From: Narcine bancroftii
Lineage: Eukaryota
NCBI RefSeq assembly: GCF_036971445.1
Contig: NC_091473.1
Coordinates: 191,642,001 to 191,706,000, forward strand
DNA: 64,000 nucleotides
Direction of reading: 5' to 3'
The notes below the pieces were generated by a model. The model was given only the letters and a program-made list of their open reading frames with translations. It did not search any database and had not been told where the DNA came from. This document shows positions 1 through 64,000 of this stretch, piece by piece; positions within the stretch are counted from its first letter, which is position 1, and every line of letters starts with the position of its first letter. The position numbers were made by a program, and so were the translations under genes.

Positions 1-84
1 GGCGTCGGACTGCAGGGGACATCAAACATGTAAAAGGCATCACAAACTATGTCCGACTCTTATCGAGCCACAGAGTTTTACAAG

Positions 85-215
85 AATTCTCCCCGTGTCT
101 GCCTGGCTCCAGTTTCATCCCACCCTTCAAAGAAGTACCGGGAGGGGGGGGGGGTCGTCAATTGGGCGTAATGGAGCAGTACGGGCTCGTGGGGCCGAAA
201 GGACTTGTGCCTTCT
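85..215 (+). mobile_element. SINE fragment (V-SINE/HE1-like core)
   Basis: ttctccccgtgtctgcctgg...gtcaattggg...gggctcgtggg recurs at ~12185-12300, ~15790-15890 and ~52990-53090. Confidence 0.5.
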
Positions 216-247
216 AAATCTTAAATCAGGATCGAGGCAGCGCCGAC

Positions 248-282
248 CTTCCTCTGCTCGACTTATTCTCAACGTACTCCCG
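248..282 (-). CDS. Possible cytoplasmic exon 2 (REYVENKSSRG)
   Basis: Acceptor ttggcttcaatcag|CGG in phase 0. It either uses weak donor AG|gtcggc, splicing to acceptor gtcccctgcag| at position 9 and off the window edge, or reads through to TGA at 226-228. Confidence 0.35.
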
Positions 283-289
283 CTGATTG

Positions 290-575
290 AAGCCAATAGA
301 ACGGCCGCAGCAGCACAGAAGACAGGCCCTTCTAGTCAGTGCTGAACTATTTTTCGCATCCGCTCCCCTCCCCATCCATAGACCTCTCCATGTTTTCAAT
401 GCTGAAGTTGAGCCCGCATTCACTGGCTCAATTCGTTCTCTGCGTGAAGTTCCCCAAATGTACCCACCCCCCCTAAATATTTCCCCTTTCACCCTTAACC
501 TTGTCCTCTAGCCCAACCTCAGTGGGAAAAAAAGCCGACCTATATTTACTCATAGACCCATCATCGTTTTGTATA
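290..575 (-). mobile_element. CR1 LINE 3' fragment
   Basis: Similar to the CR1 3' ends at 12490-12800 and 1950-2290 (MKGEIFRG, VNAGS..ALK remnants). Confidence 0.6.
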
Positions 576-681
576 CATTAAACATGGATTTCATTTCATA
601 AATCCATGCTGACTTCATTTTATATCCGACCCCAAACACCTTATCCGCGAATAACATAACGGGTTCATTTATAGTGCTTAC

Positions 682-725
682 CTGAGCTGCCCTGTCATGG
701 CCCATATCCTTTTGACGACTGGCCC
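682..725 (-). CDS. Probable cytoplasmic exon 1 of the VJ-C1 receptor
   Basis: Acceptor ctcttatatctag|GG, strong donor CAG|gtaagc, 44 nt, phase 1 to 0, compatible with the TM exon. Encodes (G)ASRQKDMGHDRAAQ in non-repeat sequence. Confidence 0.6.
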
Positions 726-879
726 CTAGATATAAGAGCACGAATTGAAGACATTAGTTGGTCCTACCAATAATAATAATTAGTAGGTCATTAGATTCCC
801 AAAATCACCACTCACACATTATAGTAATGTTCCATGTCAATAGTTTCCAACAATTTTACTCTAACCGATGGTCTATTGG

Positions 880-1320
880 CTATACCTCATGAGGAGATTG
901 GGTCTGTCACCAAACGCATATTCCTCCAGGTGGGGAGCATTCTGAACGGTTGCATCACTGTCTGGTGCCAGTGCCCAGGGCAGGAAAAGACTACAAAGAG
1001 TTGAGAACCCAGCCAGCTCTATCACGGGCACCAGTCTTCGCTCCATCGAGGACACCTAAAAGAGGCGGTGTCTCAAGAAAGCAGCCTCTATCCTCAAGGA
1101 TCCCCCCCCCCACACCCCCGACACCACCCAGGCCCTCTTCACATCACCACCTTACACCCCGGTACCTTCTTTCAGGATTTCTGCGTTTTTACCCATCAGA
1201 TTTGTTAACCACAGACACCAGCTATTTTTTCTCCTTATTTTTTAAAACATGATTTAAACCTGTCTCAAATAACGAATTTCGTGACACATGTTCATGACAA
1301 TAAAATTTGATTCTGGTTTC
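880..1320 (+). mobile_element. Rex1/Babar-type LINE 3' fragment
   Basis: Degenerate copy of the family at 61685-62310 (ggagcattctgaacggttgcatcactgtctgg, CLKKAASILKDP remnant, catgacaataaa..ttctg tail). Confidence 0.6.
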
Positions 1321-1574
1321 TCAAATGCTTTCCCCAATGCCAATTAATCTCTAATTACTTTACACTTCAGCAGAAGCCACATTTCCACCTATACCCTTCA
1401 ATCCAAGATTGACCAGCAAGGGCTTTTCTCTATAGAGTGACGAAGAGTGAAGATTGCCTTAAAAGTGGTGCATAAGAAAGGCCTTGATAGGGTGGGCAGC
1501 CAGTATCTGTTCCCCCAGCGTGACAACAGCAAAGAGCCGGAAGAGATCTGTTTAGGTGAGTGCATGGACCTTTA

Positions 1575-2290
1575 GGGGAGATGTCAGACGACATAAACAG
1601 GATGCAGAGTTGGGCAGAAAAGTTGAAGATGGAGTTCACTCCGGATAAGTGTGAGGTGATACATTTTGGAAGGTCATACCAGAAGGCTGAGTGTGGAGGA
1701 ACAGAGGAACCCCACATCTCTCAAGGTGGCCACTCAGGTTGATCGGACAGTTAAGAAGGCCTATGGGACATTGGGCTTCATTAGTCAGGGGATTGAGTTC
1801 AAGAGTTGAGAGGTCATGTTGCAGCTCGGCAAATCTCTGGTGAGACCCCACTTGGAGTAATGCGTTCAGATTGGAAAATAACTCTTGTGAGGCAAGACTA
1901 TCAGAGCTGGGACTTTTTAGAGCATAGAAGGACGAGAGGAGGCTTAATAGAGGTCTATAAGATTCTGAGAGACATGGACAAGGTGGACAGCCAGCGTCTT
2001 TTTCCCAGAGCGGAATAGCAAACACCAGAGGACGTGTACAAAGTGAAGGGATGGAAGTTTAAGGGAGACATTGGGGTGTATTTTTTAAAACAGAGAGTTT
2101 GGGGGCCTGGAATGCATTGCCAGGGGTAGTGGTGGACGCTGGAACATTAGGGGCATTTCAGAGACTCTTGAGACAAGTGGATGAAAGAATATAGAGGGTT
2201 ACTAAGGGCCTAGCATTTTTTATAGTAGGAATATACAGATTGGTACGACATCGAGGTCTGAAGGGCCTGAACTGAGTTCTATCTATTTAG
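1575..2290 (+). mobile_element. CR1 LINE 3' fragment
   Basis: DINRMQSWAEKLKMEFTPDKCEVIHFGR and RGGLIEVYKILRDMDKVDSQRLFP. Confidence 0.85.
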
Positions 2291-2622
2291 GTGAGGAGAT
2301 GAGATGTCAGATGTTTTTTTCGAATACAGGCGCCGACGGTGGTGGTTATAGCTGATACAATAGGGGGCATTTAACAGTCTCTCGGAGGAGCACATGGATG
2401 CAAGAAAAATAGAGGGCTATGAGCATGGGGTTGGGAAGGGTTAGATTGTCGCGGACGAGGTCTACAAAGGTCGGGCCGAAAGGGCTGTAAATTTCCCCTG
2501 TCGTCGAACACGATCCGCAAAACTCCCATTTCGCCTCCTCGGGTGCAGTCGGTAGCCTGGAGAATGGGGCCTCGACAACGGCTCGCCGTTCATGCAAGAC
2601 GAAAGTGACCCTCCTGCCTCAC

Positions 2623-2712
2623 CTGTTCGGCAGCTCTTATGGACCAGGACAGCACTGAGGACGAGCAAGCAAGCGAGGATCCCCGAGGTGCATGCCACTG
2701 CAGGACACCAGT
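2623..2712 (-). CDS. Transmembrane exon of the VJ-C1 receptor
   Basis: Acceptor ttctatgtttctccag|AC, donor G|gtgagg, 90 nt, phase 1-1. Encodes DWCPAVACTSGILACLLVLSAVLVHKSCRT: hydrophobic span with no charged residue, then a basic stop-transfer segment. Confidence 0.82.
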
Positions 2713-2759
2713 CTGGAGAAACATAGAAATCCATGAGACCGTGAACTTGCTTCTGGGAT

Positions 2760-3200
2760 GCCTGTTTGACTGGTATTAAGAATAATTGACGAGGACGGGG
2801 ACTATTTCTAAACAGTCGAGTGCTGCAGGCCAGGAGTACATGGTTGGAGCACATACAACCCTGAGATTCCCTTTCCCGGGGGCGCGTTGGAATTACTATG
2901 AATTGGTAGCGCGTCAACCAACTGACCGCGCCCTACAGAGAACAAAAATCTATAAAGTGCAGAAACAAATGAGTCCCTGATTGAGTCTGTCCGACGGTGG
3001 AGGGGCAGCAGCTGGTCCCTGAACCTGGTGGGTGCGAGTCTTGGGGCACCGACACCTCTTTCCTGACGGCAGCAGTGAGAACAGAGCTGGGTGGATCCTT
3101 GCTCTCCGATGTTCTCGATGGTGGGGAGGGTTTTTCTGTTATTGTCCTGGGGTTTAGGCTCATGGAATATTGGTGCCCCCCCACCCACCCAATACCAGAC
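2760..3200 (-). mobile_element. Rex1/Babar-type LINE fragment
   Basis: LPTIENI...RFRDQLLP remnant matching the other copies. Confidence 0.5.
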
Positions 3201-3829
3201 CCGGTCAGAACGATACCATCCGTGGGAATGCGTTATCACAAAAGCATGGCAACGTTTTAACCGAACAAAGAACAGAAGCAACGTTTTCTGCTCGCCTGGC
3301 GGGTTCTTTTCAATGAACGTCTCAATCGGTTCCTTTCGTATCTTTTCTTCCTATCCCGGTTTCCCCCTCCCAATATCTGCTGGCGAGAGAAAGCTCAGAA
3401 CCCGAATGGCGCTTAAACATCACTGGGTCTAAATCCTGCAAACCTCCTTCCAACAGCGCATCTTTCCCAGCGGCCGATCGTTTGTCATTCTGCACCCCAC
3501 TCCCGCGATGACAGAAAGGTCTGCCCGGGGTTCCGTCGGGGCTCTCTCCAACCGGGATAGCATTGGCAGCGAAATCCCCAGATTCTGCTAGATCTCTCCC
3601 TATCTCTCCGCCTTCTTTCTTCCAGCTGTCCTCCGCCCCCCTTCTCTCTCCATTCACAGAGCCGCCACCCTCCCCCCGTTTTCTCGTACTCTCCCTCCCT
3701 TATCCACCTATATTTTGCGACCGTGCTCCTCCCCTCCCCGTCCCTCGCTCCCTCCCCACCAGCCTGTCTACATTTTGTTCACACCCTGATGAACGGCTCA
3801 AGCCCAAAACGTTGGTTTTGCATCGTTAC

Positions 3830-4712
3830 CTTTATAACCATATAACAATTTATAGCACGGAAACAGGCCATCTCGGCCCTTCAAGTCCGCGCGGATATAC
3901 GTGAAACTTCAACTAGTTCCACCTACCCACGCCCATGCCCATAACCCTCCAACCCCCTCACATCCATGCACTCATCCAACCTCCTCTTAAATGACAGAAT
4001 TGACCCTGCCCCAACCACTCATTCCACTCAGCCACCGCTCTCTGAGTGAAGAAGCTTCCTCTTATATTCCTCCTAAAGTTTTGCCCCCTAATCCTTAACT
4101 TATGACCCCTTTTTCCAATCTCCCGCACCCTCAGGGGAAAGAGCCTATTCACATCTACTCTATTTATTCCCTTCATAATTTTAAATACCTCTATCAAATC
4201 CCCCCTCAACCTTTTATGCTTCAACGAATAAAAACCCAGTCTACCTCTGTATTCAAGATACTGCAATCCAAGCAACATTTTAGTAAATCTTCTCTGCACC
4301 CTCTCCACCTTATTTATATCCTTCCTATAATTTGGGGACCAGAACTGCACACAATACTCCAAATTTGGCCTCACCAAAGCCTTAAACAGTCTCAACATCA
4401 CCTCCCAGCTCCTATATTCTATGCTATGATTTATTAAGGCCAGCATACCCAAAGCCTTCTTCACCACCCAATCTACATGGGAATCCACCTTCAAGGACCG
4501 CTGAACCGTTATTCCAAGATCCCTCTGTTCCTCAGCATTCGTCAACACCCTCCCCTTCACTGCATACGTCCTAATTTGGTTATTCTTCCCAAAATGAGGC
4601 ACCTCACACTTGTCTACATTAAACTCCATCTGCCACTTTTCCAAACAGTCCAAATCCTTCTGCAGTCCACGAAAACCCTCCTCACTATTCACAACTCCCC
4701 CTATTTTTGTAT
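3830..4712 (-). mobile_element. CR1 LINE, 5'-truncated, in the C1-TM intron
   Basis: ORF 3958-4692 (LQKDLDCLEKWQMEFNVDKCEV, LVRPNLEYCVQFWSP, RGDLIEVFKI) plus CR1 3' UTR and tail. Confidence 0.92.
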
Positions 4713-4865
4713 CGTCTCATATGAAGTGCCCGGTTTGACCTGCTGAGTTTCCACACACACACACTACATCGACCTAAAGAGGTTCAGTCACAATTTATTG
4801 AAGGGCGTTTTGGATCGGAGACATTTCGAACACAGCGGAAGCTTATCCTCAGCACAGCCCCTCAC

Positions 4866-5186
4866 CTTGGTGTGTCTCAGCGACGCGTCGAGTCACATTC
4901 TCGGATCGCTGCTTGCCGGAGCCTCCGAACTGGGCAATACATGTGCACACTCCGCCGTTCCTCCAGGTTTCCAGGGGCACCAGCACTTGGCTTCTAACGG
5001 TGTATTTCTCGTCCGAGTCCACCGTGCTGGAATCGCTCGGACCTTTGGTCATCTGCCCCGAGATGTTCCAGTAAATAACCATCTGGGTCGAGGTCAGGCC
5101 GCTGACCTGACACACCAAGGGAACAGACCCGTTCGTCTCAGACGGCGGGGCGAACACCAACAGGCTGGTCATGTTGGAAGAGCTGT
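4866..5186 (-). CDS. C1-set Ig constant domain exon
   Basis: Acceptor cttcttctgttcag|AC, donor G|gtgagg, 321 nt, phase 1-1. Motifs LLVFAPP, LVCQVSGL, VIYW, DEKYTVRSQVLVP, TWRNGGVCTC resemble Ig/TCR C1 domains. N-glycosylation sequons NMT, NGS, NIS, NVT. Confidence 0.92.
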
Positions 5187-5740
5187 CTGAACAGAAGAAG
5201 AGGAGGAGGCCATTCGCCCCGTCGGCTCATCCCCACCTCCCTGCCTTTTCCCCATATGTAAAAATCTAGATATGTTTTAAATATATTTACGGAGGTCGCC
5301 TTCATTGGGCAGTGACTTCCACATGTAAGGGGCGAGCTGATGACAATCAGCTGGTGACCCAACTCCCCGCGCCTGACAGCCACCCTCCCAGCTGACCCTG
5401 CCCCCCTCCCCGACCTGCGCAGGCCTACAGGGCGGGGATTCACTTCTGGATTCACCCCCTCCCCACCCTCTGGGAAAAGCAGTTCCTCCTCGAATTTGTC
5501 GAGGCTTTCGCGCGGTTGTGGGCGCAGCGCCCGCGGTTGGATCCCCATGTCCTGAGCGGGGAGGGGGGGGGGGTCCCGGTTTCTCCCATCCCCGATCAAA
5601 AGTGGTGATGTAGGTGAATCGGATGCAATTTGGGGAGAAAGGGTCTGTGGCCGTGCTGCATGTCTGAAAAAAGACCTATGTTGAGAGATAGGGACATCTT
5701 CACCGATTTGCGTATTATGCGACCGCTCGCCTTCTCTTAC

Positions 5741-6073
5741 CTCCAACCAAAAGCGTGGAGCCTTTCCCAAGCGCTGGACCGAATCCCAGTGCTTTGCAGA
5801 AGTAGGTACCCGAGTCCTCCGTCTGGGCGTCTCGGATTTCCAGAATCAACATGTGATCGCTGGAGCCTTTGGTGCAATTTATCCTCCAACCCGGCTGATG
5901 ACAGACCCCGGTCTCGATGGGAGCCAGGGCTTCGTTCACACGCTGTTTGAACCAGAGACCCGAGCTCGCTAATACCACGCGATCCTCTGAGATGCAGGTC
6001 AGTTTAACCGTCTGACCCACATCAGCGGTCACCACATCCAGACCGGCGGAACCAAACGGTGCGGGCACGGGAT
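5741..6073 (-). CDS. V-set Ig domain with J-like G strand encoded in one exon (germline-joined VJ)
   Basis: Acceptor tacttttcag|AT, donor G|gtaag, 333 nt, phase 1-1. Protein has GQTVKLTC, GLWFKQ, LEIRDAQTEDSGTYFC, then KALGFGPA and LGKGSTLLV (F/W-G-x-G-T-x-L-x-V type J motif). No intron or RSS between V and J. Confidence 0.93.
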
Positions 6074-6199
6074 CTGAAAAGTACATGGAAATTATTTATT
6101 TAGAGAGATCGCACGAACTGCGACTGACAGACGTGGCCTCTATTAAGAAATGGCCTCACCATTGTAGCTTGTACTCGTCTAAGATATCTGTAACCCCAC

Positions 6200-6640
6200 A
6201 CCCCGAGAAAGATCAGAATTACAACTTCTGGTCACGAAATTCGTCGTTCTGCGGCGGTATCGCCCTGCAAATATTGCTGTGAATTTATATTTCAAAACTA
6301 AATAAACAGGGCAAGAAAGTTGGAGAGAGTGTCTGGAGTTCATTGTCCGATGGCGGAGGGGTTGAAGCTGCCCTTGGGCCGCTGAGTGTTCCAGCAGTGC
6401 GAAGAGGGCATGGCCTGGGTGGTGGTGGTGGGTGGGTGGGGTGGGGGGCTCGGGAGTCCATGAGGGTCGAGGCTGCTTTCTTGAGACATCGCCCCTTGTA
6501 GATGTCCTAGAAGGAGTGAGGACTGGCCGAGTTCGCAAGTCTCTGTGGAATTTTCCGGGCCTGGGCATTGACACCCTCCACACCAGACACTGATGTAACC
6601 CAGTCAGAATGCTCCCTCCAGTAGAAATTTTCGAGAGTGT
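6200..6640 (-). mobile_element. Rex1/Babar-type LINE fragment in the leader-V intron
   Basis: HHPGHALFALL remnant, ggctgctttcttgagaca motif, atcagaatt tail. Confidence 0.6.
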
Positions 6641-6834
6641 CTTGTAGTCTTGTATCGACTTACGGGCGGGGCTGAGGGGGTCGTGTTGCGGCGAGGCAGG
6701 CGTTAATTATCCGTCCTTAAACGGGCTCTTTAAACGAAGGATTCTCCCCACATGCTGTTATGATCCTGTTGCCTCAGACGCACATCTCCAAAAAAATCTC
6801 AGGAGAAACCGGTAGATTTAGGATCAAAAGTAAC

Positions 6835-7020
6835 AGGAAAGTCTGCAGACTTGGAGAAAAAAAAACACGAGGCTGCAGAAACTCAGCAGGTCAAACAGTG
6901 TCCTTCATGTAGCAAAGATAAAGATACAGAACCAACGTTTCGGGCTTGAGCCCTTCGTCCTGAAACGTTGATAATGTACCTTTATATTTTCCGGATAAAA
7001 TTCACCTGCTGAGTTTCTCC
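6835..7020 (-). mobile_element. Penelope-like terminal repeat fragment
   Basis: aactcagcagg..aacgtttcgggcttgagcccttc..cctgaaacgttg..cctgctgagtttctcc; related pieces at 3600-3830, 50690-51240, 51440-51690, 55970-56230, 60780-60890. Confidence 0.55.
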
Positions 7021-7190
7021 CGCGCCCGGTTTTTTTTTCTAGATTATGAATGAGGTTTATTTAATTAACTGGTTATTATTTCTCCGTTTACATGGGGAGC
7101 TCAATCCGGACCACCCGTCTCGGCTCCTCGTTTGATCACCGAGCTTAAGCGCGATTATTTCGGATCTAAAAGTTCCCAAACCCGACTCAC

Positions 7191-7245
7191 CGCTCGCCCG
7201 GAGCATTTGGACAGTGAAGACGAGAGACAAAGCCGCGACCGACAT
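7191..7245 (-). CDS. Leader (signal peptide) exon of a non-rearranging VJ-C1 antigen-receptor-like gene
   Basis: ATG at 7245 gives hydrophobic MSVAALSLVFTVQMLRAS, then G|gtgagt consensus donor. 55 nt, phase 1, matching the V exon acceptor; Ig/TCR-style split leader. Confidence 0.85.
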
Positions 7246-7400
7246 CGAGGTCTCGGGTTCTCGGTCTCCGGCGGGAGGAGGGGGAGTGATCGGCCGAATT
7301 CAGCCCCGGCGGCGAGTCTCCGAGGCGGGGCCGCTGGAACCCACGCCTTTGTGCGGGTTACGACATATTCTCCACCCTCCCCAGGTGAGGATGTCAGGGA
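7246..7400 (-). promoter_or_regulatory. CpG-rich putative promoter of the VJ-C1 gene
   Basis: Immediately upstream of the leader ATG; dense CpG, GGCGGG boxes near 7270 and 7324, no TATA box seen. Confidence 0.45.
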
Positions 7401-8189
7401 GACACGGGATCAGATGCGGGCAAGTCCACCCCTCACCACTATTCGGGGCCCCCAAGCAGGGGTCGTCCGCTGTTCCCCTTTGTTGTCTCCTCGACATCGG
7501 ACATATACTGGGAGATCGCTTCATTGGGCATCCCTGCTCGGTCTTCCGCGATAAAGACCTTCTCAACTATCCTCTCAATCGACGCAACAATCTTGAGAGA
7601 TCTGTGGATTTGGACCCCCCCCCCCCCATACCACCACCAAAGTCCCTTTGCCCCAAGCCTTAACCGTGTATTCTGCCTTCCGAAATGCATCACCTCACAC
7701 TTATCCGGATTGAACTCCACATTGCCCCTCTTCCGCCCAACTCTCCATCCTGTCTAAACCCTGTTGTCACCTTCAGCACGACACTTCCGACCATCGTATC
7801 AACAACTACTGGCCCACCCCTCTTCGCCCAGGGTTCACAAAGAGTAGGGGTCCCAGAACAGATCCCCGGTGGAACTCCACTGACCCCCAAGCAGAATACT
7901 TCTCTTCCAAGCCAATTGGGAATCCAGGGTTCTGGATCTTATGACTTTCTGAACGAATGTATCATTGTGGGGGGGGGGGGGGGGGGGGAACTCTTGTCTT
8001 ATAGGCCACACCTACAGCCCAACTTTTGAGGGCTTGCAAAATCTTTGAGGACCCCCTTCCACCCCGCACATGGCATCTTTCAGCTGTTCCCTAGGGGGAA
8101 GGGATCCAGGACCACCAGGATGAGGAACAACTTCTTCCCACAGGCAGTGAGAAGCTGATCGACCTGATCATATCAGACTCTACTGTTAC

Positions 8190-11100
8190 TTACATAGAAA
8201 ATAGGTGTAGGAGGAGGCCATTTGGCCCTTCAAGCCTACACTGCCATTCATTTTGATCATGGCTGAGTACCCTGTTCCAGCTCTCTCTCCATACCCCCTG
8301 ATTCCCCCTAGTCACAAGTACTAAATCTAACTCTCTCTTAAATATAGCTATGGAACTGGCCTCAATCACTTCCTGTGGCAGAGAATTCCATAAATTCACC
8401 ACCCTCTGAGTGAAAAAATTCTTCCTCATCTCTGTCCTAAAGGACTTCCCCTTTATCCTTAAACTGTGACCCCTGGTTCTAGACTTGCTCAACATTGGGA
8501 ACAATCTTCCTGCATCTAGCCTGTCAAATCCCTTAAGAATTTTGAACGTTTCTATTAAATCTCCTCTTAATCATCGAAACTCCAGCGAGTACAAGCCCAG
8601 TCGTTCTAGCCTTTCTTCATATGCAAGTCCCGCCATCCCTGGTATCAATCTGGTCAACCTTTTCTGCACTCTCTTCATGGCAATGATGTCCTTCCTCAGA
8701 TAAGGAGACCAAAACTGAACACAATACTCCTGGTGAGGTCTCACCAAGGCCCTATACAACTGCATCAATACCTCTCTGCTCCTGTACCCGAATCCTCTTG
8801 ATATGAATGCCAACATACCATTCGTCTTTTTTACTGCTTGCTGCACCTGCCTGCCCACTGTTAATGACTGATGACACCCAGGTCTCTTTGCATCTCCCCT
8901 TTTCCTAATTGGACACCATTAAGATAGTACTCAGGCCTCCCATTCTTTCCCCAAAGTGGATAACCACACACTTATCCACATTATATTACATCTGCCATGC
9001 ATTTGCCCATTCACCCAACCTGTCCAAGTCACCCTGCACACTCTTAACAGCCTCTACACAGCTCAATGCCACCCAGCTTCGTGTCATCTGCAAACTTGGA
9101 AGTGCTGTTTTCTATTTCCTCATCTAAATCATTAATATATATCATAAATAACTGGGGTCCCAGCACTGAGCCTTGTGGTCTTTGGCTTGGCTTCGCGGAT
9201 GAAGATTTATGGAGGGGTAATGTCCACATCAGCTGCAGGCTCGTTTGTGGCTGACAAGTCCGATGCGGGACAGGCAGACACGGTTGCAGCGGTTGCAGGG
9301 GAAAATTGGTTGGTTGGGGTTGGGTGTTGGGTTTTTCCTCCTTTGTCTTTTGTCAGTGAGGTGGGCTCTGCGGTCTTCTTCAAAGGAGGTTGCTGCCCAC
9401 CGAACTGTGAGGCGCCAAGATGCATGGTTTGAGGCGAGATCAGCCCACTGGCAGTGGTCAATGTGGCAAGCACCAAGAGATTTCTTTAGGCAGTCCTTGT
9501 ACCTCTTCTTTGGTGCACCTCTGTCACGGTGGCCAGTGGAGAGCTCGCCATATAACACGATCTTGGGAAGGCGATGGACTTCCATTCTGGAGACGTGACC
9601 TGCCCAGCGCAGTTGGATCTTCAGCAGCGTGGATTCGATGCTGTCGGTCTCTGCCATCTCGAGTACTTCGATGTTAGGGATGAAGTTGCCCCAATGAATG
9701 TTGAGGATGGAGCGGAAACAATGCTGGTGGAAGCGTTCTAGGAGCCGTAGGTGATGCCGGTAGAGGACCCACGATTCGGAGCCAAACAGGAGTGTGGGCA
9801 TGACAATGGCTCTGTATACGCTAATCTTTGTGAGGTTTTTCAGTTGGTAGTTTTTCCAGACTCTTTTGTCTGTTGTCTATCTCGTTGACGATCCTTGCAT
9901 CCGATGAAATGGTGCAGCCGAGATAGGTAAACTGGTTGACCGTTTTGAGTTTTGTGTGTCCGATGGAGATGTGGGAGGGGTGGGGGCTGGTAGTCTGGTG
10001 GGGAGCTGGCTGATGGAGGACCTCAGTTTTCTTCAGGCTGACTTCCAGGCCAAACATTTTGGCAGTTTCCACAAAACAGGACATCAAGCACTGAAGAGCT
10101 GGCTCTGAATGGGCAACTAAAGCGGCATCGTCTGCAAAGAGTAGTTCATGGACAAGTTGCTCTTGTGTCTTGGTGTGAGCTTGCAGGCGCCTCAGATTGA
10201 AGAGACTGCCATCCGTGCGGTACCGGATGTAAACAGCATCTTCATTGTTGAGGTCTTTCACGGCTTGTTTCAGCATCATGCTGAAGCCTTGTGGTACCCC
10301 ACTAGTAACTGACTGCCATTCCAAAAAGTACCCGTTTATTCCTACTCTTTGCTTCATATCTGTCAACCAATTCTGTATCCACCTCAATACCGTATCCCCT
10401 ATACCATGTGCCTTAAGTTTGTATAGTAATCTCCTGTGTGGGACCTTATCAAAAGCCTTCTGAAAATCCAGGTAAACCACATCTTCTGGTTCTTCTCTAT
10501 CCACTCTACTCGTTACATCCTCAAAAAATTCAATAAGATTAGTCAGACACGGTTTTCCCTTTATAAAACCATGCTGCTCTGACCAATGAATTCACTATTT
10601 TCCAGATGTGCCGCAATCACATCTTTAATAACTGACTCTAACATTTTCCCCACTAACCGGTCTATAATTCCCTGATTTCTCTTTCCCTCCCTTTTTAAAA
10701 AGTGGAGTCACATTAGCCACCCTCCAGTCCTCAGGAACTACTCCAAAATCTAGAGTTTGGAGACCATCTGGCCCTGGGGACTTGTCTGCCTTTCATCCCT
10801 TCAATTTATCCAACACAACCTCATAACTTACACTTATTTTCCCCAGTCCTTCCGTCACATTAGCCCCATGGTCCTCTATTATTTCCTGAAGACTATTCAT
10901 ATTTTCCTTAGTGAAGACCGAACTAAAGTAGTTATTTAATTGGTCTGCCATGTCCTTGTTCCCCATGACCAATTCACCTGTTTCTGACTGCAAGGGACCC
11001 ACATTTGTCTTTACTAGTCTCTTTCTCTTTCCATATCTATAAAAACTTTTGCAGTTATTTTTTATGATCCCTGCCAACTTTCTCTCATAACCTCTTGCCT

Positions 11101-11190
11101 TTCCTAATTAATCCCTTTGTCTTCCTCTGTAGAACTCTGAATTTCTCCCAATCCTCTGGTATTCTGTCTTTCCTGGCTAGTCTTTACACT
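8190..11190 (-). mobile_element. CR1 LINE (RT and 3' end) interrupted by an RTE insertion
   Basis: [82 protein letters not shown] in collinear order. Confidence 0.93.
9180..10284 (-). mobile_element. RTE-clade LINE (BovB/AviRTE-like), 5'-truncated, 11-bp TSD
   Basis: YRTDGSLFNLRRL, ELLFADDAAL, LLFGSESW, QLRWAGHVSRM..RLPK.VLYGEL, C-terminal CxxC..H zinc finger. TSD AGCCTTGTGGT at 9169-9179 and 10285-10295. Confidence 0.93.
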
Positions 11191-11199
11191 TGATACACC

Positions 11200-12000
11200 G
11201 CTACTTAACAAATATTACTTCGAAATGTGCCCTGCATATAAATCGCGCGTGTTTTCCGCGTCTATCTGTGACCGAGGACCCGAAGGTCGCCGTTTCGCGG
11301 GATAATAAGGAACTTGAACTCCATGGAGGATTCGTCGATTCGTCGCCGACTGTGGAGGGAGGTTGTTGGCCTCTCTCTTGTTGGAGACGATCAGTGAGAA
11401 AGACTGTTACTTTCCGTGTCCCAGGCCAGAATTCTGGCCCGCGTTCATTCAAAGCCTGCGCGATACCTGGGTGAACAGGATGCAACGGAAGGCACCACCA
11501 CTGCGGCGATCGTGCTCGCTGTTCAGTCCCACCGCAGCGTGTTGACCCTTGCGTAGGACCGGACCAAACTGCAATAACAGGAAACCCGCAGAGAACTTCA
11601 GCTCGTTCACATCGTTGGTCACTGATTGCTGCAACCGACCTGTAAACCTCACGAGTCACGGGTCTTTGAAGCGTCCAAATACGAGAGCGTGGCTGATACC
11701 AGCCGTCCAGGACTGAGCCCAGCGGCCCCGCTCCTCCCTGCAGCGGGGGTGGGGGCTGCATTTAACCTTTTGGGCTCCGTGTCCCTGTTTACAGGGGCTA
11801 CCAACGAGCTGCCGTTTTGCGGGACCGGTCTTGTACCCAATCTTCAGCTAGTTTCGTACTGACCTAGCCCGGAATTTAAAAACCAAAGGCCAGGTCGATC
11901 TTTCACGTAGGTCCGCCCTGATCTATGATTCCGCGGGGACCGCGACTGATCTCACGAACCACGTTCCTTCCTTTCTGTCCGCATCGGTCGGGGGCCTTTG
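11200..12000. promoter_or_regulatory. Unique CpG-rich island, putative promoter or enhancer
   Basis: High CpG density in non-repeat sequence; TATAAAT at 11237-11243, CCATGG at 11321-11326; no recognisable protein in any frame. Confidence 0.4.
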
Positions 12001-12489
12001 GCAACAGCAATCCCTTGCAACCAACCTACCGCTAGAGAGAGGACCACAGATTCATTACCCCCACCTGAAGAAGCTTCTGTTCGCGATTCCAATATTGCAT
12101 TGGAATATTGCATTGGAATATTGCATTCGCCAGAAGAAACATCCCCCTTCCCTCCTTATCGAATCCGGCGCTGTTCCTAAGGAGCTTCTCCCCGTGTCTG
12201 CCTGGTTTTCCTCCGGGGGCTATGGTGTCCATTGACCCTCCGAAAACGTTCGGGGTGTTGCAGGTCAATTGGGCAACGCCAGCTCGTGGGCGTAAATTTA
12301 AGAGGTTTTAAATTAAACACCCCGACCCAACATCGTCTATTCGAACACGTGGAGATACTGTCCTGGAGGGCGCAGGGCAAGGACGTTTGCCTTCAAGTGA
12401 CTGATCTGAGAGCAAATTCGCAATTTCACTGCGCGGTGATGGGACCCATCCTGTCCGATCTCTCTCCCAACGTTAATTCCTTAATTCGA

Positions 12490-13245
12490 ACCATAGAAAC
12501 AGGCCCTTCTCGCCAAACTGTGACTCTGCGGTCCCACTGGCCCGCACCCGGTGCATCGTCCTCCATAACCTTCCCATCCATGTACCTGTCCAAATCCCGC
12601 TTAAATGTGAACAGCTTATTCCACACTCCCACCACTATCTGTGTGAAGAGGTTCCCTCTCTCATGTTCCTCCCAAACTTCTCCCCTTTCGCCCTTAACCC
12701 ACGTCCCCTGGTTTCTATCTCAGTGGGAAAAGCCGACCTACATTTACTCTGTCTGTCCCCCTCATAATTTTAAATACCTCGATCAAATCTCTCCTCATTA
12801 TTCTATGCTCCAGGGAATAAAGTCCTAACCTGTTTAACCTTTCCCTGTAACCCAGTTCCTGAAGTCCGGGCAACACCCTAGTAAATCTTCTCTGCCCTCT
12901 TTCAAACTTATTGATATCCTTCCTGTAGTTGTGACCAAAACTGCACACAATTTTGTCCTCACCAATGCCTTATACAACTTTATCATAACTCCTCTACTCA
13001 ATACTTTGATTTATGAAGGTCAAGATGCCAAAAGTTCTCTTTACATAACTATCCACCTGTGATGCCATTTTCAGGGAATTATGTACCTGTATTCCCAGAT
13101 CTCTCGGTTCTACTGCACTCCTCAGTGCCCTGCCATTTAACATGTATGCTTTTATTTGGTTTATCCTGCCAAAAGGCAACACCTCACACTTGCCTGCATT
13201 AAATTCCATCTGCTATTTTTCAGCTAATTTTTCCAGTTGGTCCAG
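12490..13245 (-). mobile_element. CR1 LINE 3' fragment
   Basis: MEFNAGKCEVLPFGRIN, YRERLNRLGLYSLE..RRDLIEVFKI. Confidence 0.9.
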
Positions 13246-13559
13246 AGCCCAATTCCAAGAGTCAAACTGATAATCTGCTCAACAATAGTTCTAATGCAGA
13301 TGGGGGAGGGGGGTCTAACTTATCAACTCCAGCGGTGGTCTTGATCACCCTGTCCATCGAGGACATCTCAAGAAACCAGCCTCTATCATCAGTGTGGGTC
13401 AAGAACAGTGATTCTCAACTTTCCCTTCCCACTCACATCCCACCTTAAGCAACCCCTTACTAATCACAGAGCACCGATGACATGGGGATTACATAAGGTG
13501 GCATGTGAGTGAAAAGAAAAAGGTTGAAAGTCCTACAGCAGTGGTTTTCAACCCAACGC

Positions 13560-13930
13560 AGCGCAGAACTCGCAGACACACAGCTAGACATAATGCACAT
13601 TCATACAGACAGACAAGTTTCTATGCAGGACAAATATTTCATGCATGCAAATAAATAAATATTGTTTCATGAATATGAGGGTCTCGGAGGGTTAGTGCGA
13701 GCAGTTCCTTTGGTCGTTCAGCCCATGGGAAGAAGCTAATCCTGGTAGTCCTGGCTCTGATCCTCTTGGATCTCTTCCCCGATGGGAGCAGCTGAAAGAT
13801 GCTGTGTGCGGGATGGAAGGGGTCCTCAATGATTTTGCGTCCACTCTTCAAACCATGTCGAATGTGGGGGGGGGGGGCAAAGGAGACTCCAGTGATCCAC
13901 CCTGCCACTCCACGGGTGACGTTGATCTCT
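13560..13930 (-). mobile_element. Rex1/Babar-type LINE 3' fragment
   Basis: RKIIEDPFHPAHSIFQLLPSGKR (DUF1891-associated C-terminus). Confidence 0.75.
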
Positions 13931-13932
13931 CT

Positions 13933-15793
13933 CAACACCACTCCACAGGCAGTGTAGAGCTCCGTCAACACCACTCCACAGGCAGTGTGTAGCTCCCTCA
14001 ACACCACTCCACAGGCAGTGTGAAGCTCCCTCAACACCACTCCACAGGCAGTGTGGAGCTCCCTCAACACCACTCCACAGGAAGGATAAACTGTATTAAA
14101 ATGAACATTTTCCCAAGGATACAATACCTATTTCAGGCATTGCCAATACACTTGACGGAGAAATTCTTCAAGGAGTTAAAGAAAATAATAAGGAAATTTT
14201 TATGGAAAGGGGGGAAACCGAGGATAGCACTAGATAAATTAACAGAATGGAGGCTTACAACTGCCAAACTTTAAAAATTATTATAGAGCCGCACAATTAA
14301 GATACCTATCAGATTTTTATCAAACAAGGGAAAAGCCAGATTGGACTAGATTAGAACTAGATAAAATAGGGGAGAAGATACCTGAACATATATTATATAA
14401 ATGGGATGAAAAATTGGTACAACATAGGAATTCTCCAGTATTACATCATCTGCTCAATATTTGGAAGAAGATTCATGTAGAAAGGAATAAAACAAATTAC
14501 CAATTACCAAAACTATTACTGACGCAAAATCAGTTAATCCCTTTTACAATAGATAACCTTTCCTTTAGAGAATGGGAGAGAAAAGGGATCAAAAGAATAG
14601 AAAATTGTTTTTCAGGAAATAAATTACTATCCTTTGAACAAATGAAGGATAAATATAATATAACTCAACAGTGTTGGCATACTACCAACTGAAATCCTAC
14701 TTGAAGGACAAATTGGGAAGCAGTCTGCGGTTACCAGAGGGAAGTAACTTTGAATATGTGATTACAGACACAATGATAATCAAAAAATTTGTAACAAACA
14801 TGTATATTAAACTGCAAGAAAAGGAGAATGAGGAAACAAACGGTAAAACTAAAGAAAAATGGGAACAAGATTTAAACATAAAGATAAAGAATGAAACATG
14901 GGAGAAGTTATGCTCTGGAACTATGAGAAATACAATAAACACGAGGTTACATATGATAAAATATAACTGGATACACAGGCTATACATTACACCTCAAAAG
15001 TTAAATAAATGGGACCCAACAGTATCTGACAGATGTTTTCGTTGTAAAAAAGAAATGGGAACAACAATTCATGCAATCTGGACGTGTGAGAAAGTGAAAA
15101 AATTTTGGGAAGATCTAAACCAGATATTAAATAAAATTACAGAAAGCAATATACCAAAAAACCCAGAGATCTTCCTCCTAAGTAACATAAAAAACAAAGA
15201 ATTTGGACTTGATTTGGATGGTGCACAAAAAAGATTTGTTAAGATAGCCCTAGCCGTAGCAAAAAAATGTATTATGTCAGCCTGGAAATTAGAAGATAAC
15301 TTGAGAATAAAACAATGGTATATAGAAATGAATAAATGTATTCCATTATAAAAAATAACATATAATTTAAGAAATAATATTGCAATATTTGAACAAATAT
15401 GGGAGCCATACATGAAACATAATAGAGAAAACCTACCGGGAACATCTACCACCTAAAATGACAGAAGGAGAAGGAAATGAAAAGAATTGACTCAGTGGAA
15501 TTTCTTGTTTATTTTTATTGAGTGACAACATTGTTTGACTGGTTTAATGTATCTTAGATTCCGAGCTTTAAATGAATGGGAGGGGAGGTATGGAGGGTGG
15601 GATGGGAAGAGGGAGGGGGGAGTGGGGGAGAAAACGACACTGTATATATTTGAAAATGAAAATGTATGTATCTTGATCAATGTGGTTTATGGTGTGAAAA
15701 ATAAAAAATAAAAAAAAACACCACTCCACAGGCAGTGTGGAGCTACCTCAACATCACTCCACGGACAGTGTAGAAGTAACTTAACACCACTCC
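13933..15793. repeat. 33-bp minisatellite (caacaccactccacaggcagtgtggagctccct), about 7 units, split by an L1
   Basis: Units start at 13933, 13966, 13999, 14032, 14065 and resume after 15717. Confidence 0.9.
14082..15716 (+). mobile_element. L1 LINE, 5'-truncated, poly(A) and 16-bp TSD
   Basis: ORF2 C-terminal half (GRINCIKMNIFPR..CFRC..HAIWTC), G-rich 3' UTR, poly(A). TSD AACACCACTCCACAGG at 14066-14081 and 15717-15732. Confidence 0.95.
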
Positions 15794-16109
15794 CACATCC
15801 CAAAATGTACAGGGTTGTAGGTTAATTTGGGGGTAATTGGGCAACACAGGTTTAATAAGCTGGAATGGGCTTCCACCATGTTGGAACTAAAAATCAGAAC
15901 AACCTCCTCTGAGCTCTTTCCTGAATGGTCACAGAATCGGGAATCTAAAACTAATCATAGGTTAAGGTGAAAGGGTTTTCACACAGTGGGTATGTAGAAT
16001 GGGCTGCCAGAATAATTGGTGCAGGTGGGGACAATTACCATGTACATTTAGATAGGTACACACACAAAGCTTCTGAGATAAAGGGCTTCTATCCTGCTCT
16101 ACCTGCCCC

Positions 16110-16153
16110 CTCTCACATTTGGATCTCTCTCTCATTTTCTCTCTTTCTCATTC

Positions 16154-16221
<68 letters not shown>

Positions 16222-16584
16222 AACTGTCACTCTCTCGCACACTTTCACCAATTTTCTCTCTCTCACACACACTTTCTCTCACTTCTTGCTGTGTCTTTCC
16301 TTTTCCTCTCACTTGTTCACTCCCTTTCCCTCACCCTCTCAATTTGTCTCTCATTTATTTTCTTCTCCCTTTCACACTCACAGTCACTTGCTCTCTCTCC
16401 CTCTCTCTTTCTCATTCTCTCTCTCTTTCACTTGTGCTAGCACTTACATTCTCACATTTGCTTTCTCATTCTCTCGCCCTCTATCTTATCTATCTATCCA
16501 TCCATCCATCCATCCATCCATCCACCCATCTGTCTGTCTATCTATATAACTATCTATCCATCTATCCACCCACCAACCCACCTG

Positions 16585-16645
<61 letters not shown>

Positions 16646-16830
16646 ATAATCACCCATCTGTCTGTCTATCTATATACCTATCTATTTATCCATCCATCCA
16701 TCTGCCCTCTATCTATCTATTTTTTTATCCACCCACCCACCCATCTGTCTGTCTATCTATATAACTATCTATCTATCCATCTATCCACCCACCAACCCAC
16801 CTGTCTATCTATCTATCTCCACCTCTCTAT
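16110..16830. repeat. Compound microsatellite (CT)n(CA)n, CT-rich, (TATC)n/(CATC)n
   Basis: Directly visible. Confidence 0.95.
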
Positions 16831-17309
16831 TTCATGGAGAATTCTTTCAGAATTGTTCTAAACTTTCTCAAAACACAACTTTCTGTCGATCAAGAAATTG
16901 TGAATTTTGCGAATTTTAAGACAGTCTTTGGGATTGGGTGTCTCAAAGCCAGGATATTAAAGTCTGTTTTAAAATTGCTCACGGACTCTTCCTCCTCCCT
17001 CTCCAGGGCCCAATGACTGCACCACCTGCCCTGCTTTACAAATAAGCTAAAAGCGGTGTGGATTTGCATAGCAGTAGCTAAAGAAACCCTTCACCAGCAC
17101 TGCACATGTCCCCAGGGGGAGATGATGAGTCCACAGCTGCAGATACAGGCTAGCACCTGGTTGTTCTCTACACTTCGCTGCAGTGCAGTTAACTGGTCTG
17201 ATGGATGGATGAGAATAGAGGAAGAGGAAAATGTTCTGGTTTATCAACAAATCCATCTGATGGTTTCAAAACGAACGTACAACCTTCTAAATTCAGTCTG
17301 TTGGAGAAA

Positions 17310-18770
17310 ATCCTGAGAGACAGGATTTACGAGATCAGCATGGCTTCGTCAGGGGAAATCTGATTGAAACATGATTGAATCATAGGCTTGTTGGAGACCA
17401 CTACTAAGAACAATGATGAAGGTAGAGCGATGGATGGAGTATACATGGATCTCAGTGAGGCATTTGCAAGGCTCGTTCAGATAGTAAGGAGGCCTGGAAT
17501 CTAAGGGAGACTTGCTTTGTGGATAGAGAATTGGTTTGTCTAGAGAGGGGCAGTATTCCGTCTGGAGGTTGGTGACTGGTGGAGTTCTGCAGGGATCTGT
17601 TCTGGGACCCGCTTCCTCTTCATAATTTTTATAAATGTCCTGGATCACAAAGTGGAAGGAAGGGTTGGGCTAGAAGGCTGGGAGATGACATAGAAAGTGA
17701 GTGAGAGTCTGGAGGGTTTCCAGAGGTTGCAAAGGGTAGGTTGACAGGCCGCAGAGCTGGCATGAGAAGGGGCAGATGGAGTTTAACTCAGAAAGGTATG
17801 AGGTGGTTCATTTCTGTTCTGAATGTGGATGAACTGCGAGTCCATGTCCATAGGACAAGCCCCATAAAATGTTATGACGTCCAGAGGACCCCAAAAATCT
17901 GCATCACAACACAGGGTTACTTAAACAAAAGTAGTTTTTAATTATATTTGAACAAGGAAACAGAAATGAACTTTAACTTGTTACTTAACCTACTTAATCC
18001 CCCCCTCTAATACTAAGCACAGGTGTGTGTAATGTATATTTAAGATTAGAAAAGTTCTTTGGAAAACAATCCAATCTCACTGGTTGCAGGCAATTCTTGT
18101 ACTGTGCACAGAAGTTAGCATTGACAAAGTTCACCAGTCTTTGGTGCTTAACAGGCAAATGGTTACCACTCAGGAGGGTTCTTGCTGGTTTTCAGAGAGA
18201 GATTCCTTTTCCAGGACATCTGCAACTGATTCCTTCTCAATCAGTCTTGCTGACGAAACTTGCCCCCTTCAGGGTTCTCCAGATGATACTCTTTCTTTCA
18301 GGTCACCTTTCACACCACCAGTCTTCTCCTTTGACCAGCCAGCCTTCCAAAGTTTGCCAGCTTGTCCCTCTGGAATGGATTTCTGTTTCTCTCCTTTCTG
18401 TTTCGCACCCTCCCTCTCTGAGAGCCAAACTCTTCTCCTCTGCCTGCAAAGAGCACATGCTCTCCCAGGCAAGCTGCTGTCGATACTTTGTTGCCTCCTG
18501 CGAAAAAGCATTCTGCAAAAAAAGTCCTGCAAATATTCTGTGTTTTGAAATGTGTGTGTGTGAGCTTCGCTAACAATTCCTCCCAAGCCACCTCTAAATA
18601 CCCTGTCACACATGCAAAGTTCCCGCACAGGCTGACAGAAGATGTGTGGTGTGCTGGCCTTCATTAACCATGGAATCAAGTTCAAGGACCATGCAGCTAC
18701 ATTCTGTGAGATCTTGGTTGGAGCCCACTTCGAAGATTGGGGTCAGATATGGGCTGTAGAAAGGGTGCGG
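17310..18770 (+). mobile_element. Degenerate CR1 LINE interrupted by an LTR-like element
   Basis: CR1 RT remnants (cagcatggcttcgtcagggg, agttctgcagggatctgttctgggacc) continue after 18610. Confidence 0.7.
17870..18610 (-). mobile_element. Solo-LTR-like element (TGT...ACA termini)
   Basis: The end beginning tgtgacagggtatttagagg recurs at 26172-26280 (+) and 47940-48106 (-). No clear TSD. Confidence 0.55.
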
Positions 18771-18814
18771 ATTCAGAATCAGAATTTATTGTCATGAACA
18801 AGTCAGGAAGTTCG

Positions 18815-21800
18815 AGAGGAGTCACGTGATGGAGTAGTGGCCGGACGGTGAACTCCAGGCCCCTCCAGAAAAGTCAGAAAAAACAAAGCAAAACACAAAG
18901 GCACAAAAATAAAAATCAAAGTAAAGTGAATATAAAGGTGGAAAGAAGATGGCGACGAAAAAAGAAAAGTCAAAACCAACGGTAAGAAGAGAGGAAGAGA
19001 AGACAACGGAAGATGAAGGAAAAGGCCTTACCTGTTCGAAGAGGCCCGCGGTGGAGAGAGAAACCCGCTCCCTCAGGTCGGTAGAAAGTGGACTACAAAA
19101 ATGGCTCGATGAGCCGAGTAAAAGTGCGCAACCGTGCATGCGTGAGGAGTCGCGCATGCGCGATGCGCATGAAATAAAACACACCGACGGGAGGGGTGAC
19201 CAGCTGGGGAGTCGATCTCCACAGCCGGCAATGACAGCTGCAGAACACCTGCAGCAAGAGGAGAACATAGAAGACAACGAAAACAAGAAAGAAGAGAAGA
19301 AAAGGGCAACAAAGAAACAACAGATGGCCAACCCAGAGGAAGAAGAAGAGGAAGAGTACAGTGAAATAGAAGAAGAAGGGAAAGGCAAGATAAAGGATAT
19401 ACTTTCTCTTATTAAAGAATACATGGAGTCATTTAAAGAATGGCAAGCGCAAGAATTTAATGATTTAAGAAGAAGAATAAACAATACAGAAGAGAAAATG
19501 AATAAAATAGATATGACCTTATCAGAAATGGGAAAAAGAATGGACAAGGTGCAAGAACGAGAAGCAGCAGTAGAAATGGAGGTAGAGGACTTAAAAAAGA
19601 AATTAGAGGAATCTAATAAAAAAGTTAAAGAGACACAAGAACTGTTAGCTCAGAAAATAGATATAATGGAAAATTATAACAGAAGAAATAACATAAAGAT
19701 AGTGGGCCTTAAGGAAGATGAAGAAGGCAAGAATATGAGAGAGTTTATAAAAGATTGGATCCCTAGGATCCTAGGATGTCCAGAACTACAGCAAGAAATG
19801 GAAATAGAAAGGGCACATAGAGCATTGGCCTTTAAACCACAATCACAACAAAAGCCAAGATCTGTTTTAGTAAAATTCCTAAGATATACTACAAGAGAAA
19901 AGGTAGTGGAGAAAACAATGGAAAAAGTAAGAGAGGACAATAAGCCACTGGAGTACAAAGGGCAAAAAATCTTCATTTATCCAGATATAAGTTTTGAACT
20001 CCTGAAGAAGAGAAAGGAGTTCAATACAGCAAAGGCGATTTTATGGAAGAAAGCGTATAAATTTGTACTAAAGCATCCAGCGGTATTGAAAATATTTATT
20101 CCAGGACAACAAAACAGACTATTCTCGGATCCAGAGAAAGCACGAAAATTTGCAGAACAATTACAAAATAGACTGATAATGAAGACGTGTAACGAGAGTA
20201 CAAAAGACTGCGAACTAAAAAGACATAAGTTTTGAACTCCTGAAGAAGAGGAAGGAGTTCAAAAAATCGAAAACGATCTTATGGGAAAAAAACTATTCTT
20301 GGATCCAGAGGAAGCAAGGAAATTTGCAGAACAACTACAAAACAAACAGAGAGATGAAGACATGTAATAAGAGTAAAAATGACCACGATTTATATGTATG
20401 TGGGTAAAGAGGTATATGTGTGTATATGTATAATCTGCATACATGAATGTATCCGTATTTAGAGGAAAATATAGATAGTATAGACAAGAATTAATAAGGG
20501 AAGGAAAAGGAATAGAGGGAATAAGGAGGGAATTAAAAGAGTGACCTTTGTCACATATGAAAAGTGAAATCTTTTCTGGGGGGAGGCTGGGTGGGGGGGT
20601 GTTACGGTCACTGCAAAATCAGCTGACACTTGCGAGCGAATTCGCAAATCCAAATGGAGAGGGGAGATGTGGTTGTCTGACAAGGGATAAAGGACAACTC
20701 AGAAGGGGAAGGGGGGATTGGGGCTAAAGAAGTCTTAAATAGGAGAATAAGGAAAATGTTTGATGTTTTAGGAATGTTGTCTTATAAAGGATTCAAAACA
20801 AGAAAACAGAAATGGATAAGAAGGAAAGGTAATGATGGAGAAACGGAAAGGGAAGATAAACAAGGTATAAAATGGCTACGTTGAACTATATGACTTTAAA
20901 TATTAATGGAATACATAACCAAATTAAAAGGAAGAAACTGCTAAATTTACTGAAAAAAGAAAAAATTGATATAGCATTTGTGCAAGAAACACATTTAACT
21001 GAATTGGAGCATAAGAAATTAAAGAGAGATTGGGTAGGACATGTAACAGCAGCATCGTGTAATTCAAAAGCAAGAGGAGTAGCTATATTAATTAGTAAAA
21101 ATGTGCCATTTAAAATAGAAGAGGAAATAATAGATCCAGCAGGGAGATATGTAATGATAAAATGTCAGATATATTCGGAGTTTTGGAATCTACTCAATGT
21201 ATATTCACCTAACGAAGAAGATCAAAAGTTTATGCAAGATATCTTTTTGAAGGTAGCAGATACGCAAGGGAACATATTAATAGGAGGGGATTTCAACCTG
21301 AATTTGGATTCAAATATGGACAAAACTGGGAAAAAAATTAACAGAAAGAACAAAGTAACCAAATTTATAATTAAATCGATGGAAGAAATGCAACTTTTGG
21401 ATATATGGAGGAAACAACACGCAAAGGAAAAGGAATATTCATATTACTCGGCTAGACATAAAACATACTCAAGAATAGACCTATTTTTGTTATCAGCTCG
21501 TATGCAAGATAGAGTAAAAAAAACAGAATATAAAGCTAGAATACTATCGGACCATTCACCCTTAATATTGACAGTAAAGTTAGAGGACATCCCTCCAAGA
21601 ATGTATAGATGGAGATTAAACCCCATGTTACTTAAAAGGCAGGATTTTAGAGAATTCATTGAAAGACAAATTAAAATGTATTTTGAAATAAATACGGAAT
21701 CAGTGAAAGATAAGTTTATACTATGGGATGCAATGAAAGCATTCATTAGAGGGCAAATAATAAGTTATGTAACCAAGATGAAGAAGGACTATAATCAGGA

Positions 21801-24800
21801 AACAGAGCAGTTGGAAAAGGAAATAGTAAATATAGAAAAAGAATTAGTAATGAAGGAAGATACAACTAAAAGAAGAGAATTGGCGGATAAAAAAATAAAA
21901 TATGGAACACTACAAACATATAAGGTGGAGAAGACCATAATGAAGACAAAACAGAAATATTATGAACTAGGAGAAAAAACGCACAAAATCCTAGCATGGC
22001 AGCTTAAGACAGAACAAGCTAAGAAAATGGTATTGGCATCAAGGAAAAAAGACAAACAAATTACATATAATCCAAAAGAAATTAAGGAAAACTTTAGAGA
22101 ATTCTATGAACAATTATACCGAACTGAAAACGAAGGGAAAGAAGGGAAAATAGATGAATTTCTAACTAAAATTGAACTACCAAAACTACAAATAGAGGAA
22201 CAAAATAAATTAACAGAGCCATTTGGAATAGTAGAAATACAAGGGATAATAAAAAAATTAACAAATAATAAGACACCAGGAGAGGATGGATTCCCAATAG
22301 AATTCTATAAAACATTTAAAGACTTATTAATTCCGCCCCTCCTGGAAGTAATCAACCAGATTGATAAAACGCAAAGCTTACCAGATTCATGTAAAACAGC
22401 AATAATTACAGTAATACTAAAGCAAGGGAAAGATCCACTCACACCAGCGTCATATAGACCAATATCTTTACTTAACACAGATTATAAGATAATAGCTAAA
22501 TTATTAGCAAACAGATTAGCAGAGTATGTACCGAAAATGGTAAATCTAGACCAAACTGGATTTATCAAAAAAAGACGCACAACAGACAATATTTGTAAAT
22601 TTATTAACTTAATTCATACAGTAGAAGGGAATAAAGCACCAACAGTAGCAGTTGCTTTAGACGCAGAGAAGGTCTTTGACAGAGTAGAATGGAATTATTT
22701 GTTCAAAGTATTGCAAAAATTTAGTTTACCGGAGAAGTATATTAATTGGATTAAAGCATTATATAAGGGACCATTAGCGAAAGTGACAGTAATGTATCAA
22801 AGCAATTTAACTTAAGCAGGTCAACACGACAGGGATGCCCACTATCACCTTTATTGTTTGCGTTAGCTATAGAACCACTAGCAGAATTGATAAGAACAGA
22901 AAATAATATAAAAGGGATAAAAATAAAAGACAAGGAATATAAAATCAGTTTATTTGCGGATGATGTTATAGTATACTTAACAGAACCAGAACTATCAATA
23001 AAAGAATTATATAAGGAATTGAAGGAATATGGAGAAGTGTCGGGTTACAAGATCAATGTAAATAAAAGTGAAGCAATGCCTATGAATGATGCGGATTTCT
23101 CAAAATTTAAGAAAGAATCACATTTAGATGGCAAATGCAAGCAATAAGATATCTAGGTGTACCAATAAACAAAAATCTCGGCCAACTATATAAACTCAAT
23201 TATTATCCACTAATGAAAAAATTACGGGATGATTTAGAGCATTGGAAAGATTTACCATTAACACAAATAGGAAGGATAAACTGTATTAAAATGAACATTT
23301 TTCCAAGGATATTATACCTATTTCAGGCATTGCCAATACAACTGACAGAGAAATTCTTCAAGGAGTTAAAGAAAATAATAATGAAATTTTTATGGAAAGG
23401 GGGGAAACCGAGGATAGCACTAGATAAATTAACAGAATGGTATAAACAAGGAGGCTTACAACTGCCAAACTTTAAAAATTATTATACAACCGCACAATTA
23501 AGATACCTATCAGATTTTTATCAAACAAGGGAAAAGCCAGATTGCACTAGATTAGAATTAGATAAAATAGGGGAAAAGACACCTGAACACATATTATATA
23601 AATGGGATGAAAAATTGGTACAACATAGAAGTTCTCCAGTATTACATCATCTCCTCAATATTTGGAAGAAGATTCATGTAGATGAAATAAAACAAATTAT
23701 CAATTACCAAAACGAATATTAACGCAAAACAAGTTACTCCCTTTTACAATAGATAACCTTTCCTTTAGAGAATGGGAGAAAAAAGGGATTTAAAGAATAG
23801 AAAATTGTTTTTCAGGAAATAGATTATTATCCTTTGAACAAATGAAAGATAAATACAATATAACTCAAGATACAGCACTGGCATATTACCAATTGAGATC
23901 CTACTTGAAGGATAAATTAGGAAGCAGTTTGAGTTTGCCAGAGGGAAGTAACTTTGAATATGTGATTACAGATACAATGATAATCAAAAGATTTATAACA
24001 AATATGTATATTAAACTGCAAGAAAAGGAGAATGAGGAAACAAATGGTAAAACTAAACAAAAATGGGAACAGGATTTAAATATAAAGATAAAAAAGGAAA
24101 CATGGGAGAAGTTATGCTCTGGAACGATGAGAAATACAATAAATACGAGGTTACGTATGATACAATATAACTGGATACACAGGCTATACATTACACCTCA
24201 AAAGTTAAATAAATGGGACCCAACAGTATCTGATAGATGTTTTTGATGTAAAAAGAAATGGGAACAACAATTCATGCAATCTGGACATGTGAAAAAGTAG
24301 AAAAATTTTGGGAAGATCTCAATCAGATATTAAATAAAATAACAGAAAACAATATACCAAAGAATCCAGAGATCTTTCTCCTAAGTAACATAAAAAACAA
24401 AGAATTTGGAATTGATTTGGAGGATGCACAAAAAAGATTTGTTAAGATAGCTCTAGCCGTAGCAAAAAAATGTATTATGTCAACCTGGAAATTAGAAGAT
24501 AACTTGAGAATACAACAATGGTATATAGAAATGAATAAATATATTCCATTAGAAAAAATAACATATAGTTTAAGAAATAATATTGAAATATTCGAACAAA
24601 TATGGGAGCCTTATATTAAACACAATAGCGAAAACCTACTGGGGACAATCACTACCTAAGTTAAAGGAAGGAAAAGGAAATGAAAAGAATGGACTCAGTG
24701 GAATTTCTGGTGTATTTTTATTGAATGACAACATTGTCTGACTGGTTTAATGTATCCTAGATTTTATACCTTAAATGGACGGGAGGGGGGTGGTGGGGTG

Positions 24801-24917
24801 TGTGGGAGGGGAGGAGGGGGGGGGGGAGAAAATGACATTGTATATGTGTGAAAAGGAAAAAATATGTATCATGGTTAATGTGATTTATGGTGTGAAAAAT
24901 AAAAAATTATAAAAAAA
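18815..24917 (+). mobile_element. Full-length L1 copy A (ORF1 18949-20235; ORF2 20872-24659 with frameshifts and a stop)
   Basis: ORF1 coiled coil plus RRNNIKIVGL/IERAHR/IYPDIS. ORF2 APE endonuclease (TLNING, QETH, GGDFN, SRID, SDH), RT (SYRPISLLN, FADD) and Cys-rich end. Poly(A). TSD aacaagtcaggaagttcg 18797-18814 vs aacaagtcacaaagttcg 24918-24935 (2 mismatches). Confidence 0.97.
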
Positions 24918-25325
24918 AACAAGTCACAAAGTTCGGTGTTCTTTGGCAGTGTCATAGAGTACATACTATAACCATCTTACAACATCAATATAGAAAAATA
25001 AATAACCATAATTGTACACGAAAAGTGAGGCCGTGTCTTTGGTTCATTGATTATTCAGGAATCTGGTAGCCGTGGGGAAGAAGCTGCTCGTCTTTAGGCT
25101 CCTGGACCTTTTCCCCGACGGGAGCAGAGTGCAGAGGGTGGTGGTGGGGTGGGGGGAGGCCTTTGAGGATAGAGGCTGCTTTCTTAAGACACTGCCTCAT
25201 GTAGATGTCCTCGGCTGGGTGAGGTCTGGTGCCCGTGATGTGACAGGCCGAGCTAACGACCCTCTGGAGTTTATTCTTGTCCCGAGCGTTGGCGCCTCCA
25301 TACCGGGCAGTGCTGTGGGTGAGAT
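24918..25325 (-). mobile_element. Rex1/Babar-type fragment whose tail (18770-18814) was split off by L1 copy A
   Basis: KNKLQRVVSSACHITGT..EDIYMRQCLKKAASILK; its tcagaatcagaatttattgtcatg tail lies left of the L1. Confidence 0.8.
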
Positions 25326-25339
25326 TTACAAGGATGTTT

Positions 25340-25890
25340 TCTGGATTGGGGAACACATCTCATGAGGGTAGGTTGAGCTTGGTCTTTTCCCCTTGGAGCG
25401 ACGAAGGACCAGGGTGACCTGATAGAGGTGCACAAGATGATTGTGTGGTTGGCTGGAGGATTTCACCCCCCCCCCCCCATGGCTAACACCAGGGGACATT
25501 GGTTGAAGGTGCTTGGGGGAATGTATGAGGTAAATTCTTCACTCAGTGGTGGGGGGTATGGAATGCAGAAGGATGAGGGGGAAAGCTCATTGAGGCATTT
25601 TGAATGCTGAAAGGCCCAGACAGAGTAGATGTGGCGAGGATGTTTCCCATGAGAGGGGATTCTAGGATGAGAGGGCACAACTTCAGGTTATCAGTTTCAA
25701 AGATGCAGAAATATTTCTTTAGCCAGAGGCTCATGGGTCTGTGGTCAAAGGCGGCTGTGAAGTTGAGGTCGTTGGGTGGACATAAGGCAGAGATCGATGG
25801 ATATTTGATTAGTCAGGGCATCAAGAGTTTTGGGGAGTGGGATTGAGTGGGAGGATGGATTAGAATGGCGGGGCAGACTCAACGGGCCGA
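25340..25890 (+). mobile_element. CR1 3' fragments (two adjacent)
   Basis: gggtgacctgatagaggtg, MLKGPDRVDVARMFP..FFSQR. Confidence 0.75.
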
Positions 25891-26399
25891 CTTCACCTCC
25901 AATATCTTGTGATCTTGTGTAAGGTAAAGAGAGTTGCCATTAACGTTGCCTGGCGCCACTAACAATGAGAGAAAGAGGAGCGAATGAAAGCTCCCTCCAT
26001 CTCCCAGAATCACCGAGCATCCAGCGCTTCCGCTGCCTCTGCAGCCGCACAGAGCCCAGTTCAGTTCAAACCATTGATAATCCGAGCTCCAGATCGAAGC
26101 CTCCAACTTAATGAGGAAGGCTTCAGCGCCCGAGGCCCAATGTTCTATACTGGTTTTACCATTGGAGGTCTTGTGACAGAGTATTTAGAGGTGGTGTGGG
26201 TGGAATTGCTAGAGCAGGTTGTACACACACATTTTAAAACACAGAATATTTGCAGGACTTTTGCAGACCGCTTTTTGCCTCGGTTCTCCTGTTGCCTGCT
26301 GTTCAGTCATCACAGAGTTTGTTGGTTGGGCTTTCTCCTCATATTCCCTCACACGTTATTGGAATTTTGGAAGCTGCTGGTTCTTCTGGCCCCCCCCCA

Positions 26400-27810
26400 A
26401 GGAAAGATTAAGATTGATAAGTCCCTGGGACTGGATGTGATAGATCCCAGGTTGCTGTTGGATGGGAGGGTCATTAGCTATGATCCTTGCATCCCCTTGA
26501 CTACGGAGGAGGTGCCAGAGGATTGGAGAAGGACAAATGTGGTCTCCTTGCTTATACAAAGATAACAGGGAGAATCTGGGAATTATAGACTGGCGTTGGT
26601 TCTGTCAGTGGTGTTCAAACTAATGGAGAGGATTCTTAAGGACAGGTTTTATAAGCATTTGGAGAAGAACTGTCAAGGAGAGCCAGCATAGTTTTGTGAA
26701 GGTAAGGTTGTACCACATGAGTCTAATTGAGATCTTTGAGGAGGTAACAAAAGAAATTGATGAAGGATGGGTCAGTAAGTTTGCGGATGATACGAAGGTT
26801 GGAGGAGTTGTGGATGGTGCTGAAGGTTGTCACAGGTTACAAAGGGATATAGACAGGATGCAAAGATAAAAGTGGTAGATGGAGTTCAATTCTAGATAAA
26901 TATGAGGGTGATGCATTTTGGAAGGTCAAACCAGAAGGCTGAGTCCAGGGTTAATGGTCAGTGTGGAGGAACAGAGAGATCTTAGTGTCCAAATCTATAT
27001 ATCTCTCAAGGTTGGTAGGATGGTTAAGAAGGCCTATGTGATGGTGGACTTCATTAAAAGGGAGACTGAGTTCAAGAGTGTTGCAGTTGCATAGATGTAT
27101 GGAGTGGCCAGTCTGACCTATCTGACCTTCCCTGACCCTTCCCTTGGCTCCTCTTTCGATTTCCCAATAAAAGCTGGTGTGTTCGGACTCGCCCCCTCTT
27201 GCTCCTGTTCCTGGAACCTGGCCAAATCGTGCTCAGGTTTTTGGTAATTTAAAGCCATTTAATCACTCCATCGCGTCGACGTGATTAATATGTGCACCAC
27301 AAGAGGTCATGTCACAACTCTACAAATCTCTGTTCAGTTCTGGTCACCTCATTGCGGTAAGGATGCGGATGCTGTGGAGAGTGTACAGAGCAGATTTACC
27401 AGGATGTTGCCTGGTTTGGAAAATAAATTTTAAGAGGCCGGATTAGCAGAGCTGGAACTTTTCTCTTTGGAGCGAAGAGGAGATTTAAATGAGGTCTACA
27501 AGATTTTGAGAGGTGGTCAGCCCTCGCCTTTCTTAGGGCCAAAATAGCAAACACCAGAGGACGTCTGTACAAAGTGAAGGGAGGGACGTTTAGGGGCATA
27601 TTTTTTAATACAGTTGCCTGGAATGAATTGCCAGGGGTAGTGGTGGAGGCTGGAACATTAGGGGCATATAAGAGACTCTTAGACAGGCATATGGATGAAT
27701 GAAAAATGGAGGGCTATGGCGTAGGAAGGATTTAGTAATTTTTTTATAGGAACATATTGGTCGACACAACATTGAGAGCCCAAGGGCCTACTGAGCTGTA
27801 ATTTTCTATG
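26400..27810 (+). mobile_element. Degenerate CR1 LINE containing a solo LTR
   Basis: KSLGLD, EVPEDWRRTNVVSL, KFADDTK remnants, CR1 3' end. Confidence 0.85.
27079..27301 (+). mobile_element. Short solo LTR (Gypsy-like), 4-bp TSD AGAG
   Basis: TGTTG...CCACA termini; AGAG at 27075-27078 and 27302-27305; cleanly interrupts CR1 sequence gagttcaagag|aggtcat. Confidence 0.7.
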
Positions 27811-28239
27811 AAAGACCAAGGCCAATTCAATGATCATTTATTTTTAATTAGATGGAAAAGATATACTCATGGAGCAATAACATCCAACCACCCTGGGATG
27901 AGCCCTCTCAAGATGTAAATATTGACTCTCTCTCCCTCTCTGCTGGGTGCAATCTCATTCTTAACATTTGTTTGATATTTACATCTACTGGCTGTAGAGT
28001 CAATATTAATTTCTCTGTGACAGCTTGGAAGTGTGATAGCAACTTGGAACTTGAAGCAAAGACTCTCAGTCGCCCCTCATCTCAGCCTGCCCAGTGGCCA
28101 CTGTTGAGTGCTTGGGGGACCTATTGAATTGGAAAGAAGGCAGCCAATCAGTGCACGCCAAACCCCCATAAGCAACCAATCACCCCTGCCATGGTGATAA
28201 AGGTCCAGGTGCAGAAGCTCTGACATGTGACCCCCGTGG

Positions 28240-28600
28240 TATAAAAATTATGAAAGGCATCAATTAGATAGAGGTCGGTAAGTCGTTCCCATTGGTGGGG
28301 GAGACCAGAACGAGGGGACTTAGCCTCAAGATCCAAGGTATTAGGATGGAGATGAGGAGGAACTGCTTTTCCCAGAGGGTGGGGAATCTGTGGGATTCGC
28401 TGAAGCAGTGGAGGTGACCCCAGTAAATATATTTAAGACAAGGTTGGATAGATTTTTACAGGATTGGGGAATTAAGGGATGTGGGGAAAAGGCAGGTGGG
28501 TGGAGATGAGCCCATCGTCAGATCAGCCACGATCTAATTGAACGGGGAAGCAGGCTCAATGGGCCGGATGGCTGAATCCCACTCCTATTCCTTGTGTTCT
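28240..28600 (+). mobile_element. CR1 3' end
   Basis: ggagatgaggaggaactgcttttcccagagggtggggaatctgtgg and CR1 tail. Confidence 0.75.
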
Positions 28601-29393
28601 TGTGTCCATCAACAATTGGAATGGGGAACTCAGTGGGATCTGATCCCTGGGGTAGTTGTAGAAAGTGGGGGTTGAATATTGAAAATGCGGGGGAGTCAAG
28701 GGGTGTGGGGAGAGAGCATCAAATTGACCCACCGAGTTCCTCCGGCAGCTCATTGTTTACAGGGGGTAGAAGTTTACTCTGTTACCCAGAGCATTCAGTC
28801 CCTTAGACAGGAAGATGGCAGAGGCCATACACAAAGGGGGCGCACAGCCACTGAATCTCACTGAGTAGGAATGGGAGATTCCCATGTGTCCCTCAGTCTG
28901 ATATGGGCGTCAATGGACCCCTTATCACTTTGAATGGTGTAAGCCTCTTGATCCTGTGACACAGGAAGAAATGACAGCCATTCGGCCCATTGCCTGTCCT
29001 ACTCCTGCTCTTATTTCCTATTTTTCTATGGGTGAGATCCAGAACTGAAATATTGCAAGACCTGGCATATCTCAAATACACCAGAAAATCAATAACTGGT
29101 CAGTCAAATCACTAACGTTGGACAACATTTTATTTCAAAAGGCTTGCTTCCTGAAAAGATTGGAGATTATAATAAACAGCTTCAGATCAACACAGATAAT
29201 TTCAGATTCGCTGTATCACATAGGAAGTTGGAGAAACATTAAATTAACTTTTATTGAATTTAGCATGTTTAATCACATTGTTTTGTACCATGTGTAACGA
29301 GCAGCAATAGACAACGAACCAGACAGTGTTTAATTTTAAAACACTGATTTTATTTCTAACTCTTAAAATATCCTTAACACAATATATCCCAGT

Positions 29394-29396
<3 letters not shown>

Positions 29397-29459
<63 letters not shown>
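29397..29459. repeat. (GT)n microsatellite within a possible LTR-like element starting TGTAAC near 29293
   Basis: The microsatellite is directly visible; the LTR context is tentative. Confidence 0.85.
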
Positions 29460-29461
<2 letters not shown>

Positions 29462-29819
29462 TGAGATATACCCTGACCATTCAGTCCAGGCCAAAATCTA
29501 GAAAGTCTTTCAAATTCAATGTTGACACCTAGGCCTTTGAAATTTAATGCCCAGAATTAAAGTCAAAGTGATGGCTGCTGCAGGCTGACGAATTCTTCTC
29601 GCATTGCCTTTCCATCCACACGAGCTGTGGCCATAACACTCCTGGTCCTTTTGTAGGCAGAACTCAAACTGGGCGGCCTCCACGAAGCTTCCAAGACCCT
29701 GGCCACCGTTCTCTCCAAGTGACCTCCACTGTTACATTAGAAACGAAGGACTTTGCTTTCCAAAAGACCCTCCCGGCACAGGTCGATTGACTGAAAAGGC
29801 CCAGTCATTCACAGAGCAT

Positions 29820-30760
29820 GACACCTAAAATAGGTTTGTTTAATTCAAAAGAACAATGGGAACGGGATTTGGACACGATAATAGATCAACAAGTCTGGCA
29901 GAATTTGCGAAAAGCGGTTACGACAAATATTATTAATGTACGAAATAGATAACTTCATTATAAATTTTGACATCTATTGTATATTAGTCCTCAGAAATTG
30001 AGTAGATGGAGATCAGATTTATCGGATCAATGTTTTAGATGTGGAGGAGAAATTGGAACTTTTCTTCACTCTACGTGGTCTTTCTGAAAGGTCAACCCAT
30101 TTTGGGTTTCTATCAGTCAATTTCTGCAACAGATAATGGGAGTGAATTTTCCTTTAAATCCTGAATGACTTTGTTAGGAAATTTTGATAGTGTGATTCCC
30201 AAATTATTGTTGTCAGATTCCCAACAGTTTTTGTAACAGCAAGTAAATGTGTCGCTGTAACACAGAAATGTGATGTTTCATTAACATTAGAGAGATGGCT
30301 CACTGAGGTTCAAAGCTGGATTCCATTAGAAAAAAAAAGTGCATCATTTAAGGGATAAATATTCTTTAATTTTGCCAATTTGGTGTCCGTATTCAAAAAT
30401 AATGAAATTAAACATGAATTTATTAATTTCTTTCTTGATCAGTGAAGTTTTCCCTAAAAAATGTAACAATTTATGATGTTTTTCAGGTCTTTGTGTGTCA
30501 ATGGACAGAATCCAAATTAATTCCTTGTAATTGTTTTATAATGAAATATCTTATATTTTAGTTTTGGGGTTAGATTAGTTTGGGGGAGGGTGGGTTAATA
30601 GGTTTTTTTTGAAGTTTGTAGTTTGTTTTTAGATTTTAGTATTTTAGTTTTTATAAATAGATGTTCAACATATATTTGTTAATATTCTATGATGTAATTA
30701 TGCTCTAATGTTCTTAATTTTTGACATTATATATGTTGAATAAATAAAATATTAAAAAAA
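29820..30760 (+). mobile_element. Older, divergent L1 3' fragment
   Basis: KEQWERDL..TNIINVR..YISPQKL..DQCFRCGGEIGTFLH, AT-rich UTR, aataaa and poly(A) ending at 30760. Confidence 0.85.
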
Positions 30761-30984
30761 AGAATGGTTCTCCCTTGCAGAATCACAGTGACTTTGCAAA
30801 CATATTGAATTTTGAAAGAGGCTGTGATGATCCTTCCCTCTGTTCTTCCAATGTATTGAATGATCGCTGGGCTGTGACTTGTGTTGTGCTTGTGGGAAAT
30901 ATTCAATGTTAACCATGACCATTCACTCCCTCCTGATTATACTATCCCTTACAGTAATAATCCCATTTTACTAAAACAGGAAGC

Positions 30985-31410
30985 TCATAATAGGATAATG
31001 TTGCTGACACTTTGAGTTCGCTCAACAGACCTAAAAAGGTTTTGCCACTGATTTTCATTTGTACTCAGCATCTGATGCCTCTCGTATCAGTGCCCAACAA
31101 TAGTCGGCCGGCAGTAATGGATTCCAGTTGCCCCAATACCTCTTTTCTACAGTCGCAATATCCCGGTAAAACCTTTCACCGTGTTCATCACCGACTGCGC
31201 CAAAATCAGTGGGGAAGACGTCCAAGTGCGAATGCAGAAAAATGACCTTCGTGTGCTTCATGGTTTTGTGTGCTTGGAAAATATGACAGGAAATCACCAA
31301 AAAATACGTTATATCTAAAAAAATGTATGCAATAGGAAATTTTAAGGTGATTTTCGTGATCAGCAGCCCAAAATCCATAAAATACAACCAAAAATGTTGA
31401 AGAAGCAGTA
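30985..31410 (-). mobile_element. Chapaev3-like (CMC) DNA transposon non-autonomous fragment
   Basis: FLHSHLDVFPTDFGAVGDEHGERFYRDIATVEKRYWGNW...ADYCW transposase C-terminus. Confidence 0.75.
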
Positions 31411-32436
31411 CAACACGATCAAATTAAAGTTCCAAGTTAGTTGGTTTGTAGCATTTAATGATGGATAAGAGCAGAGGAAGCAGGAGGCCATGAATCATTA
31501 CAGTGAACCATTACAGGGTGGGGTGTGCATGCAAGCTATGCTTATGGAAGAAAAGAGGATCTTTAATCCATGATGTCTGTATTGGTTCTTTGCCACTTCC
31601 TGTAGGTCATCAGGATTTCATTGTACAGGTACACAATCCTTTATCTGGACATCTAAAATCCGGAAAGCTCCAAAATGCGGCAAGTGGGGAGCGAGACGGC
31701 AGTGCGAGTTGGGCAGGTGAGGGGGAGAGACGGCAGCACGAGTTGGGTAGGTGAGGGGGAGAGATGGCAGTGCAAGTCAAGTGGGTGAGGGGTGGTGGTG
31801 GAGATGGCAGCATGACTGGAAGGGGGTGGGGGTGGATACGGCAGCACAATGTGGGAGGGCTTAAATCTGGCTTTCTGAAATCTGGAAAAATCTGAAATCC
31901 AGAACTCACTGTCCCCCAAAGATCCTGAATAAAAGATTGTGCACCTGTAGGGGTTTTGACGGCAATATTTAAAATGCCATTATTAAAGGGATTGGTGCTG
32001 GAGGATGGGAGGGTAGTTCATGTCATGTCATTCTACTGTTTAAAAAAGGTACCTGAAGTAAATCTAGTAATTAAAGGCCTGTAAGTTTGATATCAGTGGT
32101 GGATAAGTTCATGGAGAGTATTCTTAGAGATGGTATACATAAATATTTGGATAGACAGGGTTTAATTAGAAACAGTCAACATGGATTTGTGAGAGGAAGA
32201 TCATGTTTGACAAACCTTATCAAATTTTTTTGAAGCGGTTACTTGGAACATTTTTTTTTAAATTTTTTATTTTTCACACCATAAACCACATTAACCATGA
32301 TACATACTTTTTCCTTTTCAAATATATACAGTGCCATTTTCTCCCCCCCCTCCCTCCTCCCATCCCACCCTCCCTACCTTCCCACCCCCGTCCATTTAAG
32401 GTACAAAATCTAGGATACATTAAACCAGTCAAACAA

Positions 32437-35400
32437 GGGAGTCACGTGATGGAGTAGTGGCCGGACAGTGAACTCCAGCCCTCTCCAGAAAAGTCGGAAA
32501 AAACAAAGGAAAACACAAAGGCACAGAAATAAAAATTAAAGAAAAGTGAGTATAAAGGTGGAAAGAAGATGGCGACGAAAAAAGAAAAATCGAAATCAAC
32601 GGTAAGAAGAGAGGAAGAGAAGACAACGGAAGAAGAAGGAGAAGGCCTTACCTGTTCGAAGAGGCCCGCGGTGGAGAGAGAAACCCGCTCCCTCAGGTCG
32701 GTAGAAAGTGGACTACAAAAATAGCTCGCTGAGCCAAGTAAAAGTGCGCAACCGCGCATGAAAAAAAACACACCGACGGGAGGGGTGACCAGCTGGGGAG
32801 TCGATCTCCACAGCCGGCAATGACAGCTGCAGAACACCTGCAGCAAGAGGAGAACACAGAAGACAACGAAAACAAGAAAGAAGAGAAGAAAAGGGCAACA
32901 AAGAAACAACAGATGGCCAACCCAGAGGAAGAAGAAGAAGAAGAGGAAGAGTACAGTGAAATAGAAGAAGAAGGGAAAGGCAAGGTAAAGGATATACTTT
33001 CTCTTATTAAAGAATACATGGAGTCATTTAAAGAATGGCAAGTGCAGGAATTTAATGATTTAAGAAGAAGAATAAACAATACAGAAGAGAAAATGAATAA
33101 AATAGATATGACCTTATCAGAAATGGGAAAGAAAATGGACAACATGGAAGAGCGGGAAGCAGCAGTAGAAATGGAGGTAGAGGACTTAAAAAAGAAATTA
33201 GAGGAATCTAATAAAAAAGTTATAGAGACACAAGAACTGTTAGCTCAGAAAATAGATATAATGGAAAATTATAACAGAAGAAATCACATAAAGATAGTGG
33301 GCCTTAAAGAAGATGAAGAAGGCAAGAATATGAGAGAGTTTATAAAAGATTGGATCCCCAGGATCCTAGGATGTCCAGAACTACAGCAAGAAATGGAAAT
33401 AGAAAGGGCACATAGAGCATTGGCCTTTAAACCACAACCACAACAAAAACCAAGATCTATTTTAGTAAAATTCCTAAGATATACTACAAGAGAAAAGGTA
33501 CTAGAGAAGACAATGGAAAAAGTAAGAGAGGGCAACAAGCCACTGGAGTACAAAGGGCAAAAAATCTTCATTTATCCAGATATAAGTTTTGAACTCCTGA
33601 AGAAGAGAAAGGAGTTCAATACAGCAAAGGCGATTTTATGGAAGAAAGGGTATAAATTTATACTAAAGCATCCAGTGGTATTGAAAATATTTATTCCAGG
33701 ACAACAAAACAGACTATTCTCGGATCCAGAGGAAGCACGAAAATTTGCAGAACAATTACAAAATAGACTGAGGGATGAAGACGTGTAATGAGAGTACAAA
33801 AGACTGAGAACTAAAAAGACACATAAGCTTTGAACTCCTGAAGAAGAGAAAGGAGTTCAATACATCGAAAACGATCTTATGGGGAAAAAAAAACTATTCT
33901 CGGATCCAGAGGAAGTAAGGAAATTAGCAGAACAACTACAAAACAAGCAGAGAGATGAAGACATGTAATAAGAGTAAAAATGACCATGATTTATATGTAT
34001 GTGGGTAAAGAGGTATATGTGTGTATATGTATAATGTGCATACATGAATGTATCCGTATTTAGAGGAAAATATAGATAGTATAGACAAGAATTAATAAGG
34101 GAAGGAAATGGAATTGAGGGAATAAGGAGGGAACTAAAAGAGTGACCTTTGTTACATATGAAAAGTGAAATCTTTCCTGGGGGGGGGCTGGGTGGGGAGG
34201 AGTTGCGGTCACTGCAAAATCAGCTGACGCTTGCGAGTGAATTCGCAAATCCAAATGGAGAGGGGAGATGTGGTTGTCCGACAAGGGATAAAGGACAACT
34301 CAGGAGGGAAAGGGGAGATTGAGGCTAAAGAAGTTTTAAATAGGAGAATAAGGAAAATGTTTGATGTTTTAGGAATGTTGTCTTATAAAGGGTTTAAAAC
34401 AAGAAAACAGAAATGGATAAGGAGGAAAGGTAATGATAGAGAAACGGAAAGGGAAGATAAACAAAGTATAAAATGGCTACGTTGAACTATATGACTTTAA
34501 ATATTAATGGAATACATAACCAAATTAAAAGGAAGAAACTGCTAAATTTACTGAAAAAAGAAAAAATTGATATAGCATTTGTGCAAAAAACACACTTAAC
34601 TGAATTTGAGCACAAGAAATTAAAGAGAGATTGGGTAGGACACGTAACAGCAGCATCGTATAATTCAAAAGCAAGAGGAGTAGCTATATTAATTAGTAAA
34701 AATGTGCCATTTAAAATAGAAGAGGAAATAATAGATCCAGCAGGGAGATATGTAATGATAAAATGTCAGATATATTCGGAGTTTTGGAATTTACTCAATG
34801 TATATTCACCTAACGAAGAAGATCAAAAGTTTATGCAAGATATCTTTTTGAAGGTAGCAGATACGCAAGGGAACATATTAATAGGAGGGGATTTCAACCT
34901 GAATTTGGATTCAAATATGGATAAAACTGGGAAAAAAATTAACAGAAAGAACAAAGTAATCAAATTTATAATTAAATCAATGGAAGAAATGCAACTTTTG
35001 GATATATGGAGGAAACAACACCCAAAAGAAAAGGAATATTCATATTACTCGGCTAGACATAAAACATACTCAAGAATAGACCTATTTTTGTTATCAGCTA
35101 GTATGCAAGATAGAGTAAGAAAAACAGAATATAAAGCTAGAATATTATCGTACCATTCACCCTTGATATTGACAATAGAGTTAGAGGACATCCCTCCAAG
35201 AATGTATAGATGGAGATTAAACCCCATGTTACTTAAAAGGCAGGATTTTAGAGAATTTATTGAAAAACAAATAAAAATGTATTTTGAAATAAATACGGAA
35301 TCAGTGGAAGATAAGTTTATACTATGGGATGCAATGAAAGCGTTCATTAGAGGGCAAATAATAAGTTATGTAACCAAGATGAAGAAGGACTATAATCAGG

Positions 35401-38400
35401 AAACAGAGCAGTTGGAAAGGGAAATAGTAAATATAGAAAAAGAATTTGCAATGAAGGAAGATACAACTAAAAGAAGAGAATTGGCGGATAAAAAAAATAA
35501 AATATGAAATACTACAAACATATAAGGTGGAGAAGAATATAATGAAGACAAAACAGAAATATTATGAACTAGGTGAAAAAACGCACAAAATCCTTGCATG
35601 GCAGCTTAAGACAGAACAAGCTAAGAAAATGGTATTGGCATCAAGGAAAAAAGACAAACAAATTACATATAATCCAAAAGAAATTAAGGAAAACTTTAGA
35701 GAATTCTATGAACAATTATACCGAACTGAAAACAAAGGGAAAGAAGGGAAAATAGATGAATTTCTGACTAAAATTGAACTACCAAAATTACAAATAGAGG
35801 AACAAAATAAATTAACAGAGTCAGTTGGAATAATAGAAATACAAGAGATAATAAAAAAATTACCAAATAATAAGACACCAGGAGAGGATGGATTCCCAAT
35901 AGAATTCTACAAAACATTTAAAGACTTATTAATTCCACCCCTCCTGGAAGTAATCAACCAGATTGATGAAACACAAAGCTTACCAGATTCATGTAAAACA
36001 GCAATAATTACAGTAATACTAAAGCAAGGGAAAGATCCACTCTCACCAGCGTCATATAGACCAATATCTTTACTTAACACAGATTATAAGATAATAGCTA
36101 AACTATTAGCAAACAGATTAGCAGAGCATGTACCGAAAATGGTAAATTTAGACCAAACTGGATTTATCAAAAAAAGACGCACAACAGACAATATTTGTAA
36201 ATTTATTAACTTAATTCATGCAGTAGAAGGAAATAAAGCACATACAGTAGCAGTTGCTTTAGATGCAGAGAAGGCCTTTGACAGAGTAGAATGGAATTAT
36301 TTGTTCAAAGTATTGCAAAAATTCAGTTTACCAGAGAAGTATATTAATTGGATTAAAGCATTATATAAGGGACCGTTAGCGAAAGTGACAGTAAATGGAC
36401 ATATATCAAAGCAATTTAACTTAAGCAGGTCAACACGGCAGGGATGCCCACTATCACCTTTATTGTTTGCGTTAGCTATAGAACCACTAGCAGAATTGAT
36501 AAGAATAGATAATAATATAAAAGGAATAAAAATAAAAGACAAGGAATATAAAATCAGTTTATTTGCGGATGATGTTATTGTGTACTTAACAGAACGAGAA
36601 CAATCAATAAAAGAATTATATAAGAAATTGAAGGAATATGGAGAAGTGTCGGGTTACAAGATTAACGTAAATAAAAGTGAAGCAATGCCTATGAATAATA
36701 CGGATTTCTCAAAATTTAAGAAGGAATCACCATTTAGATGGCAAATGCAAGCAAGAAGATACCTAGGTGTACAAATAAACAAAAATCTCGGCCAACTATA
36801 TAAACTCAATTATTATCCACTAATGAAAAAAATTACAAGACGATTTAGAGCATTGGAAAGATTTACCACTAACACTAATAGGAAGGATAAACTGAATTAA
36901 AATGAACATTTTTCCAAGGATATTATACTTATTTCAGGCATTGCCAATACAACTGGCAGAGAAATTCTTCAAGGAGTTAAAGAAAATAGTAAGGAAATTT
37001 TTATGGAAAGGGGGGAAACCGAGGATAGCACTAGATAAATTAACAGAATGGTATAAACAAGGAGGCTTACAACTGCCAAACTTTAAAAATTATTATAGAG
37101 CCGCACAATTAAGATACCTATCAGATTTTTATCAAACAAGGGGAAAGCCAGATTGGACTAGATTAGAATTAGATAAAATAGGGGAAAAGACGCCTGAACA
37201 CATATTATATAAATGGGATGAAAAATTGGTACAACATAGAAGTTCTCCAGTATTACATCATCTCCTCAATATTTGGAAGAAGATTCATGTAGAAAGAAAT
37301 AAAACAAATTATCAATTACCAAAACGAATATTGACGCAAAACAAGTTACTCCCTTTTACAATAGATAACCTTTCCTTTAGAGAATGGGAAAAAAAAGGGA
37401 TTAAAAGAATAGAAAATTGTTTTTCAGGAAATAGATTATTATCCTTTGAACAAATGAAAGATAAGTACAATATAACTCAAGATACAGCGCTGGCATATTA
37501 CCAATTGAGATCCTACTTGAAGGATAAATTAGGAAGCAGTTTGAGTTTGCCAGAGGCAAGTAACCTTGAACATGTGATTACAGATAGAATGATAATCAAA
37601 AGATTTATAACAAATATGTATATTAAACTGCAAGAAAAGGAGAATGAGGAAACAAATGGTAAAACTAAACAAAAATGGGAACAAGATTTAAATATAAAGA
37701 TAAAAAAGGAAACATGGGAGAAGTTATGTTCTGGAACGATGAGAAATACAATAAATACGAGGTTATGTATGATACAATATAACTGGATACACAGGCTATA
37801 CATTACACCTCAAAAGTTAAATAAATGGGACCCAACAGTATCTGATAGATGTTTTCGATGTAAAAAAGAAATGGGAACAACAATTCATGCAATCTGGACA
37901 TGTGAGAAAGTAAAAAAATTTTGGGAAGATCTAAATCAGATATTAAACAAAATAACAGAAAACAATATACCAAAGAATCCAGAGATCTTCCTCCTAAGTA
38001 ACATAAGAAACAAAGAATTTGAAATTGATTCGGAGGATGCACAAAAAAGATTTGTTAAGATAGCTCTAGCCGTAGCAAAAAAATGTATTATGTCAACCTG
38101 GAAATTAGAAGATAATTTGAAAATACAACAATGGTACATAGAAATGAATAAATGTATTCCATTAGAAAAAATAACATATAGTTTAAGAAATAATATTGAA
38201 ATATTCGAACAAATATGGGAGCCTTACATTAAATACAATAGCGAAAACCTACCGGGGACAATCATTACCTAAGTTGATGGAAGGAGAAGGAAATGAAAAG
38301 AATGGACTCAGTAGAATTTCTGGTGTATTTTTGTTGAGTGACAACATTGTCTGACTGGTTTAATGTATCCTAGATTGTATACCTTAAATGGATGGGAGGG

Positions 38401-38534
38401 GGGGTGGGGGGGGGGTGGGTTGGGAGGAGGGAGGTGGGGGGGGAAAATGGCACTGTATATGTGTGAAAAGGAAAAAGTGTGTACCATGGTTAATGTGATT
38501 TATGGTGTGAAAAATAAAAAAAATTAAAAAAAAA
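32437..38534 (+). mobile_element. Full-length L1 copy B inserted in the 3' UTR of copy C
   Basis: ORF1 32820-33788 (upstream part broken); ORF2 34473-38272 with frameshifts in A-runs; poly(A). TSD CAGTCAAACAA at 32426-32436 and 38535-38545. Confidence 0.97.
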
Positions 38535-41500
38535 CAGTCAAACAATGTTGTCATTCAATAAAAATAAACAAGAAATTCCACTGAGTCAATTCTTTTCATT
38601 TCCTTCTCCTTTCGTTAATTTAGGTAGTGAATGTCCCTGGTAGGTTTTCTCTATGGTGTTTCATGTAAGGCTCCCATATTTGTTCAAATATTTCAATATT
38701 ATTTCTTAAACTATATGTTATTTTTTCTAATGGAATACATTTATTCATTTCTATATACCATTGTTGTATTCTCAAGTTATCTTCTAATTTCCAGGTTGAC
38801 ATAATATATTTTTTTGCTACGGCTAGAGCTATCTTAACAAATCTTTTTTGTGCACCATCCAAATCAAGTCCAAATTCTTTGTTTTTTATGTTACTTAGGA
38901 GGAAGATCTTTGGATTCTTTGGTATATTGTTTTCTGTTATTTTATTTAATATTTGGTTTAGATCTTCCCAAAATTTTTCTACTTTCTCACATGTCCAGAT
39001 TGCATGAATTGTTGTTCCCATTTCTTTTTTACAACAAAAACATCTATCAGATACTGTTGGGACCCATTTATTTAACTTTTGAGGTGTAATGTATAGCCTG
39101 TGTATCCAGTTATATTGTATCATACGTAACCTTGTATTTATTGTATTTCTCATCGTTCCAGAACATAACTTCTCCCATGTTTCCTTTTTTTATCTTTATA
39201 TTTAAATCTTGTTCCCATTTTTGTTTAGTTTTACCATTTGTTTTCTCATTCTCCTTTTCTTGCAGTTTAATATACATATTTTTTATAAATCTTTTGATTA
39301 TCATTGTATCTGTAATCACATATTCAAAGTTACTTCCCTCTGGTAAACTCAGACTGCTTCCTAATTTGTCCTTCAAGTAGGATCTCAATTGGTAATATGC
39401 CAGCACTGTATCTTGAGTTATATTGTATTTATCTTTCATTTGTTCAAAGGATAATAATCTATTTCTTGAAAACCAATTTTCTATTCTTTTGATCCCTTTT
39501 TTCTCCCATTCTCTAAAGGAAAGGTTATCTATTGTAAGAGGGAATAACTTATTTTGCGTCAATATTAGTTTTGGTAATTGATAATTTGTTTTATTCCTTT
39601 CTACATGAATCTACTTCCAAATATTGAGCAGATGATGCAATACCGGTGAATTCCTACGTTGCACCAATTTTTCATCCCATTTATATAATATAGGTTCAGG
39701 TATCTTCTCCCCTATTTTATCTAGTTCTAATCTTGTCCAATCTGGTTTTTCTCTTGTTTGATAAAAATCTGATAGGTATCTTAATTGTGCGGGTCTATAA
39801 TAATTTTTAAAGTTTGGCAGTTGTAAGCTTCCTTGTTTATACCATTCTGTTAATTTATCTAGTGCTATCCTCGGTTTCCCCCCTTTCCATAAAAATTTCC
39901 TTATTATTTTCTTTAACTCCTTGAAGAATTTCTCTGTCAAGTGTATTGGCAATGCCTGAAATAGGTATAATATCCTTGGGAAAATGTTCATTTTAATACA
40001 ATTTATCCTTCCTATTAGTGTTAGTGGTAAATCTTTCCAATGCTCTAAATCGTCTTGTAATTTTTTCATTAGTGGATAATAATTGAGTTTATATTGTTGG
40101 CCGAGATTTTTATTTATTTGTATACCTAGGTATCTTCTTGCTTGCATTTGCCATCTAAATGGTGATTCCTTCTTAAATTTTGAGAAATCCGCATTATTCA
40201 TAGGCATTGCTTCACTTTTATTTACGTTAATCTTGTAACCCGACACTTCTCCATATTCCTTCAATTTCTTATATAATTCTTTTATTGATAGTTCTGGTTC
40301 TGTTAAGTATACTATAACATCATCCGCAAATAAACTGATTTTATATTCCTTGTCTTTTATTTTTATCCCTTTTATATTATTTTCTGTTCTTATCAATTCT
40401 GCTAGTGGTTCTATAGCTAACGTGAACAATAAGGGTGATAGTGGGCATCCCTGCCGTGTTGACCTGCTTAAGTTAAATTGCTTTGATATATATCCATTTA
40501 CTGTCACTTTCGCCAATGGCCCCTTATATAATGCTTTAATTCAATTAATATACTTCTCTGGTAAACTGAATTTTTGCAATACTTTGAATAGATAATTCCA
40601 TTCTACTCTGTCAAAGGCCTTCTCTGCGTCTAAAGCAACTGCTACTGTTGGCGCTTTACTCCCTTCTACTGCATGAATTAAGTTAATAAATTTACAAATA
40701 TTGTCTGTTGTGCGTCTTTTTTTAATAAATCCAGTTTGGTCTAGATTTACCATTTTCGGTACATATTCTGCTAATCTGTTTGCTAATAGTTTAGCTATTA
40801 TCTTATAATCTGTGTTAAGTAATGATATTGGTCTATATGACACTGGTGCGAGTGGATCTTTCCCTTGCTTTGGTATTACTGTAATTATTGCTGTTTTACA
40901 TTAATTTGGTAAGCTTTGTGTTTTATCAATCTGGTTGATTACTTCCAGGAGGGGAGGAATTAATAAATCTTTAAATGTTTTATAGAATTCTATTGGGAAT
41001 CCATCCTCTCCTGGTGTTTTATTATTTGGTAATTTTTTTATTATCTCTTGTATTTCTACTATTTCAAATGGTTCTGTTAATTTATTTTGTTCCTCTATTT
41101 GTAATTTTGGTAGTTCAATTTTAGTTAGAAATTCATCTATTTTCCCTTCTTTTCCTTCGCTTTCAGTTTGGCATAATTGTTCATAGAATTCTCTAAAGTT
41201 TTCCTTGATCTACTTTGGATTATATGTGATTTGTTTGTCTTTTTTCCTTGACGCCAATACCATTTTCTTAGCTTGTTCTGTCTTAAGCTGCCATGCTAGA
41301 ATTTTGTGCGTTTTTTCTCCTAGTTCATAATATTTCTGTTTTGTCTTCATTATATTCTTCTCTCCCTTGTACGTTTGTAGTGTTTCATATTTTATTTTTT
41401 TATCTTCCAATTCTCTTCTTTTAGTTGTATCTTCCTTTATTGCTAATTCTTTTTCTATATTTACTATTTCTCTTTCCAACTGCTCTGTTTCCTGATTATA

Positions 41501-42852
41501 GTCCTTCTTCATCTTGGTTACATAACTTATTATTTGCCCTCTGATGAACGCTTTCATTGCATCCCATAGTATAAACTTATCTTTCACTGATTCCGTATTT
41601 ATTTCAAAATACATTTTAATTTGTCTTTCAATGAATTCTCTAAAATCCTGCCTTTTGAGTAACATGGAGTTTAATCTCCATCTATACATTCTTGGAGGGA
41701 TGTGTTCTAACTTGATTGTCAATATTAAGGGTGAATGGTCCGATAATATTCTAGCTTTATATTCTGTTTTTCTTACCCTATCTTGCATATGAGCTGATAA
41801 CAAAAATAGGTCTATCTATGAGTATGTTTTATGTCTAGCTGAGTAATATGAATATTCCTTTTCATTTGGGTGTTGTTTCCTCCATATATCCAAAAGTTGC
41901 ATTTCTTCCATCGATTTAATTATAAATTTGGTTACTTTGTTCTTTCTGTTAATTTTTTTCCCAGTTTTGTCCATATTTAAATCCAAATTCAGGTTGAAAT
42001 CCCCTCCTATTAATATGTTCCCTTGCGTATCTGCTATCTTCAAAAAAATATCTTGCATAAACTTTTGATCTTCTTCGTTAGGTGAATATACATTGAGTAG
42101 ATTCCAAAACTCCGAATATATCTGACATTTTATCATTACATATCTCCCTGCTGGATCTATTATTTCCTCTTCTATTTTAATTGGCACATTTTTACTAATT
42201 AATATAGCTATTCCTCTTGCATTTGAATTATACGACGCTGCTGTTACATGTCCTACCCAATCTCTCTTTAATTTCTTGTGCTCCAATTCAGTTAAATGTG
42301 TTTCTTGCACAAATGCTATATCAATTTTTAATTTTTTCAGTAAATTTAGCAGTTTCTTCCTTTTAATTTGGTTATGTATTCCATTAATATTTAAAGTCAT
42401 ATAGTTCAGCGTAGCCATTTTATACTTTGTTTATCTTCCCTTTCCGTTTCTCCATCATTACCTTTCCTTCTTATCCATTTCTGCTTTCTTGTTTTGAACA
42501 CTTTATAAGACAACATTTCTAAAACATCAAACATTTTCCTTATTCTCCTATTTAAAACTTCTTTAACCCCATTCTCCCCTCCCCCTCCTGAGTTGCCCTT
42601 TATCCCTTGTGGGGCAACCACATCTCCCCTCTCCATTTGGATTTGCGAATTCACTCGCAAATGTCAGCTGATTTTGCAGTGACCGTAACTCCTCCCCACC
42701 CAGCCCCCCCAGAAAAGATTTCAATTTTCGTATGTAACAAAGGTCACTCTTTTAAATCCCTCCTTATTCCCTCAATTCCATTTCCCTCCCTTATTAATTC
42801 TTGTCTATACTCTATATATTTTCCTCTAAATACGGATACATTCATGTATGCA

Positions 42853-42885
<33 letters not shown>

Positions 42886-42887
<2 letters not shown>

Positions 42888-43270
42888 CTTCTTCTTTCTT
42901 TGGCTTGGCTTCGCGGACGAAGATTTATGGAGGGGGTAAAAAGTCCACGTCAGCTGCAGGCTCGTTTGTGGCTGACAAGTCCGATGCGGGACAGGCAGAC
43001 AAGGTTGCAGCGGTTGCAGGGGAAAATTGGTTGGTTGGGGTTGGTTGTTGGGTTTTTCCTCCTTTGCCTTTTGTCAGTGAGGTGGGCTCTGCGGTCTTCT
43101 TCAAAGGAGGTTGCTGCCCGCCAAACTGTGAGGCGCCAAGATGCACGGTTTGAGGCGTTATCAGCCCACTGGCGGTGGTCAATGTGGCAGGCACCAAGAG
43201 ATTTCTTTAGGCAGTCCTTGTACCTTTTCTTTGGTGCACCTCTGTCACGGTGGCCAGTGGAGAGCTCGCC

Positions 43271-43272
<2 letters not shown>
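42886..43272 (-). mobile_element. RTE-clade 3' fragment inside the (TA)n of the L1 copy C inter-ORF spacer
   Basis: Near-identical to 9180-9555 (YGELSTGHRDRGAPKKRYKD...SHKRACS), GAA-rich tail, (TA)n on both sides. Confidence 0.93.
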
Positions 43273-43305
<33 letters not shown>

Positions 43306-46300
43306 TACATCCCTTTACACACATACATATAGATCGTGGTCATTTTTACTCTTATTACATGTCTTCATCTCTCTGCTTGTTTTGTAGTTGTTCTGCAAAT
43401 TTCCTTGCTTCCTCTGGATCCGAGAATAGTCTGTTTTGTTTCCCTGGAATAATTATTTTAAGTACCGCCGGGTACCTTAACATAAACTTATATCCTTTTT
43501 TGCATAAGATCGTTTTTGCTGTATTGAACTCCTTCCTCTTCTTCAGGAGTTCAAAACTTATGTCTGGATAGAAAAAAATTTTTTGCCCTTTATACTCCAG
43601 TGGCTTGTTGTCCTCTCTTACTTTCTTCATTGCTTTCTCCAATATATTTTCTCTTGTTGTATATCTTAAGAATTTTACTAAAATGGATCTTGGTTTTTGC
43701 TGCGGTTGTGGTTTCGGGGCTAAAGTTCTATGTGCCCTCTCTATTTCCATTTCTTCCTGTAATTCTGGTCTTCCCAGGACCCTGGGGATCCAATCTTTTA
43801 TAAATTCTCTCATATTCTTGCCTTCTTCATCTTCCTTAAGGCCCTCTATCTTTATATTATTTCTTCTATTATAGTTTTCTATTATATCTATCTTCTAAGC
43901 TAACAGCTCCTGTGCTTCTTTAGCTTTTTTATTAGATTCTTCTAATTTCTCTTTTAAGTCTTTTACTTCCATATCTACAAATGTTTCTCGTTTTTCCATA
44001 TTTTCCACTCTTTTTACCAATTCTGATATGGCCACTTCCATTTTATTCATTCTTTCTTCTGCATTCTTAATTCTTTTTATCTCATCAAATTCTTGTAATT
44101 GCCATTCTTTCACTGATTCCATATATTCTTTAAAAAAAAATACATCCATTGTCTTGCCTTTCTCTTCTTCTTCCATTTCTTTCTGTTCTTCTTCTTCTTC
44201 TTCCTCTGGGTTCACCATCTGTTGTTTCCTTGTTTTCTTTTTACCCTCTTCTTTCTTGTTGTCGTTATTGTCTGTGTTCTGCACCTGCTACTGTGCTGCA
44301 GGTGTCTCTCTCAGCTGTGGAGATCGACTCCGCAGCTGTTCCCCCCTCCCGTCAGTGTGTTTTTTTTCATGCGCGGTTGCGCACTTTTACTCGGCTCTGC
44401 GAGTCATTTTTGTAGTCCCGAGCCCGGGTCTTCCACTGACCTGTGGGAGCGGGCCTCTCTCTCCGCGACGGGCCTCTTCGTACAGGTAAGGCCTTCACCT
44501 TCTTCTTCCGACGTCTTTCCTTCTTCTTTTCTTCCCGTTGTTTTTGGTTTTTCTTTCTTCGCTGCCATTTTCTCCACACTTTTACTTTCACTTTGTTTTG
44601 GTTTTTAAGTTTGTGCCTTTGCTTTTCTCTATCTTTTTTTAACTTTTCTGGAGAGGGCTGGAGTTCCCCTACCGGCCACTACTCCATCACGTGACTCCTG
44701 GTTACTTGGAACATTGATGAGCGTAAGGCAGTGGATGTTTTAAATATTAACTTTAGAAAGGCCTTTGATAAGGTTCCTCAAAGAAGGTTAGTTAGAAAGG
44801 TTCAATCATTAGGTATTAACATTGAAGTAGTAAAATGGATTCAACAATGGTTGAATGGGAGATGCCAGAGCATGGTGGTAGGTAACTGTTTTGTCAGATT
44901 GGAAGCTGGTGATGAGTGGTGTGCCTCAGAGTTCAGTATTGAGTCCATTGCTGTTTGCCATATACATTAATGATCTGGATGATGGGGTGGTAAATTGGAT
45001 TAGTTAGTATGCAGATGATAGGTGGAGCTATGGATAGTGGAGAAGGGTTTCAAAGCTTGCAGAAGGAGTTAGGCTGGTTAGAAGAGTGGGCTGAAAGGTG
45101 AGTTTAATGCAGATAAAGGTGAGGTGTTACATTTTGGTAGGGCTAATCAAAATAGGACATACATGGTGAATGGTAGGGCATTGAAGAGTGGACAGAGGGA
45201 TCTAGGAAGAATGGGATATAGTTCCATGAAGGGAAGTCACATGTGGGTAGTGTGGTGAAGAAAGCTTATGGTATGTTGGGCTTTATAAATCTGAGCTTTG
45301 ACTCTAGGAGCTGGGATGTTATGTTTAAATTGTATAAGGCATTGGTGAGGCCAAACCTGGAGTATTGTGTACAGTTTTGGCCACCAAAGTATAGGAAAGA
45401 TATCAACAAACTGGAGAGATTGTAGAGAAGATTTACTCGAACGTTGCCAGGGTTACAGGGTCCAAGTTATAGGGAGAGGTTAAATAAGTTAGGTCTTTAA
45501 TCTTTGAAGTATATAAAGTTAAGAGGGGATTAGATTGAGGTATTTAAAATTATTAGGGGTAAAGATAGATTTGATGTGGAGAGATTTTTTTCCTTTAAGA
45601 AAGGGGGAGATACAAATGAGAGGGCATGAGTTGAGAGTTAGGGGAAAAAGGTTAGAGGAAACATGAGGTGGCACTTCTTTACTCAGAGAGTGTGGGTGTG
45701 TGGATCGAGCTTCCCGACAAAGTGGTGAAGGCAGCCTCAATATTAGCATTTAAGAGGAAGTTGGATATGTATATGGATGGGAAAGGAATGGAGGGTTATG
45801 GGTTGAGTGTAAGTCAGTGGGGTCAGGTGGAGTAAGTGTTCGGCATGGACTAGAAGGGGCCAAGTTGGTCTGTTTCTGTGGTGTAATTGTTATATGGTTA
45901 ACAAATGCATCTGTGAATTAGCCACGTCCCCAGTAAATTACTAACCCCACTGTTCCCCACCCTGCCAATGGTAGCGGCATGACATGGCTGGAGTCGTTGG
46001 CCACTTATTAATTGGCCAGAGAGTGGGGACAGTATGTGTTTAATTATCCTTATGAAAAATTTTAGATTTCTAAGTAATCTTGTCTCCTGAATCTCTGCTC
46101 TCTCTTAATGCCCGGGTAATGAGTTAGCCTCTAACATAATTTCCAGGTGGGCTTCAGATGCAGAGAGAGTAATTGTCGAGCTCCAGGCTCGGAACAATGT
46201 GAGTTCAGTGCCGACTTCCCAACCAGCTGGGGAACGTTGGACGCTTCTACCGCCCCATCCTCAGCCAGTGGAGATCAAGACCTTGGAGAGCGCTTGGCTT

Positions 46301-46549
46301 GGAAGACCACAGCTGATCCCGAATACTTGGGCAGCCGCATGGTTTCTGCACCGTCCACATCCAGGACCATCAAACCAGACCGACACCTTAATGTTGCATT
46401 CATCACAGGAAGAATCTAAGGGAATCTCATAGACTATGATCAGGACATTCTCAACCTAAGTGTTCTGAAAAGGCCCTTGCGCTTCAGAGATACCGGTCGT
46501 TGGTGAAGGTTATTTGGACAAATGAGTGGACTTGTGGTGAGCAAGGCAA

Positions 46550-47160
46550 GCAGAAGGAGAGGGAGAGGCTGTGAGAGGGAAGAAGATAAAGGGTGAGAGA
46601 GGGAGAGAGAATGAAAGAGAGTGCGAGGCAGGGGAAAGGAAGGGAATTTGAGGGAGACAGGAGGAAGAGTGAGTGGAGAGGCAGAGAGTGAGGGAGGGAT
46701 AGAGAAGGGGAGGGAGAGACAGAGCTCTAGAGGGAGTGGCAGGAGACTGAGAGGAATGGTAAGGGATGGAGGGAGGGGGAGAGAGGGAGAAGGGAAGGAG
46801 AGAGGGAAGGTGGAGGGGAGAAACACGATTGGAAGGGGGAAGGTGGAGGGGAGAAACATGATGGGGAGAGGGGAAAGAGTGAGGGGGGGTGAGAGGGAGG
46901 GTGAAGGGGAGGAACGGGAGGGGAGGGAAAGGGTGAGAGGAGGAGAGGGAGAGTGGAGGAATGTGATGGGGAGGGGGGTAGGGTGAGGGGAGGCCAGAGG
47001 AAGGGTGGAGGGGGGATAAATGGGGTGGAGGGAGAGGAGGAAAGGAGAAAGGGAGAGTGGAGGGGGAGAAACAGGAAGGGTAGGAAGAGAGAGGGGAAAG
47101 GATGGTAAGGTTGAGGGGAGGTGAGAGGGGAGAACTGGGGGGGGGGGGTGGGGTGTTAAG
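46550..47160. repeat. GA-rich low-complexity tract
   Basis: Directly visible purine-rich strand with many G-runs. Confidence 0.9.
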
Positions 47161-47384
47161 GAAAGGACAGAGAAAGCGAGTAAGGGAAGCCCGAACCACT
47201 TTCTCAAGTATTTTATGTGAAATACTTTCGCATTGAACCCCAGAATCAATCGCAGGATGAAGAGGCCCTTCTCCTCAGCAGGGGATGTTGCTGACCTCTC
47301 GTTCTGAACTCTCCATTCAACTGGTCAGTCTACTCGGTCTCTCCCCTTGGGACCTCTCAGTCCCCATTTGGAAGGAATTAGCAT

Positions 47385-47830
47385 CAGGATCAGAATTTAT
47401 TGTCATGAAATACGTTGTTTGGCAGCAGTATTGCAGCGCAAAATTGCTATAAATGACATGAAAATAAATTAATTAGTGCGAAAGAAGAGGGAAAGTGAGG
47501 CAGTGTCTGTGGTTCATTATTCATTCAGAAATCTGATGGCGGAGGGGAAGAAGCTGTCCTTGTGCCGCTTGGCGCTTGTCTTCCAGCTCCTGTACCTCCT
47601 TCCTGATGCCACCAGTGAAGGGCATGATCAGGGTGATGGGGGGGGGGGGGGTTGCTTGAGGATAAAGGCTGATTTCTTGAGACACTGCCTCTTGTAGACG
47701 TCCTTGATGGAGCAAAGTCTATTGCTCATGATGGCACTGGCCGAGTTCTGTCACCTTTATCTGTCCTGCGCATTGGCACCTCCACACCAGACAGGGTCAG
47801 AACGCTCTCTGCGGTACACCTGTAAAAAAC
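47385..47830 (-). mobile_element. Rex1/Babar-type fragment
   Basis: atcagaatttattgtcatg tail, gatttcttgagacactgcctcttgtag. Confidence 0.7.
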
Positions 47831-48109
47831 TCGTCAGCCGTTTCCTTGCTTCCTGTAATAATTTCGTCCTTTTCTGTTTTTAAGGACCCATAAGATTCAT
47901 AAATGTTAAATTCTGTACACGGTATAAGAATTACCTGTCTCCCTGCAAAAATAACACTCTCTCCCAGGCAAGCTGTACACTGCAACTTTGTTGCTCTTTT
48001 TGCAAAAAGCACTCTGCAAAAGTCCTTCAAATATTGTGTTTTAAAATGTTTGTGTGCAACCTGCTCTAATAATCCTTCCCAAAACACCTCAAAATACCCT
48101 GTCACAAAA

Positions 48110-50065
48110 GAAACGGTCTAAGGCGAGCAAAGGGCAACCGTGACCGACAACGGAAGTCGAGGACAGTATCAAGACTTGGAAGAGGAAGTGAGGAGTGGGA
48201 AGCTCGAGGATTGGCAAAGCTTCAAAGAGCAACAGAAGGTAACGAAGAAAGCTACATGGGAAGAAAATGAGGTAAGAGGGTTAATTAGCCAATAATATAA
48301 AAGGGAATAGTAAAAGCTTCTTTAGGTATGTAAAGAGAAAAAAATTAGGACCAAAATTGGGTCCTTAAAAACAGAAAAGGACAAAATATTACAGGAAGCA
48401 AGGAAATGGCTGACGAGTTTAACAGATACTTTGGATCTGTCTTCACCAGGGAAGATATAGGTAAAGGTCAGACGGGGGTGGAAGTCCTGCCATATCGAAG
48501 GAATTAATAGAAATTCCAATGGTAATGGAGGAATTGATGGAAATGCAGATTCAGAAGCCTGTGGTCTTGAGTAAATTGGAAGGACTGAAGGCTGATAAGT
48601 CCCCAGGACCTGATGGACTGCATCCCAGGGTGCTTGAAATTGTGGACGCATTGGTCGACATTTTCCAGTGTTCTATAGATTCAGGAGAGGTGCCTGTAGA
48701 TTGGAAGGTGGCTAATGTGGTGCCACTTTTTAAGAAGGGAGGGAGGGAGGGAGAGAACGGGCAATTGCAGACTGACGTCAGTAGTGGGGAAGATATTTGA
48801 ATTATTATAAAAGATGAAATAACAGAACACAGACAGAAATAATAGTATCATTACCAGTTAGCATGGATTTCTGAAGGGAAAAGCTTGACTAATCTTCCGG
48901 GATATTTTGAGGAGGGTGGACATGGAAGAGCCAGTGGATGTGGCGTACTTGGACTTTTGGAAGGTTTTTGATAAGGTCCCCCACAGGAGATTAGTTGGCA
49001 AAATCAGAGAGCATAGTGTTGGGGGTAGGGTGCTGACGTGGGTAGAAAATTGGTTGACAGACAGGAAACAAAGAGTAAGGATTAACAGGTTACTTTTGGG
49101 ATGACAGGATGAGACAAGAGGGGACCCGCAAGGCTTGGTGCTGGGTCCTCAGTTGTTTATTAATGATTGAGATAAGGGGATTATAAATAACATTAACAAA
49201 TTTGCAAGTGACACAAAATTGGGTGGCAGTGTGAAGTGTGAGGAGGATGTTAGGAAAATGCAGGGGGACTTGGACAGGTTGGGTGAGTGGGCGGATGCAT
49301 GGAAGGGTGATGGAGCATAAACGGACTAACTGTTTTGTAAATGGGGAGAAAATTTAAATTTTCCAGGTGCAAGGGGAGTCCTCGAGCAGGAGAGACTGAA
49401 GGTAAACATGCGGGTTGAGTTGGTGGTGAAAGCGGCAAATGCAATGCTGGCGTTCACTTCAAGAGGAAAAGAATACAAGTGCATGGGTGTGATGTTGAGG
49501 CTTGAAAAGGCACTGGTGGTGAGACTTCACTCGGAGTATTGCAAGCAGTTTTGGGTCCCTCATTTAAGAGAGTATGTGATGACGTTGGAGAGGGTTCAGA
49601 GGAGGTTCTCAAGGATGATTCTCGGAATGAAAGGATCATTTGAGGAGCGTTTGACAATTCTTGGCCTGTACTCGTTGGAATTTGGAATGGAGATATTATT
49701 GAAACATTTCCAATGTTGAACTGCATGGATGAAGCAGATGTAGAAAGGTTGGTTCCCATGGTGGTACAGTCTCGGACAAGAGGACACAACTTCTGGATTG
49801 TAGGGTTTCCGCTTAGATGTCAAGGAATTTCTTCAGCCAGAGGGCGGTGAATCTGCGGAATTTGTTGCCACAGGGAGTTGTGGAGGACAGTTCATTGAGT
49901 GTTTTTAAGGCAGAGATTGATAGGTTCTTGATTAGCCAAGGGCATCAAAGGTTATGTGAAGGCTAGGCAGTGGGGCCAAGTGAGAACATGGATCAGCTCA
50001 TGATTGAATGGCAGGGCACACCTGGATAGGCTGAATGGCGTATTTCCGCTCCTGTCCTCTGGTCT
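48110..50065 (+). mobile_element. Degenerate CR1 LINE
   Basis: LKADKSPGPDGLHPRVL, DWKVANVVPLFKKG, YLDFWKVFDKVPH, LERVQRRFSRMI. Confidence 0.92.
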
Positions 50066-51974
50066 TGCACATGTTCTGTTGCAGCCTGGGTGGCTTCTTG
50101 GACAAGCATCAATTTGATGGGTCGAATAGCATCATGTTTGATACCATTGATGCACCATGTAACCAGAGTGCCCAGACCATAGAAACAGAAGGCCACTGTG
50201 AAGTTCACCATGTTCTGGCAGCTGAATGCTTATCAGTAAAAGAAGGAAGGCTGCGAGTCAGTGGAAACAGGGTCAGAACTCCAACAAACTTTTATTATCA
50301 TTTGCCTTTCCAGTGCAATTTCCAAAAATACCGAGTGAAGAAAAAACAGGGGAAAATAATTGCTTCTGGGCCATCCACGAGTCCCCTTGCGAATCCCAGA
50401 CTACTCCCAGTCGACAAGTGGAATATGATGTTGGGTGTCTGTGTGCCCGAGGCACTGACCCTCCTTGGTATCTTGCCCAAAGGCTCTATTGCAGGACAGC
50501 TACCAACCTGGGCACAGACTCCGGAAAGGAGTTACTGGACGATGAGAGAGAAAAATGGGGAAGAGATGGAAGGTCCTGGGACTAGAAGTTCACAGGAGAA
50601 AACGAGAAGCAGAAAATAAAAGAGGGAGGGTGTGAGAAACAGAGATGACATTCAACTCTCCACCCTTCCTGTCCAATGGGCAGGATCAGTCAGGTCAAAC
50701 TGCAAGGATGCTGGAGGAGCTCAGTCTGAAAAGCGAAAGATACATTACTGATGTTTTGGGCCCTAGTCCTTCCTCAAGGTTCAAATTCAAAAAAAATAGG
50801 TGCCTGAATTAAAGGCTGGGGAAAGAAAGGGAGGGGAAGGAGTCCACGGTCATCAGGTGCTAATTGGATATGATGAGAGAAAAGGTTTCAATTCCTTGCC
50901 CCATGCCATGGTCTCGTGCACTGGCCAGACTGAGACCACCTGCAAATTGAAGGAACGACACCTCAACTTCCGTCTGGGCACCCTCCAACTGGATGGCGTT
51001 AACATTGACTTCTCTGGTTTCTGTTTCACAGAACAAAAATCAATTCTCACCTTTCCTGTTGTCTTACCATATCCCTTGTTGCTTTGGACTCCTCCCTCTC
51101 CCAATCATGCCATTTTCTTTCCTCAGTCTTTCATTCAGACTCACACCTCGAGGAAAGGTTCAAGCCCGAAATGTCGATCACATATCTTTACCGCCTGTGG
51201 TCCCGGTGAGACTACCTGAGCTCCTCCAACATCTGTGTTTTGATTACAATCAACTTTTGAGTTTCACCCCATCTGGTGGCCGTGGATGGAAGGGTGGTGA
51301 AGCAGTTAACTCAAGAGATGAGCTTGGGAGAGGACCAGATTTCCAAAAGTAAATGAGCTTTGTGAACCTAGCGAATGCAAAACAATCCCAATGGGTTTAA
51401 AAAAAAACCCGTGGGAGTCAAACCCTTCCGGGGAAGCAGGCAACAAATTGTTGGAGAACCTTGGCAGCTCAGGCAGTGCCTGTGGAGGCAAAGGGGTGGT
51501 CTTTGTGTCAGGCTGAGACCCCACATCAGGACAGAGGGCAAGGGGAGAGAGCCAGCATTAGGGGGCGATAGGGAAGGATGTTCAGCCCAGAACAGCGACT
51601 ATCCCTTTCCCTACAGATGCCGCCCTACCCTCCGACTTCCTCCAGCAGTTTTTTTTCCCCCAATTCCAGCATCTACAGTCTCGTGTCTCCTTCGAGAGAA
51701 GGATGTTAGTGTGTGCACAGGTGCATATACTCCTTCTCACCTAAACGTGTGGGCATACAACCCTGCAGTCAGCACCCACCTGCCTCGTGAGGCTCTGCTT
51801 GAAGAGTTTAAAGCTTTTTAAACAAACAATTTAAAAAAATAAACTCAACGCCATTCCTCTCTGAACCGTACATTCAAGTGTTAACGTGGCGATGCAAGGT
51901 CTCTCCTGCCAGCTCCGTACCACTCCTGTGAGGAACAAAAGGCAGTTACAGGAAAGCATGCCTCTGACGTCCTT

Positions 51975-52470
51975 GTCACCAGTCCCCTCACTCATTCAGT
52001 GGGTCCACATCACCCCTGGCTTCACCCACCAGGTCCCCATCACCTCTCCCCTCACTCATCCAGTGGGTCCCCATCATCTCTGTCCTCACTCACCAGGTCC
52101 CTGAAACCCCTCCCCTCATTGACTCACACAGTCCCTGTCACCTCTCCCCTCACAGATCACCCTCCCCTCATTGACCCACGAGGTCCCTTGTCACCTCTCC
52201 CTTCATTGACCCACACAGTCCCTGTCACCCTTCCCCTCAATGACCCAAGCAGTCCCTGTCACCCCTCCCCTCATTGATCCATGAGGTCCCCATCACCCCT
52301 CTCCTCACCCACCCAGCCCCCTTTTAACCTCCCCTCACAGATCCACTATGTCCCCATCACCCCTCTCCCTCACTGACCCACTGGGTTCCCATCACCCTAC
52401 CCTCACCCTTTGGGTCCCCACCAACCCTCCTCTCACTGACCCACCGGGTCTCCCTCACCCTTCCCCTCAT
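51975..52470. repeat. Degenerate ~32-34 bp C-rich minisatellite
   Basis: Repeated cctcactgacccac..ggtccccatcacccctctc units. Confidence 0.8.
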
Positions 52471-53289
52471 TGCCCAGTGAGGGCAGCGAGTCAGACAGCA
52501 ATGGGGAAAGGTGATCTAGAGAAGAGGAAAACCGAGGGATGGAGAGCTCACACGAGATGGAGAGATACCTCGGAGCGAGTGGTTCTGCAGTCCTAGAAAA
52601 CCTCATCCTTGACCACTTCAGTGCTGGTGCAGACGGAGGGCTCTGGAACAGATCAAAACCACACACAGCATGAATGTGATCTGCGGCAGGGTTTATGGGG
52701 AAAGGGCAGGGGGAATGGATCCAGATCAGCCATGATCTTATTGAATGGCAGTCCAGTTGGCCGATTCCTTCTCCTATGTCTTTCACCTTTCCTAATAGTG
52801 GCAAACAGTACTCCAATGCTGTAAAAGATTCCACCATTAATCCATAAGACATAGGAGCTGGATGCGGCACTCAGCCCATTGAGTCTGCTTCACCATTCGA
52901 ATGGTGGCTGTTGTATTTTTCTTCTCGACTCCGTTCTTTTGTCCTCTCCCCATAGCCTCTGACACCCTTACTACTGAAGAACTGATCCTTCTCCCCGGTT
53001 CTGCATGGGTTTCTTCCCACTCTTCAAAATGCACCAGGGTTAATTGGGGTACTTGGGTGGCATGAGCTCGTGAGCTGGAAGGGTCTGTAAACTGTATACC
53101 CAATGACTTGGCCTCCACAGCCATCTGTGACAATGAACTCACCATCCTCTGGCTGAAGACATTTCTCATCTCTGTTCTAAAGGGACACCCTTTGACACTG
53201 AGGCTGTGCCCTCTGGTCCTGGACTCTCCCACCATTGGAAAGGTCTTCTCCATGCCCACTCGATCCAGCCCTTTCAGCATTCAGTAGGA

Positions 53290-53966
53290 ATCCCTAGGGT
53301 TCATGACAGGCAACAGAATTCCATTCAAAACACACCACCACTCCTTGCCTCCTATTCGCCAAGCCAATTTTGGGAGAGTCGGTTACAGCAGCCTGCCAGA
53401 GAACCTAGTCGGAAGTTGCATCGCCTGCCAATCAAGGTTGGACTCCACCCACCCATTACTGCGCACCCGACTAGTGGCCCCTTTAATCACCTAGTGATTT
53501 ACTGGAGCCAGACCCTTCATCTTATTGTACTCTAATGTCCACCACCTGGAGCAGCTCTTCCTCTTTGCTCTTTGGCCCTGAGACGGTCCAGGTCATGAAC
53601 TGTGGTCAGCGCTGGAGGAGTCGTTGGTAAGGTGTGCACTACATAGGGTGGGGCTGTTGTATATTGTTGTAGATAGCATCTGAGCCGTGCCTATGCAAGA
53701 CAGGGAATGGTGGGTAGTCCCTGGTTGTGATACATCTGTATAAATGGTTCCTAGTATTGGTAATCGTTGTATCCGATGTGACTGGGCTGTACTGTGCTTG
53801 TATGAGTGTAAGCAGTTGCTAATATCAGTAGTACGAGTCCAATGTGATCAATTACACTGTGTTGCGTGATTGATAGTACTAGTATGTTATCCCTGTAGCG
53901 ATCCCCTCACGTCTCAATAAAGACCATTCATGTGATCAACCAAATTGTTGCTCTTTAAACCCATCA
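53290..53966 (+). mobile_element. Possible Gypsy 3' remnant with polypurine tract and LTR (~53655-53966)
   Basis: agggtgggg immediately before TGTTG; TATAAA and AATAAA inside; ends CATCA; no TSD seen. Confidence 0.4.
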
Positions 53967-55019
53967 AACTTTTTCCCCTTCCCACGCAACAGACGGTCTC
54001 TCAGAATGTGATTAGCCTCACATTATTCAAGTTGTGTAGGATCGATTCTTCAGTAGTAAGGGTGTCAGAGGCTATGGGGAGAGGACAAAAGAACGGAGTC
54101 GTGAAGAAAAATACAGCAGCCACCATTCGAATGGTGGAGCAGACTCAATGGGCTGAGTGCCGCATCCAGCTCCTGTGTCTTATGGATTGGTGGTGGAATC
54201 TTTAAAGCACTGGTCATGTAGTAAAGACAATGCAATGTTACACGGAATTTGTCTTTACCACTGGCAGAAATTACCTGAAGCACCTTACAGTCTAAGAAAG
54301 ACCCCTGCACACCCCCCCACCTCCCCGGTTGTCCGTGGATTCGCCTCCAGCGCTCCCACAGGCTCACAGAGTCCAAACTATTGGCAATACCAGCTCCAGA
54401 TCCAAACCGCTGACACAATCAGGAACCCTTCTCACATCCCAGTTCCGACACCTGGAACCCCCTTCAGCCAGACTTAAGCCAGTCTCTAGCAGTCCGCGAG
54501 TGAATCCCTAGGATGCAGTGGCCAGCAGCCAGCAGCCCACAGCCTGTGGGTTCTGACCTTGTGTTCCTTCAGTCCTAGAACCTCTCACTGTGGTCACCAT
54601 CCTGCGAGTCATCTCCTCTGCTTCTCCTCAGACAGGGTGGGGGTGGGTGGGGTGGGGGGTGATCTCCCAGGGTCCTGCGTCTGTCCTCTGCTTCACTGGA
54701 GTCTCCAACCCCTCGTGGTTGCTGATCACAGGTGCCACTACCTTGGGCACAGTCCCTGCAGTCGTAGATTTTTAAAAATAAAACTACCATCAGCTCCATG
54801 TACAGGGCATTTAAAGACTGTGTGGAGCTGACAGTCAGATTGAATGGTTGGACCTCACAGGAGTGCTGTCTCTCTGCGTCTGCACCGGGACCAGCGTTGC
54901 CGTTAGAGCATTACTGGCAGCGCCACTGTCTTGGACGGATTATGCATGTTCCTGAAAGACCAAGGACTGAGAAGAACAGAGAATGTTCGCTCCTGGCTTA
55001 GTCAGGATAGATGCAGGCA

Positions 55020-55775
55020 GGTTATAAAAGCAGCTCACATGTACAGATGCTGTGCATTACGTTGATATAGATTGAAAGCATGCTGATACACATGTTCTTC
55101 AGGCAATAGCATAGTGAGTGTAAGCCTATGAGCTCTATTTCAGTTGTAAAATTGGTGACCAAGATAAACACTTGACAATGAAAATTTTGCTTCCTGTACA
55201 ATTTTGGGTGTATTTTATAGATTCTGGGCTGCGGATCACGAAAATAAACTTTAAAATTTCCTATCATAAACAGTTTTTTAAAAATATAACTTTAAGTGAT
55301 TTCCTGTCATATTTTGCCCACTTCAAGTGTACAAAACCATGAAATTCAACTCATCATGAAAATTCATTTTATATATTTGCACTTGGACGTCTTCCCCACT
55401 GATCTTGGTGCAATCAGTAACAAACATGGTGCAAGGTTTCACCAAGACACTGTGACCATGGAAAAGCAGTATCAGGGCAACTGGAATCCATCAGTGCCGG
55501 CCGACTATTGTTGGACACTGACATGAGAGGCTGAGTACAAACAAGAATGAGCAGCAAAACATTTTTAGGTCGGTCGAACTAACGCAATGTGTCAGAATCA
55601 TTATGAGATTGAACAGGCTAAATTCAATAAAATTTAATTTAATGTTTCTCCAACTTCCTACGTGATACAGCAAATCTGAAATTATCTTTGTGTTCAGGTT
55701 GAAGTTGTCTTTCATAATCCCAAATTTTTTTATTCAGGAAGCAAACTTTTTGTAAAAAAAAATTGTTGTCCAGTG
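55020..55775 (+). mobile_element. Chapaev3-like non-autonomous element with right terminus
   Basis: MKIHFIYLHLDVFPTDLGAISNKHGARFHQD..MEKQYQGNW..ADYCWTL; ends aattgttgtcCAGTG (reverse complement CACTG). Confidence 0.75.
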
Positions 55776-55843
55776 TAATCCCCACAGAAACCTACTGAAA
55801 AGGGGAGTGGGTTTGAGGGGTTAAATTATATTTTAAGAGGTAC

Positions 55844-55940
55844 CTGAGTGATTCTGACAAGAAATAGCTGGCTGTGGATTTAGGCTTCCTGTAGTCGCTT
55901 CAGAATCCAGGGGTCCATCCACTCTGCCAGTAATGTCATT
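55844..55940 (-). CDS. TDRKH: Next TDRKH C-terminal exon
   Basis: Acceptor catttctttgctttag|AAT, donor G|gtacct, 97 nt, phase 0 to 1, in phase with the 62395-62514 exon. NDITGRVDGPLDSEATTGSLNPQPAISCQNHS ends like the TDRKH segment LSCLSLS. Confidence 0.62.
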
Positions 55941-56286
55941 CTAAAGCAAAGAAATGACCATCAGTGAAACACAAAAATCTGCAGACGCTGTGATTGTTAG
56001 TCAAAATACAGAAATACTGGAGGAGCTCAGTCGGTTTCGCAGCATCCGTAGGAGGTAAAGACATATTTCCGATGCTTCAGGCCCTTCCTTGAGGTATGTG
56101 AAGAAACACGGAATCTGAATTAAAGACAAGGGGAAGAATGAGACAGGAAGGAGTGGGGTGGGGTGGGGATAAAGAGTCCAGACCGACAAAAGCTATTAAT
56201 TGGATATGAAAAGAGGAGAGGTGAGATTGAATTTGGCTCTGTGAAAACAGATGATGGGCGATGGAGGTTGGGGGGGGGGGGTCGGT

Positions 56287-56289
<3 letters not shown>

Positions 56290-56322
<33 letters not shown>

Positions 56323-59300
56323 GCAGAGAGAGAGAGTGGAAAGGAGAGAGAGTGAGTGGAAAGGAGAGAGAGTGAGTGGAAAGGAGAGAGAGTGAGTGGA
56401 AAGGAGAGAGAGTGAGAGGAAAGGAGAGAGAGTGAGAGGAAAGGAGAGAGAGTGAGTGGAAAGGAGAGAGAGAGTGGAAAGGAGAGAGAGAGTGGAAAGG
56501 AGAGAGAGAGTGGAAAGGAGAGAGAGAGTGGAAAGGAGAGAGAGAGTGGAAAGGAGAGAGAGAGTGGAAAGGAGAGAGAGAGTGGAAAGGAGAGAGAGAG
56601 TGGAAAGGAGAGAGAGAGTGGAAAGGAGAGAGAGAGTGGAAAGGAGAGAGAGAGTGGAAAGGAGAGAGAGAGTGGAAAGGATACAGAGAGAGAGTGGAAA
56701 GGAGACAGGGAGAGAGTGGAAAGGAGACAGGGAGAGAGAGAGTGGAAAGGAGACAGGGAGAGAGAGTGGAAAGGAGACAGGGAGAGAGAGAGGAAAAGAA
56801 ATGGGAGAGAGAGAGAGAGAGGAAAGGAGATGGGAGAGATAGTGCAAAGGAGACGGAGAGAGAGAGAGTGGAAAGGAGACAGGGAGAGAGAGTGGAAAGG
56901 AGACAGGGAGAGAGAGTGGAAAGGAGACAGGGAGAGAGAGAGTGTGGAAAGGAGACAGGGAGAGAGAGAGAGTGGAAAGGTGACAGGGAGAGAGTGTGGA
57001 AAGGTGACAGGGAGAGAGAGTGGAAAGGTGACAGGGAGAGAGAGTGGAAAGGTGACAGGGAGAGAGAGTGGAAAGGTGACAGGGAGAGAGAGTGGAAAGG
57101 TGACAGGGAGAGAGAGTGGAAAGGAGACAGGGAGAGAGAGTGTGTGGAAAGGAGACAGGGAGAGAGAGAGAGTGGAAAGGAGATGGGAGAGATAGTGGAA
57201 AGGAGACAGGGAGAGAGAGAGTGGAAAGGAGACAGGGAGAGAGAGAGTGGAAAGGAGACAGGGAGAGAGAGAGTGGAAAGGAGACAGGGAGAGAGAGAGT
57301 GGAAAGGAGACAGGGAGAGAGAGAGTGGAAAGGAGACAGGGAGAGAGAGAGTGGAAAGGAGACAGGGAGAGAGAGAGTGGAAAGGAGACAGGGAGGGAGA
57401 GAGTGGAAAGGAGACAGGGAGGGAAGAGTGGAAAGGAGACAGGGAGGGAGAGAGAGTGGAAAGGAGACAGGGAGGGAGAGAGAGTGGAAAGGAGACAGGG
57501 AGAGAGTGTGTGGAAAGGAGACAGGGAGAGAGAGAGAGTGGAAAGGAGATGGGAGAGATAGTGGAAAGGAGACAGGGAGAGAGAGAGAGTGGAAAGGAGA
57601 CAGGGAGAGAGAGAGTGGAAAGGTGACAGGGAGAGAGAGATGGAAAGGTGACAGGGAGAGAGAGTGGAAAGGTGACAGGGAGAGAGAGATAGGAAAGGTG
57701 ACAGGGAGAGAGAGTGGAAAGGTGACAGGGAGAGAGAGTGGAAAGGTGACAGGGAGAGAGAGAATGGAAAGGTGACAGGGAGAGAGAGAGTGGAAAGGTG
57801 ACAGGGAGAGAGAGAGTGGAAAGGTGACAGGGAGAGAGAGAGTGGAAAGGTGACAGGGAGAGAGAGAGTGGAAAGGTGACAGGGAGAGAGAGAGTGGAAA
57901 GGTGACAGGGAGAGAGAGAGTGGAAAGGTGACAGGGATAGAGAGTGGAAAGGTGACAGGCAGAGAGAGTGGAAAGGTGACAGGGAGAGAGAGTGGAAAGG
58001 TGACAGGGAGAGAGAGTGGAAAGGTGACAGGGAGAGAGAGTGGAAAGGTGACAGGGAGAGAGAGTGGAAAGGTGACAGGGAGAGAGAGTGGAAAGGTGAC
58101 AGGGAGAGAGAGTGGAAAGGTGACAGGGAGAGAGAGTGGAAAGGTGACAGGGAGAGAGAGTGGAAAGGTGACAGGGAGAGAGAGTGGAAAGGTGACAGGG
58201 AGAGAGAGTGGAAAGGTGACAGGGAGAGAGAGTGGAAAGGTGACAGGGAGAGAGAGTGGAAAGGTGACAGGGAGAGAGAGTGGAAAGGTGACAGGGAGAG
58301 AAAGTGGAAAGGAGAAGGGAGAGATAGTGGAAAGGAGACAGGGAAAGAGAGAGTGGAAAGGAGACAGGTTGAGAGAGAGTGGAAAGGAGACAGGGAGAGA
58401 GAGTGGAAAGGAGACAGGGAGAGAGAGTGGAAAGGAGACAGGGAGAGAGAGAGTGGAAAGGAGACAGGGAGAGAGAGTGGAAAGGAGAATGGAGGGATAG
58501 TGGAAAGGAGATGGGAGAGAGATATATAGTGGAAAGAAAATGGGGAGAGAGAGAGAGAGTTAGTGGAAAGGAGAGAGAGAGTGGAAAGGAGAGAGAGAGT
58601 GGAAAGGAGACAGAGAGAGGGAGAGAGTGGAAAGGAGACAGGGAGAGAGAGTGGAAAGGAGACAGGGAGAGAGAGAGTGGAAAGGAGACAGGGAGAGAGA
58701 GAGTGGAAAGGAGACAGGGAGAGAGAGAGTGGAAAGGAGACAGGGAGAGAGAGAGTGGAAAGGAGACAGGGAGAGAGAGAGTGGAAAGGAGACAGGGAGA
58801 GAGAGTGGAAAGGAGACAGGGAGAGAGTGGAAAGGAGACAGGGAGAGAGAGAGTGGAAAGGAGAAGGGAGGGATAGTGGAAAGGAGACAGGGAGAGAGAG
58901 AGTGGAAAGGAGAGGGAGAGGGAGAGTGGAAAGGAGAAAGGGAGAGGGAGAGTGGAAAGGAGAAATGGAGAGGGAGAGTGGAAAGGAGACAGGGAGAGAG
59001 AGAGTGGAAAGGAGACAGGGAGAGAGAGAGGAAAGGAGATGGGAGAGAGAGAGAGGAAAGGAGATGGGAGAGAGTGGAAAGGAGACAGGTTGAGAGAGAA
59101 TGGAAAGGAGACAGGGAGAGAGAGTGGAAAGGAGACAGGGAGAGAGAGTGGAAAGGAGACAGAGAGAGAGAGTGGAAAGGAGACAGGGAGAGAGAGAGAG
59201 TGGAAAGGTGACAGGGAGAGAGTGTGGAAAGGTGACAGGGAGAGAGAGTGGAAAGGTGACAGGGAGAGAGTGTGGAAAGGTGACAGGGAGAGAGAGTGGA

Positions 59301-60750
59301 AAGGAGACAGGGAGAGAGAGTGTGTGGAAAGGAGACAGGGAGAGAGAGAGTGGAAAGGAGATGGGAGATATAGTGGAAAGGAGACAGGGAGAGAGAGAGT
59401 GGAAAGGAGAGGGAGAGAGAGAGAGTGGAAAGGAGACAGGGAGAGAGAGAGAGAGTGGAAAGGAGATGGGAGAGAGAGTGGAAAGGAGACAGGGAGAGTG
59501 TGGAAAGGTGACAGGGAGAGAGAGAGTGGAAAGGTGACAGGGAGAGAGAGAGTGGAAAGGTGACAGGGAGAGAGAGAGTGGAAAGGTGACAGGGAGAGAG
59601 AGTGGAAAGGTGACAGGGAGAGAGAGTGGAAAGGTGACAGGGAGAGAGAGTGGAAAGGTGACAGGGAGAGAGAGAGTGGAAAGGTGACAGGGAGAGAGAG
59701 AGTGGAAAGGTGACAGGTAGAGAGAGAGTGGAAAGGTGACAGGTAGAGAGAGAGTGGAAAGGTGACAGGGAGAGAGAGAGTGGAAAGGTGACAGGGAGAG
59801 AGAGTGGAAAGGTGACAGGGAGAGAGAGAGAGTGGAAAGGTGACAGGGAGAGAGAGAGTGGAAAGGTGACAGGGAGAGAGAGAGTGGAAAGGTGACAGGG
59901 AGAGAGAGAGTGGAAAGGTGACAGGGAGAGAGAGAGTGGAAAGGTGACAGGGAGAGAGAGAGTGGAAAGGTGACAGGGAGAGAGAGAGTGGAAAGGTGAC
60001 AGGGAGAGAGAGTGGAAAAGTGACAGGGAGAGAGAGAGTGGAAAGGTGACAGGGAGAGAGTGTGGAAAGGTGACAGGGAGAGAGTGTGGAAAGGTGACAG
60101 GGAGAGAGAGTGGAAAGGTGACAGGGAGAGAGAGTGGAAAGGTGACAGGGAGAGAGAGAGTGGAAAGGTGACAGGGAGAGAGAGAGTGGAAAGGTGACAG
60201 GGAGAGAGAGTGGAAAGGTGACAGGGAGAGAGAGTGGAAAAGTGACAGGGAGAGAGAGTGGAAAAGTGACAGGGAGAGAGAGTGGAAAGGTGACAGGGAG
60301 AGAGAGTGGAAAGGTGACAGGGAGAGAGAGTGGAAAGGTGACAGGGAGAGAAAGTGGAAAGGAGAAGGGAGAGATAGTGGAAAGGAGATGGGAGAGAGAG
60401 AGTGGAAAGGAGACAGGTTGAGAGAGAGTGGAAAGGATACAGGGAGAGAGAGAGTGGAAAGTAGACAGAGAGAGAGAGTGGAAAGGAGACAGGGAGAGAG
60501 AGTGGAAAGGAGACAGGGAGAGAGAGTGGAAAGGAGACAGGGAGAGAGAGTGGAAAGGAGACAGGGAGAGAGAGTGGAAAGGAGACAGGGAGAGAGAGTG
60601 GAAAGGAGACAGGGAGAGAGAGTGGAAAGGAGACAGGGAGAGAGAGAGTGGAAAGGAGAAGGGAGGGATAGTGGAAAGGAGATGGGAGAGAGATATATAG
60701 TGGAAAGAAAATGGGGAGAGAGAGAGAGAGAGATAGTGGAAAGGAGAGAG
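56290..60750. repeat. 4.5 kb purine-rich satellite (AG)nTGGAAAGG(A/T)GACAGGG, 16-27 bp units, in a TDRKH intron
   Basis: Directly visible; accounts for the spurious long ORFs here. Confidence 0.97.
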
Positions 60751-61679
60751 GCAAGAAGATGGTGGTGCCAGTGGGTAAAAGAAAGCGATGTTAATACCTT
60801 GAGGAAGGGCTCAGTCCTGAAACATTGGTAATATATCTTTGCCGCCTATGGCTACTGTGAGACTGGCTGTTCCTCCAGCATTTCTGTACTGTGAAAGCAC
60901 TAACAGGAGATGGCAGACTGTTCCATACCAACACACCACTACCTGAGAAAGGTTAAACTGAGCATTGGCGTTTATTGCCAGCAGTGAGACTGCTCATTGA
61001 AATTAGCTGCATGCATGGACAGCATCACTTTCACCTGCCACACAGCAACAAGAACATACAGCGAAGCAGAATGGGTCTTCCCCAGCAATATTAATCCTGT
61101 TCTTGCCACTGATCCTGCCAAAGTTATGAGCACAGGCTCAGACCATCCCTTAAACCTGCCTCCCCTCAGTCGACTCGGTCTGCCTCAGAAAAGAAGTCAA
61201 CATGTGAAAAGGCTCATTCTCTCTCTGTCCACTCTCTCTACGTCATCCTTGCATCGGGAGGTTTCACGAGTATGAAATCGCATATGCTGCTGGATTTTGA
61301 AGACAGTTTCTTTCGCGTTATCGAGCCCCTGAAAGAACCTCACAAAAGTAAATCAGTGTTGCCCCCACTCAGATCTCTAACTCTGCACTGTACTGAGTGT
61401 TCATTACAGTTCTATGTGTGGGCTGTCTAGCTGGACTGTTCTCAAAAGCAACTTTCTTTCACTGTACCTTGGTTCACAAGACAATTAACACGAACTTGCT
61501 GACCTATTGAGGGATTCCAACATTTGGCCTCTAATTCAACATGCAACGTCATCTGACTTGGATGAACACATGGAAGCAGGTGGAAATGAGTGCACTCAGG
61601 ATGGGGAGAGCCAGGAAGGAAGAAGTTCAATCCGTATAGAGTCCTTCCTCTCAAATTGACTACGACCACATTGATCATC

Positions 61680-62310
61680 TCAAGATGATCAAATTCCTGG
61701 GCGCCATCATCTCTGAGGATCTGTCCTGGGGCCTCTACACTGATGCCCTCACAAAGAAGGTTCGCCAGCGGCTGAACTTTGTGAGGATTTTGAGATTTGG
61801 CTCGTCACCAAGGACGGTTGCAAATTTCTATGGGTGTAGCGCGGAGAGCATTCTGACTGGTTGCTTCACTGTCTGGGTACAGGTGGAGGTGCCAATGCAC
61901 TGGACAGGAGAAGACTACAGAGAGTCGTGAACTTGCCAGCACCGGTCTTCACTTTATTAAAAGCCTTGGCAAGAGGCGGCAATCTTGAGAAAACAACCTC
62001 CACCCTCAAAGACCCTCACCACCCAGGCCATGTCCTCTTCACGCTGCTACCATCGGGAAGGAGGTACAGGAGCCTGAAGACACCCAATGGTACAAAAACA
62101 TTTTCTTCCCCTCTGGCATCAGATTTCTGACCGGACAATGACCAACCTCACCTTTTTCTCTTCTTCTGGACTAATTTATTTAGTTTTTAAAATAGAGAAT
62201 TTACGGAAATGTAATTTCCAGCAACTTTTGCACCTGAAATGCATGACAATTATGTCACAAAACAACAAAACCTTTGACACGTGTTCATGACAATCAACCG
62301 GATTCTGATG
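61680..62310 (+). mobile_element. Rex1/Babar-type LINE 3' part
   Basis: KFLGAIISEDLSW..KKVRQRLNFVRIL..ESILTGCFTVW..LQRVV..LKDPHHPGHVLFTLLPSGRRYRS. Confidence 0.9.
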
Positions 62311-62394
62311 TCTCCTTCTCTACTGCCCCTGCTCAGAGAATTTGCCTTCACTACAGAGACCCTGTGACAGGGTCGAGATGTGACTGTACTTTAC

Positions 62395-62514
62395 CAGCAG
62401 AGTTTGAAGTGATGCCGGCGCCAGATTTCCACCCTCATCTGATCCTTCTCCATCATCTTGATGGCACCACTCTGCATGCCCCAGTCTAACCAGCTCTTCC
62501 CCGATGTTCAGGTT
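62395..62514 (-). CDS. TDRKH: TDRKH (Tudor and KH domain protein, TDRD2) exon at the end of the extended Tudor domain
   Basis: Acceptor ttttccatcttgtataaacag|AAC, donor CTG|gtaaag, 120 nt, phase 0-0. NLNIGEELVRLGHAEWC...ASLQTLL resembles, from memory, the vertebrate TDRKH segment (human KLDIGLELVHKGYA...ASLSTLL). Confidence 0.72.
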
Positions 62515-62744
62515 CTGTTTATACAAGATGGAAAAAGATATCAACAGAGCATGGAAACATCCGACACCAACCATCAATGCCTATCCAACAGTAATCCATT
62601 TCATTCTCCCCATATTCCCATCAATCTCTCACCCCTTGTCCATACACTGGAGGCAATTTAATTTTTAATTCAGACATTCAGCACAGGAACAGGCCCTTCT
62701 AGCCCAAGACTGTGCCACCCAAATATCCCAAATAACCTACACCC

Positions 62745-63289
62745 ACCCGCCTTCTGTAGGGATTGCTCCCTCCGTGACTCATCCCTCTCCACTGACGACC
62801 ACCCTAGCACCTTCCCCTGTGGCTGCAGAAGGTGCCACACTTGTGCCCACACCTTCTCCCTCACCACAGTTCGGGGGCCCAAACAGGCCTTTCAAGTGAA
62901 GCAGTACTTCACTTGTGTATCCGCAGGAGCGATCTACTGCATCCGGTGCTCCTATTGTGGCCTTCTCTATAATCGGAGAGTCTGGGAGCAGACTGGGAGA
63001 TCGCCTCAATGAGCGCCTTCACTCTGTCCGCAACAGTGACAGGGATCTCCCAGCGGCCAACCGTTTCAGTTCCACATCCCTCTCCCATACTCATATCTGC
63101 CTTTGGCCTTATGTTGTATCCCACCAAGACCACCTGTAAAATTGGAGGACCAACACTTCATTTTCCACCTGGGCTCTCCAAGATGGCATTAACACTGATT
63201 TCTCTGGTTCCTGCTAACCTGCTCTCTATTCTCCCTCTCTTCCCTTCCCCTTGCCTTCTTTCTTTCAGCTCTCAATCCCCTCCCCCTGC
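62745..63289 (+). mobile_element. Penelope-like element GIY-YIG endonuclease remnant
   Basis: FPCGCRRCHTC..GPKQAFQVKQYFTC..IYCIRCSYCGLLY/IGESGSRLGDRLNE; smaller related piece at 7430-7530. Confidence 0.85.
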
Positions 63290-63792
63290 TTTGGTTATGT
63301 ATTCCGTTAATATTTAAAGTCATATAGTTCAACATAGCCATTTCATACTTTGTTTATCTTCCCTTTCCGTTTCCTCATCATCACCTTTCCTTCTTATCCA
63401 TTTCTGCTTTCTTGTTTTGAACACTTTATAAGACAACATTTCTAAAACATCAAACATTTCCCTTATTCTCCTATCTAAAATTTCTTTAACCCCATTCTCC
63501 CCTCCCCCTCCTGAGTTGCCCTTTATCCCTTGTGGGGCAACCACATCTCCCCTCTCCATTTGGATTTGCGAATTCACTCGCAAGCGTCAACTGATTTTGC
63601 AGTGACCGTAACTCCTCCCCACACAGCCCCCCCCCGGAAAAGTTTTCAATTTTCATATATAACAAAGGTCACTCTTTTAATTCCCTCCTTATTTCCTCTG
63701 TTCCCTTTCATTCCCTTATTAATTCTTATCTATACTCTATATATTTTCCTCTAAATACGGATACACTCATGTACACACATATATACATACAC

Positions 63793-63824
<32 letters not shown>

Positions 63825-64000
63825 CCATATACACACATACATATAGATCATGGTCATTTTTACTCTCATTACATGTCTTCATCTCTCTGCTTGTTTTGTA
63901 GTTGTTCTGCAAATTTTCGTGCTTCCTCCGGATCCGAGAATGGTCTGTTTTGTTGCCCTGGAATAACTATTTTAAGTACCGCTGGGTACTTTAACATAAA
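63290..64000 (-). mobile_element. L1 copy D, partial (ORF1 end, spacer, first ~18 codons of ORF2), runs off the window
   Basis: Matches copy C 42367-43480 without the RTE; stops abruptly at a Penelope remnant. Confidence 0.92.

What the first reader, a model, noticed from the sequence alone, without database searches (positions are those of the whole stretch)
248..7245. Non-rearranging VJ-C1-TM antigen-receptor-like gene
Seen: exons join in frame with canonical splice sites into leader, V with built-in J strand (YFC-KALGFGPA-LGKGSTLLV), C1, TM and cytoplasmic tail. There are no RSS and no separate J or D segments. Established: V(J)+C1 is the architecture of Ig and TCR chains. Non-rearranging versions (PRARP/VJ-C1 genes of bony vertebrates, shark UrIg-type genes) are discussed as relics of the pre-RAG receptor. 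Inference: this is an intact membrane-bound member of that class. It is not an Ig light chain (it has a TM) and not a TCR (no charged TM residue, multi-exon tail). Automated annotation would probably mislabel it Ig- or TCR-like.
Basis: partly seen in the sequence, partly recalled or inferred. Interest (0 to 1): 0.92.

Follow-up and report, generated by a model that had tools for sequence, protein, structure and literature searches.

The report
Non-rearranging V-C1 inhibitory receptor gene
This is a real, transcribed electric-ray gene for a membrane receptor shaped like one antigen-receptor chain (V with built-in J, one C1 domain) but with an inhibitory tail. It belongs to an old family found from chimaeras to reptiles that databases hold only under misleading antibody-like names.

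Summary
Spliced RNA contigs from four runs of one study join leader, V(J), C1 and TM exons at exactly the predicted bases. No RSS-like site exists in the window.

The database protein for this gene is XP_069792500.1 of Narcine bancroftii, 301 aa, auto-named "Ig heavy chain Mem5-like". Its last coding exon carries an ITIM (SIYTSL).

The gene belongs to a vertically inherited family found in a chimaera, sharks, skates, rays, frogs, turtles and lizards. Shared features:
- an extra Cys pair in the V domain;
- a J-like strand running into GDS(S/Y)T;
- WNISG in a true C1-set domain;
- a membrane-proximal Cys and an uncharged TM;
- a C-terminal YxxL/ITIM.

It is not UrIg or UrIg2, and not a germline-joined Ig or TCR chain. 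It most likely matches the published PRARP family. I could not test that, because the paper and its sequences are not held.

I read it as a dimeric inhibitory immunoreceptor; its ligand is unknown. The scan has already found this family on other DNA of this genome.

The parts
7191..7335 (-). 5' UTR (at least 90 nt; the RNA contig begins at 7335) and leader exon. ATG at 7245. The exon ends at 7191 in phase 1 before GTGAGT.
   Evidence: (record 1, X1: 7191-7335)
5741..6073 (-). V-set exon with the J-like G strand built in (YFC-KALGFGPA-LGKGSTLLVG). It has an extra Cys pair in the C'-D region. Transcript SNPs at 5970 and 5782 change L53F in the CDR1-like loop and F116S in the CDR3-like loop.
4866..5186 (-). 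C1-set constant-domain exon (LVCQVSG...VIYWNISGQ...CTCIAQF).
   Evidence: Z 13.8, rmsd 1.9 A over 96 residues to an IgG CH2 domain; IgNAR C1 13.5; TCR C 12.5
2623..2712 (-). Stalk with membrane-proximal Cys (D-W-C239), an uncharged transmembrane helix and the first cytoplasmic residues (HKSCRT).
   Evidence: helix 240-266
682..725 (-). Cytoplasmic exon (G)ASRQKDMGHDRAAQ, phase 1 to 0. The next and last coding exon (SDAPSIYTSLHFAGSSSLPA, the ITIM) lies before the window start.

Best explanation
The locus is an intact, expressed, non-rearranging gene of Narcine bancroftii. It encodes a 301-aa type I membrane protein: signal peptide, V domain whose G strand (J) is in the same exon, one C1-set domain, a short stalk with a cysteine, an uncharged TM helix, and a short multi-exon tail ending in an ITIM (S-I-Y-T-S-L).

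It belongs to a conserved gnathostome family of V(J)-C1-ITIM receptors. The family occurs in a chimaera, sharks, skates, rays, anurans, turtles and lizards, and has expanded to several copies in stingrays and mantas.

Proposed mechanism (inferred):
- The CDR-like loops of the germline-fixed V domain bind a ligand that is still unknown.
- The stalk cysteine and the C1 domain make a disulfide-linked dimer, either a homodimer or a pair with the product of the convergent neighbour gene.
- Ligand engagement leads to phosphorylation of the ITIM tyrosine and recruitment of SHP-type phosphatases, which dampens the cell's activation.

Shown here: gene structure, splicing, domain types, family and motif conservation. 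Inferred: dimerisation, inhibitory signalling, ligand binding through the CDR-like loops.

The family is most probably the one published as PRARP (Fu et al. 2019, J Immunol 202:1992). I estimate about 0.6 for that identification.
For: - Exons and splice sites.
- Spliced contigs in four runs at exactly those junctions.
- Pfam V-set and C1-set.
- AlphaFold2 model: pLDDT 83-93 for most of the ectodomain, with dips to 69 near residues 71-80 and 61 in the stalk; TM helix at 240-266.
- The C domain matches Ig, IgNAR, TCR and MHC C1 domains at Z 11-13.8. The two-domain model matches whole TCR chains over 190-195 residues at Z 12.0-12.2.
- The family profile aligns collinearly with a teleost TCR-beta chain from leader through C (hhalign prob 98.4, E 1e-14).
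- The database protein P0001 = XP_069792500.1 matches the exons at 100%.
- Family members come from 25 or more species.
- The family tree follows the species tree: batoids 95*, tetrapods 100*, frogs 97*.
- Conserved motifs and the C-terminal tyrosine motif in rays, frogs, the turtle and one lizard.
- Among ray paralogues the CDR3-like loop is the most variable stretch: 1.39 bits, against 0.43-0.49 for FR2, FR3, the G strand and C1, and 0.76 for FR1.
- The two transcript SNPs both change residues in the CDR1- and CDR3-like loops.
- No RSS-like site.
Against: - The ITIM exon is outside the window. I know it only from NCBI's model; I did not see it in reads (the contigs run on about 500 nt past the TM exon, which fits).
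- The tissues and cells that express the gene are unknown. The runs are coded, come from one study, and are held as contigs only.
- Sharks have P at position Y-2 (GPLYASL), which is not a textbook ITIM.
- There is no experimental or predicted support for a dimer.
- PRARP identity rests on my memory of an abstract. That abstract, as I recall it, calls the second domain C2, not C1.
- The first G of the FGXG J motif is not conserved in the family.
Confidence: 0.78

Rival explanations
1. It belongs to a conserved V(J)-C1-ITIM family that is distinct from PRARP and has never been described. PRARP would then be another non-rearranging VJ family.
For: No sequence in any search carries the name PRARP. 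No bird or teleost member was found. Pfam calls the second domain C1-set in frogs and turtles too, whereas I recall PRARP being described as V-C2. Full-text searches found no paper describing such a family in cartilaginous fish.
Against: The recalled PRARP features match one for one: single-exon VJ, one C domain in non-avian species, TM, ITIM, a linked gene pair, disulfide-linked dimers, presence in amphibians and reptiles. The homologue searches are limited by shared words and by length. Bird PRARPs (V only, as I recall) and teleost ones could easily be missed.
Confidence: 0.25
2. It is a shortened offshoot of the SIRP family (V-C1-C1 receptors with ITIMs), not a lineage of its own.
For: It shares the logic of a V domain with a J-like strand, a C1-set domain and an ITIM. 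Atlas neighbours include 'Signal-regulatory protein beta-1-like' (TM 0.57/0.60) and SHPS-1 (feature score 0.96). A shark 'SIRP beta-2-like' protein is among the weak V hits. An earlier scan report called a paralogue SIRP-like.
Against: Family-specific motifs (the Cys pair, GDSST, WNISG, the stalk Cys, a single terminal ITIM) are kept from the chimaera to reptiles. There is no second C1 domain. No SIRP appears in the top 50 of the structure search, and none appears above E 1e-4 in the V search.
Confidence: 0.1
3. It is a germline-joined member of a rearranging family (IgL or TCR) that acquired a TM exon.
For: Sharks and rays have germline-joined Ig genes. Automatic names are Ig-like. Profile hits to Fab and TCR chains are strong.
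Against: Of the ten non-family V hits whose names I looked up (E 3e-16 to 7e-4), none is an Ig or TCR V except one lizard lambda-like cluster. Orthologues with the same TM and ITIM exist in tetrapods, and the tree follows the species tree. There are no RSS relics and no V or J segments in 64 kb.
Confidence: 0.03
4. It is a B7/butyrophilin-type ligand (V-C-TM) rather than a receptor.
For: The exon plan V-C-TM with a multi-exon tail is the same. Bovine butyrophilin matches at Z 11.7. A butyrophilin cluster is among the Atlas neighbours.
Against: It has a J-like G strand and WYKQ-type FR2. Its C domain scores higher with Ig, TCR and MHC C1 domains. It has an ITIM tail, no B30.2 domain and a stalk cysteine.
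Confidence: 0.03

Closest known systems
[quoted passage not shown] 2019, J Immunol 202:1992). The paper is not held; details are from memory.
   Same: Non-rearranging single-exon VJ domain, one further Ig domain in non-avian species, TM, cytoplasmic ITIM, a closely linked gene pair, disulfide-linked homo- or heterodimers, presence in amphibians and reptiles.
   Different: As I recall, it was not reported from cartilaginous fish. I recall the second domain being called C2; here it is C1-set by Pfam and by fold. Sequence identity with the published genes was not tested.
UrIg and UrIg2 of elasmobranchs (PMC12227049; structure 9dmx)
   Same: Non-rearranging VJ exon with a separate leader exon, followed by C1-type domains. 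The UrIg2 chain matches the C1 exon here at E 4.1e-10.
   Different: UrIg has three C1 domains, is secreted only, and is made in liver. UrIg2 has 9-11 C domains. Neither is described with an ITIM. Both are reported from elasmobranchs only, whereas this family has one C1 domain, an ITIM and tetrapod members.
TCR chains
   Same: Leader, V(J), one C1 domain, a connecting peptide with an interchain-type Cys, then TM, all collinear (hhalign E 1e-14). The two-domain model superposes on TCR chains over 190-195 residues.
   Different: No RSS and no separate J or D segments. No charged TM residue for CD3 assembly. An ITIM of its own. The V domain is not close to TCR V in sequence searches.
SIRP-alpha (SHPS-1) family
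   Same: A V domain with a J-like strand, C1-set domain(s) and ITIM signalling.
   Different: SIRPs have two C1 domains, a long tail with several tyrosine motifs and no conserved stalk cysteine. No specific sequence grouping was seen.
Teleost NITRs (novel immune-type receptors)
   Same: A germline V domain with a J-like motif and an ITIM. Catfish NITRs are among the nearest non-family V hits. The tail motif Y-A-A-L-H-F resembles Y-A-S-L-E-F and Y-T-S-L-H-F here.
   Different: The second NITR domain is a V/I-type domain with its own J-like motif, not C1. NITRs are known from bony fish only.

Membership tests
PRARP (Fu et al. 2019) | V and J encoded in one germline exon, no rearrangement | tested here: met
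   One exon, 6073-5741, spliced directly to C1 in RNA contigs. No RSS-like site.
PRARP (Fu et al. 2019) | V plus one C-type domain in non-avian species (I recall it as 'V-C2') | tested here: inconclusive
   There is one C domain, but it is C1-set by Pfam and by fold. The 'C2' label is from memory and may only be a naming difference.
PRARP (Fu et al. 2019) | TM and a cytoplasmic ITIM | tested here: met
   P0001 ends ...SIYTSLHFAGSSSLPA. The motif is conserved in the family. The ITIM exon lies outside the window.
PRARP (Fu et al. 2019) | Closely linked pair of paralogous genes | not testable with these tools
PRARP (Fu et al. 2019) | Sequence orthology to the published PRARP-A/B | not testable with these tools
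   The paper and its sequences are not held. No hit carries the name.
UrIg / UrIg2 | VJ followed by three (UrIg) or nine or more (UrIg2) C1 domains | tested here: not met
   There is a single C1 exon between V and TM, shown by RNA contigs. Definition from PMC12227049.
UrIg / UrIg2 | Secreted only (UrIg); restricted to elasmobranchs | tested here: not met
   The TM helix is spliced in. The family is present in frogs and reptiles.
Rearranging Ig/TCR chains | RSS-flanked V, separate J (and D) segments, junctional diversity | tested here: not met
   No RSS-like site. The contigs of four runs are identical across the junction apart from two SNPs. Contigs cannot exclude rare variants.
Rearranging Ig/TCR chains | Charged TM residues for CD3 or CD79 assembly | tested here: not met
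   The TM is AVACTSGILACLLVLSAVLV, with no charged residue.
SIRP family | V-C1-C1 ectodomain | tested here: not met
   There is only one C1 domain.
NITR | A V domain followed by a V/I-type second domain | tested here: not met
   The second domain is C1-set. hhalign to a catfish NITR covers only the V domain plus about 30 residues.

The most novel reading that the evidence does not exclude
This two-domain VJ-C1 membrane receptor family could be the surviving form of the two-domain VJ-C1 gene that PMC12227049 (Fig. 2 legend) postulates as the first stage of the antigen-receptor lineage. It is kept from chimaeras to reptiles. Together with its convergent neighbour it would form a TCR-like disulfide-linked heterodimer. 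That would give a living model of the pre-RAG receptor, with an inhibitory rather than activating output.
Probability: 0.1. Interest if true: 0.85.

Novelty: new member of a known kind. Interest (0 to 1): 0.5.

Why it matters
Genes with an unsplit VJ exon next to a C1 domain are the main material for asking which gene the RAG transposon invaded.

This locus shows such a gene in a ray: the simplest V(J)-C1-TM layout, transcribed, with an ITIM. It also shows that the family goes back to the common ancestor of cartilaginous and bony vertebrates. The UrIg literature treats non-rearranging antigen-receptor-like genes as kept in elasmobranchs only.

If the family is PRARP, its range now reaches chimaeras, sharks and rays, and its second domain is a true C1 domain. 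That strengthens the antigen-receptor link.

On the practical side, dozens of RefSeq entries named 'Ig kappa/lambda/alpha/gamma/Mem5-like' are neither Ig chains nor Ig fragments.

Tried and rejected
- Homodimer prediction of residues 19-241: no verdict, score 0.04. This is not evidence either way.
- The PRARP and UrIg J Immunol papers are not held. Searches for PRARP wording and for XMIV gave nothing usable.
- A possible last exon at 282-226 (REYVENK...*), which I read by eye, is rejected. The database protein uses another exon that is not in the window.
Only a family tree rooted on one TCR-beta chain was made.
- PDB sequence searches are swamped by antibodies, so the ranks of SIRP and UrIg2 against the family profile could not be read.
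The full-length protein I used is the database's own record, P0001.
- P0102 turned out to be an engineered human antibody construct. It had already gone into the local HMM scan of all fetched proteins. After I recognised it I set it aside, and it is not in the tree or in any later search.
Full report
**Observation**

- Leader, 7245-7191.
- V, 6073-5741.
- C1, 5186-4866.
- Stalk and TM, 2712-2623.
- A 44-nt cytoplasmic exon, 725-682.

All are phase 1 until the last, which ends in phase 0. Every acceptor ends in AG after a pyrimidine tract, and every donor is GTGAG or GTAAG. Pfam scores the V exon as V-set (8.3e-8, 32.8 bits, cut-off 26). It scores the next exon as C1-set (7.4e-7, 29.9 bits, cut-off 21).

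A scan for heptamer-spacer-nonamer signals found none in the whole 64-kb window. tblastn with each exon found no further V, J or C copies in the window.

**Transcription**

One run search found four runs of one 2024 study that hold about half of the sampled words of 4866-6073, which is roughly the exonic share.

When the runs were laid on 1401-7400, each had one long contig with pieces at 5741-6073 and 4866-5186. Where the contigs reach further, they also have pieces at 7191-7335 and 2622-2712. The pieces carry 0-2 mismatches and abut in the contig (records 1, 11, 18, 19).

The leader-V, V(J)-C1 and C1-TM junctions are therefore real. The runs must be RNA, although their library type is not on record. 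The longest contig starts at 7335 and runs about 500 nt past the TM exon.

The only differences in the V exon are two SNPs seen in some runs:
- 5970, which changes L53F in the CDR1-like loop;
- 5782, which changes F116S in the CDR3-like loop.

There is no junctional heterogeneity. Contigs cannot exclude rare variants.

**Identity**

A search of 1.84 billion representative proteins with the V exon returned a 301-aa protein that is 100% identical. It is XP_069792500.1 of Narcine bancroftii, named 'Ig heavy chain Mem5-like'.

It matches the window exons exactly. Its last 20 residues, SDAPSIYTSLHFAGSSSLPA, have no match in the window.

**Family**

Full-length and profile searches, with name look-ups, gave relatives in these groups:
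- rays: Mobula (two species), Hypanus, Hemitrygon;
- skates: Amblyraja, Rhinoraja;
- sharks: Heterodontus, Scyliorhinus (two species), Mustelus, Stegostoma, Chiloscyllium, Hemiscyllium, Carcharodon, Cetorhinus;
- a chimaera: Callorhinchus;
- many anurans;
- a turtle: Pelodiscus, two genes on one scaffold;
- lizards: Sceloporus, Podarcis.

All are 'uncharacterized' or carry mutually inconsistent Ig kappa, lambda, alpha, gamma or Mem5-like names.

Features shared in the alignments:
- the canonical Cys-Trp-Cys core;
- an extra Cys pair between C' and D;
- DSG-x-YYC;
- a J-like strand [FL]-x-[KN]-G-x-T-L-[LI]-V-G running into D-S-[SY]-T;
- a C domain with (V/A)C...W-N-I-S-G...C-x-[CV];
- a Cys just outside an uncharged TM;
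- a tyrosine motif about 10 residues from the C terminus. It reads I-[LIV]-Y-A-S-L-[ED]-F in rays, P-[LT]-Y-A-S-L in sharks, I-x-Y-[AST]-x-L in frogs, and I-V-Y-A-H-L in the turtle.

A maximum-likelihood tree of the V-C region follows the species tree. The chimaera branches at the base, at an unresolved fork. Tetrapods are supported at 100*, frogs at 97* and batoids at 95*. Expansions are lineage-specific, and the Narcine gene sits inside the batoid clade. This is vertical descent from the gnathostome ancestor.

**What the domains are like**

The AlphaFold2 model built on the family alignment is confident over most of the ectodomain, with block pLDDT of 83-93. It dips to 69 around residues 71-80 and to 61 in the stalk. 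It shows a TM helix at 240-266.

In a search of 48,161 representative chains, the C domain matches these:
- an IgG CH2 domain, Z 13.8, rmsd 1.9 A over 96 residues;
- an IgG4 CH3 domain, 13.7;
- IgM C2, 13.5;
- IgNAR C1, 13.5;
- TCR C, 12.5;
- MHC class II membrane-proximal domains, about 12.

The two-domain model superposes best on whole TCR chains: 190-195 residues, rmsd 5.2-5.3 A, Z 11.7-12.2.

The family profile aligns collinearly with a teleost TCR-beta chain from leader to C (hhalign prob 98.4, E 1e-14). With a catfish NITR it aligns over the V domain only (E 1.5e-10).

In the PDB sequence search the C1 exon hits UrIg2 (9dmx) at E 4.1e-10 in one stretch. That is on a par with Ig constant domains.

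Outside the family, the V exon's hits are long multi-Ig proteins. Those I looked up that align through the G strand are catfish NITRs, shark SIRP-like, IgSF3-like and pIgR-like proteins, and one lizard lambda-like cluster, with E-values from 3e-16 to 7e-4. This does not fit a germline-joined IgL or TCR gene.

**Mechanism**

Three points are shown here: the gene is non-rearranging, membrane-bound and ITIM-tailed.

The rest is inferred.
- Ligand binding by the CDR-like loops. Among ray paralogues the CDR3-like loop is the most variable stretch (1.39 bits). FR2, FR3, the G strand and C1 show 0.43-0.49, and FR1 shows 0.76. The CDR1-like loop is next among ectodomain segments at 0.99. The two Narcine SNPs both change residues in these loops.
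- Covalent dimerisation through the conserved stalk Cys and the C1 domain. The partner may be another copy, or the product of the convergent neighbour gene that other scan notes report just before the window (unchecked).
- Inhibition through SHP phosphatases bound to the phosphorylated ITIM.

A homodimer prediction gave no verdict and counts for nothing.

**Comparison with known families**

UrIg and UrIg2 share the unsplit VJ and the C1-type domains. UrIg has three C domains and is secreted. UrIg2 has 9-11 C domains. Both are said to be retained in elasmobranchs only (PMC12227049). Membership is not met.

The same paper postulates a two-domain VJ-C1 ancestor, and this family has that layout.

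PRARP (Fu et al. 2019) is cited in PMC10751288 as an MHC-linked VJ gene. As I recall its abstract, it has every feature seen here: single-exon VJ, one C domain except in birds, ITIM, a gene pair, disulfide-linked dimers, and presence in bony fish, amphibians, reptiles and birds. It is the likeliest name for the tetrapod members found here.

The paper and its sequences are not held, so membership is untested. The recalled 'C2' label conflicts with the C1-set result.

SIRPs and NITRs work in a similar way, but their domain make-up differs.

**Rest of the window**

From 7.3 to 64 kb I found only repeats:
- LINE-like elements with endonuclease and reverse-transcriptase domains at about 18.9-24.7 kb and 32.8-38.3 kb on the plus strand;
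- a reverse-transcriptase fragment at about 39.6-40.5 kb on the minus strand, with further unscanned ORFs up to 42.4 kb;
- a 4.4-kb array of a 24-bp unit at 56301-60693.

**Verdict**

The gene is real and the reading is essentially right. It is a new, unnamed member of a kind that has probably already been published. It extends that kind to cartilaginous fish.

The scan has already reported paralogues of this family on other DNA of this genome.

Noticed in passing
window 5970 and 5782: The only differences between the transcript contigs of the four runs and the genome in the V exon are two nonsynonymous SNPs. They change L53F in the CDR1-like loop and F116S in the CDR3-like loop. This may be allelic polymorphism at the presumed binding site.
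   Followed up: partly
window 6074-6310: The contig of run X4 continues 237 nt from the V exon into the leader intron. This may be an unspliced or alternative 5' end.
   Followed up: no
window 18949-24659 (+), 32820-38272 (+), 39611-42418 (-): AT-rich LINE-like retrotransposon copies. Endonuclease and reverse-transcriptase domains occur on the two plus-strand copies. On the minus strand only a reverse-transcriptase fragment at 39614-40516 was scanned. They fill much of the region upstream of the gene.
   Followed up: partly
window 56301-60693: A satellite array of about 177 copies of a 24-bp purine-rich unit (AGAGAGAGAGAGTGGAAAGGAGAG), 85% matches. It accounts for the extreme GC and AT skew there and for a spurious 1544-aa ORF on the other strand.
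   Followed up: partly
window 3800-4700 and 1600-2200 (introns): Very high summed contig depth with 90-95% identity, so the introns hold dispersed repeats. The 244-aa ORF at 3958-4692 has no Pfam match.
   Followed up: partly
P0134 (Xenopus tropicalis), P0153 (Sceloporus undulatus): Some tetrapod gene models carry two tandem V-C units before one TM and ITIM (V-C-V-C-TM). This is either a real duplication of the ectodomain or two fused neighbouring genes.
   Followed up: no
P0088, P0067 (catfish NITRs) versus the family tails: The NITR tail motif (N-Y-A-A-L-H-F) resembles this family's Y-A-S-L-E-F and Y-T-S-L-H-F. This may point to a shared cytoplasmic exon ancestry between NITRs and this family.
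   Followed up: no
P0057, P0106, P0134, P0140, P0141 (Xenopus): The Xenopus members sit on records of 120.1, 135.4 and 147.2 Mb. From memory these are the sizes of chromosome 8L (X. laevis) and chromosome 8 (X. tropicalis), the MHC chromosome. This fits the remark in PMC10751288 that PRARP is MHC-linked. I did not verify it.
   Followed up: no
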